From the IMG/VR virus record IMGVR_UViG_2909303794_000008: a stretch of DNA of 38,381 bases. One strand, 5' to 3'. Origin of the DNA: a virus (taxonomy: Duplodnaviria > Heunggongvirae > Uroviricota > Caudoviricetes). Made by a program: the position numbers and the translations under genes. The notes under the pieces were generated by a model. The model was given only the letters and a program-made list of their open reading frames with translations. It had not been told where the DNA came from and ran no database searches. Below are positions 1 through 38,381 of the stretch, piece by piece; positions within the stretch are counted from its first letter, which is position 1, and each line of letters begins with the position of its first letter.

Positions 1-258
1 ATGCAAACCGTTATTTTTGGTCGTCCGGGTTGCCCTTACTGTGTGCGTGCAAAAGATCTGGCTGAGAAATTGAGCAATGAACACGATGATTTTCAGTATC
101 ACTATGTAGATATTCGTGCGGAAGGGATCACTAAAGAAGATCTACAACAAAAGGCAGGTAAACCCGTAGAAACCGTGCCGCAGATTTTTGTCGATCAGCA
201 ACATATCGGCGGCTATACCGATTTTGCTGCATGGGTGAAAGAAAATCTGGACGCCTGA
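1..258 (+). CDS. grxA: glutaredoxin 1
   Basis: 85-aa ORF with CPYC active-site motif (GRPGCPYCVRAK); recognised as E. coli GrxA; ATG start, TGA stop at 256-258. Confidence 0.95.
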   Translation: MQTVIFGRPGCPYCVRAKDLAEKLSNEHDDFQYHYVDIRAEGITKEDLQQKAGKPVETVPQIFVDQQHIGGYTDFAAWVKENLDA

Positions 259-267
259 TCGTCTGAC

Positions 268-300
268 AAGCCCTCGCGTTGAGGGCTTTACTGATTTTTT
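268..300 (+). terminator. rho-independent terminator-like hairpin downstream of grxA
   Basis: stem aagccctc(268-275)/gagggctt(281-288), loop gcgtt, then T6 run at 295-300; the ybjM stop codon (288-290) lies inside the stem. Confidence 0.5.
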
Positions 301-665
301 CTGTGCTGTGGTTTAAACAAACTACTGATAAATAAGAAACACAGTGCCCCCAGCGCACACCAGAACACCGCACTTAATAACCATGCCAGCTCTTGCCAGA
401 ATGAGCGCGTCGGTGAAAAAAACAGCCGCATAATGAGCATCGAACAGGGTGCCGCCAGCATTGCGCCAAACAGAGGTTTCAGGACTTCTCTACGCTGTGA
501 AAAGAAGCTGGCGACTGCTCCAGGAAGAATGAAAAATAGCAAGCCGATTTCAGGATGCCCGGCAGCCCGAAAAGCGCCTTTCATGTGCGTCGCCAGAAAA
601 AGGCACACCACAATGAAGAGGACAAAACAGCAGATTGCCCCCGCCCAACGTTGTTTATGTTTCAC
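288..665 (-). CDS. ybjM: inner membrane protein YbjM
   Basis: 125-aa hydrophobic multi-TM protein; size and neighbourhood (between grxA and ybjL) match E. coli ybjM; start codon not verified. Confidence 0.8.
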   Translation of the reverse strand: MKHKQRWAGAICCFVLFIVVCLFLATHMKGAFRAAGHPEIGLLFFILPGAVASFFSQRREVLKPLFGAMLAAPCSMLIMRLFFSPTRSFWQELAWLLSAVFWCALGALCFLFISSLFKPQHRKNQ

Positions 666-934
666 TCGTTCCTCCTGACACTGCGTCTATCGAACACATT
701 TTTCGCCAGTGTGGCGTTCAGTAAGATAAAGCCGCTTCGCATTCCATGCTAATATAGGCCAACGCAATTCATATAGCCGTTGATACCTAATGTGATTACA
801 CTAGTAAAATATATTGTTACTTTACTATCGTTTAGGTGCGCTGAATGAATCTGCGCCCTGAATTCTGGTAAAAAACATTATCGTAAATTACCATTTCTTT
901 CAACAGCTTACTAGTAAACAAGAAGTTAGCCTCC

Positions 935-2620
935 GTGAATATAAACGTCGCCGAATTGTTAAATGGGAATTACATTCTGTTATTATTTGTGGTCCTCGCG
1001 CTTGGGCTATGTCTCGGAAAGTTACGACTTGGTTCGATCCAACTGGGTAATTCCATTGGCGTTTTAGTCGTATCGCTGTTATTAGGCCAACAACATTTCA
1101 GCATTAACACCGATGCGCTTAATCTTGGCTTTATGCTGTTTATTTTCTGTGTTGGGGTTGAAGCCGGACCGAACTTTTTTTCCATTTTTTTTCGCGATGG
1201 GAAAAATTACCTAATGTTAGCACTGGTGATGGTTGGCAGTGCGCTGGTGATCGCCTTAGGGTTAGGTAAGCTGTTTGGCTGGGATATTGGCCTGACGGCC
1301 GGTATGTTAGCAGGCTCTATGACGTCGACACCGGTTCTGGTCGGTGCTGGCGATACACTGCGTCATTCCGGCATGGAAAGCAGGCAGCTCTCACTGGCAC
1401 TGGATAATCTGAGCCTCGGGTATGCCTTAACCTATTTAATCGGTCTGGTGAGTTTGATTGTTGGTGCGCGTTACTTGCCGAAATTGCAGCATCAGGACTT
1501 ACAGACCAGCGCCCAGCAAATCGCCCGCGAACGTGGCCTGGACACTGATGCCAACCGTAAGGTTTATTTACCGGTGATCCGCGCCTATCGCGTCGGCCCG
1601 GAGCTGGTGGCCTGGACCGACGGCAAAAATCTGCGTGAACTGGGTATTTATCGACAAACCGGCTGCTACATTGAACGTATTCGACGTAACGGGATTCTGG
1701 CAAATCCAGACGGTGATGCCGTGCTACAAATGGGCGATGAAATAGCGTTGGTAGGCTATCCCGACGCCCATGCCCGACTCGATCCCAGCTTCCGTAACGG
1801 TAAAGAAGTTTTCGATCGTGACCTTCTCGACATGCGTATCGTCACTGAAGAAGTGGTCGTTAAAAACCATAACGCTGTAGGTAAACGTCTCGCACAACTG
1901 AAGTTGACCGATCACGGTTGCTTCCTTAACCGCGTCATTCGTAGCCAGATTGAGATGCCGATAGATGACAACGTCGTGCTTAACAAAGGTGACGTTTTAC
2001 AAGTCAGCGGTGATGCCCGTCGCGTAAAAACCATCGCCGATCGCATCGGCTTTATCTCGATTCACAGCCAGGTCACTGACCTGCTGGCATTTTGCGCCTT
2101 CTTTGTTATTGGGCTGATGATCGGGATGATCACCTTCCAGTTCAGCACATTCAGTTTCGGCATGGGGAACGCTGCCGGGTTGTTATTCGCCGGAATTATG
2201 CTGGGCTTTATGCGTGCTAACCACCCGACCTTCGGTTACATTCCGCAGGGTGCATTAAGCATGGTGAAAGAGTTCGGCTTGATGGTGTTTATGGCAGGCG
2301 TTGGTCTGAGCGCCGGTAGCGGTATTAATAACGGTCTGGGCGCGATTGGCGGTCAGATGTTGATTGCCGGATTGATTGTCAGTCTGGTGCCCGTGGTTAT
2401 CTGTTTCTTGTTCGGTGCTTATGTATTGCGAATGAACCGCGCGCTGTTGTTCGGCGCAATGATGGGCGCACGTACCTGCGCGCCGGCAATGGAGATCATC
2501 AGTGATACAGCTCGCAGTAACATCCCGGCGCTGGGCTATGCGGGCACCTATGCAATCGCCAACGTCCTGCTGACGCTGGCAGGGACAATCATCGTCATGG
2601 TATGGCCAGGATTAGGATAA
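935..2620 (+). CDS. ybjL: putative AAE-family transporter YbjL (two TrkA-C/RCK_C-like domains)
   Basis: 561-aa ORF with N- and C-terminal membrane halves and a soluble middle; GTG start at 935; recognised as E. coli YbjL by sequence and synteny. Confidence 0.9.
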
Positions 2621-2732
2621 AACTGAAGTTGCCCTGAAAATGAAATTTTTTTGCACAACCGCAGAACTTTTCCGCAGGGCATCAGTCTTAATTAGTGCCA
2701 CTGCTTTTCTTTGATGTCCCCATTTTGTGGAG

Positions 2733-2775
2733 CCCATCAACCCCGCCATTTCGGTTCAAGGTTGATGGGTTTTTT
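2733..2775 (+). terminator. rho-independent terminator (probably ybjL, host side of prophage junction)
   Basis: perfect 10-bp stem cccatcaacc(2733-2742)/ggttgatggg(2760-2769) followed by T6 (2770-2775); coordinates anchored on ybjL and ogr stop codons. Confidence 0.55.
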
Positions 2776-2855
2776 GTTGCCTGAAATTTAAGCTGTTTAA
2801 AATCATGATGTTAGAAACACTGTTTTTTAACGATGGCGACAAAATGGCGGCAGCG

Positions 2856-3074
2856 TCAAAGAGAGAGCGCCACCTGTCCTGATTTCATTGGATGCGGCTG
2901 AACCGGATTTGACTCTTTTGGCGTTGCAATCGAACGAACAAAAGTTTCATGGGTAACAAAAGTATGGCTGCAGTTAATGTTCTGGCACTGGTTGTAACGC
3001 TCTTTGGTCAATGAAGATACCTGAAAACTGCTGCGAGTATGGGCGGCACTTCCACACAGTGGGCAAATCATCAT
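2856..3074 (-). CDS. ogr: Ogr/Delta-type zinc-finger late-gene transcription activator
   Basis: MMICPLCGSAAH...CQNINCSHTF C4 zinc-finger pattern as in P2 Ogr; start moved to internal Met (72 aa) to match Ogr length; located just downstream of gene D as in P2. Confidence 0.8.
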   Translation of the reverse strand: MMICPLCGSAAHTRSSFQVSSLTKERYNQCQNINCSHTFVTHETFVRSIATPKESNPVQPHPMKSGQVALSL

Positions 3075-3164
3075 TTTTCGAGTTCTCCCCATTTTTGCTA
3101 AATTCACAATAATGATACCGCACTATTCCATTTTGCAAACTTAAAAGTTCTCCATTGCGAAGAA

Positions 3165-4265
3165 TCATTCCATTTCGAAATCATCAATCCTCACTTCAAG
3201 CTCCAGACTGGTCGTAAAACCGTTATCCGGGCTGACGGTATGCGTCAGAGTCGTAATGGTCCATTCCGCATCATCTATCGGCTGTTTAAAGCCACTGACT
3301 TTCACTGGCATTTCCGTGTAGAGATCTGCCCGCCCTTCTGCCAGTTGTAGCGAGAATGACGCAACGCCGCGTTGCAGGCGTTCCCACTGCATTTTCGCCG
3401 CTCGTTCGGCGTTGCTCCGGTTGGCATAAGTGCGATTAAGTACCAGCACGTTTTCATCCGTACCCACCAGGTAATCGCCCTGCTTCGCTTCTGGCTCTTT
3501 CTTCTGCTTCTTAGTTCTGCGCTTACGCTTCACCGTGGTGCTTTCTTTCTTCGCAGGTTCGCGGGTATGCAACCAGCTGGCAATTACGCCCGTGTAGGCT
3601 CCGCGATCTGCCAGGGTAAAGCGGTGACTGTCGCCGTCCTTGCGTGTGATAGTGATCACTGGCAGTGGTTTACCAGTGGCGCTTTTGCCCTGCCCCTGCC
3701 GGATGAATAGCAGATTGCCATTTTTCACCGACGCGATGGCACCGTACTGTCGCGCCAGCCGCATCAGAAAACTGCCGTCACTCTCATTAGTCTGGTCTAT
3801 ATGTTCCACGGGCTTATCCGACAGGTCTTTACCCAGCGCCATCTTCAGCTTGTGACGCGCGGCTATTTCCTTTACCACTTCCCCGACGGTGGTCTTGTGC
3901 CAAGATTTTTCACGGCGGGTATTCAGGGTTTCCCGAAAATCAGCACTTCGCGCCCGGATAGTCAGGCGGTCCGGTGCGCCAGTGTGTTCAATCTCGTCCA
4001 CCGTGAATGCCCCTTTCGGGAAAAGCGGCTGCCCCTTCCAGCCCAGCGCCAGCGTAATGACCGCACCACGGCGCGGCAGCACGATTTTTCCATCGGCGTC
4101 GTCCAGCTCCAGATCAAGCTGGTCCGCTTCAAATCCCCGGTTATCCGTCAGCGTCAGCCCCATCAGGCGGTTGTCCAGCACAGTGGTGATATCCCTGCCT
4201 TCAATACTGATGCTGAATGCCGGAGTTTTGTTGCCTTTGTTAAGCAGTTCAGAGCTGAAATTCAC
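3165..4265 (-). CDS. D: tail protein D (late control gene D)
   Basis: 366 aa, last gene of the FETUD tail operon; P2 gpD-like sequence and position. Confidence 0.85.
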   Translation of the reverse strand: MNFSSELLNKGNKTPAFSISIEGRDITTVLDNRLMGLTLTDNRGFEADQLDLELDDADGKIVLPRRGAVITLALGWKGQPLFPKGAFTVDEIEHTGAPDRLTIRARSADFRETLNTRREKSWHKTTVGEVVKEIAARHKLKMALGKDLSDKPVEHIDQTNESDGSFLMRLARQYGAIASVKNGNLLFIRQGQGKSATGKPLPVITITRKDGDSHRFTLADRGAYTGVIASWLHTREPAKKESTTVKRKRRTKKQKKEPEAKQGDYLVGTDENVLVLNRTYANRSNAERAAKMQWERLQRGVASFSLQLAEGRADLYTEMPVKVSGFKQPIDDAEWTITTLTHTVSPDNGFTTSLELEVRIDDFEME

Positions 4266-4747
4266 GACAGAAGCCCTCCCACCGTTTTACTGATATCGCT
4301 TAAGGCTGATGTTGCCGTTCCCTGCAGATTATTCAGCTGCGCACTGAGATCACCGAACATATCGGACAGGGATTCATCCACCCGTTTGAGCGACAGGGTG
4401 AACTCAATCCGGCGCGGCATACCGTCGCGGAAAAACTCCGTTTTAGTCTGCTTCAGTCCCTCAATCACATACATGCCGTAAATCGTGCCGCTGCCTTCAA
4501 TCAGAGGCCATGCTTTCCCCTGTTCTGCCATCTGCTCCAGTGCCAGCAACGACAGCCTGCCGCCTGTTATCTCCGGCATAAGAACACCGGAAAGCGTCAG
4601 CATGTCGTTGTCCGGTCCCAGAAACTGCGTGGACGGACGACGATTTACCCGGCTGTTAGCCGCATGTCGCCAGCTGCGCTGATACTGCAGTTCCTGATAC
4701 GGCACGGTGCGCAGCATAAACACGTACAATCCCAGCACCATCATCAT
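4262..4747 (-). CDS. U: tail protein U
   Basis: 161 aa; 4-nt overlaps with T and D; P2 gpU position. Confidence 0.85.
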   Translation of the reverse strand: MMMVLGLYVFMLRTVPYQELQYQRSWRHAANSRVNRRPSTQFLGPDNDMLTLSGVLMPEITGGRLSLLALEQMAEQGKAWPLIEGSGTIYGMYVIEGLKQTKTEFFRDGMPRRIEFTLSLKRVDESLSDMFGDLSAQLNNLQGTATSALSDISKTVGGLLS

Positions 4748-7700
4748 GCGTCGTATCCCCCCTGATCGCTGTAGTTACTCCTGGCCTTTGCCTTCAGCCT
4801 GCGTTCACGTTCATCAAGCTGGCGGGCCACCTCCCGCGCAATATCCTGCGCACTTTGTCCTGGCTGCGTCTGGATGATGATCTGCGTCGGTGCCTCAATC
4901 CTGTAAACGGGCGGCACAGTGGCTGCGCGACTCACAATTGCTTCTCCACCTTTCGCGGGAAGTGCCAAAGGGTGCAACGGTGGAAGCTCTGCTGGCGCGG
5001 CAGCAACTCCCATCATTCCGGTAACAACGGCAGCCAGTGCAGCTGTATTTCTCCGGCTGGTCACATTTGCCGGGCCGTTAACAATTTCCGGCCCGTTTTC
5101 ACCGACGATGCCAAACTGCCCGCGCGGGATATACCCGCCGCTGTCATACATCCCCGCAAAGCCATATCCCCATGATGGAAAACCACCCGATGGCATCATC
5201 ACTTTACCGTCTGCATTCACCGTCGCAGGTTGCTGACGCGTCACGCTTTCCGGCAGTTTTGCCTTTGCGGCCTCTTTACTGACAATGCCGAGCTTCTCCA
5301 GCAACCAGGAAACGCCGGATTTCAGGGAGTCCAGCGGATGCATGACCATATTTAGCCCTTCCGCCAGTGCCTCCCCGAATCGTCGCCCCATTGCCGCTGC
5401 ACTCTGCAGTTCGGCAGAGGTCGACTTAACGGGCGTCAGCAGATCAGTAAACCAGCCCCACAGCGCCTGTACTTTGTCGCCAATCCACTGGAACACGGGC
5501 TTAAGCGGTTCGAATGCTTCACTGACGGGACCTGCCGCCGCTTTGAATCCTTCCACCACGCCACCAAGAAATGCGGTGATGGGTTGCCAGTATTTCCAGA
5601 CAACCAGCGCCACGCCCGCCAGTGCAGTAACCACAAGACCTATCGGACTGAGCAGAGCACCTATCAGACCAGATACGGCATACAGGGCAACGCGCAGCAT
5701 CGCCAGTGGACCAGATGCCAGTACTCGCAGCACCGTGCCTGCGGCGGCCAGTCCACCGCGCAGTACCGCCAGAGGATTCATAAACATCACAGCAACAGCA
5801 CGTAAACCGGATAATCCAGACCGCAAAAGTGCAACCGGCGCACCTGCTACAGTTTTCAGGACATTTCCCGTCAGTAATGCCGTGCGGCGCAAAGACGACA
5901 ACGGCGCAGTAAGTAAACCTGCGGCGTTGCCCGATGAAGCAAGCCCGCGTCGCAGCAGTGCCAGTGGTGCGCCAGCCAGCCAGGACAACGCGCTGCTGGT
6001 TCGGGTTACTGCTGCCGTAACGGAAGGTAACGTTTTGATACCCAGCACAGAGAATCCCAGACGAATCACTGCCAGCGGCCCCAGCACTGCAGCCAGCGCC
6101 ACCGCTAAGGTTCCGAGGCCTACGGTAACCGCAGCCACCACAGCGGCTACTTTCATCAGTGTGCCTGTCAGTTCCGGGTTAGCTTCCACCCAGCGGCGCA
6201 ACGCCCCCGTGATGCTTTTCACCGTGTACAGAATATCCATCAGCGGCTGGCGCAGCGTTTCGCCCAGGCTGCTGAAGGTGTTCTGCGCTCCGGTTTTGAC
6301 CAGCAACCACTGCGCAGAAAGTGAGTCCTTGTTAATGTCGGATTCTTTCTGCATGGAGCCGAGCGCATCATTGCCCGCTGTCAGTTTTAGCTGGCGCTGC
6401 AGTTCCGGCAGGTTGTTTGCCAGTTTCGCCGCGTCATCGCCAAACTCTTTACCAAACAACATGGTCATGGCAGACAGACGTTTATCCTGCGGCAGTGCGT
6501 TCACCTTCTCCAGTACGCGCTGGATAGTTCCCATCGCATCCTTCGTCATCTGCTTTTCAATCACTTCAGGATTGAGTTTCAGCAGATTCATCCCTTCAAA
6601 GAAACTCTTGCTTTGCATGGTGGCAATGGACAATTCACGCACCATCGCGTTTGCTGCACTGGCTGCAACCTCTGGCGCAGCGCCCAGTGTCAGAAAGGTG
6701 GAACCCAGCGCCGCCGCTTTACGATAATCCAGACGATCAGCCACACCGCCCAGGCGTTGCATGACATCAATGATGTCTGCCCCTTTCGACATGGCGTTAT
6801 CATCCAGATAGTTCAGCGCATCACCGAGCTGTTCAATATTGCGGGTAGGAATTTTGTAGAGCTGGGCGATTTTCCCCAGACTTTCTGACAGTTCATCCGC
6901 TGGCAGCTCAAAGGCTGTTGCCGCCTTTGCTGCCGTACTGGCGAAGGCCAGCAGGTCACGTTTCTGGTCCTCCCAGCTGTCGTCAGGGTTTGCGACGTTC
7001 ATGCGCGCCCCACCTTCAACCAGTGCAGCGAAATCCACCGCACCGTTTTCCATCGGCAACTGTTCGCTGGCAGCCTTGATGGCATCCTGCATTTCATAAA
7101 AACGTGCAGTGCGGTTGCCATTATCGTCACGCAGACCATTGACCTGCTTTGCCACACCTTTCATGGCATCTTCCATGCTGGTATAGCTTTTTACTGCCGC
7201 CATCACTGGTGCGCCCATTGCCAGCCCTGCAGCCGTGGTGGTGGCTCCGGCACCTGCAATACGATCACGCACCTCCAGCGAACGGGCATAACTGGCACGC
7301 GCTGCATTCATCCTGCGCTGAGCTTCCCCCAGTCGCTTCAGCCGCGCCTCCTGTTTCGAAAGTTCCTGGTTATAACGTGATGTTTCACGGGCTAAACGGG
7401 CAGTTGCTCCCGCATCATCTTTCGCAGAAATTCCCGCCCGGTACAGTTCAGCACGCACAAGCGCCGTTTGCTTCTGCAAATATTTTTGTTGTTCTTCCAG
7501 GCGTTGGACTGCCAGCGTTTGCCGACCTAAAGCCACAAGATGCCTTTGTGATGGTTGCTCCATCGCCTCCAGCTCAGAGCTAAGCAAATTAGCCTTCTGT
7601 CTGGCATAGTTCAGCCTGTCGCCTAACTTCTTGTTATCAGCCTGCAGCTTGCGAAATTTTTCCAGGCTGTTACCCACCTGATTGAGTTGCTTTAATGCGT

Positions 7701-7821
7701 CACGGGAGTTTCTGATTGCGCCAGCCAGCTCTTTCGAACTGGCCTGTGCAGCACGGAATGGGCGGGTGAGTTTGTCAACCGCATTAAGAATGACCTGCAG
7801 GCGCAGGTTGTTATCACTCAT
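4744..7821 (-). CDS. T: tail tape-measure protein T
   Basis: 1025 aa, N-terminal coiled coil, Ala/Gly-rich hydrophobic middle, ATG at 7821; position after E/E'. Confidence 0.9.
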   Translation of the reverse strand: MSDNNLRLQVILNAVDKLTRPFRAAQASSKELAGAIRNSRDALKQLNQVGNSLEKFRKLQADNKKLGDRLNYARQKANLLSSELEAMEQPSQRHLVALGRQTLAVQRLEEQQKYLQKQTALVRAELYRAGISAKDDAGATARLARETSRYNQELSKQEARLKRLGEAQRRMNAARASYARSLEVRDRIAGAGATTTAAGLAMGAPVMAAVKSYTSMEDAMKGVAKQVNGLRDDNGNRTARFYEMQDAIKAASEQLPMENGAVDFAALVEGGARMNVANPDDSWEDQKRDLLAFASTAAKAATAFELPADELSESLGKIAQLYKIPTRNIEQLGDALNYLDDNAMSKGADIIDVMQRLGGVADRLDYRKAAALGSTFLTLGAAPEVAASAANAMVRELSIATMQSKSFFEGMNLLKLNPEVIEKQMTKDAMGTIQRVLEKVNALPQDKRLSAMTMLFGKEFGDDAAKLANNLPELQRQLKLTAGNDALGSMQKESDINKDSLSAQWLLVKTGAQNTFSSLGETLRQPLMDILYTVKSITGALRRWVEANPELTGTLMKVAAVVAAVTVGLGTLAVALAAVLGPLAVIRLGFSVLGIKTLPSVTAAVTRTSSALSWLAGAPLALLRRGLASSGNAAGLLTAPLSSLRRTALLTGNVLKTVAGAPVALLRSGLSGLRAVAVMFMNPLAVLRGGLAAAGTVLRVLASGPLAMLRVALYAVSGLIGALLSPIGLVVTALAGVALVVWKYWQPITAFLGGVVEGFKAAAGPVSEAFEPLKPVFQWIGDKVQALWGWFTDLLTPVKSTSAELQSAAAMGRRFGEALAEGLNMVMHPLDSLKSGVSWLLEKLGIVSKEAAKAKLPESVTRQQPATVNADGKVMMPSGGFPSWGYGFAGMYDSGGYIPRGQFGIVGENGPEIVNGPANVTSRRNTAALAAVVTGMMGVAAAPAELPPLHPLALPAKGGEAIVSRAATVPPVYRIEAPTQIIIQTQPGQSAQDIAREVARQLDERERRLKAKARSNYSDQGGYDA

Positions 7822-8250
7822 CGTTGGCCCCGCATCTCTGAATCGCTTTATACCGCCATTCCAGCACTTCGGTCAGCGGCATAACGTCAGTAACGGATGG
7901 CGGCCAGTGAAAAATGGTGGCGATATCTGCCACCAGATCGTCAACCGTCAGGCTGTCGGTAAACCGGCAAGCACCGACTTCTTCAACAAAAAAGTGACAA
8001 CCTCAACCGACATGGCTGTGAGATCTGCCGGGTCCATCTCTGCGATTTCCTGTGCAGTCAGTGCCGGACTGGAGATGCGGGGGATCACGGTCATCATCGC
8101 GTTCACATCCATATCCATAATGGCCTGCAGGCGTGTGCCGCGCAGCGCACCAGACTGCGGTTTACGCAGCACAATTTCGGTGATTTCTGTTTTACCGCGC
8201 TTGATGGGGGTATCCAGTTGAATGGTCTTTTCAGTCTGCTTATCGCTCAT
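7814..8250 (-). CDS. tail assembly chaperone E+E' (product of programmed -1 frameshift)
   Basis: slippery heptamer T TTT TTG at 7987-7993 in frame (codons ACT TTT TTG); the -1 frame stays open for 57 codons to TGA at 7814-7816, overlapping the T start (minus-strand ATGAGTGA). Confidence 0.65.
7948..8250 (-). CDS. E: tail assembly chaperone E
   Basis: 100 aa ORF, ATG at 8250 preceded by AGGA; between FII and T as in P2. Confidence 0.8.
   Translation of the reverse strand: MSDKQTEKTIQLDTPIKRGKTEITEIVLRKPQSGALRGTRLQAIMDMDVNAMMTVIPRISSPALTAQEIAEMDPADLTAMSVEVVTFLLKKSVLAGLPTA
7987..7993 (-). other. -1 ribosomal frameshift slippery site (TTTTTTG)
   Basis: minus-strand TTTTTTG 13 codons before the E stop; coordinates anchored on E and T ORF ends. 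Confidence 0.65.
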
Positions 8251-8304
8251 TTTGCTGTCCTGTAAATTGGGTTCTGGCGCGGCATTCCGCGCCGTTCAGA
8301 TACA

Positions 8305-8820
8305 TCAGAGGCCGAGTGCGTTGCGGTGCGCTTCCATCAGGTCCACACCGTCCACAATTTCCACCATGTTGATAAGGTCCACTTCATAGAGCACCTCACC
8401 ATTGATGGTCAGCTTCGCGTAGCTGTTGGTACTGGTCACTTTGGTGGTGTTGCTTTCGCCCGTCTTCCACTCACCAGAGTCAACTTCTTTGTGACGTCCA
8501 CGCACCACAAGCTCCACGGCCTGCACTTCCCCGGTATCGTCACGCTGGATAGAGCCGGTAAAGCGCAACTGGATGCCATCCACCGTGGCTTTGCCCATCT
8601 GCTTAAACAGCAGCAGTTCAGTACCACCAATGGAAAATTCTGTGTCCAGCGCACTGTCATCAAGCCCCAGATCCACATCCACTGCACCTGGCATTCCGCC
8701 GCCGCGATACTTCTCATATTTGCGGGTGAATTTCGGCAGCGTCAGCGACTCTACGATCCCCTGCCAGTTGTTCCCGTCGTTAAACAGGTTCAGATGTTTT
8801 AATTTGCGTGGTAAAGCCAT
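8305..8820 (-). CDS. FII: tail tube protein FII
   Basis: 171 aa; P2 gpFII-like size and position downstream of FI. Confidence 0.9.
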   Translation of the reverse strand: MALPRKLKHLNLFNDGNNWQGIVESLTLPKFTRKYEKYRGGGMPGAVDVDLGLDDSALDTEFSIGGTELLLFKQMGKATVDGIQLRFTGSIQRDDTGEVQAVELVVRGRHKEVDSGEWKTGESNTTKVTSTNSYAKLTINGEVLYEVDLINMVEIVDGVDLMEAHRNALGL

Positions 8821-8829
8821 GTTGTCCCC

Positions 8830-10002
8830 TTACGCGCTGACCTGGCTGGCAAAATTCACCAGATACTGATCGGTGATGCGCTGGCGCAGCATCAGATTTT
8901 CAAGTGGCGGCACTGGCGTGTAGTCGTAGTCGATGGTGAGCTTCCCGGCTTTCAGCGTGTCTTTATCGTTCACCGACTCGTCCAGCCAGCAATCACCACC
9001 AATGAGATAGCCCTGACTGACCAGGCTGCGCATTTTGGCGCGGATACCTTCGATAATGTCGCGGGCCAGCGACTGGTTCAGCGGTTTGTCCACCGCCCAC
9101 ATGTGCGCTTCTGCCATCGTGTCCATCAGCACCTGCGCCGTGCGGGTGTAGTTTTCGAAGGCAAAGAGCGGATCATCGCTCAGACAGCGGGAACCCCAGA
9201 AGCGAAAACCATCCTTGCGCACAAGCGTGGTGACGTCGTTCTGGTTCAGCAGACCTGCATCGGTTGCCGGGTCCTGCAGATCCCAGAACACATCTGCAGA
9301 AATTCCGGTGACACCGTTCACGCCCACGTTGGACAGGCTTTTGTGCCATCCGGTTTGCTCGTCAATTTTGGCGCGCAGACCAAGCGCACGGGCGGTGGCA
9401 TATGCCGTTGCTTCGGCATTCAGCACAGTGTCCCAGCCAGTAAAGTCAGGCCAGATCAGCATCCCTTCGCGCTGGCTAAAGTTTTCACGGTAAGTGATCG
9501 CCTCCTGTACCGTCTTGCAGCCATATGCTGACAGGTAAGCAAATCCACGCAGGCTTTGCGCCACGCTCAGCAACTCAGTAGCTACCGCCTTGGTGTCGTG
9601 GCCTGGCACGCCGAGAATGCGCGGTTTAACGCCGAGCTGTGACTGGGCAGATAACAGGGCTTTCATACCTGTTTTTTTACCTTCAGCAGTCACTGCGCCG
9701 ATGATATTGGTCGTGGTTTCGTCTTCCGTTTCACCCTGCGGCACACGCACAACAACGGTCACGGGTTTTGCCTGGTCAGCGATGGCATCCAGCGAACGGG
9801 CCAGCGTACCGGACTCACCCGCTTTACCGCTGGCAGTAAGCACATCAGTGATCAGCACGGGTTTATTAAGAGGGAACATTTTTGCATCGGCATCATCGCC
9901 CGTGCAGACCATGCCCACGATGGCGGTGCTCACCGTAGTAATGGATCGAGTGCCTTCGTTGACTTCAACAACGCGCACCCCGTGGTGGTAATCCTGAGCC
10001 AT
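8830..10002 (-). CDS. FI: contractile tail sheath protein FI
   Basis: 390 aa; ATG at 10002 preceded by AGGAGG; P2 gpFI-like. Confidence 0.9.
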
Positions 10003-10078
10003 AGTGGCGAACCTCCTGATTGGATTAGGCTTCGCCCTATGTTGAAGTGATTGTGCCTGACAAACAGCTAAGCGCAGT

Positions 10079-10096
10079 TGTACCGTTATTCACACA
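10079..10096. promoter_or_regulatory. TGT-N12-ACA dyad (Ogr-type late promoter activator site) upstream of FI
   Basis: tgtaccgttattcacaca; centre ~85 bp upstream of the FI ATG. Confidence 0.5.
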
Positions 10097-10144
10097 AAAT
10101 GACGGTATTTGTCTGCTTTCAGGGATAATCAAAATAAAGCTGAG

Positions 10145-10711
10145 TCAGGGAGATTCATTGCTCTTATTTGCCGGAAATTTTCGATAAATGGTAGAAACGC
10201 CTACATCAAAAATCAGTGCAATACGCTGTCTTGATTCTCCGGCCTCGAGTAAACGCCCAATCTGTGCCCACTGTTCGCTGGTCAACTTAGGACGGCGTCC
10301 ACCTACTCTGCCTTTAACACGAGCTGCAGCCAGCCCTGCCCTGGTACGTTCAACTATCAGTTCGCGTTCCATTTCAGCCAGGGCACCCATGACATGAAAA
10401 AAGAAACGGCCCATTGGGGTACTGGTATCAATACTGTCAGTCAGGCTTCGGAAATTCACGCCACGCTGGCGCAACTCTTCTATCAGCGTAACAAGATGCC
10501 GCATACTGCGCCCCAACCTGTCCAGCTTCCAGACAACCAGCGTGTCTCCTGCCGATAGTGTTCTGAGCAGTTTTTTCAGTCCCGGTCGGTCGGACTTCGT
10601 GCCGCTGATTTTATCCTCAAAAATCCGCTCGCATCCTGCGCACTCCAGCGCGTTACGCTGCAATTCCGTGTTCTGGTCATTTGTTGACACGCGTACATAG
10701 CCAATAAGCAT
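10145..10711 (-). CDS. serine DNA invertase (Pin/Gin/Cin/Hin family)
   Basis: MLIGYVRVSTNDQ N-terminus with catalytic Ser, resolvase core and C-terminal HTH; start set to second ATG (10711) with better spacing to the AGGGGG SD; sits 56 bp outside crossover site A. Confidence 0.9.
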   Translation of the reverse strand: MLIGYVRVSTNDQNTELQRNALECAGCERIFEDKISGTKSDRPGLKKLLRTLSAGDTLVVWKLDRLGRSMRHLVTLIEELRQRGVNFRSLTDSIDTSTPMGRFFFHVMGALAEMERELIVERTRAGLAAARVKGRVGGRRPKLTSEQWAQIGRLLEAGESRQRIALIFDVGVSTIYRKFPANKSNESP

Positions 10712-10766
10712 GAGCATCCCCCTGAATAAAAACCGGAGATGATGCCAGTTGCCCGTTATCTCTGCA

Positions 10767-10792
10767 TTTTCATAAACGTTGGTTTGGGAGAA
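10767..10792. repeat. invertase crossover site A (gix/pix-like, 26 bp)
   Basis: ttttcataaacg-tt-ggtttgggagaa; its reverse complement matches site B in 15 contiguous bp (CTTCTCCCAAACCAA). Confidence 0.7.
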
Positions 10793-11152
10793 GCGGCAAA
10801 ACGGGATGTGGGGACAGGGGAAAATCAGATACCGGATATCTCCAACTTTCCATTTACAAAAAACAATCCTCTTAATTTTGAGTTACCAGGAGGATTAATT
10901 CTGAAAGCCGGGTATGGAAAGCTGACAACGCAGTCCAGTATCTGGATTAATTTCCCTGCAGCATTCCCTAATGACTGTATTGCCGGAGGAGCTTTAAGTG
11001 CGGAAGAGAACACAAATGACTATGTATTTGCTCAAACTACATCACGCAAAGCAGGAGGATTAACTCTGGCGTTTTATCGTGGGGGCATTAGTCAGCCACC
11101 AACAGCCAATTCCAGAGAACTTTCTTTCTCGTGGTTTGCGATAGGATATTAG
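10781..11152 (+). CDS. alternative tail-fibre C-terminal variable domain (silent orientation; would fuse to H after inversion)
   Basis: the codons GGT TTG GGA GAA (GLGE) are in frame at both crossover sites, so inversion gives an in-frame H constant-variable fusion; the track ORF 10739-11152 starts outside the segment. Confidence 0.6.
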   Translation, partial: GLGEAAKRDVGTGENQIPDISNFPFTKNNPLNFELPGGLILKAGYGKLTTQSSIWINFPAAFPNDCIAGGALSAEENTNDYVFAQTTSRKAGGLTLAFYRGGISQPPTANSRELSFSWFAIGY

Positions 11153-11153
11153 A

Positions 11154-11594
11154 ATGAGAATTTTTTTCAGTGCATCAACATTGTGGTTTTATGATGAAAC
11201 TCGCAAAGAAGAATATCACAACGGTATTGGATGGCCAGATGATGCTATCGAAATATCAGATGATGAATGGAATAAATATACGCAAATTCCTCCTGATGGT
11301 TTTATATTAGGTGCCACCTCTCAGGGAAGACCTGCATGGATATTAATATCTCCGCCAGATAAAAAAATGGTTATGGATATTGCTGAAACTAAAAAACAGC
11401 AGTTAATTAGCCAGGCCAATGAATACATGAACAGTAAACAATGGCCCGGTAAAGCCGCTATTGGTCGTCTGAAAGGCGAGGAACTGGCGCAATATAATTT
11501 GTGGCTGGATTACCTGGACGCACTGGAGCTGGTTGATACCTCCAGTGCTCCAGATATTGAATGGCCTACGTCTCCGGCAGTTCAGGCCAGATGA
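11154..11594 (+). CDS. tail fibre assembly protein (alternative copy, Tfa')
   Basis: 146 aa directly after the alternative fibre end; C-terminal LDYLDA...DTSSAPDIEWP motif shared with G. Confidence 0.7.
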   Translation: MRIFFSASTLWFYDETRKEEYHNGIGWPDDAIEISDDEWNKYTQIPPDGFILGATSQGRPAWILISPPDKKMVMDIAETKKQQLISQANEYMNSKQWPGKAAIGRLKGEELAQYNLWLDYLDALELVDTSSAPDIEWPTSPAVQAR

Positions 11595-12168
11595 CATCCG
11601 GCGCTGTGCTGGTATCTGTTGCCGTCACCGCGTCAATGTAATCCAGCACAGCGTTAAGCCGGGTTGTTTCTGCCTGCGTCAGTTTACGTCCGGCCTGCAA
11701 TTTCAACTGAATCAGACTGACGGAAGCCATTGCTGCATCAATTAGTGGCTGGCGCAGTGCTTCTGCCGCGTCTACTGCGGCATTATGCTGTGCCTCAGTA
11801 TCTGTCACCCATTTCTCACCATCCCATTCATCGTATGGCGTTAACGGAGCGATAGTGGTCGTATTTTCATGATAATCACCCGGACCTGTGATTTCTTTCG
11901 ATTCTCCTGTTTCGGTGCTATAAACGATTTCACCGCGATGGTCTGGCACATATTCCCATGAGTTTAAATCCATCGAACGGCAGATAGCATAACCCGCCTT
12001 ATGTGTGCCAGGGGCATCTAAACAGGAATATGCAGGGATACCGACACCAATGGCAAGATATTCATTTGAAGTGGAAATATATTCCCGAGTTTCACCATCA
12101 TAGTTATAGACGGTAATATTCCCCGCCTTCGTGGCAATAAGCTCGCTATTTAATACGGCGTTATCCAT
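11566..12168 (-). CDS. G: tail fibre assembly protein G (active orientation)
   Basis: 200 aa directly after H (1-nt TAATG overlap); C-terminal LDYIDA...DTSTAPDVIWP motif. Confidence 0.8.
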   Translation of the reverse strand: MDNAVLNSELIATKAGNITVYNYDGETREYISTSNEYLAIGVGIPAYSCLDAPGTHKAGYAICRSMDLNSWEYVPDHRGEIVYSTETGESKEITGPGDYHENTTTIAPLTPYDEWDGEKWVTDTEAQHNAAVDAAEALRQPLIDAAMASVSLIQLKLQAGRKLTQAETTRLNAVLDYIDAVTATDTSTAPDVIWPELPET

Positions 12169-13667
12169 TATGCAGCCCTCACGATATAGTTAAATGCAAT
12201 ATTTCGTGGACGGGTTTCACTCCCGCCGGGGAGCTGAAAAGCGTTGATAATCCCACCGCTTGCCTGACTTATTCCATCCGTGTACAACCCGCCACCGGCA
12301 CTGTCGCTGAGTGCAAATGTTTTTGATGGTGAACTGTTTGAAGCTGGCCCCCAGTATTTTAATGCGAGCTTTCTGACTTCATCACTCTGAATACTCAATA
12401 AAGCACGCCCTGTATCAATGCCGCGCCCATCATCCCAGCCACGAATAAACTCACCACGTAAATCAGGCAATTTATTTGTCGGATAAGCCTTTGCCAGTTC
12501 CGGGTATTCTTCAGCAGAAAAAGCTGCACCGTTGCATTTCAGCCAGCCTGTCGGCGGAGTGGCTGAAGGCCATGGAACAGGGACACCAACAGGTAATGCC
12601 GAACCTTCTCCCAAACCAAGGTATGTGAGAAGACCAGCTACATCCTTTCCACTCAAATTAGTCAGCGTATTGTCCAGCGGTTGTTTACCTGCCAGTGCAT
12701 TAAGCATTGTCGTGGCAAAGTTTGGGTCATTCCCCAGCGCCGCCGCCAGTTCGTTCAGTGTATCCAGTGCCGCAGGTGCAGAACCTACCATTGCCGCAAT
12801 CGCCGATTTCACAAAAGCCGTAGTGGCAATCTGTGTATTGTTGACCGACTGTGCCGCAGTAGGTGCTGTTGGCGTTCCGGTGAGTGCCGGACTCGACAAC
12901 GGCGCTTTCAGTGCCAGCGCATTGTTAATGGTGGTACTGAAATTCGGATCATTGTTAATGGCTGCGGCTATTTCTTTTAGCGTGTCCAGCGTGGCTGGAG
13001 CACCATTAATAAGGGCCGTCAGTGCCGCCTGAACAAACGCGGTGGTCGCAACCTGCGTGGTGTTATTCCCTGCCGCTGGCGTTGGCGCTTTTGGTGTCCC
13101 GGTAAACGTCGGACTTTCTTTCTGTGCATACTGTGAATGCGGGTCCGGTGCGGCAAGATGTTTTGCCATCTGATCATCCACGTACACCTTCAGCTCCAGT
13201 ACCTTGTCATCCACATACTTGCGGGTTGCCAGCACTACGGCAGGGTCGATTTTCAGGGTGATATTGTCCGTGCTGCTGGTAATCAGCACCATGCGCACGG
13301 TCTGGGTACGCCCGCTGCCTTCAGCCAGTTGCGGTTTATAGCTTTCCGGGCAGTTCCCCACGGCAATCAATGCCCCTGACTCATCAAACAGGCCCACTTC
13401 ACGTATCCACCAACCGCCCTCGTTTTCAGGGATCACCTGTTCAGCAATAATCTGGCTGCTGTTCTGCGGGTCGATATAGAGCATATTCAGCGCAGCCCGG
13501 CGTTTCTCATTTACCAGTGCCGTCTGCTTTGCGTCCGGCGTCGGCAATGCTCCGCCGCCATCGCCCACCGCCATATGGGTAATTTTTAGCGGCACACCGA
13601 GCGCGGCGGCGCTGGCAAGTTTCGCCGCGCCAATATCCGTCAGCAGGGTATAAAATTTTGTGCTCAT
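12168..13667 (-). CDS. H: tail fibre protein H
   Basis: 499 aa with conserved N-terminus and repeated Ala/Thr-rich segments; crossover site B lies at codons 351-354. Confidence 0.9.
   Translation of the reverse strand: MSTKFYTLLTDIGAAKLASAAALGVPLKITHMAVGDGGGALPTPDAKQTALVNEKRRAALNMLYIDPQNSSQIIAEQVIPENEGGWWIREVGLFDESGALIAVGNCPESYKPQLAEGSGRTQTVRMVLITSSTDNITLKIDPAVVLATRKYVDDKVLELKVYVDDQMAKHLAAPDPHSQYAQKESPTFTGTPKAPTPAAGNNTTQVATTAFVQAALTALINGAPATLDTLKEIAAAINNDPNFSTTINNALALKAPLSSPALTGTPTAPTAAQSVNNTQIATTAFVKSAIAAMVGSAPAALDTLNELAAALGNDPNFATTMLNALAGKQPLDNTLTNLSGKDVAGLLTYLGLGEGSALPVGVPVPWPSATPPTGWLKCNGAAFSAEEYPELAKAYPTNKLPDLRGEFIRGWDDGRGIDTGRALLSIQSDEVRKLALKYWGPASNSSPSKTFALSDSAGGGLYTDGISQASGGIINAFQLPGGSETRPRNIAFNYIVRAA
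12606..12631. repeat. invertase crossover site B (inside H)
   Basis: ttctcccaaacc-aa-ggtatgtgagaa; inverted copy of site A; resembles gix-type half sites. Confidence 0.7.
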
Positions 13668-14269
13668 GGATTCACTCTCATTGTGTCAATAACATGGACC
13701 GCCCCGCCTTCATGCGCGGTGCCACCGGAAATAATCGTTTCGTTGATATACGGATAGATCGTGATTTCTTCGCCAAGATAGCTGGCGGCTCCCACCCAAT
13801 GCGGGCCGCTGGTCTGCAGATTGATGGACATGCCGATCATGTGGCGGCTACATGGTTTGGCATCGCTTATCAGTCGCTCAAGTTCCAGATAGGTATCTTC
13901 AGTAATGCCCTGGTCCTGCACGCCGATATCCAGGCGAAACGTGCCCGGTGCCTCTCCGGTCTGCCACCACTCAATAATGCGGATCAGAAAGCCGAACGGC
14001 TCCACCACCCGCCGCACGGCACTGGTGGTCCCTTTATGCTGATGAATATAAAAAGCATCCTTCACCACCTGGCGCTTGACGCTTTCTGTCCAGCTCTCGT
14101 CCCAGCGATCCACAGAGAACGCCCAGGCGAGATAAGGCAGGAAACTGACCGGACAGGTTGCCGGATTCCACAAGTCACGCAGCGGCACCTGCAGATCAGA
14201 AATCCCACTGCAGGTTTGCGCCAGTCGTCGCTCCAGTGAAGTTGAACCCGGTGGCAGCAGACTATTCAT
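13664..14269 (-). CDS. I: baseplate protein I
   Basis: 201 aa; overlaps J and H ends; P2 gpI position. Confidence 0.8.
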   Translation of the reverse strand: MNSLLPPGSTSLERRLAQTCSGISDLQVPLRDLWNPATCPVSFLPYLAWAFSVDRWDESWTESVKRQVVKDAFYIHQHKGTTSAVRRVVEPFGFLIRIIEWWQTGEAPGTFRLDIGVQDQGITEDTYLELERLISDAKPCSRHMIGMSINLQTSGPHWVGAASYLGEEITIYPYINETIISGGTAHEGGAVHVIDTMRVNP

Positions 14270-15170
14270 CCGTTCCTCCGTTGGTCACGCTCCACTGCGT
14301 ACATGATGCCGCCTGCGTTTTGTTCAGAACCACATCCGCCAGCGGGGAAGCCAGCTCCACACGCTGCACACCCTCAACATGCAGAGCGGCAAAAATGGCG
14401 CTACGGCGAATATCCCGACCCAGCCGCGTCTGACTGGCGATGTACCTCTGCAGGCTGGCTTTTGCCGCTGCCATTACCGGCTCTGCTTCCGGCCCCGGAT
14501 AGAGAAAAATGGTGGCTTCCACGCGATACGGGATGATTTCTGCGCTGCGAACCGTCAGACGGTCAGCCACCGGGCGGACGTTCTCACTGTTCAGGGCGTT
14601 CTCCACCACATCCAGCAGGTCTTTTTCTGCAGTTCCATCGCCTTCGCGGCTAAGAACAGTCAGCACCACCTCTGCAGGTGCCGGGCTGGTTGCACTGGCA
14701 TCCGCCACCCGACCGTCGGCGCTTCGTGCATGAAATTCATAAGCTGCAGTTGGCCCCGCAACTGAAAGCCCTTCAAAGGCTGCGGGCACACGCAGGCGTA
14801 ACGCTTCATCGCTTTCCATCACAGCCGCAACGGGCGGCACAGCGTCATTATCAGCAGGCGTCACCGTCAGGCGTTTCACGTTGTAGTTGGCAGCGAGCTG
14901 GTCAAGATCGCCGCCCATCGCGTAAGCCACCATCACCGCCTGCGCGGCTTCGTTAATGCGCTGGCGCAGAAGCAACTCACGGTAAGCGTTCTCCTGCAAC
15001 AATTTAGTGGCGGGTTCAGATTCCAGTTCCAGCGTGCGGATCACTGCTTCCTGCTCATCTTTCGGATGAAGCGCCACAAATTCTGCCTTGCGTTCGGCAA
15101 GCAGCGTCTCAAAGTCCGGCACATCCACAATCTGCGGTGCAGGCAACTGCGAAAGGTCAATCACTGCCAT
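14262..15170 (-). CDS. J: baseplate protein J
   Basis: start moved to internal Met (MAVIDLSQLPAP), giving 302 aa, the expected gpJ-like length. Confidence 0.8.
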   Translation of the reverse strand: MAVIDLSQLPAPQIVDVPDFETLLAERKAEFVALHPKDEQEAVIRTLELESEPATKLLQENAYRELLLRQRINEAAQAVMVAYAMGGDLDQLAANYNVKRLTVTPADNDAVPPVAAVMESDEALRLRVPAAFEGLSVAGPTAAYEFHARSADGRVADASATSPAPAEVVLTVLSREGDGTAEKDLLDVVENALNSENVRPVADRLTVRSAEIIPYRVEATIFLYPGPEAEPVMAAAKASLQRYIASQTRLGRDIRRSAIFAALHVEGVQRVELASPLADVVLNKTQAASCTQWSVTNGGTDE

Positions 15171-15516
15171 TCTCTGCTCCTGTTGATACGGAAAGGGACA
15201 CAGGCACACCGTTATTCCGCCGCCCGGTCAGCTCCACCACCATTGAACCGTCAAAATTGCTGTTGATGGTGATGGAATCCAGCGTCAACCGTGGCTCCCA
15301 GCGACTCAGCGCCACATACACTGCCGACATGACCTGCAGGCGTAATGCCGGATTTTGTGGCTGATCTATCAGTGCCGACAGCAGGGAACCATATTCCCGG
15401 CGGGCAATACGGCTACCCTGCGGTGTCAGCAGAATGTCCCGCACCGACTGGCGCAGATGATCAATATCAGTAATGACTTTGCCGCTGGTATTGTTCATCC
15501 CGCTATAAAGCGTCAT
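15157..15516 (-). CDS. W: baseplate protein W (gp25-like)
   Basis: 119 aa between V and J. Confidence 0.85.
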   Translation of the reverse strand: MTLYSGMNNTSGKVITDIDHLRQSVRDILLTPQGSRIARREYGSLLSALIDQPQNPALRLQVMSAVYVALSRWEPRLTLDSITINSNFDGSMVVELTGRRNNGVPVSLSVSTGAENGSD

Positions 15517-16091
15517 ACCGGGCCTCCGGTTGTATCGCCGCCTTTCAGGACGCCAGTATGCTGATGCGCATCAACCACGATCCCGTTAGAACTCATCGCT
15601 CCGCCGCCCTGGGTAACGCCACCATTGATCACCACTTCGCTGTTAATGCGCGTGTGGTCAGCCTCCAGTACAAACTCACTGGTTTTCATGGTGATGTTGT
15701 CAGCGGCCTCAATGACCATTGATTTGATGCCCCTGACATACCAGCGCCCGGTGGCGGGTTCGTATTCAAACCAGCCACCGTCAGGATGTTCTGTCACGCA
15801 GGCGTCCGCCGACGTCGACGGTGGCGCGAACTGATTCGAATAGATGGCGGGTAACGCAAAGGCGGTTTCCAGATTGCCGCCCAGACTCAGCAGCACCACC
15901 TGCTCACCTTCCGATGGTCGCCACCATGTGCGGGTATTCCCGGCACGCAGCGTCAGCCAGCTGATCCAGTTGGTTTCAAGCTCGCCCGTTTTCACCCGGC
16001 AAAGCCAGTTTTCCCTGTCCACTTCGGTGACTACCCCTGTGCGGATCAGGTTGGTGATAAGGCGCATGATTTCGGTTAATTGTGCGTTCAT
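15513..16091 (-). CDS. V: baseplate spike/assembly protein V
   Basis: 192 aa; N-terminus MNAQLTEIMRLITNLIRTG resembles P2 gpV; ATG at 16091. Confidence 0.85.
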   Translation of the reverse strand: MNAQLTEIMRLITNLIRTGVVTEVDRENWLCRVKTGELETNWISWLTLRAGNTRTWWRPSEGEQVVLLSLGGNLETAFALPAIYSNQFAPPSTSADACVTEHPDGGWFEYEPATGRWYVRGIKSMVIEAADNITMKTSEFVLEADHTRINSEVVINGGVTQGGGAMSSNGIVVDAHQHTGVLKGGDTTGGPV

Positions 16092-16137
16092 AGGGAAAGG
16101 TTGCCATCAGGGGAAGAAAGGCGGCAGTGCTGCAACT

Positions 16138-16155
16138 TGTATCAGTGCTGATACA
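16138..16155. promoter_or_regulatory. TGT-N12-ACA dyad (Ogr-type activator site) upstream of V
   Basis: tgtatcagtgctgataca, nearly perfect palindrome in the S-V gap; centre ~55 bp from the V ATG. Confidence 0.5.
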
Positions 16156-16159
16156 AAGA

Positions 16160-16606
16160 TCACCCCGCCAGCCATTGCAGAATCATGTCGCGGGTCATTG
16201 CCTCAACATCATCATTTACACCCAGCAGGCGGCGCTCTGCGTAACGGACCTCCGGTCCTTTGCGACTGACGCGATCACGCAGGCCGTAATGGTGAACACG
16301 GGCAATACGCTGCACCTTGCCTTCAAACTGTACGCTGGCAGAGTCGGCGCTGGCGGCAGTTTTCAGGTATTTTGTGGTGCGCAGCTTTGCAAACATCTGA
16401 CGTTTGATGCGCCCCTTCTTGCTGCGTGCTGTTACCCTGCGCGGTTCATAACTGCTGCCATCTGGATTGCGCTGCATCCTGATATTCTGCTGCTGTGTCC
16501 GGCGCAGTTCCTGCACCAGCTGGCGCATCATGCGGCTTCTCGTGGCTGGTTCCAGATTCGCCAGCAAGGCACTCAGCCAGTCGTCCACCTTCTGCAGTTC
16601 AGCCAC
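16160..16606 (-). CDS. S: tail completion protein S
   Basis: 148 aa; P2 order R-S-V. Confidence 0.8.
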   Translation of the reverse strand: MAELQKVDDWLSALLANLEPATRSRMMRQLVQELRRTQQQNIRMQRNPDGSSYEPRRVTARSKKGRIKRQMFAKLRTTKYLKTAASADSASVQFEGKVQRIARVHHYGLRDRVSRKGPEVRYAERRLLGVNDDVEAMTRDMILQWLAG

Positions 16607-17051
16607 GTTTCACCGTCCACATTTCTTCAGGTTCATCGGGTTCTGCTACAGCTTCAACGCTCGACACACTGCCGTCAGTGCTGACCAGCACACGTTCCGT
16701 CAGTTGCAGGTTAAGGCTGATATCACAGACATCGTTGCGCAAAATATCCACATCAAAGGTGAATAGCTTTTCCCGTAACGCCGGGTTATTGATGGCATCG
16801 GGCTGGTTATCCCGAAGCCACAGTAAAACCGGGGCCATCAGCAGATTCTGGTCGCCGCTGAAATCCTCTATCACCACGTTCAGGGTGTAGCGGTACTCCC
16901 ATGACATGGAGCTGGCCCCCGTGGCAACCAGCGAACCGTTATCCACAAACAGATGCAGTTTGTCCGGGTTATTGCGGACATAAGGCACCGCTTTATTGAG
17001 GGCGTGGCGCAGGGATTGTGGTTTGTTCACTGTTTCGCTCCTGACACGCAA
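16599..17051 (-). CDS. R: tail completion protein R
   Basis: 150 aa; follows the lysis genes as in P2. Confidence 0.8.
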   Translation of the reverse strand: MRVRSETVNKPQSLRHALNKAVPYVRNNPDKLHLFVDNGSLVATGASSMSWEYRYTLNVVIEDFSGDQNLLMAPVLLWLRDNQPDAINNPALREKLFTFDVDILRNDVCDISLNLQLTERVLVSTDGSVSSVEAVAEPDEPEEMWTVKRG

Positions 17052-17283
17052 TAATCATGTCCACTTTGTCTGCACAGACCGCCCAGGCGGCCTCCGTTTC
17101 ATCCAGCAACGCGTTCAGGTCACCGTTAGTGCGCGGCGCTGCCTGCCCCAGCCGACACGGCGTCACTCGCGGACAACCACTGACGGTAAGCTGCACCTCC
17201 GGTGAGTGTGGGGCGTTCCCGCAGCCGGATAATGTCAGCAGGCAAAGGAGTATCAGCCCAGCGGCGTAAATCCTCGTTCTCAC
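16993..17283 (-). CDS. lysC: LysC-like outer-membrane lipoprotein (Rz1-like spanin component), nested out of frame in lysB/R
   Basis: signal peptide plus lipobox LTLSGC near the N-terminus, Pro-rich body; start codon not verified. Confidence 0.5.
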   Translation of the reverse strand: MRTRIYAAGLILLCLLTLSGCGNAPHSPEVQLTVSGCPRVTPCRLGQAAPRTNGDLNALLDETEAAWAVCADKVDMIIACQERNSEQTTIPAPRPQ

Positions 17284-17554
17284 GTTTCAGTTCCTCAATC
17301 CGGTGTTGTCGTTGTCTCAGTAGTGCGCTGGTCTGTTCTGCGTCGGCATAGAGTCGCGCCTGCTCCCGGTTGTTGGTTTCTGTCAGAATGGACAGGCTGA
17401 TAAGCTGGCTGTTGCTCTTTGCCAGTGCCTGGCTTTTGCTCTGCAGCTCATCTGCCTGCGTGCTGATGGTCTGGCTGGCATCAGCCAGCCGCCACGTCTG
17501 CCAGCCCAGCGCCGCCAGTAATAACGCCAGCACAACCAGCAGCAACCGGTTCAT
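17126..17554 (-). CDS. lysB: LysB-like (Rz-like inner-membrane spanin component)
   Basis: 142 aa, N-terminal TM helix then coiled coil. Confidence 0.7.
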   Translation of the reverse strand: MNRLLLVVLALLLAALGWQTWRLADASQTISTQADELQSKSQALAKSNSQLISLSILTETNNREQARLYADAEQTSALLRQRQHRIEELKRENEDLRRWADTPLPADIIRLRERPTLTGGAAYRQWLSASDAVSAGAGSAAH

Positions 17555-17928
17555 GCTGCTACCTGTTGCGCCATCTGATTACGGGTGTTCCAGAAGGCAA
17601 TAACGGTCAGTAGATAAAAGACCAGGGTAAGAGCCCACCCCGTCCAGGCGAGACTGACGACAATCAGCAATCGCATCATCCAGCTGATAAATACGTTTTC
17701 TTTTCGGGTAATTGTCTTCAGCAAAGATGCCCTCAACTCCTGCCAGAGCGGGCCGTTCTTAATTAACGCAGCCAGTGATACCGGAATTACTGCCCATGTC
17801 AGCAGACAGGCTACCCAGACACCAGATGCTGCCAGTACCGGAAAAATCCCCTGCGGATACACCATTGCGGCGATTAACAGCGCTATCCATAACATCAGAA
17901 ACAGCCCGCTGATTACTTTCTTTTTCAT
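17551..17928 (-). CDS. lysA: LysA-like membrane protein (lysis timing)
   Basis: start set to ATG at 17928 (MKKK), one nt after the K stop and preceded by GGGAG; multi-TM. Confidence 0.6.
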   Translation of the reverse strand: MKKKVISGLFLMLWIALLIAAMVYPQGIFPVLAASGVWVACLLTWAVIPVSLAALIKNGPLWQELRASLLKTITRKENVFISWMMRLLIVVSLAWTGWALTLVFYLLTVIAFWNTRNQMAQQVAA

Positions 17929-17929
17929 T

Positions 17930-18442
17930 TCAGTTTGCTCCCTGTAAGCACCAGGCCATCTCCCGCGCACGGCGGTTATCCAGCCCCTGATTAAACACAC
18001 CTTTTACATACACCCAGCGCGGCAACTGTCGGCACGCATCCGCCCAGCGCCGCTGATTGAGCAATTTCACCAGCGTGGAACTGCAGGCATTGCCCGTACC
18101 CACGTTGAAGGCAAACGACACCGCAGCGTCATACACCTTCTGCGGCGGCTGTTGCTTCACACACCTTTCCAGCGCCCGCTCCACACGCAGCACGTTGGAG
18201 ATCAGCCCTTCTGCTGCCTGTCGCTCCGTAATGGTTTTGCCGGGAATGACGCCCGACGTATTACCAATGCCGTCGGTCCAGACACCCGCGCTGCACTGAT
18301 ACGGCTGCAGACGACAACCTTCGTAATCGGCAATCAGTTTCAGCCCTTCCACGGAGGTGTGAAGCTGCTGAAAACCCGGCAGCGTGGCAGCAATAGCCAG
18401 CACGGCCCCGACAAGGCAGCGTTTAACGATTGATGGATTCAT
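17930..18442 (-). CDS. K: endolysin (lysozyme-like, with N-terminal hydrophobic signal-anchor-like segment)
   Basis: 170 aa; EGxxLxAYxD...GVWTDGIGNT lysozyme-type motifs; N-terminal LVGAVLAIAATLPGF. Confidence 0.8.
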   Translation of the reverse strand: MNPSIVKRCLVGAVLAIAATLPGFQQLHTSVEGLKLIADYEGCRLQPYQCSAGVWTDGIGNTSGVIPGKTITERQAAEGLISNVLRVERALERCVKQQPPQKVYDAAVSFAFNVGTGNACSSTLVKLLNQRRWADACRQLPRWVYVKGVFNQGLDNRRAREMAWCLQGAN

Positions 18443-18638
18443 AGTCCTCCCGCGAGATCTGCCCGTCGCGCAGAAGCTGGTAGGCTTTGTGTTTGTAGTA
18501 CCAGTTGATAGCCAGCATCAGCACACCGATCATCAGGCCGCCCAGCGTTGAGGCATCCTTGATGGACAAATCGCCCAGCCAGGCCAGCACGACGGCGATG
18601 CAATACGTGATAAAGGCGCTGATTCGCTCAAGCGTCAT
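18423..18638 (-). CDS. putative holin (small two-TM protein with charged C-terminus)
   Basis: 71 aa, two hydrophobic segments, Lys/Arg/Asp-rich tail; sits in the holin position between X and K. Confidence 0.5.
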   Translation of the reverse strand: MTLERISAFITYCIAVVLAWLGDLSIKDASTLGGLMIGVLMLAINWYYKHKAYQLLRDGQISREDYESINR

Positions 18639-18641
18639 AAT

Positions 18642-18845
18642 TCAGTCCCATAGCTGGACGGTCTGCACGGTGGTGGTTGTCGGAATGTCCGGCAGCTCCA
18701 CCTGCAGCCCGTGAGGTAAAAAGGGGCCGTATTCGGCAAGCCCCGGATTTGCCTTCAGTACCTGCTCCGTGACACCCTGCGTGCGCCCGTAATGACGCCA
18801 GCAAAGTGCGTCCACCGTGTCATACTGATGCGCACGCACTTTCAT
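18642..18845 (-). CDS. X: tail protein X
   Basis: 67 aa; size and position match P2 gpX. Confidence 0.8.
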   Translation of the reverse strand: MKVRAHQYDTVDALCWRHYGRTQGVTEQVLKANPGLAEYGPFLPHGLQVELPDIPTTTTVQTVQLWD

Positions 18846-19309
18846 CAGATAAGCTCCACTGTGCAGTGCGGCGCATCCTGCACCCGGCTGATGGCCCAGC
18901 GGGCGTCACGCCATAAATCACCGCTTGCTTCCGCCAGTTCCTCGCCTCGCTTCGCACCGGATGCCGTGGCGTCATAGTCCTGGTAACGTTCGTTGAGCAT
19001 GGCGCGTGCCCAGCAGTAAACCGCGTTGAAATAGTGCTGAATGCGCTCGCTTTTGCCGTCCAGTTGTTCCGCCGGGACTTCTGCCAGCGAGGCATACCCC
19101 AGCATCTGCTGGCGTCTGCGAAACTCATACAGCTCTGCGTTGACCTCCGAAATTGCCGACAGGGCAACCTGTTTTAAACGCGGCTGCGTCACCGTGCCGT
19201 CAGTGCGCATCACACTGCGAAACTCCGACAGGTCCACATCAGGCCAGAACGGCGTATTCCTGATGATTTCCGCCTGTTCCGGTGCCTGTTCTGGCGCAAC
19301 AAACTTCAT
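18845..19309 (-). CDS. L: head completion/stabilisation protein L
   Basis: the track ORF starts at GTG 19372; ATG at 19309 with GGAG SD is preferred; alternative start is 19372. Confidence 0.75.
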   Translation of the reverse strand: MKFVAPEQAPEQAEIIRNTPFWPDVDLSEFRSVMRTDGTVTQPRLKQVALSAISEVNAELYEFRRRQQMLGYASLAEVPAEQLDGKSERIQHYFNAVYCWARAMLNERYQDYDATASGAKRGEELAEASGDLWRDARWAISRVQDAPHCTVELI

Positions 19310-19404
19310 GCTGCTTTCTCCTGAAATAGAGGGCGGTGGACGGGGTTTTGATGTGGCAGTGCCTTTCGCCACCCCGTGCCGCCCGTGCGCGGGGGCACGT
19401 TCTG

Positions 19405-20055
19405 TCAGCGGCTGTCATTGCGCAGTCTGCGCTCCAGCTGCTGTTTGTCTTTTTTCACGCCACAGCGGGGATCGAGCTGTAACGCATGGTTGAGATGATT
19501 AAGGGCAGACGCCGGATTGCTTTCACTCAGGACAGCGCCAATCGCTTTATGCAGACGCGCCCGTGACTGGTCCGGCATATCCATACCGTCTGTCAGCTCC
19601 AGGGTCTGCAGCAACAGATCGGCATCAAAACCGGTGGCGGCAAGCATTGCGCTCTGGGCTGCATCTGCCATTTCCTCTGCCAGCACGGTCTGCACGTTGC
19701 GGTTACCTAACGGCATCACCCAGCCATGACGCAGGGCGTGACGCCCGATCTCCAGCGCCCCGGCATAATCTCCGGCATCAATGCGCCACAGCATCACGTA
19801 CATCAGCACGTCATCCTGTTGAGCGCCTCCGGCAGCCAGGACACCCTCCGCCCAGGCGGCGTACTTCGGCAGCAGCTCCACCTTGATTTCCGCTTTTTTG
19901 ACCGTGGACTGAACGCCCTTGAGACGGCGGCGGTCTTCCGCCAGTTGCAGCAGCATCAGGTCATAGCCCGACGCGTGGCGAACGCTGCCGCCCTCGCGGG
20001 CGGCCTGTTCAGCCTGAACGCGCAGGCGATGCTGCCGTGCGGGACTCAGGCTCAT
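19405..20055 (-). CDS. M: terminase small (endonuclease) subunit M
   Basis: 216 aa; ATG at 20055; resembles P2 gpM. Confidence 0.8.
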   Translation of the reverse strand: MSLSPARQHRLRVQAEQAAREGGSVRHASGYDLMLLQLAEDRRRLKGVQSTVKKAEIKVELLPKYAAWAEGVLAAGGAQQDDVLMYVMLWRIDAGDYAGALEIGRHALRHGWVMPLGNRNVQTVLAEEMADAAQSAMLAATGFDADLLLQTLELTDGMDMPDQSRARLHKAIGAVLSESNPASALNHLNHALQLDPRCGVKKDKQQLERRLRNDSR

Positions 20056-20058
20056 GAA

Positions 20059-21117
20059 TTACGCTCCGGTTTCTGCTGCTGCGGCGCTGAAGTCGCCAAT
20101 CTGGATGTTTTCCACCAGTGCGGCGCAGCGGTAGTCCTCAACCACATAGGCTTCGTTAACGGATTCAAAGTTTTCAATCCGGTCACGTTTCGGGTTGTCG
20201 ATAACTGAGCGGCGGCGGGTGTCTTCCTGCCAGTAGATGGACAGGTTATCCAGACGGGTGATCAGCAGTGCATTCGGCGGGAAGAACGGCGCACGCACGG
20301 CCTGCAGGCCACCCATGCGTTTCTGACTGATGATCATATCGGCAGCCAGTTTTTCACTGTTTTCCTGCTCTTTGTTGACCAGCGGGAAATACTTGTCAGA
20401 CAGCAGTTCACGACCGCAAATCACCACCAGATCGTCATCGTCCTGGTAGACCACATCGATAAGCTCATTGACGGCATCCATCACCACGGCGTCCAGGTTG
20501 GCATATTCGCCACCTTTCCCGACTTTCACCGCACCCGGTGTGGTTTCACCACCCGTGGTGGTGCTGCCCATGACGTGATCCGGTGCATCTTCACGGATTT
20601 TCTGCAGCCAGCCTTTGTTCACATCCTGTAGCAGCGGGTTTTCGCTACGGTTGGAGGTTTTCGCACGCTTCACGCCGTTAAAGCCGATCATGATGCGGTC
20701 CAGAGCCTGACGTTTCACGATGGCGTCACGGATGCGCACCTGGAAATCCTGAAACTTCGCCCACAGGTCCAGCTTCGCGTAGGTCAGCACCGTGTCAAAG
20801 TTGGTCTGCTCGCATTTATATTCCACATCGACCATCAGCGTCGGATCGACAGGTTCACGCTCTTTCGCGGTGGTGTCAGTGGTTCCGGCAATGGTGCTGC
20901 CAACTCCCAGCCCCAGCAGCTGACCGGACTGCTCAGTCACTGGCGTGACGTTAATCAGCGTCAGGAAAGCGGCGGACTGCTGGATCTGGTCTTCCAGCGT
21001 CTGCTGCACAGACGGCTCCACGGTGAACTTGCTGGACAGTTCTTCAACTGCCACACCGTTCAGACGCGCCAGCTGCTGCAGGTAAGCGTTAAAAGCAAAG
21101 CGGGTATTCTTCTTCAT
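20059..21117 (-). CDS. N: major capsid protein N
   Basis: 352 aa; strong resemblance to P2 gpN across the whole length. Confidence 0.9.
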   Translation of the reverse strand: MKKNTRFAFNAYLQQLARLNGVAVEELSSKFTVEPSVQQTLEDQIQQSAAFLTLINVTPVTEQSGQLLGLGVGSTIAGTTDTTAKEREPVDPTLMVDVEYKCEQTNFDTVLTYAKLDLWAKFQDFQVRIRDAIVKRQALDRIMIGFNGVKRAKTSNRSENPLLQDVNKGWLQKIREDAPDHVMGSTTTGGETTPGAVKVGKGGEYANLDAVVMDAVNELIDVVYQDDDDLVVICGRELLSDKYFPLVNKEQENSEKLAADMIISQKRMGGLQAVRAPFFPPNALLITRLDNLSIYWQEDTRRRSVIDNPKRDRIENFESVNEAYVVEDYRCAALVENIQIGDFSAAAAETGA

Positions 21118-21133
21118 CGGGTTTTGTGCTCCA

Positions 21134-21967
21134 TCAGCAATTGGTCAGAGTGTCAGCGGGGGCGTTACCGCCTGTTGCACGCTGGCGGTAGTCCTGGCGA
21201 CTGTCTTCATGACTCAGCTTGTCCACCAGTTCGTTAAAGGCGGTTTGCTGTGCCTGCAGGGCAGTCTCCAGCTCAGACAGGCGTTCTTCCTGCTCAGACA
21301 GGGATTTTTCGGTGCGTGCGCTCAGGTTCTGCTGCTCAGTGGCGACCAGCTCCACGGCCTTATGCACATCAGAGAACCGGGCGTCATCGGACTGCTCTTT
21401 TTTGGTAAACAGCGCCGTGACGCGGGCAAACAGGGACGGTTTGTCGTCCTGGATTTCTTCCAGTTCGATCACCGTTTCCTCTGCAGCGGTAAAGAGATTG
21501 GCAGGATTCTGCTTGCGGTTTGCCAGCGGGTTATGGGCTGCACTGGCGCTGAATGTCAGCATTTCCGTACCCAGACTGGCAGGGTCATCAGTGGCAGCCA
21601 GGCCGACCAGATAGGCTTTGCCCGTATCAGCGAACTTCGGGCTGACTTCCATAGAGGTGAATAATTTCTGGCCTTTTTTCACCAGTTCCACCAGGGACTC
21701 CGTTGGCTCAACGTCGGCATACAGCGCCATCTTGCCTGCCAGCGGACCTTCCGTGATTTCTTCAGCAAACAGCGCCGTCACCTTGCCGTAGCGGTTAAAA
21801 GTGCTGTCCGGCAGATAAGACTTGATGTGCTCAAGGTTAATCAGCGCGGTATACACCGCCGGGTTGTAGCTGGCTGCCATCTGTTCCAGCCATTCACGCT
21901 GGATTTCGCGTCCGTCGGTGGTGGCACCTTCCACCCCGATGCGAAAACGCTTTGCTTTCACTGTCAT
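21134..21967 (-). CDS. O: capsid scaffolding protein O
   Basis: 277 aa; N-terminus KRFRIGVEGATTDGR; divergent from P. Confidence 0.85.
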   Translation of the reverse strand: MTVKAKRFRIGVEGATTDGREIQREWLEQMAASYNPAVYTALINLEHIKSYLPDSTFNRYGKVTALFAEEITEGPLAGKMALYADVEPTESLVELVKKGQKLFTSMEVSPKFADTGKAYLVGLAATDDPASLGTEMLTFSASAAHNPLANRKQNPANLFTAAEETVIELEEIQDDKPSLFARVTALFTKKEQSDDARFSDVHKAVELVATEQQNLSARTEKSLSEQEERLSELETALQAQQTAFNELVDKLSHEDSRQDYRQRATGGNAPADTLTNC

Positions 21968-22045
21968 GAGCCGTGCTCCGTTAGAAAAAACTTACTGGAG
22001 CCTTATGGTTGCGGTGATGGGGGCAGTGAAACAATGCGCGGTATT

Positions 22046-22063
22046 TGTACCGACAACCACACA
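22046..22063. promoter_or_regulatory. TGT-N12-ACA dyad (Ogr-type activator site) in the divergent P/O promoter region
   Basis: tgtaccgacaaccacaca; centre ~88 bp from the O ATG and ~55 bp from the P ATG. Confidence 0.5.
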
Positions 22064-22109
22064 AACCGCAGGCGGGGAAAGCCTTCATTCAAGGCTGTAG
22101 GTTTGTGCC

Positions 22110-23876
22110 ATGAACACCACACTGACACCCGCAGATCTCGATCCCCGTCGGCAGGCCATGCTGCTGTACTTTCAGGGATACCGCGTAGCCCGCATTGCTG
22201 AAATGCTGGGCGAGAAAGTTGCAACCGTTCACAGCTGGAAAAAACGCGACAAGTGGGGTGACTATGGGCCGCTGGATCAGATGCAGCTCACCACCGCCGC
22301 ACGCTACTGCCAGCTCATTATGAAGGAGCACAAAGAAGGGAAAGATTTCAAAGAGATTGACCTGCTGGCGCGCCAGTCGGAGCGCCATGCGCGGATCGGC
22401 AAGTTTAACAATGGCGGCAACGAAGCCGACTTAAACCCTAACGTCGCCAACCGCAACAAAGGCCCGCGCCGTCAGCCGGAAAAGAACGTTTTCACCGATG
22501 AACAGATTGAGAAGCTGGAAGAAATCTTCCATTCCTCCATGTTCAACTACCAGCGCCACTGGTGGGAAGCCGGAAAAACCAACCGCATCCGCAACCTGCT
22601 GAAGTCACGCCAGATCGGCGCGACCTTCTATTTTGCCCGTGAAGCCCTGATTGACGCCCTGCTAACCGGGCGTAACCAGATTTTCCTTTCCGCCAGCAAG
22701 GCTCAGGCCCACGTCTTTAAGCAGTACATCATCGACTTCGCCAAAGAAGTGGAGGTGGAGCTGAAAGGCGATCCGATGGTGCTTCCTAACGGGGCCACGC
22801 TGTACTTCCTCGGCACCAATGCCCGCACGGCCCAGAGTTACCACGGCAACCTGTATCTGGATGAATATTTCTGGATACCGAAATTCCAGGAGCTGCGCAA
22901 AGTGGCTTCCGGTATGGCTATTCACAAAAAATGGCGACAAACCTATTTTTCCACGCCATCCAGCCTGACACACAGTGCTTATCCGTTCTGGTCCGGTGCG
23001 CTGTTCAACCGAGGGCGCAACAAAGCCGATAAGGTGGACATCGACCTGTCCCACAGCAATCTGGCCCCCGGCCTGCTGTGCGCAGACGGACAGTACCGCC
23101 AGATAGTCACTGTGGAAGATGCGGTGCGCGGCGGCTGTAACCTGTTCGACCTCGACCAGTTGCGCATGGAGTACAGCCCGGACGAATACCAGAACCTGCT
23201 GATGTGTGAGTTCGTGGACGATCTCGCGTCTGTGTTCCCACTCAGCGAGCTGCAGGCGTGCATGGTGGACAGTTGGGAAGTCTGGACCGACTTTCATGCA
23301 CTGGCCCTGCGCCCGTTTGGCTGGCGCGAAGTGTGGATCGGGTATGACCCGGCGAAAGGTACGCAGAACGGCGACAGCGCCGGATGCGTGGTGGTGGCGC
23401 CGCCAGCCGTGCCGGGCGGTAAGTTCCGCATTCTTGAGCGTCACCAGTGGCGCGGAATGGACTTCCGCGCCCAGGCTGACGCCATCAAAAAACTGACCGA
23501 ACAGTACAACGTGACCTATATCGGTATCGACTCAACCGGCGTTGGTCACGGGGTTTACGAGAACGTGAAAGCGTTTTTTCCTGCCGTCCGGGAGTTTGTC
23601 TACAACCCCAACGTTAAAAACGCCCTGGTACTCAAGGCCTACGACATTATCAGCCACCGCCGTCTGGAGTTTGACGCCGGACACACCGACATTGCGCAGT
23701 CATTCATGGCAATCCGTCGCGCAACCACCGCCAGTGGCAACCGCCCAACCTATGAAGCCAGCCGCAGCGAAGAAGCCAGCCACGCCGATCTGGCCTGGGC
23801 AACGATGCACGCACTGTTTAACGAACCGCTGCAGGGCGAGTCCGCCAATACCAGCAATATTGTGGAGATTTTTTGA
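22110..23876 (+). CDS. P: terminase large (ATPase) subunit P
   Basis: 588 aa, ATG at 22110; P2 gpP-like. Confidence 0.9.
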   Translation: MNTTLTPADLDPRRQAMLLYFQGYRVARIAEMLGEKVATVHSWKKRDKWGDYGPLDQMQLTTAARYCQLIMKEHKEGKDFKEIDLLARQSERHARIGKFNNGGNEADLNPNVANRNKGPRRQPEKNVFTDEQIEKLEEIFHSSMFNYQRHWWEAGKTNRIRNLLKSRQIGATFYFAREALIDALLTGRNQIFLSASKAQAHVFKQYIIDFAKEVEVELKGDPMVLPNGATLYFLGTNARTAQSYHGNLYLDEYFWIPKFQELRKVASGMAIHKKWRQTYFSTPSSLTHSAYPFWSGALFNRGRNKADKVDIDLSHSNLAPGLLCADGQYRQIVTVEDAVRGGCNLFDLDQLRMEYSPDEYQNLLMCEFVDDLASVFPLSELQACMVDSWEVWTDFHALALRPFGWREVWIGYDPAKGTQNGDSAGCVVVAPPAVPGGKFRILERHQWRGMDFRAQADAIKKLTEQYNVTYIGIDSTGVGHGVYENVKAFFPAVREFVYNPNVKNALVLKAYDIISHRRLEFDAGHTDIAQSFMAIRRATTASGNRPTYEASRSEEASHADLAWATMHALFNEPLQGESANTSNIVEIF

Positions 23877-24901
23877 TGGGAAAGAGTAAGAAAAACCGCA
23901 CTGCGGCGACGAATCAGATCCAGCATAAAAGCCAGACTTCAGCCGAAGCATTCAGCTTCGGTGATCCCGTTCCTGTACTTGACCGCCGCGAACTGCTGGA
24001 CTATGTGCAATGCGTACAGACAGATCGCTGGTATGAGCCGCCAGTGAGTTTCGACGGTCTGGCTCGCACCTTCCGCGCCGCCGTGCATCACAGTTCCCCG
24101 ATTGCAGTAAAGTGCAACATTCTGACCAGTACCTATATCCCTCATCCTCTGCTCAGCCAGCAGGCTTTTTCGCGTTTTGTGCAGGACTATCTGGTATTTG
24201 GCAACGCCTATCTGGAGAAACGCACGAACCGCTTCGGTGAAGTGATCGCCCTTGAACCTGCGCTGGCAAAATACACCCGACGCGGATTAGACCTGGATAC
24301 CTACTGGTTTGTGCAATACGGTATGACAACCCAGCCGTATCAGTTCACGAAAGGCAGCATCTTTCATCTGATGGAACCGGACATCAACCAGGAGATCTAC
24401 GGCCTGCCCGGTTATCTTTCTGCCATTCCGTCAGCCCTGCTCAACGAGTCCGCCACGCTGTTCCGCCGAAAGTATTACATTAACGGCAGTCATGCTGGCT
24501 TCATCATGTACATGACCGATGCTGCGCAGAACCAGGAGGATGTGAACAACCTCCGCAACGCAATGAAAAGCGCCAAAGGTCCAGGCAACTTCCGCAACCT
24601 GTTTATGTACTCACCTAACGGCAAAAAGGATGGTCTTCAGATTATCCCGTTGTCAGAAGTCGCGGCAAAGGATGAATTTCTGAACATCAAGAACGTGAGC
24701 CGGGATGACATGATGGCGGCACACCGCGTGCCTCCACAAATGATGGGTATCATGCCGAATAATGTTGGCGGGTTTGGGGATGTGGAGAAGGCATCCACGG
24801 TTTTTGTACGTAATGAATTAAAGCCTCTTCAACAACGAATTAGAGAGGTGAACAATTGGCTACATGATGACGTAATAAAATTCCAAGATTACTCCTTGTA
24901 A
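23876..24901 (+). CDS. Q: portal protein Q
   Basis: ATG at 23876 overlaps the P stop (TGATG); the track start 23873 is TTG; P2 gpQ-like. Confidence 0.9.
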   Translation: MGKSKKNRTAATNQIQHKSQTSAEAFSFGDPVPVLDRRELLDYVQCVQTDRWYEPPVSFDGLARTFRAAVHHSSPIAVKCNILTSTYIPHPLLSQQAFSRFVQDYLVFGNAYLEKRTNRFGEVIALEPALAKYTRRGLDLDTYWFVQYGMTTQPYQFTKGSIFHLMEPDINQEIYGLPGYLSAIPSALLNESATLFRRKYYINGSHAGFIMYMTDAAQNQEDVNNLRNAMKSAKGPGNFRNLFMYSPNGKKDGLQIIPLSEVAAKDEFLNIKNVSRDDMMAAHRVPPQMMGIMPNNVGGFGDVEKASTVFVRNELKPLQQRIREVNNWLHDDVIKFQDYSL

Positions 24902-24904
24902 TTA

Positions 24905-24942
24905 AAGCCTCTTCTTTAGAAACCCATCCAAAGAAGAGGCTT
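24905..24942. terminator. 13-bp perfect inverted repeat between convergent Q and NTase genes (bidirectional terminator-like hairpin)
   Basis: aagcctcttcttt(24905-24917)/aaagaagaggctt(24930-24942), 12-nt loop; no clear U-tract. Confidence 0.4.
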
Positions 24943-24953
24943 ATTGCCACCCG

Positions 24954-25271
24954 TTATATACCACATACAAAATTGATCTTAACGCTTTTATCAACAACAA
25001 GCAGAGAAGTGCCAACAGACTTAATAAATCCCAGTTCATACTCTTCTGAATGCGTCATTGTAATAATATGAACAGGAACAAATAAATCAAGCTCCCGCAG
25101 CTTTCGCTTCAATAATAAACCATCGACACAATCACCTATCACAAGCATATCAATATCATTTGCATCGCAAAAACTCTTTAATGCTGACCCAAATACATAT
25201 ACATCCACCATATATAAACTATGATGGATAATAACATCACAGATCGATTCAATCGTATGTTTAAAATTCAC
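24954..25271 (-). CDS. minimal nucleotidyltransferase (Pol-beta superfamily, MNT-like)
   Basis: 105 aa with the GS-X9-DID motif (VYVFGSALKSFCDANDIDMLVIG); GTG start overlapping the upstream TAG stop by 1 nt; AT-rich. Confidence 0.6.
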   Translation of the reverse strand: MNFKHTIESICDVIIHHSLYMVDVYVFGSALKSFCDANDIDMLVIGDCVDGLLLKRKLRELDLFVPVHIITMTHSEEYELGFIKSVGTSLLVVDKSVKINFVCGI

Positions 25272-25930
25272 TACCGTGAAATTCTTCGTAATAAATCACC
25301 CAACTTGTAAAGCTCCACCCCGATACTTTGAGCAGCCTCTTTTGCCTGAGTCGTCAATCGTCCATTAGGATTGGAGGAAAAAACAACATCACAATTGCCA
25401 TGCAACCCTATCGCATCTCTTACAGAACCCGCTGTCATATCATAATCATTCGCAGCGATAATAACTAAGTCCGCCAAGCCACGTCTTTTAAGTCTATATT
25501 TTTTGTTGGTTTCTCGCTCTACAGAGCTTACATGTGAATGTTGATTGAACACTCTATTTATAAACAAATGCTCTTTATCAAGATGCTCAAGCGGATTATT
25601 AGCTCTTAAAGAAGATGCAATATGCCCAAATGAACCCACTCCTATTTTCTTTTGTTCTAGTAATCTCATTGCATCACCAGAGATAAATTCAACACCTCCC
25701 TTGACTGATAGAAAATCAATTTTTTTATTGTCTAGGTATTCATTTATCTCAGGACATGTTATCCGGCCAGTATTGATTGCCCCGATCAAATAGGTGTCAC
25801 CCTGTGTAGTATTAATCACTAAAGTACCATCACCTATCACCTCTATATTTTCGACACATTTATTTTCTTGTAATTTTCCTGCCATCCATGAAATATAGCC
25901 TTCACTCGCATTTATGCTCATTGGATTCAT
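25271..25930 (-). CDS. hypothetical protein, middle gene of three-gene cargo operon
   Basis: 219 aa; ATGA overlap with the upstream gene and 1-nt overlap with the downstream gene; no domain recognised with confidence (weak Rx6H HEPN-like motif RANNPLEH). Confidence 0.5.
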   Translation of the reverse strand: MNPMSINASEGYISWMAGKLQENKCVENIEVIGDGTLVINTTQGDTYLIGAINTGRITCPEINEYLDNKKIDFLSVKGGVEFISGDAMRLLEQKKIGVGSFGHIASSLRANNPLEHLDKEHLFINRVFNQHSHVSSVERETNKKYRLKRRGLADLVIIAANDYDMTAGSVRDAIGLHGNCDVVFSSNPNGRLTTQAKEAAQSIGVELYKLGDLLRRISR

Positions 25931-26622
25931 CCTATAAATAGTTCAGATGCAGCTTCTGGAAACCTACTACCATTAGCATCGGTTAAGCCCAAATGTTTTG
26001 ATTCAAAGTCATCTATATGAACACAAAGCTTTGAAAAAACATTCTTCTCATCTTCACTCATGAGGTGATAGTTTTGTTCAACCAGTCGCTGTACTTTTCT
26101 ATTGTTGGGTAAGATATGAGATTGTACTTTTCTTAACCATACTTCTGCATTTGGATTTTCAGGGTCAACGCTGTTCTCTTGGGTTGGTCCATATGTTACA
26201 AAAATGGTATTGTTTTCTCTGAAGTATTTTTCTAACTCCTGTCTAACAGATTCTCGATTGTCATATGTTTTAACACCAAAGGTTGCATTTATTTTATCAA
26301 TATGGCCGTTTTTCCAAGAACGGATAATTTCATCAGTAAAATGTTCCTCTGCCTTATCAATTGTCGTATGGCAATTAGCACATAGAAGAATAATGTTGTC
26401 AAAATGACCTCTCTGCTCATCAGTTAGATCAGCATTGGTTCTAGGTCCATTATCAATGGCACTAAAAATGTGAGCAAGTTCTCCAATTGTTATATTTTTG
26501 TCGCCAGCATCAACAAACAAAGGTTGCAAACATTGTGGATTTTGGCAAAAGCCACCTGAGCTGGCAAAAAGCCGTCTAACTGTATTAGCGTTTGGAGAAG
26601 CTTTTCCCCTACTGCAAGCCAT
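25927..26622 (-). CDS. HNH endonuclease-domain protein
   Basis: 231 aa; CQNPQC...GELAHI...N...LLCANCH (HNH with zinc-binding cysteines); ATG at 26622 with AAGG SD. Confidence 0.65.
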   Translation of the reverse strand: MACSRGKASPNANTVRRLFASSGGFCQNPQCLQPLFVDAGDKNITIGELAHIFSAIDNGPRTNADLTDEQRGHFDNIILLCANCHTTIDKAEEHFTDEIIRSWKNGHIDKINATFGVKTYDNRESVRQELEKYFRENNTIFVTYGPTQENSVDPENPNAEVWLRKVQSHILPNNRKVQRLVEQNYHLMSEDEKNVFSKLCVHIDDFESKHLGLTDANGSRFPEAASELFIG

Positions 26623-26710
26623 GAACTAACCTTAAAAGTATAGAAATTAGGATGTTAATTTATTACTGAACAACCCTATAAGCAAGCTTGCTAATTGTGG
26701 TGAGCGCGCG

Positions 26711-26729
26711 CTCGTATCCCCGCCACGCC
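26711..26729 (-). other. putative cos (cohesive-end) site
   Basis: minus strand reads GGCGTGGCGGGGATACGAG followed by CGCGCGCTCAC; the first 13 nt match the P2/186 cohesive end as I recall it (GGCG[A/T]GGCGGGGAAAGCA[C/T]); lies in the intergenic gap between the two cargo clusters. Confidence 0.35.
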
Positions 26730-26914
26730 TGCCCGCTTTATGTAGCGGTTTTCATGCAGGCGCATGATCTACGCAAAATCCCACCAGTTCTGGCGTGCCT
26801 TAGCAAAAACGATCCGCAAACGATCATGCGATCTCATGCGGCATAGTCATGCACTTACGGGGGAAGTGAAATCCCGTAACCGAATGACCGCTTGAAAAAC
26901 AAAACTCTCGTTTT

Positions 26915-26949
26915 TATAAAGCACAAAGTCCGCTTTGAGCAAAGCGGAC
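26915..26949 (-). terminator. rho-independent terminator downstream of the KAP NTPase gene
   Basis: stem gtccgcttt(26928-26936)/aaagcggac(26941-26949) followed on the minus strand by TTTGTGCTTTAT. Confidence 0.5.
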
Positions 26950-27014
26950 GTTAATAATTTTACTGACTATCCCTAGTACTTCTAATAATATTGCCTATGT
27001 TAATCAACAAAAAG

Positions 27015-28907
27015 TTAATCAGTTCCCTCAGTAAAGAATTTGATTGCGCTAGTTAGTACATAGTCAATAAAAAACTTTACGTGAAAAACCTGAAAGGAGT
27101 TATTGGCTGCGTTTTGAGTGAAATCTACAGCTATCTCTTTTAGGTTAATCAACCAGTTGTATTCTTCGGTCAGTCTGGTTCTAGCATCCCCATCAGAATA
27201 ACGATTCCGCAAGCTAAATGCCAGTTTCCTCATGAGGACTGGGTCAAGTTTCCTATAGCTTTCAATGAAAACTTCAGGAGGAACCAAGTGTAAAAAAGGC
27301 ACGTTATGAAGATTTAACTGCCTATTATTAGAATGACTCAATTCAGATACAAACGATAAGTTTCCCCTTTGCAACTCATCGCTGAACTGCAACGCAAATT
27401 CCGGAATTGATTCATCAAACCGTTTCTTCTTCGCTATCTCAATATGCTCAATAATGAGTTTGAATTCATCGCTATCCCTGTCAAGAAAACCAAAGCCACG
27501 CCATGCCCTTAATTCGTTATAATGCGTTTGCGCATATTCCTTATGTATATCTTCAGCTCTAAGTCTATTATAATAATTATTTATATTCTGTTTTGTCTCA
27601 TTTATGAGATCATGAACATCATCTGTTGTTAGACCTTCTTTCGCCATGTCCAGCAAAATACTCGCGGTCATCAGGAGTTCACCTAAGGAAGTGATCTTAC
27701 CTGAAAATAGATTATCCTTGGCAATGGCGTACTGCTCATTAAGCATAGTTTCATTAAGTTCTCGATAGTTCCACAAATACTCCCATGCTTGGGCATCGGT
27801 GCTTCTAAAAAATCGCGTAATATCCAACTGAGCGAGAAGTTCACTCGTTACCTTTCCATCACAGATTAGCTCCCTCCAGTACGCACCATCCAGTAACTTC
27901 TCGGTTAATACAGGAGATGAATATTTCTCGACGATCATGTCATACTTAGTTTTGGTACGCTCTTTACCTAAAAACATACCATAATTAACATTGCTGATTG
28001 AATCGAAATCCTCGTAGTTAAGGTTCCCTCCCCGGTACTCTATCGAGAAAATTAACAACTGCTGGAAAAATACCCTCATAAAATCGTCGTTGCTGACATA
28101 TTTATTTCCCAAAAGGGAAATGATGCGTTGTACATCAAGAAAGAACTGCCTCAAGTGTCTTAGATTATTATATTTCGCCGACACATAGATGTCTTCTATG
28201 GCCTGCATATCTTCTTTAAATATATTAGCAACGTGTAAACTGCTAATTACGCCCAAAAAAACATTACAAGCACTATGTAAATCTGACGTTACTTCAAATG
28301 TTTTACCAACAAGCTTTTCTTTTGTTCTCATGTATTCGCTGCTAGATTTCTCGTCATCATTATTTATTCGCTTTTCTCTATTGATTATTTCTTCTTCATT
28401 GGCAACCAAGATCGCTTTGTATCCGTTTACTTCTACAAAGTGGTTTATATATCCAAATAAAATTGGTAAATCTATACCAGCTCTCTCGATATCATCAAAG
28501 ACCAGCACAAAACCATCTGGTTTTCTACTAAAATCGTTAAGATTAATGGTGGGAACATTGGTATTGACATCAACGTCAGATTTATTATCGCCATTGAGAT
28601 CGATCTTGAAAGTAGCCTTAAGCGTATTTTTTAGTACATTTGCACCAAAGATAAGGGCTTTGTTTGATAGGACAGGATGAAGTTGACGATAGAACTCATC
28701 TTCAATCTGCTTAATAGAGTTGACGCCATACAAACTCACTTTTAGAAATTTAAACTCTGAATTCTTCTGCTTATATTCTTCAAGAACTTGTTCAATGAAC
28801 CAAGTTTTACCTGATCCCCAAGCACCTTTAAGCATAATGGCGTATTGAGGTTCAGTTGTAAGGCTAAGGTAATATTCTATATAGTCTTTGATGTACGTAT
28901 TGTTCAT
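27015..28907 (-). CDS. KAP-family P-loop NTPase
   Basis: Walker A GAWGSGKT near the N-terminus and Walker B-like VLVFDDIER about 100 aa later; start set to ATG 28907 (the track start 28958 is TTG); AT-rich. Confidence 0.7.
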   Translation of the reverse strand: MNNTYIKDYIEYYLSLTTEPQYAIMLKGAWGSGKTWFIEQVLEEYKQKNSEFKFLKVSLYGVNSIKQIEDEFYRQLHPVLSNKALIFGANVLKNTLKATFKIDLNGDNKSDVDVNTNVPTINLNDFSRKPDGFVLVFDDIERAGIDLPILFGYINHFVEVNGYKAILVANEEEIINREKRINNDDEKSSSEYMRTKEKLVGKTFEVTSDLHSACNVFLGVISSLHVANIFKEDMQAIEDIYVSAKYNNLRHLRQFFLDVQRIISLLGNKYVSNDDFMRVFFQQLLIFSIEYRGGNLNYEDFDSISNVNYGMFLGKERTKTKYDMIVEKYSSPVLTEKLLDGAYWRELICDGKVTSELLAQLDITRFFRSTDAQAWEYLWNYRELNETMLNEQYAIAKDNLFSGKITSLGELLMTASILLDMAKEGLTTDDVHDLINETKQNINNYYNRLRAEDIHKEYAQTHYNELRAWRGFGFLDRDSDEFKLIIEHIEIAKKKRFDESIPEFALQFSDELQRGNLSFVSELSHSNNRQLNLHNVPFLHLVPPEVFIESYRKLDPVLMRKLAFSLRNRYSDGDARTRLTEEYNWLINLKEIAVDFTQNAANNSFQVFHVKFFIDYVLTSAIKFFTEGTD

Positions 28908-29221
28908 TTTTAGTCCATTTTGATAAAATACATAAACATAGATGGTAAGTAGAGCCAAAGGCCAACTATGGAAAATTCAATCGGTAGTGTACATTGTAAG
29001 GTTATTATTAGTAAATTTTATAGAAATGCCCATAATCTTACAAAATTCAGATTATCCGTTGCGAATTAGTCTGCCATTCGTTAATTAACGAAAGTTAGCA
29101 GAAGAAACGTTTGCATCTTGCACAAAGCAGACGATCATTTATCAAAATGACCTTACACCTTATTTCACTCGTTGCCCAAACTAGCCCCCATCAGAATGAA
29201 TCCTCCTGGGGGCAACGTTTC

Positions 29222-29455
29222 TTAATGCAGCCAGCTGTCGTCTTCCCACACCTTCTGCATAATTTTCATCACTTGTTTTCTTTCTTCGTCCAGTTGCAGT
29301 CCGGTCAGTTCCACACCGTTAGAGCTACCTTTGCGGATACGAATTACCGTTTTGGGATACAGGGGGCGCAGATTGCGGTAAAGCTCGGATTCAAGGGCGT
29401 CCAGTGTAGACTGGCTAATCTTCTGCTCTTTATCGATCATTATTTCAATGCGCAT
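29222..29455 (-). CDS. dinI: DinI-family protein
   Basis: 77 aa starting MRIEIMIDK and ending WEDDSWLH, resembling DinI; GAGGTG SD; the track ORF is longer through an upstream in-frame extension. Confidence 0.7.
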   Translation of the reverse strand: MRIEIMIDKEQKISQSTLDALESELYRNLRPLYPKTVIRIRKGSSNGVELTGLQLDEERKQVMKIMQKVWEDDSWLH

Positions 29456-29465
29456 AAAAGTCACC

Positions 29466-29654
29466 TCAGCTGATGACATCCATTGAGCGGTTGTATTCGT
29501 GGCTTCTGATTTTTGCCATGAGTTCATCAGTCAATTCAGAAACCCACTGCAGAGCCAGCCCCTTCTCTTCATCACTACACTCACTAGCCGCTACAAGCTT
29601 AAGAAAAAAATCAATGCGCTGGAGCTTCAAAGACTCCAAAAAATAGTCCTGCAT
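29466..29654 (-). CDS. small SOS-regulated protein (possible Tum-like antirepressor)
   Basis: 62 aa, ATG at 29654 with GGAGG SD, about 40 bp downstream of a LexA box; function inferred only from context. Confidence 0.4.
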   Translation of the reverse strand: MQDYFLESLKLQRIDFFLKLVAASECSDEEKGLALQWVSELTDELMAKIRSHEYNRSMDVIS

Positions 29655-29695
29655 CTTTCCTCCTATGACACCACACGCAATGCTGTACGCATAAC

Positions 29696-29715
29696 CACTG
29701 TTTATATTTACAGTA
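29696..29715. promoter_or_regulatory. LexA operator (SOS box)
   Basis: CACTGTTTATATTTACAGTA = CTGT-N8-ACAG with an AT-rich spacer, 19/20 to the consensus TACTGTATATATATACAGTA. Confidence 0.75.
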
Positions 29716-29807
29716 TATAATAATCTTACTGATGTAAAACGTTTTTTTACGCTTATCAGCCTGATATGCCTGGTATTATTAAGAGCACGAATTGTTAGCC
29801 AGCGTAA

Positions 29808-32222
29808 TTAATACAGGTTCCGCCACTTATCATCTTCCTGCAAACGCTGGTTCCAATAGAAGATACGCAGGCCTGCTCCTGACGGAATACTGCCGCCGCG
29901 AAGGAGTAAATCGACCTCTTTCTCGCTGCCATCAAATCCTCTGGATTTCAGTTCATAGACGAGCTGCTGTCGTTGATGGTCTGTAATTCGCTGTTTGTAG
30001 TCTCTACGTCGTTTCGGTTTCACCAGACGTAACCTTGCAGCCAGTTCCCGGCGCTCCTTTTTGTTCATACTGTGCAGGTAATCGTGCAACTCCTTGTCAT
30101 CCATGCGGGTAAAGTCCGTTCTGGGGTCCCCATCAGCTGATTTATCTTTCTCCTGTTGGTTCAAATTTTCAGCAAGGGGACAGTTATTGCCACGAGTCCA
30201 AGGGGCGCAAGCGCCCTGGTCGGCTGCCGCCTCCTGAACATCAACGGCCTTACGAACCATTTTCCACTTCACGGCATGAGTGCAGATCTTGCCCTCTGCA
30301 ATAGGTGACCAGATGCCATAAATACGAATGCCGTGATCGCCATAGGCGGTCGGCTCTTCGTTGATTTCATAAGCGGTTCTGATGAGGTGATATTTGCGGG
30401 GAACCAGTACGCCGCCCTGCTTCATGATGTAGGTGGCAAAACAACCAGCATCAGCAGCAGCCAGGATGGCATCAAGGCGTGGGTTATCCAGTACCGGCGC
30501 ACCTGCTTTTTTGTCCCCCTGTTGCCTTGCCGCCTGACCAGCCAGCAATCGCAGTTCACGGTAAGCCTGACGCCCCGGAATGCCAAAGAAGCGGAATTGC
30601 TGAACACGATGCAGAGACGCCCAGGCATTAACGTATTCAGCATTATCACGCAGGGATTTCCCCGTTTCCTTGCTGATCTCGCCAGCCAGACCACGCCCGT
30701 CAATGTTCTTACTGATGTATTTCGCGATGTAGCTTGTTGGCGTTCCTTTGCGCGGGTTAATCAACTCAGACTTAAAGCGCGGCCCAGTGTTATTGCCCAG
30801 CTCCTCGCGGTCTTCACGGATGGCAAACTTACGCAGTAATGCAGTGATGGCACGGCGGTCTTTTTTGCGCATGAAACACAACAGGTGCCAGTGAACTGTG
30901 CCGTCATGATGCGGCTCAGCCACCCGCACGCCATACCAGCGCAACCCGGCTTTGTGCATCGCCTTACGAAATGCAGCAAACATGCCGACCAGATAATCGC
31001 TGCTTTGTCTTACCGTCGCGTTTGTCCAGGTCGGGTTTGGTCTGCCGTTATTGAGCGTGGAATGGAAACGTGACGGACAGGTGATGGTGTAGAAAACGGC
31101 GCAGTCACCGCGCATTTCCGCGATAAGCTCCAGACCTTTAACACAGGCCATCATCTCATTGCGGCGATGCGCCGGGTTGCTGCTGCTGGCGTTTACCACA
31201 TCCTCCATGTCCAGCGTGTCGCCGTCTTCGTTCACCAGTTCATGAGAACGGAAAAACTCCAGCGACTTACGGCGCTGCTCACGTTTATGCATCACGGCTT
31301 CATAGCTGACATAGGGAGATGCTTTTTTGCTGACCAGGCAGACAGCACGCAACTGCTCTTCCCGCCATTCGCAACGCATCTTCCATAATTTCCGATACCA
31401 CCAGTCGGCGCACAACATACGCGCCAGCGAACCCGGAATGAGTTCATAGGGCACGGGTTTACGGCGGTTTCTTTTCCGACGGAGTTGCTCAAACGCAGGA
31501 GGGATTACATCCAGACGCAGGGTTTCCGCTGCCACCTTTTCCCATGTCTTGCGGATTTCTTCTGGCTTAACGTCATCGGTGGCATACAAATCACCACAAG
31601 CTGCATCAAGGCACATGCTCATATGCGCGGCAACAAGGGTAGACAGGCGCTTCACCTGATCCTGACTCATTTCAGGCAGGATCAGCAGGCCGTCCAGCCC
31701 TTCATGGCTTGCCATAAAGCGAAAAGAAGTGGATAGCTGACTCTCGCGTACATGCTCCAGTCGTTCCAGACATGGCTTAATCGTCTCACGCAAATAGCGG
31801 GAATAAGCCTTTGGCCTGCCCAGGCTGCTGAAGTATTCAATACGTTGCATCAGCGGCTTGCTGATATGGGAAGGCTGGGCGTTGACGTCCGCCAGAATGA
31901 CCATATCCGGATTAAAACGCTGCTGCTCATGCGCCAGCTTTGCCCGACTAATGAGCTTATCCTGCTCGATTTCGCGCTGGACAGGATCACGGGATTCATT
32001 AAAGAAATAACGCTCCCAGACCTGATCACTCAGCGCCTCACGGCGCAGCTGTTCCTGCTCGTTATCGGCAGCGTACAGAGTGATCAGGTTTGAAAGCGCA
32101 GAAACCGGCGCAACTTCCGCCGGGTCCAGATAAGGGTTAATGGCCTTTTTCGGGCTGCTCCATGAGAATGCTGCTGCGACCTCGTTAAAGCCGCTGCAGT
32201 TGTTCATATCAGCATGGCTCAT
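29808..32222 (-). CDS. A: replication initiation endonuclease A (rolling-circle Rep)
   Basis: 804 aa; HWH metal-binding motif and YIAKYISKN tyrosine motif; ATGA overlap with dam. Confidence 0.9.
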
Positions 32223-33076
32223 GCACGCACTCCGTACACGGCAGAACTATCCACGCCACGCGAAGGATCAAATCCCACCCAGCAGCGCGGCCCGGAAACA
32301 GCGATGATTTCTGTTGCTGATTTACACTCGCCAGCTGCCACACCGATGCTGCGTTTTACCTTGATATAGTGGTGAGTAAAATTGCGATACAGCGAACGAA
32401 TCAGGGATGTGTCACTGTTAGAAACAATGACCGGATGTCCTTCAGATGATCGATGTTCAAGAACGGATGCCAGGTGATACTGGTCATCTTCAGTGAAACC
32501 ATCAGTGTGATAGCCGGAAAACGTACCGTCATAAGGCGGATCGCAATACACCACATCCCCCGCCTTCAACATCGCCAGCGTTTCATCAAAGCTGGCGCAG
32601 ATAAACGTTGCCCGCTGGGCTTTTTCTGCAAATGCGCGAATTTCTTTTTCAGGGAAATACGGTTTTTTATAATTCCCGTAGGGAATGTTGAAATGTCCGC
32701 TCTTGTTATAACGACATAACCCACGGTAACCGTGACGATTGAGATACAGGAAATATACTGCTTTCATGAAATCAGTAATTTCAGATGAGTAATTAAACTC
32801 CTGCCTTATGTTGTAATAAGCCACCTCCCTGTTTGCTTCCTCAAATAAGACTCTGGCACGAGATATAAATGATTCGCAATCAGCGGCAATCTTTTTATAG
32901 AGGTTGATTAAATCAGGATTAATATCAGCAACCAGATAGCTGGGGTAATCCGTCGCCATCATCACAGCACAGGAACCCGCGAAAGGTTCAACCAGTCGCG
33001 GGCCAGCAGGAAGGTGTTTTTTCAGTTCGGACATAATGGCGGTTTTATTACCCGCCCATTTCAGGATGGTGCTCAT
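32219..33076 (-). CDS. dam: DNA adenine methyltransferase (Dam-like, GATC type)
   Basis: LKWAGNK, EPFAGS (motif I) and DPPY (motif IV); start set to ATG 33076 (ATGA overlap with the upstream gene). Confidence 0.85.
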
Positions 33077-33300
33077 ACAGCACCTCCGTTGTAATGTTTG
33101 CCTTTCAGCTCTGCGATTTCCTGGCAGGTAATGCAAAGCTGCACTCCCGGAATGGCGCGGCGTCGTGCTGGCGGAATTGGCGCTTCACATTCAATACAAA
33201 GCACGCGAGACACGCCCGGTGTTTTGGCACGGGCAGCACGAATATGGCGCTGGCGTTCTTCTTCAACGCGCTGCTGTACGAGATCCATTGCATCAGCCAT
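33073..33300 (-). CDS. TraR/DksA-family C4 zinc-finger protein
   Basis: 75 aa; CIECEAPIPPARRRAIPGVQLCITCQ. Confidence 0.6.
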   Translation of the reverse strand: MADAMDLVQQRVEEERQRHIRAARAKTPGVSRVLCIECEAPIPPARRRAIPGVQLCITCQEIAELKGKHYNGGAV

Positions 33301-33539
33301 TAGTGGATCTCCTGCGCTTCGTTCTGGATTGCTTCAGCAGTTACACGCAGCAGTTCTGCCGCTTCGACGTGGTTTAGCTGGCGGGATGTGATATGACACG
33401 CCAGGCTATCAAGGCGAGCTGCCATTGCTTCAGCCCTTGCCCGGCGTTCTTCTAGACGAGCCTCTGTCAGTAAAATATTAAGCCCTGCGTCATCCGGTCC
33501 GGTTTTAGTCGTGAGGATTTCAATATTACGCATAATCAA
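33300..33539 (-). CDS. hypothetical early-region protein
   Basis: 79-aa ORF in the B-A interval of the early operon. Confidence 0.4.
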   Translation of the reverse strand: MIMRNIEILTTKTGPDDAGLNILLTEARLEERRARAEAMAARLDSLACHITSRQLNHVEAAELLRVTAEAIQNEAQEIH

Positions 33540-33600
33540 TTCTCCTGAATTTAGATAAAGGGATGCCCGGCGGGTTTACGCCATTAATTTCATTAGTTGG

Positions 33601-33942
33601 TTAATTCGGCATGGTTAGCCGTCTGGGAAATAAGCTCACCACCGCACGAAAATGATTCATTGCTTTAATCAGCTCCCGCTTTTCGTCAGTGGTCAGCTCA
33701 TTAATGCTGATGCTATGACGTTCAGCTGGAATTTTTGCCATAAAGAATATAGCAGCCAGTGCCCGTTTATTTTGTTCATTATTGATATCCCGTGGATCAC
33801 GCATATCTTTAATAAACCGCTCAAGCTCTGACTCAATATTCAAACCAAAAACTTTCGCCCTTAACTCCGCAATATGATTAAGTCCATTCAGGCGTTCACC
33901 GGGTCTTAATGGAACAGTCGCCGCAGCGCCTTCAATAGCCAT
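33601..33942 (-). CDS. hypothetical early-region protein
   Basis: ORF with start tentatively at internal Met; overlaps the upstream gene by ~37 nt. Confidence 0.35.
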   Translation of the reverse strand: MAIEGAAATVPLRPGERLNGLNHIAELRAKVFGLNIESELERFIKDMRDPRDINNEQNKRALAAIFFMAKIPAERHSISINELTTDEKRELIKAMNHFRAVVSLFPRRLTMPN

Positions 33943-34106
33943 TTGTTCCCCCATTTTTTCGTAGATAGTTCTGCCAGCAATTCATCTTGTGAACGGCACG
34001 GATGCCAGCGTTTACCATCCTCACCCATGATCCAGCCGTGACCGTAGTGCATTGCCGGACTTTGTTTTACCAGCAGCGATGCAAATGATGGTTCTTTCGT
34101 CAGCAT
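33906..34106 (-). CDS. hypothetical early-region protein
   Basis: 66 aa from internal Met (MLTKEPSF), placed after the B stop. Confidence 0.4.
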   Translation of the reverse strand: MLTKEPSFASLLVKQSPAMHYGHGWIMGEDGKRWHPCRSQDELLAELSTKKWGNKWLLKALRRLFH

Positions 34107-34113
34107 AAGCACC

Positions 34114-34623
34114 TCACAGCAAACCGAATGAAGCACCGAGGCCAGTCACGGTATCAACTGCACTCGCCATCGCAGGATTAGCCTGTAAACGGGCCTGCAA
34201 TGAAACAGCGGCCAGCGCCATCAGTCGTGTTACAGAGTTAATGCTGCTGATAGCATCACGACGACCTGCACTGGTTTTTACATCGCCAGATACCGCACCT
34301 GCAGCAACACGCCCGATCTCTGCGGTTGCACTCATGACATAATGCGGCAGTTTCTCTTTTGCCACCTCATTAATCGGTACACATGGCAGGCAGTGAATCT
34401 GTGCCAGAAAGCCATCTACCAGCGTTGAATCTTCAGTCAGATCGGTAAGCAACCAGATTTCTGGTGCGGTTAATAAATGAGGTTGAGCTGGGTTCAGCTT
34501 GTTCCGCAGAATCTGTACATTCATGCCTGCACGTTCTGCCAGTCGCACCAGGTTGTGGCGCAGTGCGAATGCACGACAGGCTTCGTCAAAATGTGGATGT
34601 TTGGAAACTTGGTAATCAAACAT
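34114..34623 (-). CDS. B: replication protein B (helicase-loader-like)
   Basis: start set to [12 protein letters not shown], giving 169 aa; P2 gpB-like. Confidence 0.8.
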
Positions 34624-34655
34624 AGTCGACACCCCTGATGTATCCCAAAATGGAA

Positions 34656-34877
34656 CTAGTTGAATACAACATTGCAATCAGTAAGTGCATCAACGGTAAG
34701 AGCAGCAAGGTTGATCATTACCTTTTCTCTTTTCTTGTCTTTCCGAAGGCGATGGCGAGGGATGCGACCATCAGCCAGCATATCGTTGATGGTGTCGATA
34801 GAAAGACCAGTAAGTTCGCTATAACGCTCAATTGTGACGTGTGGCGTATTCAGAGTTATTGAAATGTTAGGGGTCAT
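34656..34877 (-). CDS. Apl/Cox-like excisionase/early regulator
   Basis: 73 aa from ATG 34877 with AGGAGA SD; first gene of the early operon, divergent from cI. Confidence 0.5.
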
Positions 34878-34972
34878 GATGCAACATCTCCTATTGGCTT
34901 GTGGTGAGCCTGTAGTAATCGTGACAAGTACCCAAACGGGGACAAAATTGATACTAGGATCGCAAAAGAGAT

Positions 34973-35569
34973 ATGTCAACATCAAAGTACCCAAATGAGA
35001 TCAAAATAAATCCCAATAAAGGTGGTAAGGCTGCGATTGAGCGATTAGTCGAAGCTTATGGCTTTACGACACGACAGGCTTTAGCTGATCACTTGGAAGT
35101 ATCAAAAAGCACTCTGGCGAACAGGTATTTGCGGGATACGTTTCCTGCAGACTGGATAATCCAATGTGCTCTTGAAACAGGAACCTCACTGAAATGGTTA
35201 ACCACCGGGCAAGGCCTTAAGCAAAGCTCGCTGACAGCAGCTACAGAAGAGCTTGCCAAGTTTCGCCTTACCGCAGGCAAAATGATTGAAGATGGTTCAT
35301 ATGTCTTCGATTCATCATTTCTTCCTGCAAATCTTTCATCACCAATTGTTATTCAGGATGGGCTCGTCACATACATTTGTGATCAAAAATTTTCTGAAGT
35401 ACTTGATGGGCACTGGTTAATCAACATCGACGGAACCTATTCCATTCGAAAAATCACAAAGCTTCCAAAAGGTATGATTAAAATTACAAGTACAGAGAAT
35501 AGCTTTGAATGTGCATTTTCTGATATTGAAGTAGTTGCTTGTATAAGAAGTACAATAGTTTCAAATTAA
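34973..35569 (+). CDS. cI: CI immunity repressor (phage 186 CI type)
   Basis: 198 aa; N-terminal EAYGF...LANRY...CALETG...WL.TG and C-terminal WLINIDGTYSIRKITKLP resemble 186 CI. Confidence 0.8.
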   Translation: MSTSKYPNEIKINPNKGGKAAIERLVEAYGFTTRQALADHLEVSKSTLANRYLRDTFPADWIIQCALETGTSLKWLTTGQGLKQSSLTAATEELAKFRLTAGKMIEDGSYVFDSSFLPANLSSPIVIQDGLVTYICDQKFSEVLDGHWLINIDGTYSIRKITKLPKGMIKITSTENSFECAFSDIEVVACIRSTIVSN

Positions 35570-35589
35570 TATAGTAAAAGGATTTAAAA

Positions 35590-37266
35590 ATGAATTCATT
35601 TTCCATCGTTATATTCTTATTAGCATTTCTCGCCCCCATTCTAGCTGTAATATTATTTAAGCAAAGCAAAAAACATAAAGCGGCTATAGATACCTTGACA
35701 GCTAACAACATAGCCCTTTCCAACCAACTGAAAGAAAATCAAGAAGAATTAGCACAGACTGTACGAGATCTATCAGAGCTTGAAGGACGAGCTGCACCAT
35801 TATGGCAATACGTAGAATTGCACAGCGCAGTGATGGAAGCAGAGAATAAGATAAAAAATGCAGACTCAATAGCCAGGCAAAAAATAGAAGAAGCCCAAAT
35901 AAAGGCTGCTAAGACAGTAAACGAAGCAAATTATCAAGCTCAGATAAAAATAAGCAACGCTAATAGCGAAGCTATAGCAATTACTAAAGACGCTCGCGAT
36001 GCACGCCTGAAAGCTAAAGAACGTCTTGATAATGCCAATAGTAAAGCAAATGAGCTGATCTCAAATGCTAATGACAATGCAGTGAAAATTATTTCCGATG
36101 CAGAAGAAAGAGCAAAAGAGATTGCTGGTTCAGCATATGAAGCTAAAGAGTTTGCAGAAAAATATGAAGCAGTTGCCAAATCAATGAAAAATAAAATTGA
36201 AGGTTATGGTGATGAATGGATCATCCCTAACCGTAGCGTTCTCGATGAATTGGCAGAAAATTATGAGTTTACAGATGCAGGCAAGGAATTACAAAAAGCC
36301 AGGGAGTTAACAAAATCATTAATAAAAACTAATAAAGCTGCTTCGTGTGATTATGTTGAACAAAACAGGCGTAATACTGCTATCAACTTTGTTTTAGATG
36401 CCTTCAATGGAAGAGTTGACAGTATTTTATCAAAAGTCAAACACAACAATTTTGGAAAACTTTCCCAAGAGATAAAAGATGCGTTTCAACTTGTAAATTA
36501 CAATGGTTCTGCCTTTAGGTCCGCAAAAATAAGTGACATCTATCTTCAAGCTCGACTCAACGAGCTAAAATGGGGTGTTGCAGTTAATGAAATTATGCTC
36601 GAAGAAAAAGAAGAGCAAAGAAGGATTAAAGAACAACTTCGTGAAGAGGAAAGAGCTCGTAGGGAGTATGAAAAAGCGATAAAAGAAGCTGAAAAAGAAG
36701 AGAAAGCTATTCAGCAAGCTATAAATAAAGCAACAAAAGAGCTTATGCTTGCAAATGAAGAACAACGCTTAGCTTTAGAGCAAAAAATAGCTGAACTACA
36801 GTTAAAATATGAAGAAGCTGAAGCTAAAAACCAACGAGCTATTTCTATGGCTCAACAAACTAGATCAGGCCACGTTTATATAATTAGTAATATTGGCTCA
36901 TTTGGCGAAGATGTATATAAAATTGGAATGACACGCCGCCTTGAACCACTTGATCGTGTTCGTGAACTCGGTGATGCTAGTGTTCCTTTTTCGTTCGATG
37001 TTCATGCGATGATTTATAGTGATGATGCACCATCATTAGAAAATCATCTGCATAAAGTCTTCAACGAAAAACAGGTCAATAAAATTAACTCACGAAAAGA
37101 GTTTTTCAACGTAAATATTAAAGAAATTAAGTCTGTTATTGAAGATATGAACATCAACGCACAATGGACAATGTTTGCGGAAGCGAAAGAATATAGAGAG
37201 TCACTGGCGATTGAGCAAGAGCGCAAAGCAGCAACTTCCGCCAACGATGAACTGCATGTTGCTTAG
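35590..37266 (+). CDS. membrane-anchored coiled-coil protein with C-terminal T5orf172 (GIY-YIG-like) domain; DUF4041-like architecture
   Basis: 558 aa; N-terminal TM helix, long coiled coils with repeated NANS/KANE motifs, C-terminal GHVYIISN...VYKIGMTRRL...ENHLH...EFF motif; AT-rich; AAAGGA SD 20 bp after the cI stop. Confidence 0.6.
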   Translation: MNSFSIVIFLLAFLAPILAVILFKQSKKHKAAIDTLTANNIALSNQLKENQEELAQTVRDLSELEGRAAPLWQYVELHSAVMEAENKIKNADSIARQKIEEAQIKAAKTVNEANYQAQIKISNANSEAIAITKDARDARLKAKERLDNANSKANELISNANDNAVKIISDAEERAKEIAGSAYEAKEFAEKYEAVAKSMKNKIEGYGDEWIIPNRSVLDELAENYEFTDAGKELQKARELTKSLIKTNKAASCDYVEQNRRNTAINFVLDAFNGRVDSILSKVKHNNFGKLSQEIKDAFQLVNYNGSAFRSAKISDIYLQARLNELKWGVAVNEIMLEEKEEQRRIKEQLREEERARREYEKAIKEAEKEEKAIQQAINKATKELMLANEEQRLALEQKIAELQLKYEEAEAKNQRAISMAQQTRSGHVYIISNIGSFGEDVYKIGMTRRLEPLDRVRELGDASVPFSFDVHAMIYSDDAPSLENHLHKVFNEKQVNKINSRKEFFNVNIKEIKSVIEDMNINAQWTMFAEAKEYRESLAIEQERKAATSANDELHVA

Positions 37267-37324
37267 CAATGTATGTTTCATAGTAATCACACATTGATTA
37301 CTGGTTGTATATACAGTTAAATTT

Positions 37325-37349
37325 AGCCCTCTGATATGAGGGCTTTTTT
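37325..37349 (+). terminator. rho-independent terminator abutting the int start codon
   Basis: stem agccctc(37325-37331)/gagggct(37338-37344), loop tgatat, T6 at 37344-37349, then ATG of int at 37350. Confidence 0.6.
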
Positions 37350-38381
37350 ATGGCAGTACGAAAACTCACCACAGGAAAATGGCTTTGCGAATGTTACCCC
37401 GCCGGACGTAGTGGACGTCGTGTACGTAAACAATTCGCCACCAAAGGCGAAGCTCTGGCTTTTGAGCGTCACACGATGGAAGAAACCGAAGCAAAGCCCT
37501 GGCTGGGTGAATCAGTGGATCGTCGAACACTGAAAGACGTGGTTGAACTATGGTTCAAACTACATGGTAAATCTCTGACAGCTGGGCAGCATGTCTATGA
37601 CAAATTGCTGTTGATGGTTGACGCTCTGGGCAATCCCCTTGCAACCGATCTCACCTCTAAAATGTTTGCCCACTATCGAGATAAACGTCTGACAGGAGAG
37701 ATCTACTTCAGCGAAAAATGGAAGAAAGGAGCAAGCCCGGTCACCATTAACCTGGAGCAAAGCTATCTAAGTAGTGTTTTTAGCGAACTATCCCGCCTGG
37801 GCGAATGGTCGTATCCGAACCCACTGGAGAACATGCGAAAATTCACCATCGCAGAAAAAGAGATGGCATGGCTTACCCATGAGCAGATTGTTGAATTGCT
37901 GGCTGATTGCAAACGTCAGGACCCAATTCTGGCACTGGTAGTTAAGATATGCTTAAGCACAGGCGCACGTTGGCGTGAAGCCGTAAATCTTACCCGCTCA
38001 CAGGTGACCAAATACCGAATTACCTTTGTAAGAACGAAGGGGAAGAAAAACAGAAGCATCCCTATCAGTAAAGAGCTTTACGAAGAGATCATGGCGCTTG
38101 ATGGGTTCAATTTCTTTACAGACTGCTATTTTCAATTTTTATCCGTGATGGAAAAAACGTCTATCGTGCTCCCTCGCGGTCAACTGACACACGTTCTGCG
38201 CCATACGTTTGCGGCGCACTTCATGATGTCGGGTGGAAATATCCTGGCCTTACAAAAAATTCTCGGGCATCACGATATAAAAATGACTATGCGTTACGCA
38301 CATCTGGCACCGGATCACCTGGAAACTGCATTACGGTTTAATCCGCTGGCAACACTACCAACATCAATAGCAAGTTTTTGA
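37350..38381 (+). CDS. int: tyrosine integrase (P2 Int-like)
   Basis: 343 aa; C-terminal catalytic region HVLRHTFA...LGHHDIKMTMRYAHL; stop at window end. Confidence 0.95.
   Translation: MAVRKLTTGKWLCECYPAGRSGRRVRKQFATKGEALAFERHTMEETEAKPWLGESVDRRTLKDVVELWFKLHGKSLTAGQHVYDKLLLMVDALGNPLATDLTSKMFAHYRDKRLTGEIYFSEKWKKGASPVTINLEQSYLSSVFSELSRLGEWSYPNPLENMRKFTIAEKEMAWLTHEQIVELLADCKRQDPILALVVKICLSTGARWREAVNLTRSQVTKYRITFVRTKGKKNRSIPISKELYEEIMALDGFNFFTDCYFQFLSVMEKTSIVLPRGQLTHVLRHTFAAHFMMSGGNILALQKILGHHDIKMTMRYAHLAPDHLETALRFNPLATLPTSIASF

Follow-up and report, generated by a model that had tools for sequence, protein, structure and literature searches.

Predicted programmed -1 ribosomal frameshifting in gene E of a P2-like prophage yields the tail proteins E and E+E'

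Gene E of the window, a 38,381-nucleotide stretch of viral DNA (IMG/VR record IMGVR_UViG_2909303794_000008), most probably encodes the E / E+E' protein pair of a P2-like (Fels-2 / Elveevirus-type) prophage, made by programmed -1 ribosomal frameshifting. Judged from the sequence evidence, we assign this reading a probability of about 0.93. By every computationally testable feature, the locus qualifies as a true member of the P2 E/E+E' family. The E/E+E' frameshift is an already known, textbook recoding signal, carried here by a very common Fels-2-like prophage. We infer the actual slippage in this copy, its efficiency, the residue at the junction, and the protein contacts.

The E/E' locus is located on the minus strand and consists of the following elements:

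8250..7948, minus strand: gene E in frame 0, 100 aa, with the ATG at 8250 and the stop TGA at 7950..7948
8005..8003, minus strand: upstream TGA stop in the -1 frame, 9 nt 5' of the heptamer
8004..8001, minus strand: Shine-Dalgarno-like GAGG, 7 nt 5' of the heptamer, a candidate frameshift stimulator
7993..7987, minus strand: slippery heptamer T_TTT_TTG in X_XXY_YYZ phase, codons ACT TTT TTG for Thr86-Phe87-Leu88
7987..7814, minus strand: 57-codon E' extension in the -1 frame, followed by TGA 7816..7814
8250..7814, minus strand: whole E+E' coding span, for a predicted fusion of 145 aa (88 aa of E and 57 aa of E')
7933..7931, minus strand: GTG, start of a 39-aa 'GpE family phage tail protein' in public annotation, probably an annotation artefact

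The sequence-only reading had placed T-TTT-TTG in frame, 13 codons before the E stop, and the heptamer is indeed located there: reading of the ORF puts its last codon 13 codons 5' of the stop. The -1 frame is open from nucleotide 245 of E. Because the TGA at 8005..8003 closes this frame further upstream, entry into E' is limited to a 19-codon stretch before the E stop, and the T_TTT_TTG at 7993..7987 is the sole in-phase slippery heptamer in this productive stretch. Translation of 7987..7814 gives 57 residues, which begin with VEEVGACRF and end with RCGANDE, and then TGA. The peptide is exactly the 57-codon extension quoted in the sequence-only reading, and the frame, as had been proposed, is free of stop codons from 7987 until the TGA at 7816..7814. 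One detail of that reading was incorrect. It had the TGA of E' overlapping the start codon of gene T, but in the junction sequence ATGAGTGA the TGA begins 2 nt after the T ATG at 7821..7819, and it is the two ORFs that overlap, by 8 nt.

Most ribosomes are expected to read frame 0 to the TGA at 7950..7948 and to produce the 100-aa tail assembly chaperone E. At ACU UUU UUG, a minority would shift back by one nucleotide, by tandem slippage with tRNA-Phe (UUU) and tRNA-Leu (UUG) in the P and A sites. The slipped tRNAs would re-pair to U-UUU-UU, and the ribosome would then read 57 codons in the -1 frame and terminate 8 nt into gene T, giving a 145-aa E+E' whose first 88 residues are those of E. 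Slippage at the heptamer would thus set a low and constant proportion of E+E' relative to E, hard-wired into the mRNA. On the model of lambda G/GT, the E portion common to both products may bind (coat) the tape-measure protein, whereas the E' domain may recruit the tail tube protein (PMC5009743).

Gene E belongs to a series of six consecutive minus-strand ORFs extending from 10002 to 3165, which Pfam matches identify as FI-FII-E-T-U-D. The genes surrounding E are:

10002..8830, minus strand: gene FI, tail sheath (Pfam PF04984, PF17482, PF22671)
8820..8305, minus strand: gene FII, tail tube, directly 5' of E (Pfam PF04985, 9e-60)
7821..4744, minus strand: gene T, tail tape measure, 1025 aa, ATG 7821..7819 (Pfam PF10145)
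4747..4262, minus strand: gene U (Pfam PF06995, 2e-44)
4265..3165, minus strand: gene D (Pfam PF05954, 3e-27)

The operon around E is the P2 FETUD operon. The frame-0 product of E matches Pfam PF10109, Phage_TAC_7 ('Phage tail assembly chaperone E/41/14'), with an E-value of 1e-18 and 67.5 bits (cut-off 25 bits), and PHROG 103 ('tail protein', 4e-44). The -1 product is recognised by a different Pfam family, PF06528 (Phage_P2_GpE), with an E-value of 2e-17 and 62.8 bits (cut-off 23 bits). The match covers the full model, positions 1-37, and spans residues 107-143 of the fusion. In addition, E' matches PHROGs 1756 and 6416, and the alignment to PHROG 1756 begins at fusion residue 85, at the junction. 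NCBIfam contains no match for E, E', or the fusion, and a PDB sequence search together with a profile search detected no solved structural relative of E+E'.

The arrangement of the locus is shared with P2, as the sequence-only reading had proposed for the tail-chaperone frameshift: the heptamer, its phase, the extension, the synteny, and the two Pfam families are common to both phages. The P2 record NC_001895 (P2p26/P2p25) contains a joined E+E' coding sequence at 19430..19857, E at 19430..19705, and T from 19850, and it annotates a 'site of -1 translational frameshift' at 19685, which matches the place of the slip site here. P2 shifts frame at TTTTTTG, so that a single start site yields a 91-aa E and a 142-aa E+E', and no hairpin lies downstream of its frameshift site (PMC3091744). 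In both phages E is positioned between FII and T, T_TTT_TTG is in the same phase (P2 codons GGT TTT TTG), and the -1 extension has 57 codons. The absence of a downstream hairpin is also common to the two, as is the 8-nt overlap of E' with T (P2 junction ATGAGTAA). The comparison with P2 suggested by the sequence-only reading gives 48% amino-acid identity between the fusion and the P2 product. E has 100 aa here versus 91 in P2, the frame-0 tail 3' of the heptamer 12 residues versus 6, and the fusion 145 aa versus 142. Frameshifting of ~10% was reportedly measured in P2 by Christie et al. in 2002, who are also said to have found E' to be essential.

Public annotation offers a different interpretation, in which E' is a separate 39-aa 'GpE family' gene initiated at GTG 7933, with no need for a frameshift. 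Such a gene is annotated in RefSeq E. coli and in several phage records, by PGAP and Pharokka-type pipelines, and the coding sequence of Cartapus at 1068..1187 of the locus starts at the position of GTG 7933. The residue equivalent to the GTG is Val or Met in 12/16 phage records, and the part of the fusion covered by the PF06528 model is restricted to the sequence downstream of it. However, the 18 nt that precede the GTG (CTGACGGTTGACGATCTG) contain no Shine-Dalgarno sequence, and a start-capable codon is missing from the other four of the 16 phages, which have Ala, Trp, Ile, or Tyr at this position, whereas the phased heptamer is universal. The -1 peptide encoded between the heptamer and the GTG is identical to that of P2 in 10/18 residues (VxExGAxxFxxxLxVDDL), and the PHROG 1756 alignment likewise starts upstream of the GTG. 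Furthermore, P2 itself makes E+E' from the start of E by a -1 frameshift (PMC3091744). We consider a separately initiated E' improbable and retain frameshifting from E as the source of the -1 product, although the start-capable residue in most homologues leaves a small probability of some independent initiation of a short E'.

The frameshift site is conserved well beyond the close relatives of the prophage. A tblastn search with the fusion protein matched 419 phage records, 385 of which cover at least 80% of the query, and 38/40 among the matches listed are split into two pieces, as expected for a match that spans two frames. An in-phase slippery heptamer is present inside the E/E' overlap in 16/16 diverse phage records. 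Among the phage records there are twelve T_TTT_TTG, two T_TTT_TTC, and one T_TTT_TTT, and other heptamers occupy the same phase in Mannheimia phage 587AP1 (G_GGA_AAG) and Escherichia phage 520873 (A_AAT_TTT). Of 80 IMG/VR loci that encode the identical E protein, 79 carry T_TTT_TTG and the remaining one carries T_TTT_TTA. A single-protein scan, with each bacterial species represented by one genome, provided 73 complete loci, with 35-99% identity to the E part, all of which have E' in the -1 frame and T_TTT_TTN in phase. Several of these loci are from outside Enterobacterales, for example from Chromobacterium, Bordetella, and Methylophilus.

Across homologues, the frame-0 tail 3' of the heptamer ranges from 5 to 23 codons, whereas the -1 extension keeps to 51-71 codons. 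The end of E' overlaps the start of T or is a few nucleotides away from it in most phage records, but is located up to ~70 nt before T in three of them. At the final base of the heptamer, 57 of the 73 species-level loci have G and 12 have A, with T and C in two each. The first base is invariably T, although the codon to which it belongs specifies 11 different amino acids. Among 60 distinct close relatives, Thr86 is encoded by ACT in 59/59 and Phe87 by TTT in 60/60, whereas nearby fourfold-degenerate codons have a synonymous diversity of 0.4-0.6. The invariance of ACT and TTT amid varying neighbouring codons indicates nucleotide-level selection on the heptamer. The heptamer is conserved as nucleotides, independently of the encoded amino acids.

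The E/E' arrangement far exceeds chance. The genes of the window contain 0.0028 in-phase X_XXY_YYZ heptamers per codon, which corresponds to an expectation of ~0.05-0.08 in the 19-codon productive stretch, and of ~0.016 for T6N. In the tail and head genes, just 5.7% of codon positions are followed by at least 57 open codons in the -1 frame. The sequence TTTTTTG itself is not rare, with 19 occurrences on both strands of the window, and one further in-phase T_TTT_TTG is located at 28260, in an unrelated KAP NTPase gene. These occurrences would suit a functionless coincidence of an accidental T-run with an accidentally open overlapping frame. Such a coincidence is disfavoured by the low expectation in the productive stretch, by the match of the -1 product to a curated Pfam family at 2e-17, and by conservation across species, which includes several non-Enterobacterales and extends down to 35% identity. 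The Pfam match, together with the conservation in phage records and species-level loci, effectively refutes it.

The shift to the -1 frame could also occur during transcription: if RNA polymerase slipped on the T6 run, an extra U in some mRNAs would bring E' in frame. The site is a homopolymeric run of six T, which some relatives, such as loci L097 and L134, extend to T7 or T8, and the product of polymerase slippage would be indistinguishable by sequence alone from that of a ribosomal -1 shift. However, 6-nt runs, such as T6, are short for efficient slippage of bacterial RNA polymerase. Recoding by transcriptional slippage has precedent (PMC5009743), but the heteropolymeric heptamers that 587AP1 and 520873 keep in the same phase fit tandem tRNA slippage and not slippage of the polymerase. 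The run is also phase-locked as X_XXY_YYZ in every homologue, and the P2 frameshift is described as translational, both in the annotation of the P2 record and in the literature (PMC3091744). Polymerase slippage is very unlikely to be the source of E+E', and ribosomal frameshifting remains the preferred reading.

No significant or conserved RNA structure was found downstream of the slip site. The 87 nt 3' of the heptamer have a fold z-score of -2.1, which changes to -0.5 once the heptamer is included, and the 55 nt downstream in 16 homologues have z-scores from -1.2 to +1.1, without a common fold. We rejected a downstream stimulatory structure on these values, in agreement with the description of P2 (PMC3091744). 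A terminator-like hairpin within E' (7935..7915) was rejected as well: it is restricted to the Fels-2 clade, has a variable U-run, and is absent from P2 and from distant relatives. Because it is positioned 51 nt downstream, it lies outside the frameshift signal. E. coli dnaX and IS911/IS3 resemble the E site in having an X_XXY_YYZ tandem-slippage heptamer in a bacterial mRNA, but they also carry a downstream hairpin or pseudoknot, neither of which is detectable here. In those systems, frameshifting is demonstrably stimulated by a Shine-Dalgarno-like element upstream (PMC4066793).

A Shine-Dalgarno-like motif, from the list in PMC4066793, is present on the 5' side of the heptamer in 62/79 distinct homologous contexts, compared with 7.5% of background windows from the same genes, but it overlaps the conserved Glu-Val-Val codons, so that the evidence from its enrichment is confounded. 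The motif is positioned 4-13 nt before the first base of the heptamer, with a spacing of 4 nt in 37 contexts. Glu83 is encoded by GAG in 59/60 close relatives, yet several other Glu and Gln codons in E vary just as little, and the codon of Val84 varies between GTT and GTG. Across the 60 close relatives, GAGG is under no additional synonymous-site constraint; its synonymous sites are constrained like those of other codons, and we rejected such a constraint as evidence for the element. U_UUU_UUG is outside the subset of motifs selected in an E. coli reporter study, for which the selection was based on underrepresentation and on more than 0.1% frameshifting without stimulators (PMC4066793). It seems doubtful that frameshifting at the P2-family site depends on a hitherto unrecognised stimulator upstream, in which GAGG/GGTGG would pair with the tail of the 16S rRNA. 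If it did, the pairing would raise slippage on U_UUU_UUG and explain an efficiency of ~10% without a downstream structure. The enriched motif is the only remaining lead at this locus, and is mildly interesting in view of the status of U_UUU_UUG in the reporter study.

Within Peduoviridae, the locus is most similar to those of Felsduovirus and Elveevirus phages: Fels-2 (STM2699/STM2697.1), Klebsiella phage 4LV2017, and Cartapus are 87-98% identical to it. The amino-acid identity to Fels-2 is 87%, and the E+E' product of Fels-2 is 89% identical. The Fels-2 record already notes slippage that yields gpE+E' from its two ORFs. Cartapus has an identical heptamer and 57-nt context, and Fels-2 has the same heptamer followed by 38 identical nucleotides. 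Residue 52 of E' is Cys here, versus Ser in most relatives (RCGANDE versus RSGANDE); otherwise Fels-2, 4LV2017, and Cartapus are essentially without difference from the window. A joined E+E' coding sequence is also annotated in phage KS14.

The G/GT tail assembly chaperones of phage lambda follow the same logic. The tail of lambda is non-contractile, which is a difference from the present system, and its slippery sequence is G_GGA_AAG. According to the abstract of Christie 2002, the tail proteins of lambda and P2 are said to be without similarity. The lambda chaperone gene is likewise positioned between the genes for the major tail (tube) and tape-measure proteins, and undergoes a low-frequency -1 shift near its 3' end that gives a fusion protein with a shared N-terminus (PMC5009743). 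The lambda-like arrangement put forward by the sequence-only reading, with two products that share an N-terminus and are encoded between the major tail and tape-measure genes, is thus apparent here as an analogy. In lambda, a fixed ratio of G and GT products is needed for tail assembly, and the frameshift efficiency of P2 is 2-3 times that of lambda (PMC5009743). We regard the relation to G/GT as one of analogy only, in arrangement and putative function (PMC5009743, PMC3091744).

The window is a P2-like prophage that adjoins rybB in an enterobacterial chromosome, and among named phages Escherichia phage Cartapus and Klebsiella phage 4LV2017 are closest to it, with ~98% nucleotide identity. A 701-nt region of the locus is matched in ~1000 of 5426 complete E. 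coli genomes, nearly always with at least 95% identity. About one in five complete E. coli genomes thus contains a copy of E/E+E', and the biological import of one more is small. The practical value of the analysis is for annotation. In RefSeq/PGAP and in many phage records, E' is split off as a 39-aa gene, and the 145-aa E+E' is never annotated, so that the stand-alone E' gene systematically misrepresents the locus in public records. This misannotation introduces errors at the locus into proteomic searches and pangenome gene counts, both for the ~1000 of 5426 E. coli genomes with a copy and for related records from other hosts.

Two hairpins are located around the tail assembly chaperone gene E (8250..7948, minus strand):

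7915-7935, minus strand: terminator-like hairpin, UGGUGGC-AGAUAUC-GCCACCA followed by U5, within the E' coding region
8276-8293, minus strand: GC-rich hairpin with a perfect 7-bp stem, GGCGCGG-AAUG-CCGCGCC, within the 54 nt that separate the tail tube gene FII from E

The first hairpin begins 12 nt past the E stop codon, inside E', the -1-frame extension of E. The slip site is 51 nt away, a distance too great for the hairpin to stimulate the frameshift. The stem is preserved in most relatives from the Fels-2 clade, including G-U variants, and one double synonymous compensatory change (GGUCGC/GCGACC) occurs in the Providencia locus L132. The U-run is often interrupted. In P2 and distant relatives, the hairpin is weak or absent. 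The second hairpin is not followed by a U-run, and its position matches that of a terminator annotated in a Mannheimia phage record. It could reduce the expression of E, T, U, and D relative to the sheath and tube genes, or stabilize the upstream mRNA.

The GTG codon at 7931-7933 (minus strand) is annotated as the start of a stand-alone 39-residue "GpE family phage tail protein", corresponding to E', in RefSeq/PGAP and in many phage records, none of which annotates a joined E+E' coding sequence. The E/E' region was matched in about 1000 of the 5426 complete E. coli genomes. The annotation of stand-alone E' without the joined product is a systematic gap in public records. Residue 52 of E' (7829-7831, minus strand) is a cysteine in the window prophage (RCGANDE) and a serine (RSGANDE) in Fels-2, Cartapus, and 77 of the 79 close IMG/VR relatives; the cysteine is a minor private variant.

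A cargo block (24954-28958, minus strand) adjoins the portal gene, at the counterpart of the position occupied by the old/tin accessory genes in P2:

27015..28958, minus strand: KAP-family P-loop NTPase (PADLOC candidate PDC-S49, E = 4e-160)
25927..26622, minus strand: HNH-like protein (PDC-M68A-like, 2e-29)
25271..25930, minus strand: ORF with no family match
24954..25271, minus strand: ORF with no family match

Among the 21 genes checked, the only in-phase T_TTT_TTG apart from that of E lies in the KAP NTPase gene (28254-28260, minus strand), where it is directly followed by an in-phase T_TTG_GGC. This second T_TTT_TTG is probably incidental.

Two ORFs in opposite orientations adjoin a serine recombinase gene, and the region 10145-12168 is probably an invertible host-range switch:

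10145..10717, minus strand: Hin/Gin/Cin-type serine recombinase (Resolvase and HTH_7)
10739..11594, plus strand: putative tail-fiber or tail-fiber-assembly gene, judged by its appearance
11566..12168, minus strand: putative tail-fiber or tail-fiber-assembly gene, likewise

A further gene is inserted between the CI-type repressor and integrase genes:

34973..35569: CI-type repressor, flanking the inserted gene opposite the integrase
35590-37266, plus strand: 558-residue DUF4041 and T5orf172/MUG113 protein (PADLOC model PD-Lambda-1)
37350..38381: integrase, at the window end opposite RybB

The inserted gene, whose protein matches PD-Lambda-1 at E = 4e-120, is a likely anti-phage defense gene carried by the prophage.

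The opposite end of the prophage is separated by approximately 80 nt from the RybB sRNA gene, to the left of which are ybjL-like and ybjM-like host genes:

2700..2778, plus strand: RybB sRNA gene (Rfam RF00110, 105 bits)
2856..3107, minus strand: ogr-like zinc-finger ORF, between the RybB gene and the gpD gene

The attachment site of the prophage is probably the 3' end of rybB.

Follow-up and report, generated by a model that had tools for sequence, protein, structure and literature searches.

A Pin/Gin-type invertible tail-fiber segment in a P2-like prophage of Escherichia coli

We analyzed a stretch of viral DNA of 38,381 nucleotides (Caudoviricetes; IMG/VR record IMGVR_UViG_2909303794_000008), which is referred to below as the window. 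Its tail genes are arranged as in P2-like phages, V-W-J-I-H-G ... FI-FII-E-T-U-D, and the interval between G and FI is a variable slot. Tail_P2_I and Phage_tail_fib domains and the sheath gene were found, and the RefSeq annotation of a 99.9%-identical record concurs; the flanks are 95-98% identical to those of the Peduoviridae phage Cartapus. In P2 itself (NC_001895), the genes are arranged in the order H, G, terminator, fun(Z), FI. In the window, the slot between G and FI (FI = 8830-10002) holds silent cassettes and an invertase gene in place of fun(Z), and the comparison with NC_001895 confirms the proposal of the initial annotation that the invertase occupies the Z/fun position. The P2-type late operon appears to be intact, with its gene H completed by the cassettes, and a TGT-N12-ACA motif upstream of FI (10079-10096) is presumably an Ogr-type site. 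The features of the locus are compiled in Table 1.

Table 1. Features of the invertible tail-fiber locus (positions refer to the window)
Feature	Position	Strand	Description
DNA invertase gene	10145..10711	-	Small serine recombinase (188 aa), Pin/Gin/Cin/Hin group; Resolvase + HTH_7
Putative Fis (recombinational) enhancer	10622..10693	-	nt 19-90 of the invertase coding sequence; homology to the annotated Cin enhancer
Recombination site A (invertase-proximal)	10767..10792	.	TTTTCATAAACG TT GGTTTGGGAGAA; inverted-repeat arm
Invertible segment	10779..12619	.	1841 bp between central dinucleotides; simulated flip matched by natural genomes
Silent alternative fiber tip Hc'	10793..11152	+	119 codons after GLGE; Gp53-like_C, PF21882, E 1e-12
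Silent tail-fiber assembly gene tfa'	11154..11594	+	146 aa, cognate to Hc'; Caudo_TAP, E 4.8e-31
Expressed tail-fiber assembly gene (P2 G position, TfaE-like)	11566..12168	-	200 aa; Caudo_TAP, E 2.5e-29
Expressed variable H tip, StfE-like	12168..12605	-	145 residues after GLGE; Collar, E 3.8e-15
Recombination site B, inside H	12606..12631	.	TTCTCCCAAACC AA GGTATGTGAGAA; inverted-repeat arm; overlaps GLGE codons
Constant N-terminal part of tail-fiber gene H	12620..13667	-	Residues 1-~350; Phage_tail_fib, E 3.5e-65

The invertase reading frame would yield a protein of 190 aa, instead of 188 aa, if translation began at the upstream ATG at 10717. The protein combines a catalytic domain possessing the serine residue with a C-terminal helix-turn-helix (Resolvase, E 6.5e-53, and HTH_7), the arrangement of small serine recombinases, and the Mu Gin structures 3UJ3 and 4M6F align with it from end to end (E 2e-92). 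It is 83.7% identical to Pin of e14 and 72.9% identical to Gin of Mu, and only four to five substitutions separate it from the invertases of loci known in both orientations. The catalytic Ser9 is intact within the sequence YVRVSTNDQ, and the protein also has the DRLGRS motif, in keeping with the Pin/Gin-type assignment made earlier. In invertases of this family, basic residues of helix B (Hin 47/48/51) and Q151/R154/L155 of helix 1 of the DNA-binding domain contact Fis and the enhancer, and the Q-x-x-R-L motif and these basic residues are specific to the Fis-dependent enzymes (PMC3798978). Read against this published description, the window's invertase carries K46, K47, R50 and Q-I-G-R-L at the contact positions. 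The record of phage P1 places the enhancer at nt 19-90 of cin, and the homologous stretch in the window is 78% identical to that of P1 and 85% identical to that of e14 pin. Conservation at its synonymous sites is raised only slightly, and a G-N13-C scan of this stretch for a pair of Fis sites about 48 bp apart gave a weak signal and no clear pair. The homology suggests that the stretch may function as a recombinational enhancer and that inversion may depend on Fis.

The two 26-bp sites, described in the initial annotation as gix-like and inverted, belong to the top inverted repeat of the region, whose arms (10767-10793 and 12605-12631; 27 nt) are 85% complementary. Read as its reverse complement, site B is TTCTCACATACC-TT-GGTTTGGGAGAA, and both sites possess the identical 15-bp core (10779-10793 and 12605-12619) that had been reported for them. 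Each consists of two imperfect 12-bp half-sites around the same 2-bp center, a 12-2-12 layout that matches the gix sites of Mu and the pix sites of e14; the reverse complement of site A matches the pin-proximal site of e14 at every position, and it is at site A that the junction of natural inversions falls. The 14-nt core TTGGTTTGGGAGAA is present in exactly two copies in the 38-kb window, one on each strand (0.31 matches are expected by chance when up to two mismatches are allowed). This core search of the window revealed no third recombination site of the kind that gives one EPEC prophage a shufflon-like character. The codons for residues 351-354 of H (GLGE; 12606-12617) overlap site B, and our translation agrees with the annotation that site A, too, encodes GLGE in the same frame.

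Each of the two fiber tips lies directly upstream of its own Caudo_TAP gene, and the two tip-chaperone sets point toward one another. The Caudo_TAP genes are convergent, overlap at their 3' ends by 29 nt and share the C-terminal motif LDY(I/L)DA...APD(V/I)xWP, as the initial reading of the locus had it. When the segment was flipped in silico, the 145 C-terminal residues of H were exchanged for 119 others, which created an in-frame H' of 473 aa in place of the 499-aa H. The crossover thus falls inside the fiber gene and leaves the N-terminal part constant, with alternative C-termini in frame both ways. This bears out the predicted replacement of about 145 residues by a C-terminus of about 120. 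The flip likewise exchanges G for the convergent assembly gene, as had been proposed, and this flipped state is found in public genomes. Pfam places the two tips in separate families (Collar versus Gp53-like_C), which is consistent with different receptors. Searches of both tips and both chaperones against S/S' of Mu, U/U' of P1, and G and the H C-terminus of P2 gave no match at E 1e-3; we class the cassettes as e14 type rather than Mu/P1 type. A short open reading frame begins outside site A; since its leader is not conserved among homologs, it looks like an artefact of gene calling. That the silent tip is never expressed was suggested by a protein search with the tip by itself, which returned short proteins (79-215 aa) only. 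This result proved to be an artefact of candidate selection: partial junction proteins and an exact look-up of tfa' recovered full H' proteins of 473 aa.

Taken together, these features indicate that the locus is very probably an active Pin/Gin-type invertible tail-fiber (host-range) switch in a P2-like (Peduoviridae) E. coli prophage. The invertase, which is the probable agent of the inversion, would pair sites A and B, cut at the central TT/AA dinucleotide and flip the 1841-bp segment. The late V-W-J-I-H-G operon would enter the segment from outside, so that inversion would leave all but the 3' end of the message unchanged. In the state found in the window, the cells would produce the 499-aa H with its StfE-like Collar tip together with the TfaE-like chaperone; in the inverted state, they would produce the 473-aa H' with its Gp53-like tip together with the other chaperone. 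With two alternative sets of H and chaperone, a lysogen population would release two virion types that differ in receptor specificity, and the two orientations would thus be expected to differ in host range.

Public genomes contain this very allele in both orientations. The L024 chromosome matches the simulated flipped window in a single collinear piece (99.97% over 6441 nt), and the H' proteins encoded by the L019 and L023 assemblies are 100% identical to the prediction; in the flipped genomes L018, L019, L023 and L024, Hc' continues the reading frame of the constant part of H, and the resulting proteins are 473 aa long. The exact silent chaperone gene was found on 24 contigs, about 11 in the window's state and eight in the flipped one. 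For related loci, 57 complete E. coli genomes show the window's state and 39 the flipped one. In relatives, the exactly reverse-complemented middle measures 1814-1863 bp between identical flanks; strain FDAARGOS_1248 harbors two copies that have identical flanks and differ by an exactly reverse-complemented middle of 1814 bp, and in O25b:H4 the chromosome and an extrachromosomal record are in opposite states. Contigs of 239 nt spanning the junction agree with the predicted one at identities of 100%, 99.6% and 97.9%. Their length equals 112+15+112, or 2k-15 for k=127, the size to be expected of a de Bruijn bubble when a culture is mixed. This contig size and the sibling, tandem and extrachromosomal pairs suggest that both orientations co-occur within one culture. 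As judged from comparisons between genomes, the anatomy, the in-frame fusion and both natural states of the allele, with their junctions at the sites, can be regarded as demonstrated. Of the two findings that the initial annotation had named as speaking against a switch, a single orientation and a mutated catalytic serine, neither was encountered.

The locus might instead be a frozen relic, with an inherited architecture that no longer flips to any meaningful extent and with the opposite states found elsewhere representing old, fixed variants. The exact silent cassette occurs in four of 5426 complete E. coli genomes and is in the window's state in all four, which would fit such a relic; flipped examples are found in the wider collection. 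Furthermore, E16, V132 and S145 of the window's invertase were not found in any of the six invertases compared. These substitutions are conservative, however, and lie away from the catalytic motifs. Identity between the flipped copies and the window is 99.9-100%, and the inversion is the only difference between the sibling assemblies L018 and L021, whose accession numbers are adjacent and whose contigs measure 235,065 and 235,066 nt. With the probable bubble origin of the junction contigs added to this, we consider a relic very unlikely.

Comparative data reveal breakpoints and not the enzyme that made them, and the inversions could in principle stem from RecA-mediated homologous recombination of the host between short inverted repeats rather than from the adjacent invertase. 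The identical repeat is only 15 bp long, however, and the repeats have the 12-2-12 gix/pix layout, with one of them identical to an e14 pix site. An intact Pin homolog always adjoins the switch in the loci compared. In addition, Pin-family invertases are documented to invert the homologous P segment of e14 (PMC4272514, PMC12529663). We therefore attach almost no credence to a RecA origin and continue with inversion by the invertase as the preferred reading.

The type of switch, to which Mu G, P1 C, e14 P and p15B Min belong, the enzyme family and their presence in P2-like prophages are already established. The e14 P segment has the same layout as the window's segment (tip and chaperone facing chaperone and tip, with the chaperone genes overlapping by 29 nt), is of similar size (1797 bp, PMC12529663, versus 1841 bp) and shares the inner half-site GGTTTGGGAGAA. 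TfaE of e14 is 89% identical to the expressed chaperone and the StfE translation is 61% identical to the expressed tip. The silent half is divergent: TfaP is 45% identical to the silent chaperone, and the silent tip found no match in e14 at E 1e-3. The e14 element is defective, is not of P2 type and has a short fiber of about 209 aa, while the window's cassettes complete P2-type H proteins of 499 or 473 aa with a Phage_tail_fib N-terminus.

Two P2-like prophages of EPEC strain E2348/69 were found by sequencing and PCR to invert, with 93% and 90% in the forward orientation (Goldberg et al., 2014; PMC4272514). These loci possess a P2-type tail context and an invertase (80% identical) beside the sheath gene; the same core TTGGTTTGGGAGAA and homologous TfaE-like (89% nt) and StfE-like (92% nt) cassettes are present in one of them. 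They differ from the window in their silent tip; moreover, the 2.98-Mb locus is a truncated remnant, and three repeats and four states characterize the 1.89-Mb locus. The same module in the gene order I-H-tfa/tfa'-tip-invertase-FI is present in other sequenced Peduoviridae, such as Escherichia phage Cartapus (NC_070909), phage 500465-1 and the Klebsiella phages Kp48xx, with tip/chaperone cassettes that differ from those of the window. In Cartapus, site A is identical and the invertase, annotated as 'Mu phage Gin invertase homolog', differs by four residues. A preprint describes invertases in the Z/fun hotspot with inverted neighbors, and we found the arrangement to be common among E. coli P2-like prophages.

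The G segment of Mu (Gin) and the C segment of P1 (Cin) follow the same logic, with a crossover inside the fiber gene, a constant N-terminus, two tips with their chaperones and an adjoining invertase. Their sites share the 12-2-12 layout. The Mu and P1 segments are longer, at about 3 kb and 4.2 kb, their crossover is near the 5' part of S, their tips are unrelated to those of the window at E 1e-3, and the phage backbones differ; in P1, moreover, the end of cin that carries the site is the 3' one. The anatomy, the homology to Pin, Gin, Cin and e14, and the occurrence of the same allele both ways uphold the view that the window carries Mu G/P1 C logic in a P2-type tail module.

The kinship with e14 raises the question of whether the segment is selected mainly in the lysogen and not in the virion, with the fiber-tip protein of one orientation blocking adsorption of other phages. 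StfE2, which is made through PinQ-driven inversion of the e14 P segment, is reported to have this effect (PMC12529663), and the likeness of the expressed tip and chaperone to StfE and TfaE at the protein level is accompanied by 92% nucleotide identity over 245 nt beside site B. Here, however, the cassettes supply the 3' end of gene H in a P2-type late operon that appears to be intact, the short open reading frame outside site A is probably a gene-calling artefact, and nothing points to expression in the lysogen. We judge such a main role in the lysogen to be highly improbable and retain a tail-fiber switch of the virion as the preferred reading.

One further locus, L025, contains the full segment (10779-12619) with 100% identity to the window and zero mismatches. 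The identity stops exactly at both crossover sites. The locus lies in an e14-like prophage that is not of P2 type and whose invertase shows only 54% identity. Because only the core of about 15 bp is shared outside the segment, the comparison points to a recent site-specific exchange, by two inter-prophage recombination events, and not to homologous recombination. We tentatively suggest that the crossover sites may, in addition, serve as portable junctions for the exchange of whole receptor-binding cassettes between unrelated prophages, a possibility that we view with slightly more doubt than trust. The idea of such cassette exchange reportedly goes back to Sandmeier and colleagues in the 1990s, and a clear-cut example of recent date would open it to testing.

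The significance of the switch is practical and opens no new question. For annotation, it means that the RefSeq entries for a 137-aa 'gp53-like domain-containing protein' and for 162-aa 'Collar' reading frames represent silent halves of one fiber gene, and for assembly, that short reads from such loci assemble into fragments, with contigs of about 240 nt. For the prediction or engineering of host range in P2-like phages or P2/P4 delivery particles, it means that a single lysogen may give rise to particles with two receptor specificities.

The switch region lies inside a P2-type tail gene cluster on the minus strand of the window. In phage P2, the genes are arranged in the order H, G, terminator, fun(Z), FI. 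Since fun(Z) is found there between H/G and FI, the silent fibre-tip ORF, the second Caudo_TAP gene and the recombinase gene, all three of which are positioned between the expressed assembly gene and FI, occupy the Z/fun slot, as the initial annotation had proposed for the invertase gene. It had also postulated two inverted gix-like sites, and these coincide with the top inverted repeat of the region (arms at 10767-10793 and 12605-12631; 27 nt, 85% complementary). Exact copies of the 14-nt core of these sites, TTGGTTTGGGAGAA, occur just twice in the 38-kb window, one per strand, and a scan of the same 38 kb with up to two mismatches allowed (chance expectation: 0.31 matches) revealed no third recombination site. 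Translation places site B over H codons 351-354 (GLGE; 12606-12617), and the identical four codons run in frame through the invertase-proximal site A. Simulated inversion of the segment, with crossovers at the central TT (10779-10780) and AA (12618-12619), yielded an unbroken 473-aa protein, H', in which 119 new residues (about 120 had been predicted) replace the last 145 of H. The two assembly genes, correctly described before as convergent, overlap by 29 nt at their 3' ends and have a C-terminal motif in common. All elements described in the initial annotation are borne out by the sequence.

Features of the tail module in the window, and the paired prophage copies of E. coli FDAARGOS_1248
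Feature	Position	Strand	Remarks
Gene I, Tail_P2_I	13664-14269	-	Pfam match
Gene H, 499 aa	12168-13667	-	Phage_tail_fib N-terminus, Collar domain near C-terminus
Tail-fibre assembly gene (expressed)	11566-12168	-	Caudo_TAP
Silent fibre-tip ORF	10739-11152	+	Gp53-like_C domain
Second (silent) tail-fibre assembly gene	11154-11594	+	Caudo_TAP
Serine recombinase gene	10145-10711	-	Resolvase + HTH_7
Sheath gene FI	8830-10002	-	Tail cluster member
FDAARGOS_1248 copies L003 / L004	NZ_CP069542.1 3582475-3588178 / 3549046-3554749		Opposite switch states; 33.4 kb apart

Between site A and the start codon of the invertase gene, a weak terminator-like hairpin with a T-run is present on the invertase strand (10731-10750, minus), where it might reduce transcription running on from the late operon into this gene. 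Inspection of the translated constant part of H by eye disclosed two tandem copies of a motif of about 70 aa (12680-13110; …NNTQ(V/I)ATTAFV…GAPA.LDTL.E.AAA..NDPNF.TT..NALA.K.PL), within which the DNA repeat D17 falls; comparable repeated elements are annotated for P1 S. RefSeq labels the silent tip of the window a stand-alone 'gp53-like domain-containing protein', and in flipped genomes it annotates a 162-aa 'phage tail protein'. Because homologs of such ORFs do not share a conserved N-terminal leader, we regard them as gene-caller artefacts of silent cassettes. An anti-phage role at the lysogen level, as reported for StfE2 (PMC12529663), is unlikely and finds no support here; the leader of the short ORF upstream of site A varies among homologs.

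The recombinase aligns end-to-end with solved structures of Mu Gin (E 2e-92); it shares 83.7% sequence identity with e14 Pin and 72.9% with Gin. A mutated catalytic serine had been named as grounds for rejecting the switch; this serine is retained. According to PMC3798978, basic helix-B residues and a Q-x-x-R-L sequence in helix 1 of the DNA-binding domain are peculiar to Fis/enhancer-dependent invertases, and the window's recombinase possesses both features. Its sites show the 12-2-12 layout of gix and pix, and the pin-proximal site of e14 is the exact reverse complement of site A. With a repeat of just 15 bp, this pix-site architecture and an intact Pin homolog adjoining, inversion via RecA is unlikely. 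The stretch at 10622-10693 is homologous (78% identity) to the Cin enhancer, annotated in the P1 record at cin nt 19-90, and represents a putative enhancer; synonymous-site conservation is raised only a little there, and a simple Fis-motif scan (G-N13-C) revealed no distinct pair of Fis sites. The TfaE and StfE proteins of e14 are 89% and 61% identical to the expressed chaperone and tip of the window, and TfaP is 45% identical to its silent chaperone. The tips of Mu and P1 are unrelated at E 1e-3. In terms of sequence relationships, a P segment of the e14 type, together with a Pin-type invertase, here completes a P2-type H gene.

The window's allele occurs naturally in both states, as the initial annotation had anticipated. 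A search with the silent-tip protein retrieved two partial proteins that span the predicted junction between the constant part of H and the alternative tip (H-const::Hc'), encoded on contigs of 239 nt that belong to three independent NCBI assemblies. The simulated flipped junction is matched at 100% identity by one of these contigs, and against the native window every one of them aligns in two parts, split at the sites. They consist of 112 + 15 + 112 nt, or 2k-15 for k = 127, the length expected of a de Bruijn bubble over the 15-bp repeat, which points to the presence of both junctions in the reads. The exact native junction fragment was found also on 14 contigs, each of at most 240 nt. Exact matches to the silent chaperone protein were located on long contigs that contain the same prophage, some in one state and some in the other. 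Among the loci listed, four carry the window's state (the 499-aa H with a 137-aa silent ORF) and four the flipped state (the 473-aa H' with Phage_tail_fib and Gp53-like_C domains, and a 162-aa silent Collar ORF beside the invertase gene). One flipped locus (L024) matches the simulated flipped window in one piece (99.97% over 6441 nt), and the predicted H' is 100% identical in two others (L019 and L023). Two sibling assemblies, GCA_041358775.1 and GCA_041358795.1, whose contigs measure 235,065 and 235,066 nt, differ by the inversion. Among 24 contigs read, a tally that takes in similar places beyond the loci shown individually, about 11 show the window's state and 8 the flipped one. The sibling pair, together with the bubble contigs and the flipped copies of near-identical sequence, makes a frozen relic that no longer flips unlikely.

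Mixed orientations seem to leave a widespread signature in assemblies: dozens of partial 'phage tail protein' entries (clusters P0081-P0124) resemble junction bubbles produced by this type of switch. They occupy contigs of 207-247 nt in assemblies of E. coli, Klebsiella, Salmonella, Enterobacter and Citrobacter. In L026 (1-2700), a variant of the same prophage, the tape-measure gene and a truncated E gene directly adjoin the silent tip. The invertase gene, FI, FII and the greater part of E are absent, which fixes the fibre in the window's orientation.

The window is 99.9% identical to a prophage of E. coli L725. When 5426 complete E. coli genomes were searched, 57 contained a relative in the window's orientation (at least 80% of the region covered), and a further 39 gave equally good matches to the simulated flipped sequence. 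In strain FDAARGOS_1248, two copies of a related prophage lie 33 kb apart. Their flanks are identical, the central 1814 bp of one copy are the exact reverse complement of those of the other, and the junctions fall at the same sites; the pair reflects either a double lysogen in tandem or a mixed-orientation locus that the assembler duplicated. In strain O25b:H4, the chromosome is in one state and a 29.5-kb extrachromosomal record in the other. The invertases of relatives found in both states differ from that of the window by only 4-5 residues, all conservatively.

The whole 1841-bp segment (window 10779-12619) recurs without a mismatch (100% identity) at 2626-4466 of locus L025, and similarity to the window ends exactly at both crossover sites. 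There the segment is embedded in an unrelated element, an e14-like prophage remnant with Baseplate_J, Phage_Wedge1 and a fibre of 239 aa, and the invertase beside it shares only 54% identity with that of the window. This suggests a recent exchange of the entire cassette through the recombination sites.

The old/tin hotspot (24954-28958), flanked by genes Q (portal) and A (replication), carries as cargo a 647-aa KAP-family NTPase that matches PADLOC candidate PDC-S49 (E 4e-160), a 231-aa HNH nuclease that matches PDC-M68A and the N-termini of CBASS-type effectors, and two further ORFs without a family match. Directly downstream of replication gene A lies a gene for a D12-class (Dam-like) orphan adenine methyltransferase (32219-33136). 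A 558-aa DUF4041 + T5orf172/MUG113 protein (35590-37266) matching the defence system PD-Lambda-1 (E 4e-120) is encoded between genes for a CI-type repressor (34973-35569) and the integrase (37350-38381). Since the window ends at the integrase stop codon and host genes, ybjM-like (288-665) and that of a YbjL-type Asp-Al_Ex/TrkA_C transporter (935-2620), flank the D/ogr end (288-2620), one prophage-host junction is probably located near 2.6-3.1 kb.

Using whole-genome sequencing and PCR, Goldberg et al. (2014; PMC4272514) demonstrated that two P2-like prophages of EPEC E2348/69 undergo phase variation by inversion; the 2.98-Mb locus of this strain has the same core, homologous cassettes (89-92% nt identity) and an invertase 80% identical to that of the window. 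'Phage tail protein I' and 'tail fiber assembly protein' are enriched beside programmed inversions (Milman et al., 2023; PMC9881135), and the P2-like Z/fun hotspot often encodes a DNA invertase with adjacent genes inverted (2024 preprint; 10.1101/2024.10.15.618418). Cartapus and other sequenced phages carry the same module in annotated form. Given this prior demonstration, the surveys and the annotated phages, the window's switch is an already known system that had been read correctly.

In the Gin/Hin/Cin/Pin systems, two invertase dimers bound to the sites form a complex with a Fis-bound enhancer when the DNA is supercoiled; cleavage at the central dinucleotide is followed by strand exchange through subunit rotation. 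By analogy, the window's own invertase would pair the sites, cut the central dinucleotide and flip the segment, presumably with a need for Fis and the enhancer. The late operon promoter lies outside the segment, so that inversion alters only the tip and the chaperone transcribed after codon 354. The two tips belong to different Pfam families and may bind different receptors.

Follow-up and report, generated by a model that had tools for sequence, protein, structure and literature searches.

A lysC-type spanin gene, predicted to encode an outer-membrane lipoprotein, across the lysB/R boundary of a P2-like prophage of Escherichia coli

Does a 96-codon reading frame that lies across the boundary between lysB and R in a P2-like prophage encode a lipoprotein and, if it does, where does its translation begin and to which class of spanin does its product belong? 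An earlier note, made from the letters of the sequence, had placed a lipobox-containing gene at this position, nested out of frame in the 3′ part of lysB and reaching into the start of R. We examined the locus within the window, by which we mean the whole stretch of 38,381 nucleotides in IMG/VR record IMGVR_UViG_2909303794_000008. The window consists of E. coli chromosome (grxA, ybjM, ybjL and the RybB sRNA) and then a P2-like prophage with its late genes on the minus strand. Our answer is that the reading frame is almost certainly lysC, the o-spanin gene of a P2-like prophage (Peduoviridae, of the Elveevirus/Felsduovirus type) lying by ybjL/rybB in the E. coli chromosome, as judged by comparison with related sequences.

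The genes of the lysis region are, in the order in which they would be transcribed:

18642..18845, minus strand: X
18423..18638, minus strand: holin of the HP1 family (PF16080)
17930..18442, minus strand: lysozyme, P1-Lyz-like (PF00959)
17551..17928, minus strand: membrane protein in the position of LysA (family searches, PGAP)
17126..17554, minus strand: lysB, the i-spanin, with a transmembrane helix at the N-terminus and a coiled-coil region in the periplasm (TIGR03495, PHROG 89)
16993..17283, minus strand: putative lysC coding sequence, for an o-spanin/outer-membrane lipoprotein precursor, of 96 codons plus TAA (ORF list, NF038368, PF23793, PHROG 952 and 456)
16599..17030, minus strand: R, tail completion protein, with a GTG start at 17030 behind AGGAG (Pfam PF06891, P2_Phage_GpR, 163 bits; same coordinates in PGAP)

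The gene order, holin-endolysin-lysA-like-lysB-lysC-R-S-V-W-J, is that of P2-like phages. The putative lysC begins with GTG at 17283..17281 and ends with TAA at 16995..16993 on the minus strand, so that the earlier note had located the 96-codon frame exactly. Its nesting also held. The frame is offset by +1 from lysB, and R is offset by +1 from it in turn, which means that the three frames of the minus strand are each used one after the other. The overlap with lysB is 158 nt and that with R is 38 nt, and the gene runs 133 nt past the lysB stop (stop at 16993 as against 17126). We found no support for an internal promoter or terminator serving lysC, as matches to the consensus over 15900..19500 were no commoner than in shuffled sequence. 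Within and around the gene, the following features on the minus strand are used below:

17292..17296, minus strand: Shine–Dalgarno-like GAGGA, 8 nt upstream of the GTG, within lysB codons I-E-E (read from the sequence)
17287..17289, minus strand: in-frame TGA bounding the lysC frame, two codons 5′ of the start (translation)
17281..17283, minus strand: putative lysC start GTG, made from LysB codons Arg91-Glu92 (C-GTG-AG), the only canonical start before the lipobox
17224..17283, minus strand: predicted signal peptide, codons 1–20 (MRTRIYAAGLILLCLLTLSG), with two Arg in the n-region and a core of mean Kyte–Doolittle value 2.7
17221..17232, minus strand: lipobox L18-S19-G20-C21, with the Cys21 codon at 17221..17223 (strict lipobox match)
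17126..17283, minus strand: putative dual-coding stretch of 158 nt, LysB residues 91–142 and LysC residues 1–53 (diversity, dN/dS)
17031..17125, minus strand: lysC-only stretch of 95 nt from the lysB stop to the R start, LysC residues 54–84, predicted helix (codon-position variation)
16993..17030, minus strand: lysC tail of 38 nt, residues 85–96 (SEQTTIPAPRPQ), overlapping the first 12–13 codons of R (substitution pattern)

The first point to settle is whether such a frame means anything at all. It could be a chance, untranslated alternate-frame ORF with a fortuitous lipobox, the 95 nt between lysB and R then being intergenic spacer. In this GC-rich window, with its many spurious ORFs, alternate frames are often open for ∼100 codons, and a loose PROSITE-type lipoprotein pattern matched 9 start/ORF combinations in the window as against 3.1 ± 2.0 in shuffled sequences, some of the matches being antisense of hydrophobic segments. 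Because such ORFs are common and the pattern occurs 9 times where shuffles give about three, length and lipobox by themselves are not significant, and we rejected them as sole evidence for the gene. The family searches and the comparative evidence, however, take lysC far beyond chance. The product matched the NCBIfam equivalog NF038368 (P2_Rz1, ‘Rz1-like lysis system protein LysC’) with 124.8 bits against a cut-off of 27 (E = 1e-36), ORF residues 5–88 aligning with positions 2–85 of the 85 in the profile. Pfam PF23793 (LysC) gave 56.1 bits against a cut-off of 27, and PHROG 952 and 456 (‘Rz-like spanin’) also matched, with a PHROG E-value of 1e-29. The neighbours fit this assignment: the partner LysB is a TIGR03495 equivalog (173.5 bits vs 92.75) and R belongs to P2_Phage_GpR. 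The suggestion in the earlier note of a P2 lysB/lysC-type, Rz1-like lipoprotein gene is thus borne out by the family profiles.

Relatives of LysC were found by tblastn in 276 phage records, in P2-like phages of Escherichia, Klebsiella, Salmonella, Yersinia, Pseudomonas, Burkholderia, Shewanella and Aeromonas, with protein identities of 94–96% for Cartapus and KP12, 77% for Fels-2, 55% for phiCTX and 41–42% for P2. Over its 2.2 kb, the lysis region matches that of E. coli L725 (NZ_CP036202), where the genes are annotated lysC/lysB, with 100% identity, and that of a set of Peduoviridae phages of Klebsiella and Escherichia with 97%; of 5426 complete E. coli genomes, 1057 contain the lysis cassette. 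For the comparative analysis 115 loci were gathered from phage records, GTDB genomes and IMG/VR, and selection and retention were assessed on 76 distinct sequences that are gap-free between the start of lysB and the stop of R. The lysC start codon is kept in all 76 and the full-length ORF in 72; in the remaining four, the tail is shortened by 1 or 10 codons. ORF and start are retained down to 76% nucleotide identity, across phages of gamma- and beta-proteobacteria. Against a chance ORF, then, stand the profile E-values and the universal retention of the start, and of the antisense ORFs in this DNA most are interrupted, or without their start, in the divergent relatives.

Those antisense ORFs, on the plus strand at 16996..17205, 17057..17269, 17202..17351 and 16953..17054, gave no Pfam match above threshold, and as genes they were rejected. 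One of them, the 70-codon 17057..17269, lies across the lysB/lysC overlap; among 12 divergent relatives its frame is uninterrupted in 11 and its start retained in 9. As it has no family match, the simplest explanation of the open frame is that double constraint on the other strand keeps it so.

The variation among the 76 sequences changes along the locus with the frames in use. DNA that is lysB only has a diversity of 0.156, peaking at the third positions of lysB. In the lysB/lysC overlap the diversity falls 2.5-fold, to 0.062, and dN/dS is 0.37 in the lysB frame and 0.52 in the lysC frame as against 2.74 in the unused frame. These values indicate that the overlap is true dual coding. The lysC-only stretch 17031..17125 has a similar diversity of 0.063, distributed as 0.122 at the third positions of lysC vs 0.037 and 0.030 at the others, and a dN/dS of 0.14 in the lysC frame with 1.25–1.6 in the two other frames. 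Since its variation peaks at lysC third positions, this stretch is coding DNA in the lysC frame and not the spacer that the chance explanation calls for, and we regard the probability of that explanation as negligible. Finally, in the 38-nt overlap of lysC with R, where the diversity is 0.060, dN/dS is 0.04 for the R frame as against 2.77 for that of lysC. This run is constrained by R only, so the last ∼12 residues of LysC are probably dispensable, in keeping with a tail that differs in length and sequence among relatives.

With lysC as the preferred reading, the next question is where it starts. The N-terminus of the 96-residue product reads MRTRIYAAGLILLCLLTLSGC, and the cleavage context would be MRTRIYAAGLILLCLLTLSG|CGN. 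A positively charged n-region is followed by a 12-residue hydrophobic core, and the lipobox LSGC fits both the strict and the PROSITE-type lipoprotein rules. The lipobox (LTLSGC) reported in the earlier note is therefore part of a textbook lipoprotein signal, MRTRIYAAGLILLCLLTLSG|C, with a canonical L-S-G-C, and a lipobox-containing product with a usable GTG upstream of it is what the sequence offers. Between the upstream TGA and the lipobox, the minus-strand frame of lysC contains no further ATG, GTG or TTG. RNA structure round the start is not significant (fold z = 0.2), and the Shine–Dalgarno-like motif and the GTG are unpaired in the centroid.

The position of the start is conserved. In an alignment of 17 diverse P2-like LysC sequences, gap-free for ∼85 columns, the lipobox Cys is preceded, at a distance of exactly 20 codons, by an ATG or GTG in 17 of 17, and the ATG of P2 (MKTKIFAAG...) aligns with GTG 17283 (MRTRIYAAG...). 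The comparison with P2 LysC proposed in the earlier note thus came out in its favour, the first ∼85 residues being gap-free with P2 and 15 other P2-like phages and the start being in register. GAGG or AGAGG is found at the same site in most relatives and is weaker in the Burkholderia and Rosenbergiella loci. Residues G9, L15, C21, C37, C43, N53, C70 and Q81 are invariant in the 17 sequences, C80 and G54 (which forms an NG motif with N53) occur in 16, and all of these are found in the protein of the window. Part of the conservation of the signal peptide, which lies in the lysB overlap, could stem from constraints on LysB.

Public annotations place the start elsewhere. On DNA that is 100% identical, RefSeq/PGAP gives lysC as 16993..17241, beginning at the CTG of codon 15 (17241) with the product ‘LLTLSGC...’. 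Post-lipobox ‘o-spanins’ of 38–57 aa are annotated in P2 NC_070905, Midge, EtG, KP12 and ST13-OXA48phi12.1, the shortened lysC of KP12 being 57 aa, and in the PhiBP82.3 record the ‘o-spanin’ likewise starts after the lipobox. Fels-2 lysC is annotated from an ATG two codons downstream, and the gene is absent from the annotation of Cartapus, YenM_42.18 and LPM4. Among the loci that we gathered, mis-annotated lysC occurs at L001 (1994..2242) and also at L002, L003, L005, L007, L009, L011, L012, L014 and L015. Taken at face value, the PGAP coordinates and the several phage records that start after the lipobox would suggest that lysC is real but starts downstream of the GTG, at CTG 17241 or beyond the lipobox, and hence does not make a lipoprotein. 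The CTG, however, is non-canonical and leaves just six residues before the Cys, so that the n-region and h-region are lost and the signal peptide is removed. The NF038368 profile aligns from residue 5 of the 96-aa product, every one of the diverse relatives has a canonical start 20 codons before the Cys, and residues G9, L15 and C21 do not vary. In addition, wrong or missing o-spanin starts are a documented annotation artefact: among 528 systems, 196 o-spanins were unannotated and 64 had wrong starts (Kongari et al., PMC6139136). We consider a downstream start very improbable. The conserved canonical codon, the Shine–Dalgarno-like motif, the intact signal peptide and the alignment of the NCBIfam profile lead us to favour GTG 17283 as a better lysC start than the RefSeq CTG, and this also answers the call in the earlier note for a check of the actual start codon.

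Turning to the class of spanin, the earlier note had described an Rz/Rz1-like embedded arrangement of the P2 lysB/lysC type. The P2 lysB/lysC type stood, whereas the label ‘embedded’ did not. ‘Embedded’ is kept for lambda Rz1, which is wholly inside Rz, and P2 LysB/LysC is the paradigm of the ‘overlapped’ two-component spanin (PMC6139136). Because the gene here reaches 133 nt beyond lysB, it is ‘overlapped’ and not ‘embedded’. Besides this overhang, the locus has the adjacent i-spanin, the holin and endolysin cassette and the periplasmic cysteines of the overlapped class; lysC is not wholly within lysB, and the lambda Rz1 family was not reported for the ORF in a Pfam scan at E ≤ 0.01, which gave PF23793 LysC alone.

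The closest likeness is to P2 and its relatives. Markov et al. are said to have identified P2 lysC in 2004. Its start is inside lysB, in the +1 frame, and its stop is within R (PMC3091744). In both P2 and the window the protein has 96 aa, the overlap with R is 38 nt, the start lies inside lysB in the +1 frame, the signal peptide has 20 residues with Cys21 as the residue that would be lipidated, and C37, C43, C70, C80 and the NG motif are present. The two differ in the start codon (ATG in P2, GTG here), in the lipobox (CAGC in P2, LSGC here) and in the extent of the lysB/lysC overlap, which is ∼146 nt in P2 (start 901, lysB end 1046) and 158 nt here. The cassettes differ too, P2 having Y and K where the window has the HP1-family holin and the P1-Lyz-like lysozyme. 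Cartapus (Elveevirus), the Klebsiella Kp48xx/KP12 group and Fels-2 (Felsduovirus) have the same 158-nt and 38-nt overlaps, the GTG and the GAGGA, and their LysC proteins show a few substitutions relative to that of the window. Lambda Rz1 shares the functional logic of LysC: the i-spanin gene has in its +1 frame the start of a gene for a small lipoprotein of the outer membrane, and the two genes come last in the lysis cassette. The Rz1 of the lambda-like phage KS5 is short and proline-rich, with a 46-aa mature protein of 26% Pro (PMC3091744), and in lambda Rz1 C29 is the sole periplasmic cysteine (PMC6139136). In contrast, the mature LysC of the window would be 76 aa long with 10.5% Pro, its periplasmic cysteines number four, and a helix is predicted towards its C-terminus.

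The following sequence of events can be proposed, largely by analogy. Ribosomes would start lysC at GTG 17283, behind GAGGA, in the +1 frame of lysB, and the precursor would be exported by Sec, as in established lipoprotein biology. Bacterial lipoproteins are matured by Lgt, LspA and Lnt and sorted by the Lol system according to the ‘+2 rule’. By the same route, Cys21 would be diacylglycerylated, the signal peptide cut by signal peptidase II and the Cys N-acylated, and the Lol pathway would then bring LysC to the inner leaflet of the outer membrane. Delivery to the outer membrane is predicted since the +2 residue is Gly (Gly22) rather than Asp. There, from what is known of lambda Rz/Rz1 and from P2 lysB/lysC genetics, the 76-residue mature LysC may form a pair that spans the periplasm with LysB, an inner-membrane protein of type II whose periplasmic domain would be a coiled coil. 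LysB indeed has a single hydrophobic segment, at residues 4–20, followed by a weak coiled-coil-type Pfam match over residues 23–98. It contains no cysteine, and LysC has four in the periplasmic part (C37, C43, C70 and C80). The presence of at least one periplasmic cysteine for intermolecular disulfide linkage is described as a rule for spanins (PMC6139136), and by analogy the LysB–LysC complex could be stabilised covalently by homotypic disulfides formed by the four conserved cysteines of LysC. Once the holin and endolysin had removed the peptidoglycan, the complex would disrupt or fuse the outer membrane and release the virions; in lambda, both Rz and Rz1 are required for disruption of the outer membrane (PMC6139136). 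If the analogy is a good guide, this disruption probably takes place by fusion of the inner and outer membranes.

We infer the contact between LysB and LysC and the pattern of disulfides, since the structure search found no solved LysC structure (the LysB matches being chance coiled coils, E ∼0.8) and the AlphaFold2 single-sequence model of LysC was poor (pLDDT 58, pTM 0.38). The model predicts just the helix of the signal peptide and, with low confidence, a helix at residues 56–87. A more speculative reading, which we put forward tentatively and hold to be rather doubtful, is that the LysC family works unlike lambda Rz1. Disulfides of four invariant periplasmic Cys would lock LysC, as an o-spanin with a partial fold, opposite the Cys-free LysB; the functional core would end near Q81, and the last ∼12 residues, since they evolve as R alone requires, would be a dispensable by-product of reading into R.

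Whether lysC is active in its present host depends on the state of the prophage. Many P2-like prophages of E. coli are not spontaneously inducible, and the window stops at the integrase stop, its last feature, with attR outside. It might therefore be that lysC is intact but sits in a defective, non-inducible prophage, and hence has no present function in the host. However, every ORF of the window for lysis, head, tail, replication, repressor or integrase is full length, and lysB, lysC and R are under purifying selection across relatives. We think a defective prophage unlikely, and this explanation bears on the activity of lysC and not on its identity.

Several further features of the prophage were observed. 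At its other end, the RybB sRNA gene (2700..2778, plus strand; Rfam, 105 bits) adjoins an ogr-like gene (2856..3074, minus strand), which puts the prophage end just past the 3′ end of rybB. In the lysis cassette (17930..18638, minus strand), which is not P2's own, the lysozyme has a Gly/Ala-rich, weakly hydrophobic N-terminus (MNPSIVKRCLVGAVLAIAATLPGF). The homologous endolysin of Fels-2 is annotated as similar to P1 Lyz and that of Midge as a SAR endolysin; the cassette may be a pinholin/SAR-endolysin system. A serine invertase (Resolvase and HTH_7; 10145..10717, minus strand) adjoins opposed ORFs for a tail-fibre C-terminus and assembly (10739..11594, plus strand, and 11566..13667, minus strand), and the whole of 10145..13667 looks like an invertible host-range segment of the Gin/Cin type.

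The prophage is otherwise near-identical to that of L725, and it differs in a cargo segment at 24900..29800 (minus strand), from the portal gene to replication gene A. The segment holds ORFs at 27015..28958, 25927..26622 and 25271..25930 (minus strand), and its content includes a KAP-family P-loop NTPase (PADLOC candidate PDC-S49, 532 bits) and an HNH-like endonuclease-domain protein (PDC-M68A, 101 bits); a 219-aa ORF of the segment was without matches. It is likely that this is an anti-phage defence hotspot. Between the CI repressor and the integrase, 35590..37266 (plus strand) encodes a 558-aa DUF4041 and T5orf172/MUG113 protein that matches the PD-Lambda-1 defence family with 400 bits.

As a gene, then, the feature is already known: it is an ordinary lysC, and identical DNA carries that name in RefSeq. 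Its value as a discovery is small, the P2-like lysB/lysC pair being the textbook ‘overlapped’ spanin architecture. For annotation, the start that we favour, GTG 17283, would restore a 96-aa lipoprotein precursor, and shortened gene models, from which the signal peptide or the lipobox is missing, would mislead automated searches for spanins or lipoproteins. The gene also provides a clean, small example of three regimes within one reading frame, namely dual coding with lysB, single coding, and an apparently unconstrained tail over R. If LysC were indeed disulfide-locked in the manner tentatively suggested above, the family would represent a distinct mechanistic sub-type of two-component spanin and not a simple analogue of Rz1.

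Follow-up and report, generated by a model that had tools for sequence, protein, structure and literature searches.

A probable bidirectional terminator hairpin between the portal gene and a convergent cargo operon of a P2-like prophage

The window, as we call the whole 38,381-nt stretch of DNA analysed here, is a P2-like (Peduoviridae) prophage of E. coli. In the short gap where its late P-Q operon meets a convergent cargo operon lies a strong hairpin, and the explanation that we favour, and consider likely, is that this stem-loop folds in the nascent RNA of both strands and ends or stabilises the transcript in either direction, in other words that it is a bidirectional intrinsic-type terminator. 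It would then be an ordinary element of the terminator type, previously unannotated and of the kind expected between convergent operons, and at the same time a new sequence variant at a position where phage P2 already has an annotated terminator. Strong hairpins recur at this very position in related phages, and the hairpin of the window accompanies its cargo operon into other mobile elements.

Structure and setting of the hairpin

The two arms of the hairpin, at 24905-24917 (AAGCCTCTTCTTT) and 24930-24942 (AAAGAAGAGGCTT), form a perfect 13-bp inverted repeat around a 12-nt loop at 24918-24929, the whole reading AAGCCTCTTCTTT-AGAAACCCATCC-AAAGAAGAGGCTT. The left arm can be followed to 24920 with one mismatch in the Q sense or a G-U pair in the cargo sense; the arms then lengthen to 16 nt at 94% complementarity, and the loop shrinks to 6 nt (24921-24926) once the two to three extra pairs form. 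The repeat takes up 38 nt of the 52-nt gap (24902-24953), starting 3 nt past the Q stop and ending 11 nt from the stop of the convergent 105-aa gene. An earlier, sequence-only reading of this DNA had described a perfect 13-bp repeat that fills most of the gap between the stops at 24901 and 24954, and it was exact on both counts. A chance origin of the repeat is ruled out by 200 dinucleotide-preserving shuffles, from which 0.005 repeats of 13 bp and 0.04 of 12 bp are expected per window, and the 38,381 nt hold no second perfect inverted repeat of at least 10 bp with a loop of 3-15 nt. The calculation of folding energy, which the same reading had proposed as a check, gave −19.1 kcal/mol for the + strand (Q sense) and −24.3 kcal/mol for the − strand (cargo sense), where the stem reaches 16 bp through G-U pairs; at a z-score of about −6, the fold was not equalled by any of 200 shuffles. 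With a stem of 13-16 bp that includes 5 G-C pairs, the element has the stable, G-C-containing stem-loop of an intrinsic terminator, and on both strands it directly follows the final gene of an operon. It also has the layout of a bidirectional terminator, namely one hairpin in a 52-nt convergent gap, flanked by the A-rich TAATTAAA on the 5' side and the U-rich TTATTGCC on the 3' side. A covariance-model search of positions 24600-27100 against Rfam (E ≤ 1) returned no relevant match.

The U-tracts on the two sides are short and interrupted (UUAUUG and UUUAAUU), and a simple consensus terminator scan did not flag the site. To this extent, but only in part, the earlier statement that the hairpin lacks a U-tract is right. 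However, when the tails are counted past the G-C-closed core, that is, after opening the two closing A-U pairs, they read UUAUUGCC in the Q sense (24941-24948, + strand, TTATTGCC in DNA; 4 U of 8) and UUUAAUUA in the cargo sense (24899-24906, − strand; 5 U of 8), the latter overlapping the Q stop codon and being kept in most copies of the cassette described below. Their tail scores, computed with a T-weighted decay score from the terminator-prediction literature, are −2.54 and −2.89. Both beat the median of the hairpins found downstream of Q in related phages, ranking 20th (Q sense) and 15th (cargo sense) among 52 comparable junction hairpins. Judged by these sequence comparisons, the absence of a U-tract was overstated, and interrupted tracts are typical of the hairpins at Q junctions.

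On the left, the late operon comprises the gene for the terminase ATPase subunit (P2 P; 22110-23876, + strand, RefSeq annotation) and, as its last gene, portal gene Q (23873-24901, + strand, with the TAA stop at 24899-24901). The product of the latter matches Pfam Phage_portal at 4.6e-17 and is annotated as 'phage portal protein' in RefSeq, which confirms the Q gene of the earlier reading, ending at 24901, as a P2-type portal gene. On the right lies the cargo operon (24954-26622, − strand; G+C about 0.35), made up of three overlapping or abutting ORFs. Transcribed first is the gene for a 231-aa HNH nuclease (25927-26622, − strand; PADLOC PDC-M68A, 2e-29), the N-terminal domain of which resembles CBASS/SAVED-HNH effectors. 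It is followed by the gene for a 219-aa protein (25271-25930, − strand) without a family match in Pfam, PADLOC or PHROGs, and by that for a 105-aa NTase-like protein (24954-25271, − strand), whose nucleotidyltransferase matches are sub-threshold (Polbeta, 18.5 bits against a cut-off of 26.9; NTP_transf_2, 16.9 against 21). A convergent gene does stop at 24954, as had been noted, but its label 'NTase' goes further than either Pfam score does. The operon, so far uncharacterised, is a candidate defence system and presumably expressed in the lysogen; a literature search found no paper mentioning PDC-M68.

The cargo is followed by a conserved cos-region block (26703-26855) that is common to P2-like phages, including Fels-2, SopEPhi and Klebsiella and Yersinia phages. 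It contains a cohesive-end-like core at about 26709-26731, the reverse complement of which, GGCGTGGCGGGGATACGAGCGCGC, resembles P2's GGCGAGGCGGGGAAAGCACTGCGCGC, although the core has more than 3 mismatches to either the P2 or the 186 ends. Given where this core lies, the three genes of the cargo stand between Q and cos. A cos site in the gap between Q and the NTase-like gene was considered and rejected, since searches with the P2 and 186 cohesive ends (up to 3 mismatches) gave no match and the cos-like core lies elsewhere. The gpA-gpQ interval around cos is a published defence hotspot of P2 (PMC9122126, PMC13586616); these two papers make no mention of terminators or hairpins. In the window, cargo is present on both sides of cos: beyond it, a second cargo gene encodes a 647-aa KAP-family P-loop NTPase (27015-28958, − strand; PADLOC PDC-S49, 4e-160) and has a canonical terminator of its own at 26928-26949 (− strand; GTCCGCTTTG-CTCA-AAGCGGAC, then a U-rich tail). 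ATCC 8739, which is 99.9% identical to the window in the hairpin region (strain LR-29-1 is 100% identical), is without the KAP gene and has a 678-bp hypothetical gene in its place.

Hairpins downstream of Q in related phages

In phage P2 itself, the first structure after the Q stop, 5 nt past it, is tQ (NC_001895, 160-181), annotated as 'putative rho-independent terminator for P operon' and reading GCCGCC-TGCG-GGCGGC-TTTTTT (GCCGCCTGCGGGCGGC-TTTTTT). The hairpin of the window is the positional equivalent of tQ, since it, too, follows the Q stop as the first structure and stands where the P-Q operon ends, and the presumed role of the two for + strand transcripts is the same. Homology by descent, on the other hand, was not found, the sequence of the window being unrelated to P2's GCCGCCTGCGGGCGGCTTTTTT. 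The two also differ in design and surroundings. In P2 tQ, a short stem rich in G+C precedes TTTTTT, cos lies behind it and there is no convergent gene, whereas the window has a longer, more A+T-rich stem, interrupted U-tracts and a convergent operon between Q and cos.

The same position is occupied by hairpins throughout the relatives of this prophage. Eighty viral contigs coding for portal proteins with 93-99% identity to that of the window yielded 57 distinct Q-downstream sequences, 84% of which have a single hairpin of −12 kcal/mol or stronger within 80 nt of the Q stop (class medians, −14.6 kcal/mol and 5 nt from the stop). Such a hairpin is present in 2-5% of coding controls taken 400 and 900 nt downstream and in 7% of dinucleotide shuffles of the same 80-mers, with medians of about −6 kcal/mol in either case, which amounts to a 12- to 40-fold enrichment of strong hairpins at the Q-stop position. 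In 54 of the 57 sequences, the sizeable ORF that comes next is convergent. The hairpins of this class are unrelated in sequence and share no motif, although many are of the bidirectional A-tract/stem/T-tract type, a plain example being AAGAAAAGCCACC-GTTT-GGTGGCTTTTCTT. In E. coli Ec1120, where the cargo is a TIR-domain protein, a GGCTGC-N9-GAGCC-type pairing (GGCTGC...GCAGCC) followed by TTTTTT stands at the same spot. In stability the hairpin of the window comes about tenth of the 57.

Peduoviridae prophages with other cargo thus have the arrangement seen in the window, that is, a Q stop, a hairpin about 5 nt further on and a convergent cargo gene, and their junction hairpins are similar to that of the window in stability and in tail quality. 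What distinguishes them is the sequence, each cargo variant having its own hairpin and the version of the window being found only with its three-gene cargo. An enrichment of this size across unrelated junctions suggests selection for a hairpin at this place and is hard to explain otherwise. The case for function stands mainly on this enrichment in the class, not on the one hairpin family represented by the window. Going by the sequences compared, the Q-proximal edge of the P2 hotspot is marked almost universally by a predicted terminator hairpin directly after Q.

Experimental work on E. coli offers a close parallel. A class of bidirectional terminators between convergent genes is reported to be prevalent there, to be unlike canonical intrinsic terminators and to need a stem-loop in the nascent RNA, which positions the head-on polymerase collisions proposed to drive termination (bioRxiv 10.1101/2022.10.23.513370). 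As summarised in that preprint, the bidirectional terminators of Ju et al. (2019) have, like the site in the window, one stem-loop in a short convergent gap with A-rich 5' and U-rich 3' flanks; that class, in the same summary, was defined by mapped overlapping transcript 3' ends, whereas the site in the window is known from its sequence.

In the reading that we favour, the stem-loop of the window would form in the RNA of both strands, at the 3' ends of their transcripts. There it would end and stabilise the late P-Q (terminase-portal) mRNA arriving from the left and, in the same way, the cargo mRNA (HNH, 219-aa and NTase-like genes) arriving from the right, and each operon would thereby be kept free of antisense transcription by the other. 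The weakness of the U-tracts means that the efficiency of termination may depend on help. Head-on polymerase collisions at the hairpin may assist, and Rho may serve as a backup by acting on read-through RNA. The + strand downstream of the hairpin would suit the latter role, as its RNA is untranslated and, with a GC skew of −0.29 to −0.45 between about 24900 and 25400, rich in C and poor in G. That the repeat probably acts as a two-way terminator insulating the structural operon from the cargo operon had been proposed in the sequence-only reading. This is still the best-supported interpretation, given the tQ position, the class of junction hairpins and the convergent gene. What the comparisons show is the fold, where it lies, how it recurs in the class and how it moves with the cargo; the stopping of transcription and its efficiency in each direction are what we infer from these features. 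If the element is a terminator, the cargo, which is probably a defence system, would be insulated from strong late transcription, and the late genes from cargo transcription in the lysogen; the hairpin would also be useful for setting transcript boundaries in P2-like prophages.

Co-transfer of the hairpin with the cargo operon

Comparison of the Q gene of the window with 69 related Q genes revealed nucleotide identity of about 0.9 up to about 24780, followed by 0.6-0.7 over the last ~40 codons. Megablast matches to other phages end between 24817 and 24906, and near 24800-24900 the G+C content drops from about 0.55 to about 0.35. The drop in identity from about 24782 onwards indicates that the variable module begins inside Q and that the hairpin lies within this module. 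As far as these alignments tell, each cargo brings its own Q tail.

Copies of the operon elsewhere were located through homologues of the 219-aa protein, and they fall into several settings. In five loci the operon adjoins Q and the hairpin is present (L004 from Enterobacter, L086, L088, L089 and L097). The portal gene of the first of these (Enterobacter sp. kpr-6, 5070-5741) matches only from residue 104; a 1-nt indel creates a premature stop 15 codons early, so this prophage is probably decaying. In nine further loci the hairpin is present without Q (L091-L093, L095, L096, L099, L100, L103 and L104). Two of them are from Cronobacter, with P22_Cro, YdaT and HTH_36 as neighbours (L095, L096), two are from Pantoea, adjoining an IS and Psu (L099, L100), and one Q-less locus adjoins tail-fibre and acyltransferase genes. 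The cassette that recurs in Q-less elements spans 24861-26783 (− strand) and consists of the three genes and the hairpin, with the final 41 nt of Q at one end and about 80 nt of the cos block at the other. Its identity to the window is 84-87% in the Q-less copies, and the cassette taken whole is 84-91% identical. Similarity ends at the same two points, 24861 and 26783, in four Q-less contexts (L091, L095, L099/L100 and L104; L096 shares them), and in L103 it runs from 24866 to the end of the contig. Identical end points, together with a stub of Q in elements that have no portal gene, suggest capture from a P2-like phage. The hairpin with its Q stub could serve as a marker for tracing the cassette into other mobile elements.

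The hairpin is not always retained. In two loci (L003 and L094) similarity reaches only to the stop of the NTase-like gene, and the operon is without the hairpin; in two others (L099 and L104) the stem has decayed to −6 to −8 kcal/mol. Such copies indicate that the hairpin is not indispensable to the cargo. Where more distantly related versions of the cargo adjoin Q, the hairpins are different ones; that of L102 is a canonical bidirectional terminator. Within E. coli, the 71-nt hairpin region is confined to the 13 of 5,426 complete genomes that have the same junction, and occurs once in each. Beyond the Q stub, the Q-less contexts share a conserved stretch with no called gene (L095, 3562-4000, with equivalents in L091, L099, L103 and L104). 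It is contiguous over ~100-240 nt, has a second block of ~185 nt in L099 and L104, and is continuous to ~440 nt in L103; the only ORFs in it are small, at 36-45 aa, and it gave no match in Rfam.

In the Q-less contexts the cargo-sense tail UUUAAUUA is kept (about −2.9), whereas the Q-sense tail is poor (about −1.4). This retention, along with the co-transfer, implies that the hairpin is primarily the 3' hairpin of the cargo operon. In the P2 context, as we read these comparisons, it would also serve Q, in place of P2's tQ. The same observations may be taken further, to a hairpin that works one way only, terminating and stabilising the mRNA of the cargo, with P-Q transcripts passing through it to be stopped further on, by Rho for instance. 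Such a division of labour would agree with the stronger fold and better tail in the cargo sense, with the movement of the element into contexts where there is no Q and where only the cargo-sense tail stays U-rich, and with the C-rich, untranslated + strand RNA past the hairpin. Yet the Q-sense tail of the window, UUAUUGCC, scores better than its counterparts in the Q-less contexts and better than the class median, and P2 and most of the relatives have a Q terminator at exactly this position. We therefore regard a strictly one-way hairpin as unlikely, and a bidirectional terminator supplied by the cargo as the better account.

Putting these observations together, it is possible, though the balance leans somewhat against so broad a statement, that the Q-to-cos accessory (defence-type) cassettes of this P2-like clade are portable units, each with its own bidirectional terminator and its own last 30-40 portal codons. 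Captured copies would keep the hairpin and the 41-nt Q stub as a record of transfer from a P2-like phage to another element, and a 15-nt repeat linking the hairpin to Q, described below, would be a scar of such exchanges or a substrate for them.

Sequence variation, other readings and the 15-nt repeat

The ten versions of the hairpin that could be aligned (alignment A2) have a mean column identity of 86%, no better than the 84-91% of the surrounding cassette. In this alignment 84% of cells form standard pairs, a share that reaches 65% at most with the partners slid. Significant covariation was not found in this cargo-family hairpin, in which three pairs have changed on both sides, as happened in 102 of 500 shuffles, and the covariation term of RNAalifold is slightly unfavourable (+0.79). 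At one position of the stem, however, 7 of the 10 sequences have a C·A mismatch, the window is paired U-A, and L004 and L097 are paired C-G, a pattern that is suggestive.

Could the hairpin be a relic without present function, left over from a micro-duplication or kept through recent inheritance only? The lack of significant covariation, the decayed or absent hairpins in some copies of the cassette and the left arm, which copies nearby Q coding sequence exactly, would fit a relic. The 12- to 40-fold enrichment of strong hairpins across the 57 unrelated junction sequences, however, is not readily accounted for by such an origin, which we consider very improbable.

Scarcely credible, in our view, is a DNA site for a dimeric protein, such as a cargo- or phage-encoded regulator; the sequence-only reading had named a protein-binding site as an alternative on seeing a repeat without a U-tract. 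A perfect 13-bp palindrome with a weak canonical U-run would fit such a site. But the repeat marks the 3' ends of both operons, not a promoter, and searches of the three cargo proteins revealed no DNA-binding domain. The window holds no further half-site, the sole other match having 2 mismatches and being within chance, and the palindrome occurs once per genome. In relatives the arms vary while pairing is largely kept, and the hairpins that related phages have at the same position are unrelated in sequence, which points to a structural role and not to a sequence-specific one. The usual traits of palindromic operators, that is, proximity to a promoter, frequent repetition and a conserved sequence, are likewise missing here, and the suggestion of a protein-binding site found no support.

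REP elements resemble the hairpin of the window in being extragenic palindromes at the 3' ends of operons, and REP palindromes can stabilise mRNA. The window hairpin differs from them in that it is not repetitive and has no REP consensus; an identity as a REP or other dispersed repeat was rejected, the element being present once in each of 13 out of 5,426 E. coli genomes and having no other copy in the window.

Hardly any credence, finally, can be given to a recombination structure at the DNA level (attC-like, a cruciform or a hot spot of replication slippage) that promotes cargo exchange at the cassette boundary: the site is at the edge of a hypervariable hotspot, hairpins recur there among its variants and a 15-nt direct repeat connects the left arm to Q, but the sequence turns from conserved to variable ~100 nt further upstream, within Q (~24782-24830), the cassette ends in other elements at 24861 or 24956 and never in the stem, the hairpins have no common motif and no recombinase gene is adjacent.

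The direct repeat just mentioned, AATTAAAGCCTCTTC, deserves a description of its own. One copy, at 24816-24830 on the + strand, lies in the coding sequence of Q, where it encodes E-L-K-P-L-Q; the second, at 24900-24914, takes in the final two bases of the stop codon together with the left hairpin arm. The copies are exact, in frame and 84 nt apart, which is far beyond chance. The codon choice for E-L-K-P-L-Q is unique to the lineage of the window among 80 loci, and relatives that carry this cargo agree between the two sites at 13, 11 and 9 positions of the 15. A tandemly duplicated unit of 84 nt was rejected as the origin, given that there is no similarity past the 15 nt and that the score of a local alignment was within that of shuffles. 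An antiterminator-like pairing of the Q copy (24821-24830) with the right arm was also rejected, RNAfold preferring the local hairpin. A role of this kind is unlikely because the underlying 15-nt match is not conserved, and in L088, as we read the sequences, the complementarity needed for the alternative pairing is lost. The stretch TAATTAAA that follows the stop is also present in the different module of Ec1120, and this part of the repeat may simply be the A-tract, a reading that does not cover the CCTCTTC part. Short-patch gene conversion or an old micro-duplication is a possible source of the 15-nt repeat.

Follow-up and report, generated by a model that had tools for sequence, protein, structure and literature searches.

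The three genes g1, g2 and g3, which lie on the minus strand between the portal gene Q and a cos-like sequence in the 38,381-nt stretch of viral DNA analysed here (the window), are the AT-rich cargo of a P2/186-like prophage. They are inherited as one tightly packed operon in mobile defence hotspots, and this trio recurs in a fixed order far more often than chance would allow. In our tentative reading, which we hold with slightly less than even confidence, they make up an accessory module that is widespread and unnamed and that most likely acts against phages by abortive infection or as a toxin–antitoxin-like switch. The coordinates of the genes and of the surrounding features are given in Table 1.

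Table 1. Features of the g1–g2–g3 locus (positions refer to the window).
Feature	Position	Strand	Basis or remark
g1	25927-26622	-	ORF, 231 aa
g2	25271-25921	-	216 aa; 219 aa if 25930 is the start (ORF 25271-25930)
g2, N-terminal half	25601-25921	-	AF2 tandem model
g2, C-terminal half	25274-25600	-	AF2 tandem model
g3	24954-25271	-	ORF, 105 aa, GTG start
Putative cos core	~26711-26729	-	GGCGTGGCGGGGATACGAG on the minus strand; sequence
Intergenic leader, cos to g1 start codon	26623-26710	-	sequence
13-bp inverted repeat	24905-24917 / 24930-24942	none	read from sequence; between the converging ends of Q and g3

A first-pass annotation of the window had placed three AT-rich genes between the putative cos and Q, with which our coordinates (Q ends at 24901) and the GC content (0.35–0.38 in the three-gene region, about 0.55 in the flanking phage genes) agree. 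The operon is marked as cos-proximal cargo by the putative cos core, which resembles the 19-nt cohesive end of P2. A stretch near-identical to this core occurs in pFR109, for which Rousset et al. cloned a piece of the P2 hotspot that includes cos; the g1–g2–g3 locus was catalogued by them without being cloned. That the cos-proximal region of P2-like phages is a hotspot for cargo, as had been stated in the annotation, is in line with the literature, in which the gpA-gpQ/cos interval of P2 is described as such (PMC9122126); the present locus adds that, in P2-like prophages, cargo is found on the Q-proximal side of cos too, beyond the old/tin side. The same prophage harbours PDC-S49 and PD-Lambda-1. 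The inverted repeat downstream of the operon (24905–24942) is likely, from its sequence, a bidirectional terminator hairpin; it was not called in a consensus terminator scan, because its loop is longer than 8 nt and a T-run is absent. The leader upstream of g1 presumably carries the operon promoter; a sigma-70 consensus scan of this leader returned no site above threshold.

At the g1/g2 junction, an ATGA overlap had been described at 25927–25930. It needs the first ATG of g2, whereas RefSeq and most homologues use the second Met, so that, judging from these sequences, the overlap probably does not mark the true g2 start. With its start at 25921, g2 begins 5 nt past the g1 stop with AGGA ahead of it, and the genes remain tightly packed. 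Across the loci, g1 and g2 either overlap, by 8, 4 or 1 nt, or are separated by 1–4 nt. At 25271, the g2 stop and the g3 start do share one base (TAG/GTG); elsewhere the g2/g3 junction is commonly a 4-nt overlap (36 of 76 loci), with ATG, GTG or TTG as the g3 start codon there.

Related loci were gathered with g1 as the query, no stretch of g2 being conserved enough to serve as one. Gene order and strand are kept in 76 of the 80 loci, each from a different species; three of the four exceptions run off contig ends and the other is a decayed locus. The carriers belong to at least eight phyla (Pseudomonadota, Bacteroidota, Actinomycetota, Acidobacteriota, Gemmatimonadota, Planctomycetota, Chloroflexota, Omnitrophota and others), and when genomic neighbourhoods are drawn around g2, the trio is again seen, at 21–50% identity. 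Compared in pairs across one set of 59 loci, the proteins are on average 45% identical for g1, 28% for g2 and 30% for g3; at the sequence level, g2 is the most divergent component and evolves fast. Of about 100,000 species genomes, 192 contain relatives. Phages seldom carry the module: IMG/VR holds about eight full-length relatives, and no homologue of g1 or g2 was found among 50,697 GenBank phages. One copy of the module is disrupted by an IS. Strict synteny across phyla, together with stop and start codons that overlap or almost adjoin, supports the three genes as a single functional unit, for which the first-pass annotation had argued.

The product of g1 is predicted, from sequence and structural model, to be an intact HNH DNase of the clade that serves as immune effectors in CBASS (Cap5) and SPARHA. 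Its residues 1–120 (nt 26263–26622) correspond to a zinc-bound, Cap5/SPARHA-type HNH domain (a His-Me finger), in which C26, C31, C81 and C84 form the Cys4 zinc site, H51 is the catalytic His and E48 the bridging Glu, these roles being assigned after PMC12738770; residues 121–231 correspond to a conserved C-terminal domain of three helices in the AF2 model. Ten residues (C26, C31, E48, H51, N76, C81, C84, H85, D89 and K90) are kept in 85–86 of 86 homologues. In SPARHA, the inter-dimer “bridge” glutamate, E50, stands three residues before the catalytic H53 (PMC12738770), a spacing that E48 and H51 of g1 reproduce. Amongst PADLOC models, g1 matches PDC-M68A (2.3e-29; the alignment is confined to the HNH domain) as well as CBASS HNH effectors (1e-22), and amongst PDB sequences, 9om4 of SPARHA (1.7e-9) and Cap5 8fm1 (5e-7). 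The best Foldseek match of its AF2 model (pLDDT 79.7) is the activated Cap5 tetramer, with EcoKMcrA and ScoMcrA amongst the lower-ranked structural matches. The retained zinc and catalytic residues and the matches to PADLOC models, PDB entries and folds thus uphold the initial description of g1 as a complete HNH nuclease. Neither a SAVED nor a CARF sensor was found in g1 with Pfam, AF2 and Foldseek, and a structural search with the C-terminal domain yielded only meaningless matches of low score, none of them to SAVED.

Pfam support for the HNH domain of g1 and for the domain of g3 is weak in these particular sequences. In phages, HNH genes often occur on their own as selfish elements, and both circumstances would suit the view that there is no system at all, a homing-type HNH endonuclease having landed by chance beside two unrelated small genes. 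We give this view next to no credence: g1 belongs to the immune-effector HNH clade and has no relative among the GenBank phages screened, and the co-inheritance of the trio, with overlapping reading frames, in nearly all of the species loci means that the chance explanation is effectively refuted by the synteny analysis.

The g3 product is, by its sequence, a predicted MNT-family nucleotidyltransferase (Pol-beta superfamily) with an intact catalytic motif, GSx9DxD (G28-S29…D39-I-D41; nt 25149–25190). F27, G28, S29, D39 and D41 are invariant in 61 aligned sequences, and E76 is near-invariant. The match of g3 itself to Polbeta/NTP_transf_2 is weak, and 50 of the 61 family members, which are 90–105 aa long, match NTP_transf_2. 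The family profile detects the solved MNT structures 1ylq, 1no5, 2rff and 5yep (AF0614, 3.6e-7; HI0073, 5.7e-5; MntA 5yep, 8.8e-4). With the motif invariant and the profile matching MNTs, the earlier identification of gene 3 as an MNT-like protein of some 100 aa with a GS…DID motif holds. Its closest solved relatives are MNT antitoxins, and the profile fits MNTs much better than cyclases; PADLOC cyclase models did not match g3 and gave weak matches in just two of the 61 relatives.

The family of g2 is undescribed and has no Pfam entry. Searches of g2 against Pfam, PADLOC and PDB sequences gave no match, nor did 60 of its relatives match any PADLOC model, so that in terms of sequence gene 2 is, as had been noted, without a nameable domain. 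The structure prediction that had been proposed for the 219-aa protein did provide a fold: AF2 confidently models g2 as two tandem copies, arisen by internal duplication, of a restriction-endonuclease-like alpha/beta fold (Table 1), i.e., the core fold of PD-(D/E)xK and Mrr-like enzymes, resembling Mrr-like and type IIS/ISP nuclease domains and not CARF or SAVED. The model did not bear out the suspected HEPN likeness, as it lacks a helical HEPN bundle; the motif cited for it as Rx6H is actually R-x4-H (R126…H131) and is poorly kept, with the Arg in 67% and the His in 83% of the homologues. The composition of the alignment columns shows no catalytic D…(D/E)xK, since neither acidic residues nor Lys are conserved at any position of strands 2 and 3, and g2 is excluded as an active nuclease because these catalytic residues are not conserved. 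The sole near-invariant residue is a tyrosine, Y160 (Y163 in the 219-aa ORF; codon 25442–25444), present in 80 of 81 sequences, and conservation of any other ligand-binding motif is absent. An aromatic residue here could also be a structural holdover from nucleases of the Mrr type.

The fold of g2, together with EcoKMcrA and ScoMcrA amongst the lower-ranked matches of g1, might point to a restriction-like complex, in which g2, an inactivated pair of Mrr-type domains, would recognise a modification, an end, a structure or a similar trait of the DNA and bring in the HNH nuclease, comparable to type IV HNH enzymes, with g3 in an accessory or self-protecting role; the HNH domains of modification-dependent enzymes are indeed recruited by separate reader domains (PMC12738770). 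We consider this quite improbable. The sequence of g2 diverges quickly and contains no conserved DNA-contact or catalytic motif, the best matches of g1 are abortive-type effectors rather than McrA, and a strictly conserved, catalytically intact nucleotidyltransferase would be left unexplained. The prospects are equally poor for nucleotide signalling, whereby g3 would make a signal upon infection and g2, on binding it, would switch on the HNH nuclease, as CBASS cyclases do with Cap5: the g3 family is far below any CD-NTase in size and its profile favours MNTs over cyclases, g1 is devoid of a SAVED/CARF sensor, and g2, which resembles nuclease folds instead of CARF/SAVED, offers one Tyr as its only conserved candidate.

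The genomic surroundings bear on the role of the module. A second P2-like prophage carries the trio at the identical spot. It adjoins a type I RM system in a P4-like satellite, Gabija at another locus and Shedu on a conjugative plasmid; variable islands also carry the module, and one copy lies beside a HipA TA. Named systems in its vicinity include Gabija, Lamassu, PARIS, Shedu and type I RM. As raw counts, the nearest-neighbour ORFs include LmuB (three times), AriA (three), PtuA (two), GajA, HmaC, PD-Lambda-1, AbiEii and integrases (five), and many of the neighbours in other species are housekeeping genes. In the portion of the DefensePredictor supplement available to us (PMC13092281), g1 is listed as a “Predicted novel defense gene” with a variable score (mean 5.96, sd 4.5), and g2 and g3 do not appear in the tables of that portion. 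Together, the hotspot location, the defence-gene neighbours and the machine-learning prediction for g1 suggest a defence role for the trio.

The carriers (plasmids, prophages, satellites and variable islands) and the single occurrence next to HipA would also suit a tripartite TA or addiction module, with g1 as the toxin and g2/g3 as a two-part antitoxin, which stabilises its mobile elements and does not exclude phages. The genes are short, their reading frames overlap and their translation is coupled, MNT antitoxins are the closest solved relatives of g3, and the IS-disrupted copy fits a dispensable selfish module. We nevertheless regard addiction as an unlikely explanation. The trio repeatedly adjoins bona fide defence systems and sits in P2/P4 hotspots, and the fact that g1 stays so similar between distant lineages suggests that its function is under selection and that addiction alone is not the reason. 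Moreover, one role does not preclude the other, as abortive infection is brought about by many TA-like modules.

Our best model for the anti-phage reading is a tripartite switch in which the MNT, along with g2, would restrain the HNH effector, perhaps through nucleotidylation. Its most specific form is doubtful: a three-component immune switch in which g3 would nucleotidylate the invariant Tyr of g2, a degenerate REase-fold pseudo-dimer, and so gate the oligomerisation of the Cap5-like HNH nuclease. In uninfected cells, g2 and g3 would act as a regulatory pair that keeps g1 inactive. MntA neutralises HepT via adenylylation of a tyrosine (PMC7641770), and g3 may likewise nucleotidylate a partner, for which the near-invariant Tyr of g2 would be the prime candidate acceptor; this step is made less likely by the partner, which, unlike HepT, is not a HEPN protein, by the gene order and by the other possible origin of the Tyr. 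The most divergent component, g2, would sense a phage cue; upon release, g1 would oligomerise, as the HNH domains of Cap5 and SPARHA do, and in the oligomerised state it would degrade DNA indiscriminately, by which the infection would be aborted. Non-specific DNA cleavage gated by oligomerisation is likely common to g1, Cap5 and SPARHA. If the three-component switch is true, “type VII” enzyme–antitoxin control would extend from RNase toxins to a DNA-degrading abortive-infection effector, and would do so in a system present in most bacterial phyla. Validation of the module would more generally reveal a compact (~1.7 kb), phylogenetically broad defence system that current annotation tools have missed, assign a function to the g2 family and establish that regulation by minimal nucleotidyltransferases is not confined to HEPN RNases.

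The first-pass annotation could not assign the operon to a named system, and none is assignable on our evidence either, PADLOC, the literature and the tables of Rousset et al. yielding no match to the trio. The HMM searches that it had proposed were run with Pfam and PADLOC, and only the HNH part of g1 matches defence models. A search of the literature for anti-phage three-gene systems with an HNH nuclease and a minimal nucleotidyltransferase returned nothing relevant, and a 2026 preprint on P2/P4 is silent on the trio. The best PADLOC match of g1, component A of PDC-M68, for which no literature was found, is owed to the HNH domain: just positions 8–110 of the 253-position model align, and g2 and g3 are without PADLOC matches. 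For Shedu, g1 aligns to positions 19–125 of one SduA model (an N-terminal HNH-like section), and Pfam detects no DUF4263. The SAVED-HNH models of CBASS effectors likewise align at the HNH only (g1 residues 9–122), and g3, at 105 aa against about 300 aa or more for a CD-NTase, is no such cyclase. Membership in PDC-M68, Shedu or CBASS is therefore rejected, because the HNH domain alone is shared.

Rousset et al. (2022) described a “hp + hp + hp” system, three hypothetical proteins from the P2 hotspot that protect against P1. It is, like the trio, a three-gene cargo of the same cos-proximal hotspot, but the pFR109 proteins differ wholly from those of g1–g3 in sequence and size, and the g1, g2 and g3 peptides are absent from the tables of cloned systems in the supplements of that study. 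From Mrr-like and other PD-(D/E)xK nucleases, g2 is set apart by its lack of conserved catalytic residues, and it has no sequence match to Pfam nuclease families. Cap5 and SPARHA belong to the same HNH subfamily as g1 and share its zinc site, its catalytic His and, three residues before that His, the Glu that bridges dimers in the active tetramer (PMC12738770); g1 differs from both in having neither SAVED nor APAZ, in its unique three-helix C-terminal domain and in its partners, g2 and g3. CBASS and SPARHA modules include a cyclase or an Argonaute, whereas the trio has neither.

HepT/MntA (type VII TA) resembles the trio in possessing an MNT with a GSx(9-11)DxD motif, encoded in an operon in which it overlaps with its partner, and a conserved tyrosine in that partner, comparable to the Tyr of g2; MntA polyadenylylates the Tyr of HepT through its active GSX10DXD motif (PMC7641770). 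The g3 proteins are shorter than MntA (139 aa in 5yep). In the trio, the partner gene precedes the MNT gene, an order from which that of HEPN/MNT pairs differs. The toxin of HepT/MntA is a helical HEPN RNase with Rx4-6H, in contrast to the alpha/beta REase-like tandem of g2, and, whereas HepT/MntA is a two-gene module, the trio has a third gene, for an HNH DNase, linked to the other two in 76 of the 80 loci.

Reading the ORFs of the window returned the three minus-strand genes of the first-pass annotation, with the same ends: g1 (HNH nuclease), g2 (a protein of restriction-endonuclease-like fold) and g3 (a minimal nucleotidyltransferase, MNT). Their GC content is 0.35–0.38, versus about 0.55 in the phage genes around them. 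The portal gene Q ends beside them at 24901, and the operon is cargo between cos and Q, because positions 26706–26758 are near-identical to the cos region in a fragment that Rousset et al. cloned from a P2 hotspot. An identical copy occurs in E. coli 14EC007, inside a P2/186-like prophage. There, terminase and portal precede the operon, and on its other side lie in turn a sequence resembling cos, a P-loop NTPase of the KAP family, a gene similar to DinI and replication gene A. In the window Q and g3 converge, and the perfect 13-bp inverted repeat between them (12-nt loop; 24905–24942), not called in a terminator scan, is a plausible bidirectional terminator.

Features of the operon and of other genes in the window
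Feature	Coordinates	Strand	Description
g1	25927-26622	-	ORF, 231 aa
g2	25271-25930	-	ORF, 219 aa
g3	24954-25271	-	ORF, 105 aa, GTG start
KAP-family P-loop NTPase	27015-28958	-	647 aa; PADLOC PDC-S49, E 4e-160
CI repressor	34973-35569
PD-Lambda-1 ORF	35590-37266	+	558 aa, AT-rich; E 4e-120
Integrase	37350-38381
ORF	935-2620	+	561 aa, near window start, outside phage late genes

The module occurs at an identity of at least 99.8% in 14 of 5,426 complete E. coli genomes (ATCC 8739 among them), always annotated as three hypothetical proteins, and is absent from 50,697 GenBank phage records. A scan of 100,044 species (one genome per species) with the g1 alignment yielded 192 relatives; the ORFs of the best 80 of these loci were searched with profiles. 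The trio g1-g2-g3 keeps its order on one strand in 76 of these 80, which bears out the earlier proposal of a single unit; of the exceptions, three lie at a contig edge and one (L072, 8678–9199) carries a deletion that joins the N half of g2 in frame to the C-terminal part of g3, with loss of the GS motif. Contexts centred on g2 relatives of 21–50% identity, ocean and soil metagenomes included, hold the same trio. The three genes are thus strictly co-inherited. Elsewhere, a decayed copy (L050, 8690–9207) has truncated g2 and g3, and in L092 and L095 a DDE transposase insertion cuts g2 after 78 aa.

Translational coupling had been proposed from two overlaps in the window. The one-base TAG/GTG overlap of g2 and g3 is real, but the ATGA overlap of g1 and g2 is probably unused, since RefSeq and most homologues take the second Met (25921) as the g2 start, 5 nt past the g1 stop and preceded by AGGA. 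Despite this one wrong detail, tight coupling is a conserved property: in 76 other loci the genes overlap by 8, 4 or 1 nt or are 1–4 nt apart at these junctions, with a 4-nt overlap at g2/g3 in 36 of them. Over 59 common loci, g1 averages 45% pairwise identity, versus 28% for g2 and 30% for g3; g1, the proposed effector, is thus conserved and its partners are fast-evolving.

The HNH domain of g1 is barely detectable with Pfam; residues 8–125 match PADLOC CBASS HNH effectors, SAVED-HNH proteins and PDC-M68A (1e-22 to 2e-29). Its top solved sequence relatives are 9om4 (1.7e-9), recognised as the SPARHA HNH effector via PMC12738770, and then Cap5; the Cap5 tetramer in its activated state also gave the best superposition with the AF2 model (pLDDT 79.7). 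The complete HNH motif with zinc cysteines described at first sight is borne out: the four cysteines, H51, N76, H85, D89 and K90 are kept in 85–86 of 86 homologues. E48 is conserved to the same degree, at the spacing from the catalytic His that separates the SPARHA "bridge" Glu E50, required for the active HNH tetramer (PMC12738770), from H53. Residues 121–231 form a conserved three-helix domain, for which we found no structural match. Judged by these residues, g1 is an intact HNH nuclease of an immune-effector clade, with predicted DNase activity.

Neither g2 nor 60 diverse relatives gave a meaningful match in Pfam, NCBIfam, PADLOC or PDB sequences. A word-indexed search with g2 returned 12 clusters, all enterobacterial; an exhaustive profile search returned 289 representative clusters (E<=1e-3), nearly all 210–220 aa long. 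The confident AF2 model (pLDDT 92.5) contains twice a unit of helix, three strands, helix, strand, helix, strand, helix, and hhalign pairs the N and C halves as homologues (probability 98.4%, E 1e-14), which makes g2 a fused pseudo-dimer. In 16 of the 80 loci, mostly Bacteroidota, g2 is short (about 125 aa) and consists of the C-terminal half alone; the subfamily with this short form includes L064–L067, L071, L075, L077–L081, L083 and L085–L087. This half is the conserved core, from which internal duplication appears to have given the long form, and the short form probably functions as a homodimer. Homologues of g2 do not keep the canonical D...(D/E)xK residues, the sole near-invariant residue being Tyr160 (Tyr163 in the 219-aa ORF; 80 of 81 homologues): g2 is a non-catalytic pseudo-dimer with a nuclease fold. 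The earlier HEPN-like hint does not hold, as the R-x4-H motif sits on a helix of an alpha/beta domain and its R and H are kept in 67% and 83% of homologues.

In the window, g3 scores under Pfam thresholds; 50 of 61 members of its family match NTP_transf_2. The family profile matches the solved MNTs AF0614, HI0073 and 2rff and the MntA antitoxin 5yep, F27, G28, S29, D39 and D41 are invariant and E76 is nearly so. The label "MNT-like" was therefore right; on these residues g3 is an intact MNT and looks like an active enzyme.

The case for a defence role is one of genomic context. As the first-pass annotation stated, the site is a cargo hotspot: in P2-like phages this gpA-gpQ/cos hotspot harbours old, tin and a large number of validated systems (PMC9122126). 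At the same spot, a further P2-like prophage has its own version of the module (g2 50% identical). In Pantoea, the module lies within a P4-like satellite, adjoining a type I RM system; on another contig it directly follows Gabija, and on a Phaeobacter inhibens plasmid (NZ_CP081234.1; L111, 4792–7749) it comes directly downstream of a gene annotated as a Shedu immune nuclease. PADLOC hits among the 146 nearest-neighbour ORFs of the species loci (raw counts, without background control) were LmuB (3), AriA (3) and PtuA (2), along with GajA, HmaC, PD-Lambda-1, AbiEii and several PDC candidates; Pfam found five integrases, and many of the other neighbours are housekeeping genes. DefensePredictor lists g1 (WP_000752436) as "Predicted novel defense gene" (mean log-odds 5.96); g2 and g3 do not occur in the part of its tables searched.

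The P4-like satellite of Pantoea ananatis (L003, 7204–8969 plus flanks; L004), marked by Psu, Ogr/Delta and integrase, also has a CbiA/ParA-like ATPase and RelA_SpoT pair flanking the module, which may be another cargo system; its g1 is annotated with 32 extra N-terminal residues, which probably reflect a mis-called start. The P. inhibens plasmid is conjugative (MOBP), with relaxase and T4SS coupling protein genes adjoining the module. In Alteromonas (L096, L099), a DUF3644 protein, two unannotated proteins and a HipA-type toxin pair accompany the module in a small variable island that follows the nqr operon.

The same prophage carries other cargo. Across cos, in the old/tin position of P2, the KAP NTPase matches a PADLOC candidate single-gene system; a 2026 preprint describes "Reve", a validated single-gene KAP-NTPase system from P4 satellites. 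The PD-Lambda-1 ORF (DUF4041 and T5orf172/MUG113 domains), between CI repressor and integrase, is a third defence cargo site. The 561-aa ORF has no PADLOC match.

On balance, the module is probably a conflict system of anti-phage or TA-like type in which g1 acts as effector; the rival readings are a TA that is primarily addictive, a signalling system, and a restriction complex of reader and cutter. MntA polyadenylylates a HepT tyrosine through its GSX10DXD motif and so neutralises HepT (PMC7641770), and the HNH domains of Cap5 and SPARHA are inactive until tetramerised, then cut DNA indiscriminately (PMC12738770). In a conflict system, g3, probably in a complex with g2 since the overlap of the two reading frames is conserved, would hold the system off through nucleotidylation, with the invariant Tyr of g2 as best candidate acceptor; g2, the fastest-evolving component, would perceive infection, and the freed g1 would then oligomerise and degrade DNA. 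In its detail, this nucleotidylation gate is doubtful.

That no named system fits, as first supposed, agrees with the PADLOC comparison (v2.0.0, the 2023 release) and with a literature search of incomplete coverage, which gave no named equivalent. The field has noticed the module only as an unannotated hotspot entry, i.e., among the P2 hotspot arrangements of Rousset et al. (as hypothetical proteins, uncloned), and as a machine-learning prediction; it is not the three-hypothetical-protein system of Rousset et al. It differs from HEPN/MNT in having no HEPN fold and three genes, and from CBASS in having neither cyclase nor SAVED; the alignment with PDC-M68 is limited to the HNH domain of g1, and the module does not qualify as Shedu. 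It is an uncharacterised gene architecture, part-built from known parts, which would work most like a hybrid of a HEPN/MNT-type regulatory arm and a Cap5/SPARHA-type effector.

Follow-up and report, generated by a model that had tools for sequence, protein, structure and literature searches.

The intergenic region at 26623-27014 of the window (the whole stretch of DNA analysed here, 38,381 bases) raises the question of what is kept between two groups of accessory genes in a prophage. The region is exactly the space between a 231-aa ORF (25927-26622, minus strand) and a 647-aa ORF (27015-28958, minus strand). An earlier note, made from the letters of the DNA, had read it as a putative P2/186-type cos site with flanking dyad repeats, separating two clusters of cargo genes. 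Our analysis indicated with high confidence that 26704-26853 is the cos packaging site of a Fels-2/186-type P2-like E. coli prophage (Peduoviridae, Felsduovirus-like) which is apparently complete. Sequence homology, conserved motifs, the gene context and the mosaic breakpoints support this reading, and cleavage is predicted from them. The feature and its arrangement are already documented (Ziermann & Calendar, 1990; Dodd & Egan, 1996; Rousset et al., 2022).

The nearest DNA relatives of the window were E. coli prophages and Fels-2-type phages. The genes which give the locus its context, including those bordering the two slots in which the cargo lies, were as follows:

2856-3107: ogr
3165-18442: tail genes, assigned by ORF order and size, with no domain search
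19405-20055, minus strand: terminase small subunit gpM, expected to recognise cos (Pfam Phage_term_smal, E 1.5e-40)
20059-21967: capsid and scaffold ORFs (annotated homologues)
22110-23876, plus strand: terminase large subunit gpP, the expected cos cutter (Pfam Terminase_6N, Terminase_6C, Terminase_5)
23873-24901, plus strand: portal gpQ, the left-slot border (Pfam Phage_portal)
29222-29527: DinI/Tum homologue (DinI), right-slot border jointly with gpA
29808-32222, minus strand: replication protein gpA, right-slot border (Pfam Phage_GPA, E 8e-128)
32219-33136: Dam-like methylase
34114-34677: CII
34973-35569: CI
37350-38381: integrase

The gene order was gpQ, cargo, cos, cargo, DinI and gpA, and gpM, gpP, gpN and gpO were all there. 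In the arrangement gpQ (+), cos (-), gpA (-), the strand carrying GGCG points toward gpQ, which is the orientation found in P2 and 186. The right end of the prophage runs past the window edge, so its intactness was seen only in part.

Two nested features form the centre of the site:

26711-26729, minus strand: predicted 19-nt cohesive end, reading GGCGTGGCGGGGATACGAG
26704-26758, minus strand: 55-bp P2-family cos core, composed of TGCATGAAAACCGCTACATAAAGCGGGCA, the 19-mer and CGCGCGC, and spanning -29 to +26, with the first cohesive-end base as reference

The earlier note had read the minus strand at 26729-26711 correctly: it is the 19-mer given above, followed by CGCGCGC, with which the stretch from 26710 to 26700 (CGCGCGCTCAC) begins. 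The exact 13-mer GGCGWGGCGGGGA occurred a single time in the window. The cohesive-end consensus of P2 and 186 with which the earlier note compared it was essentially right. In the GenBank records of both phages the cohesive ends are annotated at positions 1-19, the P2 record reading GGCGAGGCGGGGAAAGCAC followed by tgcgcgctgac and the 186 record GGCGTGGCGGGGAAAGCAT followed by tgcgcgccaga. The window 19-mer fits the GC-rich form of the P2 family, GGCG(A/T)GGCGGGGA......, and agreed with P2 at 14/19 positions, with 186 at 15/19, with P4 at 14/19 and with Salmonella phage SEN8 at 19/19; seven further IMG/VR contigs carried the identical 19-mer. SEN8 was isolated as virions, and its genome announcement describes "a cos site (ggcgtggcggggatacgag)" (PMC5427200). 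The SEN8 record (KT630647.2) opens with the 19-mer, annotated "putative cos site" apparently by analogy, and continues with cgcgcgc.

The circular junctions of P2 and 186 were rebuilt by joining the record ends and then aligned with the window, which is the comparison proposed at the outset as a check. Homology covered the cohesive ends and both flanks: besides the 19-mer, it took in GCGCGC toward gpQ and about 125 bp in the other direction; for example, GGCG is preceded by ctgcatgaaaaccgctacataaagcgggca in the window and by ctgcattaaaaccgacccataaagtgggca in 186. Identity over the core was 43/55 with P2, 45/55 with 186, 44/55 with P4 and 53/55 with SEN8. A 55-bp core common to P2, 186 and P4 was described by Ziermann & Calendar (1990), according to PMC5694545 and PMC3931495. 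The 19-mer identical to that of SEN8, the gpQ-gpA position and orientation and the presence of gpM/gpP genes agreed with these alignments. All tests at the sequence level thus came out in favour of a P2/186-type cos, and the interpretation is therefore supported. The 186 record describes its site as "top strand cut at 5' end and bottom strand cut at 3' end"; on this model we infer nicks at 26730/26729 on the minus strand and at 26711/26710 on the plus strand, which would leave 19-nt 5' overhangs. However, positions 14-20 read TACGAG followed by C in the window and AAGCA(C/T) followed by T in P2 and 186. Because this difference falls at the inferred bottom-strand nick, the real cut position and the overhang length could depart from the P2/186 values.

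How far does the constrained DNA extend? In BLAST comparisons with other phages and E. coli prophages, the homology invariably started at 26700-26704, and conservation with ATCC 8739 and other relatives stopped at about 26853-26855. Of the intergenic region, only the block 26703-26855 (about 150 bp) was conserved among 86 phage records, the lowest E value being 2e-61. Furthermore, a pattern scan of IMG/VR gave 120 loci, which together with P2, 186 and the window yielded 110 non-redundant cos regions. The profile of these 110 sites was conserved from -29 to +26 and ended abruptly after +26 (the 19-mer plus YGCGCGC); the search pattern fixed part of the 55-bp core, so the conservation of the core among the IMG/VR loci is in part built in, and the GCAT repeats, 19-mer positions 14-19 and GCGCGC lay outside the pattern. 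In the 115 extracted regions before de-duplication, the 19-mers fell into the classes AAAGCAC (66), AAAGCAT (21), ATAGCAT (8) and ATACGAG (8, including the window), others being rarer. Within the ATACGAG class, each member's sequence differed from +27 onward. In the other direction, conservation reached about -125 and was concentrated in a repeated motif. The constrained DNA at cos amounts to about 150 bp, of which 7 bp lie to the left of the cohesive end and some 125 bp to its right. We also considered a cos of a P4-like satellite and rejected it: the flanks are of P2 type (gpQ, gpA), and the ATACGAG variant was found in 0/18 P4-like elements, which is a small sample. An 11.9-kb contig (L026) was likewise rejected as a satellite, being a P2-like fragment in which DinI and an IS3 transposase lie beside cos.

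The right arm of the site contained the following elements:

26752-26853, minus strand: putative cosB-like right-arm recognition region with five YGCATGA repeats, assigned from motif count and positional conservation
26853-26847 and 26758-26752, minus strand: TGCATGA copies
26840-26834 and 26830-26824, minus strand: CGCATGA copies
26761-26767, plus strand: inverted CGCATGA copy
26733-26748, no strand: dyad CCGCT-N6-AGCGG, inside the core and directly right of the cut site
26782-26795, no strand: degenerate dyad CACCAG-TT-CTGGCG, moderately conserved
26811-26825, no strand: GATC pair (26811-26814 and 26822-26825) 11 bp apart, within the GATCGTTT direct repeat

The repeated catgcg motif pointed out by the earlier note proved to be real and gave a stronger signal than the inverted repeat named beside it. 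Within 131 bp (26730-26860) YGCATGA occurred five times, in direct orientation four times and inverted once. Dinucleotide shuffles of this arm held 0.15 copies on average and 2 at most, with 0/2000 reaching five, and the density across the window was 0.06 per 131 bp. The copies also occupied fixed positions: among the 110 cos regions, YGCAT stood at -124 in 56, at -111 in 76, at -101 in 87 and at -29 in 109, and inverted ATGCR stood at -36 in 72, the background for either motif at any position being 1-2 regions. The satellite P4 carries the same repeat array. P4 is packaged by the P2 terminase and has little other sequence in common with P2 (PMC9594776, PMC9122126). Since the positions are kept in 110 P2-family cos regions and in P4, the YGCATGA repeats probably serve for recognition by terminase; the candidates for binding them would be gpM, the HTH-like N-terminal Terminase_5 domain of gpP, or both.

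The 9-bp inverted repeat CGCATGATC (26761-26769) / GATCATGCG (26822-26830) was present and perfect, with 100% complementarity over arms 52 nt apart. However, it did not hold as a conserved dyad, because relatives keep only a 6-7-bp core of the motif. When the 392-bp region was shuffled with its dinucleotides kept, 16% of the shuffles contained at least one perfect 9-bp inverted repeat, so this repeat alone is weak evidence. We therefore read it as two opposed copies of the YGCATGA array. The more general suggestion that the dyads serve as terminase elements stood in so far as the positions are conserved and the elements remain candidates, but a five-copy YGCATGA array describes them better.

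The dyad at 26733-26748 scored as terminator-like on the plus strand, and its P2/186 equivalents lie in a shifted register. In most Fels-2-type relatives the dyad at 26782-26795 has the perfect form GCCCGCCAG-AA-CTGGCGGGC, and 186 has CGCCAGAGCTGGCG in its place; P2 lacks it. GATC occurred at -96 and -85 in 9/9 members of the ATACGAG/ATACGAT class, and other cos classes had a mean of 0.2-0.7 GATC per 130 bp. Two additional GATC sites of the window lie at 26766-26769 and 26830-26833. A structured RNA or DNA element was rejected, as Rfam at E<=1 returned only a spurious miRNA match and the single-strand DNA fold of the region was no stabler than that of shuffles (z = -0.69). These null results fit duplex protein-binding sites rather than structured nucleic acid.

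Could such a site be a relic in a defective prophage, or a variant left uncut by the resident terminase, with no current packaging role? We consider this very improbable. Although 5-6/19 positions of the cohesive end differ from P2 and the internal dyad at 26782-26795 is degraded compared with relatives, the core was identical in several independent IMG/VR contigs and was nearer the class consensus than that of SEN8, which was recovered as infectious particles. The integrase end of the prophage runs past the edge of the window, yet the head, terminase, tail, lysis-region and regulatory ORFs were all open and P2-like. Moreover, the N-terminal domain of gpP co-varies with the cos class, which is expected of a matched pair: its 110 N-terminal residues had about 55% identity to the partners of P2/186-type cos sites and 95% to the partner of an ATACGAT cos. 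This covariation is consistent with a paired enzyme and site, and ordinary phylogeny predicts the same. The comparison concerned gpP, as none of the ATACGAG-class loci reached as far as gpM. Still less probable is that the dyads and the hairpin-plus-T-run are mainly transcription signals of the flanking cargo operons and not terminase elements: although CCGCTTTATGTAGCGG plus TTTTCATGCA (plus strand, 26733-26748) and 26831-26814 (minus strand) scored as terminator-like, and a genuine KAP terminator (26928-26949) and a palindrome in the left-cargo leader (26681-26692) do exist, the repeat positions are kept in P2, 186, P4 and the 110 cos regions whatever the cargo or its orientation, no gene is transcribed across cos on the plus strand here, the fold is no stabler than shuffles, and the true terminator and the palindrome move with the cargo modules and not with cos.

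With 26704-26853 read as a cos site, the genes on its two sides can be described as two cargo slots:

24954-26622, minus strand: left-slot cargo, cos to gpQ, with three co-oriented genes of 231, 219 and 105 aa
26623-26703, minus strand: left-cargo leader/promoter region of the three-gene operon, which reads away from cos
26681-26692: 12-bp palindrome AGCAAGCTTGCT in the left-cargo leader
26855-26949, minus strand: 3' end of the right cargo, with a hairpin TTACGGG/CCCGTAA at 26855-26879 and the intrinsic KAP NTPase terminator at 26928-26949
27015-28958, minus strand: right-slot cargo, cos to DinI/gpA, a 647-aa KAP-family P-loop NTPase (Pfam KAP_NTPase, E 4e-22)

As the earlier note had claimed, cargo lies on both sides of cos, the three-gene operon on the left of the P2 map (gpQ) and the KAP NTPase on the right (gpA). 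The N terminus of the 231-aa protein is an HNH nuclease (Pfam HNH_2) resembling CBASS/SAVED-HNH effectors and PADLOC PDC-M68A (E 2e-29); no matches to the 219-aa and 105-aa proteins were obtained in the domain and PADLOC searches. The KAP NTPase matched the PADLOC candidate system PDC-S49 with an E value of 4e-160. The cargo genes are probably anti-phage; PDC-M68A and PDC-S49 both have the status of candidate systems only. As far as 26702 the leader showed no relation to other prophages, and it matched the ATCC 8739 prophage exactly; no strong sigma-70 promoter for the left cargo was found by consensus scan of 26623-26703. The three-gene operon was present in 13/5426 complete E. coli genomes, ATCC 8739 among them. 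On the other side, 26855-26949 was identical in E. coli ECCHD184 and in a further relative (L094), both with the same KAP gene, and the right module was found at 99.8% identity in ECCHD184 and others. The limits of the slots are fixed by cos (left 24902-26703, right 26855-29200), and the three-gene HNH operon was acquired independently of the KAP NTPase, the two being separate modules rather than one system.

Comparison of the relatives revealed where these modules were joined. Coming from the left, the window agreed with the ATCC 8739 prophage at every base as far as 26745, and rightward of 26703 it was identical to ECCHD184; the crossover therefore falls inside a 43-bp stretch of the cos core, and judged by these identities the recombination joint of this prophage lies within cos. 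In relative L094 the right arm and the KAP gene are shared, the left cargo is another one, and the break is at +26. The left slot of ECCHD184 holds a DprA-containing pair, like one of the systems validated by Rousset et al. The same picture was seen at a larger scale: in 101 loci the left flanks formed 52 clusters and the right flanks 68, joined in 86 combinations, and the left flank was also common in only 17/88 of the pairs with a common right flank. The left and right cargo slots assort almost independently. The gpQ-to-gpA interval matched 1285 E. coli records in part; no complete E. coli genome covered at least 80% of 24902-29807, and the left and right modules occurred together in no genome of the complete E. 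coli collection.

Among the known systems, SEN8 (KT630647.2, Felsduovirus) was the closest: it has the same 19-mer and CGCGCGC and a homologous right arm, with the repeats including the GATC pair. SEN8 and the Fels-2-type phages (Fels-2, RE-2010, SopEPhi and Escherichia phage vB_EcoM-813R9) have cos in the same gpQ-DinI/gpA position. Cargo was found between gpQ and cos in SEN8, Fels-2 and vB_EcoM-813R9, and between cos and DinI in SEN8 and Fels-2 only, this side being empty in 813R9. However, the cargo genes differ from those of the window; the window also has two GATC sites more, and its internal dyad is slightly degraded. The likeness to P2 and 186 lies in GGCG(A/T)GGCGGGGA, the GCGCGC left flank, the right flank TGCAT(G/T)AAAACCG...AAGCGGGC with its upstream TGCAT repeats, the orientation relative to gpQ and the gpM/gpP terminase. 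In P2 and 186, in contrast, the gpQ terminator lies within about 160 bp of cos and there is no left cargo; the right slot holds old/tin in P2 and tum/orf97 in 186, whereas it holds the KAP NTPase in the window. The cos of lambda (cosN/cosB/cosQ) similarly combines a nicking site, repeated terminase-binding elements on one side and 5' cohesive ends. However, it has no sequence relationship to the present site, its overhang is 12 nt rather than 19 nt, and it has R sites instead of YGCATGA; no IHF site was identified at the window cos.

The exchange of genes beside cos has been reported before. According to PMC5694545, Dodd & Egan (1996) described how the DNA between cos and the gpQ/W terminator is replaced by foreign genes (retrons), and the position has been called a hotspot. 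Rousset et al. (2022) described the gpA-gpQ locus as a defence hotspot adjacent to cos with 1650 gene arrangements (PMC9122126), and a 2026 study reported rapid swapping at the same locus (PMC13586616). Our locus resembles this hotspot in its variable accessory and defence genes beside cos and in the fast exchange between otherwise near-identical prophages. However, in these papers the locus was mostly treated as one hotspot, while here the cos block splits it into two slots. The present result is a refinement and not a new principle: the hotspot consists of two slots with a constrained block of about 150 bp between them and a sharp left edge at +26.

How would the site work during growth of the phage? 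If the prophage is inducible, induction would lead to excision and circularisation. P2 is able to package from monomeric circles. The gpM and gpP terminase would then bind the right arm, where the five YGCATGA repeats (26752-26853) are the best recognition candidates, and would nick the core (26704-26758) at two points 19 bp apart, on the top strand at 26730/26729 and on the bottom strand at 26711/26710. The predicted product is linear virion DNA with 5'-protruding 19-nt ends GGCGTGGCGGGGATACGAG, whose outermost genes would be the three-gene operon on the left and the KAP NTPase on the right. Because only about 150 bp around cos is constrained, accessory genes, most of them anti-phage, would be free to occupy a slot on either flank. 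The conserved block would also act as a homology patch, through which the slots are reshuffled between related prophages.

A bolder joint reading makes the cos core an active joint, at which terminase-made ends stimulate the reshuffling of the slots, and supposes that cos recognition in Fels-2-type phages is gated by adenine methylation. We regard this as speculative and rather unlikely. The idea of an active joint would account for the breakpoint in the 43 bp of 26703-26745 and for the near-unlinked left and right cargo. As to methylation, the invariant GATC pair lies one helical turn apart and overlaps a terminase repeat, and the phage, like others of the Fels-2 type, encodes a Dam-like methylase (32219-33136); 3 of the cos loci extended far enough for the methylase to be compared with the cos class. 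At the pac site of P1, recognition is gated by adenine methylation.

These results leave the current understanding unchanged. They provide an example, at the nucleotide level, of the reassortment of defence genes via a 43-bp conserved patch. For annotation, the location of cos fixes the ends of the virion genome. Furthermore, the compact description of the P2-family cos given here, with its edge at +26 and five fixed YGCAT repeats, could serve for finding cos sites and slot borders automatically.

Up to 26745 the window was identical to the prophage of E. coli ATCC 8739, and from 26703 rightwards it was identical to that of ECCHD184. Judged from these two alignments, the window is a mosaic with a single crossover at 26703-26745, within the core of cos, the packaging site. 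A crossover at this position couples a rare left cargo with a commoner right cargo, and the combination of the two was found in no complete E. coli genome of the collection searched. The cargo genes and a palindrome in the leader of the left operon are as follows:

24954-25271, minus strand, left cargo gene (105-aa product)
25271-25930, minus strand, left cargo gene (219-aa product)
25927-26622, minus strand, left cargo gene (231-aa product)
26681-26692, perfect 12-bp palindrome AGCAAGCTTGCT, left cargo operon leader
27015-28958, minus strand, KAP-family P-loop NTPase in the right slot

Of 5426 complete E. coli genomes, only 13 carried the three-gene left operon. Its 231-aa product carries an HNH nuclease at the N-terminus, resembling CBASS/SAVED-HNH effectors, and matched the PADLOC candidate PDC-M68A (E 2e-29), while the 219-aa and 105-aa products had no match in Pfam or PADLOC. 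A consensus scan of the leader found no strong sigma-70 promoter. The palindrome, which 11 bp separate from the nearer end of the cos core, moves with the left cargo, being identical in ATCC 8739, and it may serve as an operator. In L026, an IMG/VR contig with the same ATACGAG-class cos as the window, an IS3-family transposase pair (HTH_Tnp_1 and rve; 1707-2960) occupied the left slot, with about 100 bp (98 nt) separating it from the 19-nt cohesive end on its right; therefore, the left slot also takes insertion sequences. On the right side, the KAP NTPase matched PDC-S49, a PADLOC candidate single-gene system, at E 4e-160. The same KAP gene was found in the same slot of ECCHD184, where the left slot is filled by a DprA-containing pair.

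In all nine cos right arms of the ATACGAG and ATACGAT classes, two GATC sites were found at -96 and -85 relative to the first base of the cohesive end. The pair, spaced by 11 bp, overlaps a YGCATGA repeat; the remaining cos classes averaged 0.2-0.7 GATC per 130 bp. The sites in the window and the phage methylase gene are:

26811-26814 and 26822-26825, GATC sites
26766-26769 and 26830-26833, further GATC sites
32219-33136, minus strand, D12-class adenine methylase, adjoining gpA

With methylation-gated packaging at P1 pac as the model, it is possible, though speculative, that packaging at the window's cos is gated in a similar way.

Other loci of the prophage and its boundary are listed below:

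935-2620, plus strand, host Asp-Al_Ex/TrkA_C permease gene (YidE/YbjL-like)
10145-10717, minus strand, Hin/Gin-type serine invertase at the tail-fibre end
10739-11594, plus strand, and 11566-12168, minus strand, short ORFs beside the invertase
35590-37266, plus strand, protein of 558 aa, domains DUF4041 and T5orf172/MUG113 (GIY-YIG-like)

The permease gene lies immediately outside the ogr end, and the attachment junction should fall within about 2620-2856. At the tail-fibre end, short ORFs in opposite orientations adjoin the invertase, and the region probably represents an invertible tail-fibre (host-range) segment. The DUF4041 gene has the CI repressor (34973-35569) on one side and the integrase (37350-38381) on the other, and this interval appears to be a third slot of the prophage for accessory or defence genes.

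Among the 18 P4-like satellite loci in our IMG/VR sample (L005-L124), the P2-type AAAGCAC end was found in 16 and the Fels-2-type ATACGAG end in none. Should larger samples show the same pattern, helpers of the Fels-2 type might face P4-like hijackers less, or they might possess satellites of their own.

What the first reader, a model, noticed from the sequence alone, without database searches (positions are those of the whole stretch)
27015..28958. Solitary KAP-family P-loop NTPase as cos-proximal cargo
A 630-aa AT-rich protein with Walker A GAWGSGKT and a Walker B-like hhhhDDIER motif occupies the A-to-cos interval where P2 carries old/tin, with its own terminator (26915-26949). KAP NTPases have been predicted to act in biological conflict systems, and this one is a single-gene insert in a phage cargo hotspot, making it a candidate defence or superinfection-exclusion factor.
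Basis: partly seen in the sequence, partly recalled or inferred. Interest (0 to 1): 0.65.

Follow-up and report, generated by a model that had tools for sequence, protein, structure and literature searches.

The report
Prophage-carried KAP NTPase defence candidate
A 186/P2-type prophage of E. coli carries, beside its packaging site, a self-contained single-gene cassette for a soluble KAP-family NTPase that is very probably an anti-phage protein, but the protein and its family are already listed as untested candidates in the published defence catalogues.

Summary
A 630-aa protein (27015-28907, minus strand; GC 37% against 55% for the backbone) matches Pfam KAP_NTPase (E 4e-22). It has Walker A GAWGSGKT, Walker B FVLVFDDIER and no transmembrane helix.

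It lies between the DinI-like gene next to replication gene A and the cos site (26711-26729) of a 186-like prophage. A related phage has this slot empty, which bounds a 2.36-kb cassette with its own upstream region and terminator. About 2.1-2.2 kb of this cassette recurs at 83% identity in two unrelated prophage types.

The defence reading is well supported but indirect:
- Full-length match to PADLOC candidate PDC-S49 (E 5e-160).
- This exact protein appears in the P2-hotspot table of Rousset et al. 2022.
- Distant homologues sit inside type I restriction-modification operons.
- dN/dS is 0.2-0.3.
- An intact copy survives in a decayed prophage.
- A remote relative from the P4 hotspot ("Reve") and other KAP fusions have been shown to block phages.

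The likely mechanism is a STAND-like switch: a variable all-helical C-terminal sensor, a KAP NTPase that oligomerises, and an unresolved effector.

It is a new member of a known kind, of moderate interest. Nobody has tested this family.

The parts
27015..28907 (-). CDS of the 630-aa KAP-family NTPase (WP_029365156.1); stop codon 27015-27017
   Evidence: ORF list, PGAP annotation in the 100% identical E. coli 14EC007 genome, Pfam KAP_NTPase, PADLOC PDC-S49, PHROG 4740
28119..28901 (-). KAP-type P-loop NTPase domain, aa 3-263
28803..28826 (-). Walker A GAWGSGKT (aa 28-35)
   Evidence: Motif position. W30, G31, G33 and K34 are invariant in 35 diverse homologues
28524..28673 (-). Conserved insert of about 50 aa without a TM helix, inside the P-loop domain (aa 79-128), at the position where classical KAP NTPases carry TM helices
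   Evidence: AF2 pLDDT below 50, yet 54% mean identity among distant members against 49% for the NTPase core and 27% for the C-terminal domain. No TM helix
28482..28511 (-). Walker B FVLVFDDIER (aa 133-142)
   Evidence: D138, D139, E141 and R142 are invariant
27018..28112 (-). All-alpha C-terminal domain (aa 266-630), fast-evolving; inferred sensor or effector region
28908..29211 (-). Upstream non-coding region that travels with the gene. It holds a conserved -10-like TAnAAT at 28998..28993 and GGA 7-9 nt before the ATG
   Evidence: Absent from the phage with the empty slot. Conserved in Serratia and Edwardsiella prophages for 113-221 nt upstream of the ATG. The promoter scan itself is not above chance
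26918..26949 (-). Intrinsic-terminator-like hairpin plus T-run, 66 nt after the stop codon
   Evidence: The Serratia homology runs through the whole hairpin (to 26927); the Edwardsiella homology stops at 26947, inside its 5' arm
26856..29211 (.). The whole 2,356-bp cargo cassette, delimited against a phage with an empty slot
   Evidence: blastn against Escherichia phage vB_EcoM-813R9 (L018): homology stops at 26855 and resumes at 29212, with only 68 bp between these points in that phage
26704..26855 (.). Conserved cos block (cohesive-end 19-mer at 26711-26729). It separates the two independently varying cargo slots
   Evidence: Homology with other E. coli prophages that carry different Q-side cargo starts at 26700-26704

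Best explanation
The gene is an autonomous, horizontally mobile single-gene anti-phage module (PADLOC candidate family PDC-S49). A 186-like prophage carries it in the cos-proximal P2 hotspot, where it would protect the lysogen from other phages. The proposed working is a STAND-like switch. (1) The divergent all-helical C-terminal domain recognises a phage-derived cue. (2) Recognition permits NTP binding or hydrolysis and oligomerisation of the N-terminal KAP NTPase, which resembles ring- and filament-forming ORC/Cdc6, TnsC, RdrA and NLR ATPases. (3) The assembled oligomer stops phage development. The output is unresolved. No enzyme-like effector domain is present, so it must come from the helical C-terminal region, from the conserved insert in the P-loop domain, or from the NTPase itself. 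Shown here: domain identity, cassette autonomy and mobility, hotspot position, purifying selection, and embedding of homologues in restriction-modification operons. Inferred: defence function (about 0.7), the sensor-switch logic (about 0.4) and any effector mode.
Against: No member of PDC-S49 has been tested, and PDCs are explicitly unvalidated. Rousset et al. did not list a KAP system among those they cloned (no 'KAP' in Table S2). The relation to Reve is remote: 14% identity, and BLAST aligns only the Walker A stretch. EF_KAP has two N-terminal TM helices that this protein lacks. There is no recognisable effector domain, so the output step is a guess. Some homologues sit among ordinary metabolic genes with no mobile-element or defence marker (Burkholderia, Flavobacterium). 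Expression from the prophage is not shown, and the promoter-like sites are no more frequent than chance.
Confidence: 0.6

Rival explanations
1. PifA-like abortive infection at the membrane. On sensing a phage protein, the soluble KAP protein associates with the inner membrane through the conserved amphipathic insert (aa 79-128), which replaces the TM hairpin of classical KAP NTPases. This causes leakage or depolarisation that aborts infection. This is a specific effector mode within the defence reading.
For: PifA is a KAP-family member without TM helices that excludes T7 through membrane depolarisation and nucleotide leakage (as summarised in the Tmn preprint). The insert is as conserved as the catalytic core but is modelled with pLDDT below 50, which fits an element that folds only in a complex or at a membrane. 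It contains a Lys-rich amphipathic stretch.
Against: The PADLOC PifA profile matches only the Walker A stretch (E 0.0028, aa 19-52). No segment reaches TM-like hydrophobicity. EF_KAP, the best-studied KAP defence protein, was reported not to act by abortive infection.
Confidence: 0.15
2. Not a defence gene. It would be an accessory ATPase serving the phage itself, for example an ORC/Cdc6- or TnsC-like DNA-binding loader acting on replication or packaging near cos, or a lysogeny or addiction function that stabilises the prophage.
For: The best structural matches are replication-initiator and transposition-target ATPases that bind DNA. The gene sits next to cos and downstream of the replication genes. 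About a quarter of P2 hotspots carry non-defence cargo such as partition systems.
Against: Most related phages lack it, and one has the slot empty. The same cassette works its way into unrelated prophage types at different positions. Homologues occur outside phages, inside R-M operons and next to a serine recombinase. It is retained intact where the phage structural genes have decayed. There is no winged-helix or other DNA-binding domain after the ATPase.
Confidence: 0.12
3. Part of a larger, multi-gene system that spans cos. The KAP NTPase would regulate the HNH nuclease, the 219-aa protein and the small nucleotidyltransferase encoded at 24954-26622.
For: NTPase plus nuclease is a common defence architecture. 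The two cargo blocks lie only 400 bp apart, on the same strand, and both are AT-rich.
Against: The KAP gene is found with four different Q-side cargoes in E. coli. The HNH trio occurs without the KAP gene in other hotspots. A terminator and the conserved cos block separate them. No partner family recurs next to 80 distant homologues, with at most 5 of 149 neighbours in any family.
Confidence: 0.05
4. A decaying or selfish passenger gene with no current function.
For: Low GC and sporadic distribution, in 0.85% of complete E. coli genomes.
Against: dN/dS is 0.2-0.3 in both domains and the length is identical, 630 codons, in seven copies at 76-99.8% amino-acid identity. Catalytic residues are invariant over 35 homologues from many phyla. 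There are 3,221 clusters at 50% identity with E at or below 1e-30, and the top 150 are nearly all full length.
Confidence: 0.03

Closest known systems
PADLOC phage defence candidate PDC-S49 (Payne et al. 2024, guilt-by-embedding; untested)
   Same: Full-length profile match (aa 2-623 to profile 5-614 of 624, E 5.4e-160). Single-gene architecture. Homologues found here embedded in type I R-M operons, the criterion by which PDCs were defined.
   Different: Nothing distinguishes it; this protein is a member. PDC-S49 has no demonstrated function or mechanism, so membership gives no mechanistic knowledge.
Reve, single-gene KAP P-loop system from the P4 satellite hotspot (NAR 2026, PMC13586616; plasmid pFD425)
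   Same: Same ecological niche (cos-adjacent hotspot of the P2/P4 pair) and a single gene. N-terminal KAP-like P-loop without TM helices, followed by about 350 aa of helical C-terminus with no known domain. ORC ATPase is the top structural hit for both. hhalign probability 96% over 501 columns. Reve's only PADLOC hit is PDC-S49 (E 2.5e-11).
   Different: 14% identity. BLAST aligns only 49 residues around Walker A. 586 aa against 630 aa. Reve's PDC-S49 hit covers only the NTPase half. Reve is experimentally validated against Drexlerviridae; this protein is not. The identification of pFD425/UnknownSys7 as Reve rests on the order of entries in the supplement.
EF_KAP and related KAP-NTPase-effector fusions (serine-recombinase-guided discovery, bioRxiv 10.1101/2025.10.07.681051)
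   Same: A KAP NTPase domain followed by about 320 aa with no known domain or structural match. Single protein. Defence needs Walker B. A Pseudomonas homologue of the present family sits near a serine recombinase.
   Different: EF_KAP has two N-terminal TM helices and comes from Firmicutes. The present protein is predicted to be soluble.
PifA of the F plasmid (T7 exclusion)
   Same: A KAP-family NTPase lacking TM helices, carried by a mobile element, acting as a single-protein exclusion factor.
   Different: Only a Walker-A-level match to the PADLOC PifA profile (E 0.0028). PifA is about 720 aa with a different C-terminal region.
P2 old and tin, the classical occupants of this slot
   Same: Same genomic slot between gene A and cos. 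Single-gene exclusion factors carried by a P2-family prophage.
   Different: Unrelated proteins: Old is an ABC-ATPase-Toprim nuclease, and Tin targets T-even ssDNA-binding protein (established knowledge). No PADLOC Old or Tin hit.
RADAR RdrA, QatA and Avs/NLR-like STAND ATPases
   Different: No RdrB, QatBCD or N-terminal effector domain. No PADLOC hit to those families. The neighbours are unrelated.

Membership tests
KAP family P-loop NTPases (Pfam PF07693; Aravind et al. 2004) | Profile match above the Pfam gathering score | tested here: met
   79.3 bits against a cut-off of 20, E 3.8e-22, covering profile positions 2-290 of 293
KAP family P-loop NTPases (Pfam PF07693; Aravind et al. 2004) | Walker A GxxGxGK[ST] and Walker B hhhhDD-x-[DE]R | tested here: met
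   GAWGSGKT at aa 28-35 and FVLVFDDIER at aa 133-142. The key residues are invariant in 35 homologues
KAP family P-loop NTPases (Pfam PF07693; Aravind et al. 2004) | Insert with two or four transmembrane helices associated with the P-loop domain | tested here: not met
   An insert is present at aa 79-128, but the highest 19-residue Kyte-Doolittle mean anywhere is 1.47 and the insert is polar or amphipathic. TM helices are not universal in the family: PifA lacks them. This makes the protein a soluble KAP variant rather than excluding it.
PADLOC PDC-S49 | Full-length match to the PDC-S49 HMMs, as a single gene | tested here: met
   PDLC05031 E 5.4e-160 (aa 2-623), PDLC05029 E 2.1e-152, PDLC05030 E 2.6e-89. 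Solitary context. PADLOC's own per-model thresholds could not be consulted.
PADLOC PDC-S49 | Members occur embedded within BREX, DISARM or type I R-M systems | tested here: met
   Among 149 immediate neighbours of 80 homologous loci, HsdS occurs 5 times, HSDR_N 5 and N6_Mtase 3. L060 reads hsdM-hsdS-KAP-GmrSD-hsdR. In L057 the gene lies between an Eco57I/MmeI-type methylase and an SNF2+PLD protein.
P2-family cos-proximal defence hotspot cargo (Rousset et al. 2022) | Located between gpA and gpQ next to cos, and variable between otherwise related phages | tested here: met
   A at 29808-32222, cos at 26711-26729, Q at 23873-24901. Flanks are shared with 60 phage records but none holds the gene. 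Empty slot in L018. The exact accession is listed in their Table S5A.
Validated anti-phage defence system | Reduced phage plating or lysis on expression, abolished by catalytic mutants | not testable with these tools
   No experiment on this family was found in the searched literature. PDCs are described as unvalidated.
Reve (P4 hotspot KAP system) | Recognisable sequence homology over the whole protein | tested here: inconclusive
   hhalign probability 96%, E 4.4e-9 over 501 columns, but 14% identity. The A1 profile scores 27.5 bits through the Walker A stretch only, and BLAST aligns 49 aa.
PifA | Match to the PifA profile beyond the P-loop | tested here: not met
   E 0.0028, aa 19-52 only
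Multi-gene KAP/STAND systems (RADAR RdrAB, QatABCD, Avs) | Cognate partner genes or a fused N-terminal effector | tested here: not met
   No PADLOC hits to these families. The protein starts directly with the NTPase. The neighbours are DinI-like and cos.

The most novel reading that the evidence does not exclude
PDC-S49 proteins would be a mechanistically distinct class of single-protein immune sensor with no separate effector domain. The variable helical C-terminus senses the phage. The output is produced by the NTPase module itself. That module holds a strongly conserved 50-residue insert without a TM helix, sitting where classical KAP NTPases carry transmembrane hairpins. This insert would be a latent membrane-insertion or ring-closing element, deployed only on NTP-driven oligomerisation. 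The result would be leakage, ATP drain, or clamping of phage DNA in an ORC/TnsC-like manner.
Probability: 0.2. Interest if true: 0.65.

Novelty: new member of a known kind. Interest (0 to 1): 0.35.

Why it matters
If confirmed, this would add a large family to the experimentally grounded KAP-NTPase defence proteins. The family has at least 3,221 clusters at 50% identity and occurs in proteobacteria, cyanobacteria, Bacteroidota and other phyla. These proteins were only shown to work in 2025-2026, and their trigger and effector are unknown. The E. coli copy is soluble, is a single gene, comes with its native regulatory region, and lives in a genetically tractable prophage. That makes it a convenient model for asking how a KAP NTPase without an enzymatic effector domain stops a phage.

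Tried and rejected
- Sequence search of the family profile against all PDB chains gave nothing meaningful (best E 0.99).
- Foldseek against the PDB gave no hit with E at or below 1e-3.
- The afdb50 library was unavailable.
- A literature search for 'PDC-S49', the protein accessions or PHROG 4740 returned no paper.
- KAP mentions in a phage gene-essentiality paper were KAPA polymerase.
- The Gifsy protein GiPD474 is a ParA-type ATPase and is unrelated.
- DefensePredictor supplements were not held.
- Exact-word search for this gene's DNA in the NAR/bioRxiv 2026 synthetic constructs found nothing, so Reve is not this gene.
- Promoter consensus scanning was no better than shuffled sequence.
- No flanking direct repeats were found that would suggest transposition of the cassette.
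- No Rfam family lies in the cassette.
- The longer TTG start (647 aa) was rejected. It has no Shine-Dalgarno sequence, it is not used by PGAP, and the 17 extra residues are absent from all homologues.

Full report
**What is there.** The window is an E. coli chromosome segment holding a 186-like (P2-family) prophage, 100% identical over the 2.2 kb compared to strain 14EC007.
- On the minus strand, 27015-28907 encodes a 630-aa protein annotated by PGAP as "P-loop NTPase fold protein" (WP_029365156.1).
The ATG at 28907 is the start used by PGAP and shared by all homologues.
- The protein matches Pfam KAP_NTPase well above threshold (79 bits against 20, E 3.8e-22, aa 3-263).
- Walker A GAWGSGKT is at aa 28-35 and Walker B FVLVFDDIER at aa 133-142.
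- The gene is AT-rich: GC 0.369 against 0.552 for the structural genes.
- A hairpin plus T-run follows at 26949..26918.
- No 19-residue window reaches transmembrane hydrophobicity (maximum 1.47), so this is a soluble KAP protein.

**Position.** The order on the map is portal Q (23873-24901, +), a three-gene AT-rich block (24954-26622, -), cos, the KAP gene, a DinI-like gene, a 62-aa ORF, then replication gene A (29808-32222, -).
- The cos 19-mer is at 26711-26729. Its reverse complement, GGCGTGGCGGGGATACGAG, can be compared with the P2/P4 core GGCGAGGCGGGGAAAGCAC seen in the P4 constructs.
- This is the gpA-gpQ interval that Rousset et al. 2022 defined as the P2 defence hotspot, where P2 itself has old and tin.

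**A self-contained, mobile cassette.**
- Sixty phage records share the flanks but none has the gene.
- In Escherichia phage vB_EcoM-813R9, homology stops at window 26855 and resumes at 29212, with 68 bp between. This delimits a 2,356-bp insert.
- A Klebsiella relative has a different small gene in the slot.
- In other E. coli genomes the KAP gene keeps its place next to DinI while the block on the other side of cos changes: DprA, a RES NAD+ phosphorylase, a 223-aa hypothetical protein, or the HNH trio seen here. The break in homology falls at 26700-26704, so cos separates two independently varying slots.
- About 2.1-2.2 kb of the cassette is 83% identical in two unrelated prophages. It comprises 113-221 nt of upstream region, the gene, and 68-88 nt of downstream sequence that takes in the whole terminator hairpin in Serratia but stops inside its 5' arm in Edwardsiella. 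One copy lies beside the integrase of a lambdoid prophage at icd in Serratia liquefaciens. The other lies among early genes of a Rac-like prophage in Edwardsiella tarda.
- The shared upstream region keeps a TAnAAT element at 28998..28993 and GGA 7-9 nt before the ATG. Consensus promoter scanning is no better than chance.
- No flanking direct repeats were found.

**Selection and distribution.**
- Forty-six of 5,426 complete E. coli genomes carry the gene, each with one chromosomal copy.
- Seven copies at 76-99.8% amino-acid identity all have exactly 630 codons. dN/dS is 0.2-0.3 overall: 0.16-0.22 in the NTPase half and 0.20-0.41 in the C-terminal half.
- An 89%-identical copy is intact in a decayed prophage in which the portal, scaffold and gpD genes are fragments.
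- The family is large and of uniform architecture. There are 8,344 cluster representatives at E at or below 1e-3 and 3,221 at or below 1e-30. Nearly all of the best 150 are full-length proteins of about 580-730 aa.
- Members are found in many phyla.

**Structure.**
- AlphaFold2 with a 35-sequence alignment gives mean pLDDT 82.
- Residues 79-128 are inserted between Walker A and Walker B, where classical KAP proteins carry transmembrane helices. They are modelled with pLDDT below 50, yet they are as conserved among distant members (54%) as the catalytic core (49%).
- A few positions there are invariant: E290, W375, R569, Y570 and E582.

**Evidence for a defence role.**
1. There is a full-length match to PADLOC candidate PDC-S49 (E 5.4e-160). 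PDCs were nominated because members are embedded inside BREX, DISARM or type I R-M systems, and they remain untested.
2. I reproduced that association. Among 149 immediate neighbours of 80 distant homologues, no family recurs in more than five. The most frequent are type I R-M subunits, followed by other defence candidates, ParE toxins and integrases.
3. In Paraglaciecola the order is hsdM-hsdS-KAP-GmrSD-hsdR. In a Nostocaceae genome the gene lies between an Eco57I/MmeI-type methylase and an SNF2+PLD protein.
4. Neighbours are separated by median gaps of 216 and 298 bp. No downstream gene is tightly coupled.
5. The exact accession appears as "KAP_NTPase" in the P2 hotspot table of Rousset et al., with different partners. 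It is not among the systems they cloned.
6. The same prophage also carries PD-Lambda-1, a validated system, between CI and int.

**Experimental precedent.**
- A 2025 preprint showed that KAP NTPases fused to uncharacterised C-terminal regions protect E. faecalis. Protection depended on Walker B and showed no abortive-infection behaviour.
- A 2026 study of P2 and P4 hotspots validated "Reve", a single-gene KAP P-loop protein from a P4 hotspot. I recovered its sequence from the deposited constructs.
- Reve is 586 aa with the same layout. BLAST aligns only the Walker A region. hhalign aligns 501 columns at 96% probability and 14% identity. Its only PADLOC hit is PDC-S49, over the NTPase half.
- The construct in the corresponding position of the series (pFD425) cuts plating of all seven Drexlerviridae tested to between 2.5e-2 and 2.5e-6, and does not affect lambda.
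- Reve is therefore a remote relative and the closest validated analogue. It is not an orthologue.

**Mechanism.** The most economical reading is a STAND-like switch.
- The fast-evolving helical C-terminus acts as sensor.
- The KAP NTPase acts as an NTP-dependent oligomeriser.
- The output arises from the assembled complex.
- Only the domain identities and evolutionary rates are shown; sensing, oligomerisation and output are inferred.
- There is no nuclease, protease, TIR, SIR2 or pore-like domain. The effector must therefore be the helical region, the conserved insert (a PifA-like membrane effect is one option) or the NTPase itself.

Rivals considered, all less likely:
- A phage-internal ATPase for replication or packaging. 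Against this: sporadic presence, mobility between phage types, occurrence in R-M operons, and retention in a dead prophage.
- A two-block system with the HNH trio. Against this: independent assortment of the two blocks.
- A functionless passenger. Against this: purifying selection.

**Novelty and score.** The observation and interpretation are sound, but the ground is already mapped. The protein is listed in a published hotspot table. The family is a named PADLOC candidate. Single-gene KAP defence proteins have recently been validated, including one from the sister hotspot in P4. What remains open is experimental confirmation for this particular, very widespread soluble family, and above all the mechanism of KAP-type defence. 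I rate it a new member of a known kind, interest 0.35.

Noticed in passing
window 24954-26622 (-): A second AT-rich cargo block on the Q side of cos, with three genes. The first is a 231-aa protein with an N-terminal HNH domain (PADLOC PDC-M68A E 2e-29; it also resembles CBASS/SAVED-HNH effector N-termini). The second is a 219-aa protein with no hit. The third is a 105-aa minimal Pol-beta-type nucleotidyltransferase (weak, sub-threshold). The block is probably an independent candidate defence system. In other E. coli it is replaced by DprA, a RES NAD+ phosphorylase or a hypothetical protein.
   Followed up: partly
window 35590-37266 (+): [quoted passage not shown] It matches PADLOC PD-Lambda-1 (E 4e-120), a system validated by functional selection. 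The prophage therefore carries at least three cargo loci.
   Followed up: partly
window 2700-2778 (+): RybB sRNA (Rfam RF00110, 105 bits) shows that the left end of the window is host chromosome. The prophage sits beside rybB/ybjL, the same site as the degraded remnant seen in L011 and L013.
   Followed up: no
L011 8001-9893 and L013 (E. coli metagenome and run assemblies): An 89%-identical KAP variant and a RES-domain gene remain intact in a 186-like prophage remnant. The portal, scaffold (gpO) and gpD genes there are reduced to fragments next to ogr and ybjL. Cargo has outlived the phage.
   Followed up: partly
window 28524-28673 (-), aa 79-128: The insert inside the P-loop domain is modelled with pLDDT 30-47 but is as conserved as the catalytic core across phyla (motif LHPVLSSKG..AGK.LKG.LK.TLKIDLD.DGK.DG......P.I.L). 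No explanation so far accounts for it.
   Followed up: partly
L060 4148-14193 (Paraglaciecola sp.) and L057 3613-12629 (Nostocaceae MAG): Distant homologues are embedded in defence operons. One reads hsdM-hsdS-KAP-GmrSD-hsdR. The other lies between an Eco57I/MmeI-type methyltransferase and an SNF2+PLD protein.
   Followed up: yes
L065 5896-6987 and L064 6007-6978: Twelve of 73 distant homologues have a same-strand upstream ORF less than 60 bp away. Two were sampled: one is a trypsin-like peptidase and the other a RhuM/Fic protein, so the partners are not consistent. The other ten were not examined.
   Followed up: partly
window 29222-29527 (-) and 29466-29654 (-): A DinI-like gene and a 62-aa ORF lie between gene A and the cargo slot. 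They belong to the conserved backbone, being present in phages that lack the KAP gene. They occupy the position where phage 186 has its SOS-responsive tum region.
   Followed up: no

Follow-up and report, generated by a model that had tools for sequence, protein, structure and literature searches.

The locus at 29222-29715 in the 38,381-nucleotide stretch of Caudoviricetes DNA analysed here (the window) raises the question of how an Escherichia coli prophage with a 186-type repressor would be induced upon DNA damage, and which of the two small genes that follow a LexA box at this locus would act as the inducer. It is well established for phage 186 that the LexA-repressed promoter p95 drives the expression of Tum, which sequesters the CI repressor (PMC7708051), and the premise of the initial annotation that 186 is induced in this way and not by repressor cleavage is borne out by the same source. 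The annotation had read the two genes, a 62-codon ORF and a DinI-family gene, as a LexA-controlled SOS induction circuit, and at the level of sequence this reading is supported, with the gene order, the layout of promoter and box, the homologies and the type of CI all in agreement. The module is very probably the operon that mediates SOS induction of an E. coli prophage of the Fels-2/186-like type (Peduoviridae), in which tum takes the split form of tumA plus tumB.

The predicted SOS promoter and its two cistrons

The LexA box, TACTGTAAATATAAACAGTG, is located on the minus strand at 29715-29696 (the plus strand reads CACTGTTTATATTTACAGTA) and has three mismatches to the 20-nt consensus TACTG(TA)5CAGTA, with both the CTG and the CAG arm intact. 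No other site in the 38-kb window comes within three mismatches of the consensus, and the chance expectation is nil (0 in 100 shuffles). The description of the box as near-consensus holds, as does its placement about 40 bp upstream of the 62-codon ORF, the exact distance from the end of the box to the ATG being 41 nt. The box opens with TACTGT (29715-29710, minus strand), which serves as the -10 hexamer of a predicted p95-like SOS promoter, the -35 hexamer of which, TTTACA (29733-29738, minus strand), lies 17 nt further upstream. When the promoter regions of relatives are compared by anchoring them on the LexA box, the TTTACA and the 17-nt spacing are found to be kept in ST512-KPC3phi13.6 and SEN8, and with a spacing of 18 nt in ESSI-2, although the sequence of the spacer has diverged. 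A scan with a generic sigma-70 consensus did not call the promoter, because the TACTGT hexamer is weak and agrees with TATAAT in only three of the six positions. In the p95 promoter of phage 186 the annotated LexA site and the -10 element begin at the same base, and the promoter in the window is arranged likewise, so that the box, a LexA operator by prediction, overlaps the promoter of the operon. The Fels-2 box is identical to that in the window, and one CTGT-N8-ACAG motif is found just upstream of tum or tumA in each of 186, Fels-2, PSP3, ESSI-2 and YenM_06.16-2.

Directly after the box, between it and the ribosome-binding site, a further motif, GTTAT-N3-TACAG (29676-29695, minus strand), is kept in all five Fels-2-like relatives although the flanking genes show a dS of about 1. 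By manual count, the 20-mer taken from the main box's CAGTG arm onwards agrees with the LexA consensus in 15 of 20 positions in Fels-2 and in 12 of 20 in the window. The region may represent a weak second LexA site or an element of the 5′-UTR; an Rfam scan of 28800-30000 returned no RNA family.

The first cistron, the tumA-like gene of 62 codons (29466-29654, minus strand), has the ribosome-binding site AGGAGG within the 41 nt that follow the box. The second, a tumB-like DinI-family gene of 77 codons (29222-29455, minus strand), begins exactly 10 nt after the TGA stop of the first, as the initial annotation had noted, and has its own ribosome-binding site, GAGGTG, within this gap. The RefSeq PGAP annotation of an identical E. 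coli prophage likewise calls genes of 62 and 77 codons, and a 101-codon ORF covering the DinI gene from a start at 29527 was set aside as an upstream extension of the real gene. The hairpin GTCATCAGCTGAGGTGAC (29460-29477, minus strand), the only one reported by the promoter and terminator scan, covers the stop of the 62-codon ORF together with the DinI ribosome-binding site and could couple the translation of the two genes. The sequence of the junction differs in SEN8 and ST512-KPC3phi13.6, however, and as the hairpin is thus not conserved it is not proposed as a regulatory element.

The module lies directly downstream of gene A, which encodes a P2/186-type replication endonuclease of 804 residues (29808-32222, minus strand) and appears as an ORF with the same annotation in the identical E. 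coli prophage; in 186, Fels-2 and PSP3, too, gene A is followed by tum. Immediately upstream of gene A, and overlapping it as in Fels-2, is a gene for a D12-class Dam-like N6-adenine methyltransferase (32219-33136, minus strand). On the other side of the module, the segment at 29168-29221 (minus strand) may tentatively be regarded as a partial terminator, with a GCCCCCA...UGGGGGC stem followed by UAGUUU; the fold has a predicted energy of -29.1 kcal/mol with a z-score of only -1.65, the U tract is weak, and a terminator consensus scan did not report the segment.

Similarity to the related phages stops at about 29212, where a region of variable cargo starts. A KAP-family P-loop NTPase of 647 residues (27015-28958, minus strand) is encoded directly downstream of the DinI gene, and its PADLOC match is the candidate defence family PDC-S49 (E-value 4e-160). 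By appearance it is a cargo or defence gene, placed in the variable stretch that follows the tum genes and is occupied in 186 by orf97. A second defence-type cargo gene lies between cI and int (35590-37266, plus strand) and encodes a 558-residue protein with DUF4041 and T5orf172/MUG113 domains that matches the PADLOC defence system PD-Lambda-1 with an E-value of 4e-120.

Together, the 62 and 77 residues of the two products come close to the 146 residues of the Tum protein of 186, and the two ORFs could accordingly be viewed as halves of a once-fused tum that was broken by a nonsense mutation or frameshift, with the 62-codon ORF a dead remnant and the DinI gene alone expressed. The pattern of substitution speaks against such decay. 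In comparisons with Fels-2, SEN8 and the Klebsiella phage ST512-KPC3phi13.6, where dS is about 0.8-1.4 and higher for one pair of DinI genes, dN/dS amounts to 0.04-0.12 for the tumA-like gene and 0.03-0.10 for the DinI gene, and both ORFs therefore encode proteins under purifying selection. Furthermore, the two ORFs have separate Shine-Dalgarno sequences, and the split with its gap of 10-11 nt is kept both in diverged phages and in 1124 E. coli genomes. The overall architecture in the diverged relatives is likewise constant, with the box followed by 41-48 nt, 62 codons, the 10-11 nt gap and 77 codons. The homologues of the small protein, described below, point in the same direction, as the representatives of 86 clusters are nearly all short and none is fused to DinI, and in some phages the small gene stands alone, with no DinI gene. 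A decayed tum is thus very improbable, and the two ORFs are best read as a functional pair of tumA-like and tumB-like genes.

Phage 500465-1 was left out of the dN/dS comparison on account of a local disruption of the reading frame in its tumA copy. The tumA-like ORF of this Escherichia phage (401-586) reads ERGWLCSG where EKGLALQW is expected, which inflates the dN/dS of that pair; the stretch looks like a compensated double frameshift and may be a sequencing artefact. Among complete E. coli genomes the module is present in 1124 of 5426, or about a fifth, and strain ECCHD184 matches it at 100%.

The 62-residue protein and its relation to Tum

STM2728 of Fels-2 shares 96.8% identity with the 62-aa protein. 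PGAP labels the gene as a hypothetical protein, the protein belongs to PHROG 698 (unknown function), and scans against Pfam, NCBIfam and PADLOC gave nothing meaningful. The initial annotation had put it forward as a candidate Tum-like antirepressor. In a direct BLASTP comparison with 186 Tum no alignment was obtained. A family profile built from diverse members, with the 186 and PSP3 sequences left out, nevertheless aligns with 186 Tum in hhalign over residues 4-45 of both proteins with a probability of 95.3% and an E-value of 2.4e-8. An hmmsearch of 807 ORFs with the same profile scores the 186 tum frame at 32.8 bits (E-value 2.8e-6, Z=1e6) over Tum residues 6-43, and beyond it returns only the tumA or tum ORFs that were to be expected, namely those of Fels-2, ESSI-2, YenM_06.16-2 and the window itself. 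The homology to Tum is thus a matter of profiles over about 40 residues, in which the family and Tum have in common a signature of roughly E-x4-[QE]R[IV]-x5-L-x5-C-x6-[LI]A[LI]-x2-[IVL][AS]E[LI]. These N-terminal matches support the candidacy, and we regard the 62-aa protein as a predicted antirepressor that is a homologue of the Tum N-terminal domain in 186.

An AlphaFold2 model of the protein (pLDDT 88) consists of a helical hairpin with helices at residues 2-23 and 28-61 and with the conserved cysteine in the loop between them. A Foldseek search of the PDB with this model found generic helical hairpins only, none of them at an E-value of 0.001 or below.

When 1.84 billion representative proteins were searched by profile, 86 clusters were recovered, nearly all of short proteins of about 55-75 residues. 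No fusion to DinI was found among the 86 cluster representatives, and there is therefore no Rosetta-stone link between the two domains beyond 186 itself. In the Cronobacter phage ESSI-2 and in Yersinia phages, small tumA-like genes with a LexA box are present and a DinI gene is lacking, which indicates that the small protein is an autonomous unit. Many of the distant TumA-like proteins end in a C-terminal tail of the form K-N-P-Q-x-G-G...G-x-[LF]-Q, as seen in P0146, P0158, P0161, P0176, P0183, P0192 and ESSI-2 (1171-1425), whereas the protein in the window has no such tail.

CI, the DinI-family protein and the proposed route to induction

The presumed target of the antirepressor is the product of cI (34973-35569, plus strand), identified as a 186-type immunity repressor by its similarity to 186 CI and its Pfam domains. 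It is 33% identical to 186 CI (E-value 4e-35) and consists of the domains Phage_CI_repr and Phage_CI_C, and Pfam detects no S24 (LexA-like) peptidase domain in it; the assignment of a 186-type CI in the initial annotation was thus correct. The textbook default for SOS-inducible prophages is a lambda-like route in which RecA stimulates the self-cleavage of the repressor, and the LexA-controlled module would then be a mere accessory, but nothing specific to this prophage favours such a route. The lack of an S24 peptidase domain makes it unlikely, the two-domain architecture of CI is that of 186, and 186 itself is induced through the anti-CI factor Tum and not by cleavage (PMC7708051). We consider self-cleavage of CI the least probable of the explanations weighed here, with hardly any chance of being right.

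The 77-aa protein is a clear member of the DinI family (Pfam PF06183, E-value 7.5e-23, 81.1 bits against a cut-off of 24.2). Its amino-acid sequence is identical to that of the DinI-family protein of Fels-2, the annotation of which notes a similarity to PSP3 TumB, and the protein is 41% identical to residues 71-145 of 186 Tum (E-value 3e-24). With the NCBIfam equivalog model for the chromosomal DinI it scores 42.7, below the cut-off of 111, and it is therefore a DinI-family paralogue and not the host dinI. As tumA-like genes occur without DinI, and as non-polar deletions of dinI in the Gifsy prophages left induction unaffected (PMC3121763), the DinI-like protein would be accessory to induction.

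Taken together, these features suggest a circuit which in the lysogen would be held silent by the host LexA, since LexA bound to the box would cover the -10 element and the likely transcription start and keep the promoter shut. Upon DNA damage, activated RecA would promote the self-cleavage of LexA and the promoter would fire. The 62-aa helical-hairpin protein would then presumably bind the 186-type CI stoichiometrically and block its binding to the operators, thereby derepressing the early lytic promoter and inducing the prophage with no need for cleavage of the repressor. The DinI-family protein, for its part, probably binds RecA filaments and may tune the strength or the duration of the SOS signal, and would not itself be the inducer.

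The same operon could be under SOS control and yet not be the trigger of induction, for example if DinI damps RecA, the small protein acts as its partner or regulator, and the prophage responds to some other signal. The Gifsy deletions just mentioned are in keeping with this, and our literature searches recovered no direct experiment on the 62-aa protein or its 97%-identical Fels-2 orthologue, while a search for TumA/TumB returned irrelevant papers only. On the other hand, the small protein is homologous to precisely that part of Tum which separates the full-length product, annotated as inhibiting DNA binding by CI, from the truncated DinI-only products. In addition, the window contains no further LexA box and no second antirepressor candidate, CI has no cleavage domain, and Fels-2 is regarded as regulated like 186 in a passage of PMC3121763 which cites Bunny et al. 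2002 on the lethality of lexA-null mutations due to Fels-2. An SOS-regulated operon without a role as trigger is therefore improbable, if less so than a decayed tum, and induction by the TumA-like protein remains the preferred explanation.

A comparison of related repressors offers a possible clue as to where such an antirepressor might dock. In phages with a TumA at least 97% identical to that of the window, the CI proteins are only 38-50% identical overall, with 70-81% identity in the N-terminal DNA-binding domain and 26-37% in the C-terminal oligomerisation domain; for Fels-2, RE2010 and Klebsiella 4LV2017 the overall figure is 40-45%. In 186, where the N-terminal region of Tum is much more divergent, the N-terminal domain of CI is 44% identical. 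Within the TumA-sharing phages, a patch in the N-terminal part of CI with the pattern SKSTxAxR..RD.FPA.W.IQC.LETG.SL.WL is conserved, the linkers and C-terminal domains are highly divergent, and some of the proteins have a 16-aa insertion in the linker. One might speculate that antirepressors of the TumA type dock on the N-terminal domain of CI, and that a single allele could serve as a master key that cross-induces several Fels-2-like prophages of otherwise differing make-up in one cell, in the way that the Gifsy antirepressors do. We hold this idea only tentatively and would sooner expect it to fail; the pattern could equally have arisen from mosaic recombination that swaps the C-terminal domain of CI together with int.

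Relation to known induction modules

The module is already known: it is a near-identical copy of the split-tum element described for Fels-2 and PSP3, and as the split arrangement has been reported for both phages it is not new but ordinary. Its analysis would nevertheless explain how a common type of E. coli prophage wakes upon DNA damage, including that caused by SOS-inducing antibiotics, and such waking bears on how the defence and other cargo genes of the prophage spread. The practical gain is one of annotation, as a 62-aa gene widely labelled hypothetical can be connected, through a family profile, with the part of Tum that acts as antirepressor.

The closest counterpart is the STM2728/STM2726.1 pair of the Salmonella prophage Fels-2, which likewise follows gene A and agrees with the module of the E. 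coli prophage in layout: the same box, an ATG 41 nt further on, and ORFs of 62 and 77 codons with 10 nt between them. The two phages differ in their hosts, in the cargo downstream of the module (the KAP NTPase in the window, STM2726 in Fels-2) and in their CI proteins, which are 40% identical overall, with 70% in the N-terminal and 28% in the C-terminal domain. In Fels-2-carrying Salmonella exposed to the mutagen MX, differential expression was flagged for the predicted operon STM2726-STM2728, with STM2727 up 5.5-14.8 fold alongside the LexA regulon (PMC2225428).

PSP3 has the same two-gene split into tumA and tumB, with a LexA box overlapping the promoter and with the genes directly after gene A. 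Its tumB, annotated as similar to dinI and the 3′ end of 186 tum, is close to the DinI gene of the window as judged by eye, whereas its 60-aa TumA, annotated as similar to the 5′ end of 186 tum and involved in UV induction of the prophage, is very divergent from the 62-aa protein (hhalign E-value 0.003, probability 10%), the two nevertheless aligning in the same register around Cys-x6-LAL. A passage of Lemire et al. (PMC3121763) states that in Fels-2 and PSP3 tum is split in two by a stop codon, and that, of the two PSP3 halves, the upstream one, TumA, is reportedly the antirepressor, the downstream one, TumB, being a DinI homologue. For both points the passage refers to Bunny et al. 2002 and a personal communication, and what it says on function in PSP3 is such a communication, cited second-hand.

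The p95-tum region of 186 shares with the window the predicted LexA box starting at the -10 element, the position after gene A and the type of CI. There, Tum is a single polypeptide of 146 residues, and internal starts also give DinI-only products, whereas the window has separate cistrons; orf97, found downstream of tum in 186, is absent from the window. A more distant parallel is provided by the dinI-gfoA and dinI-gftA operons of the Salmonella prophages Gifsy-1, -2 and -3, which likewise combine a LexA-controlled DinI homologue with a small antirepressor and a repressor that is not cleaved (PMC3121763), an arrangement that in the window is predicted from sequence. Unlike the module described here, the Gifsy operons have dinI as the first gene, belong to lambdoid phages and act against a DicA/RacR-like repressor.
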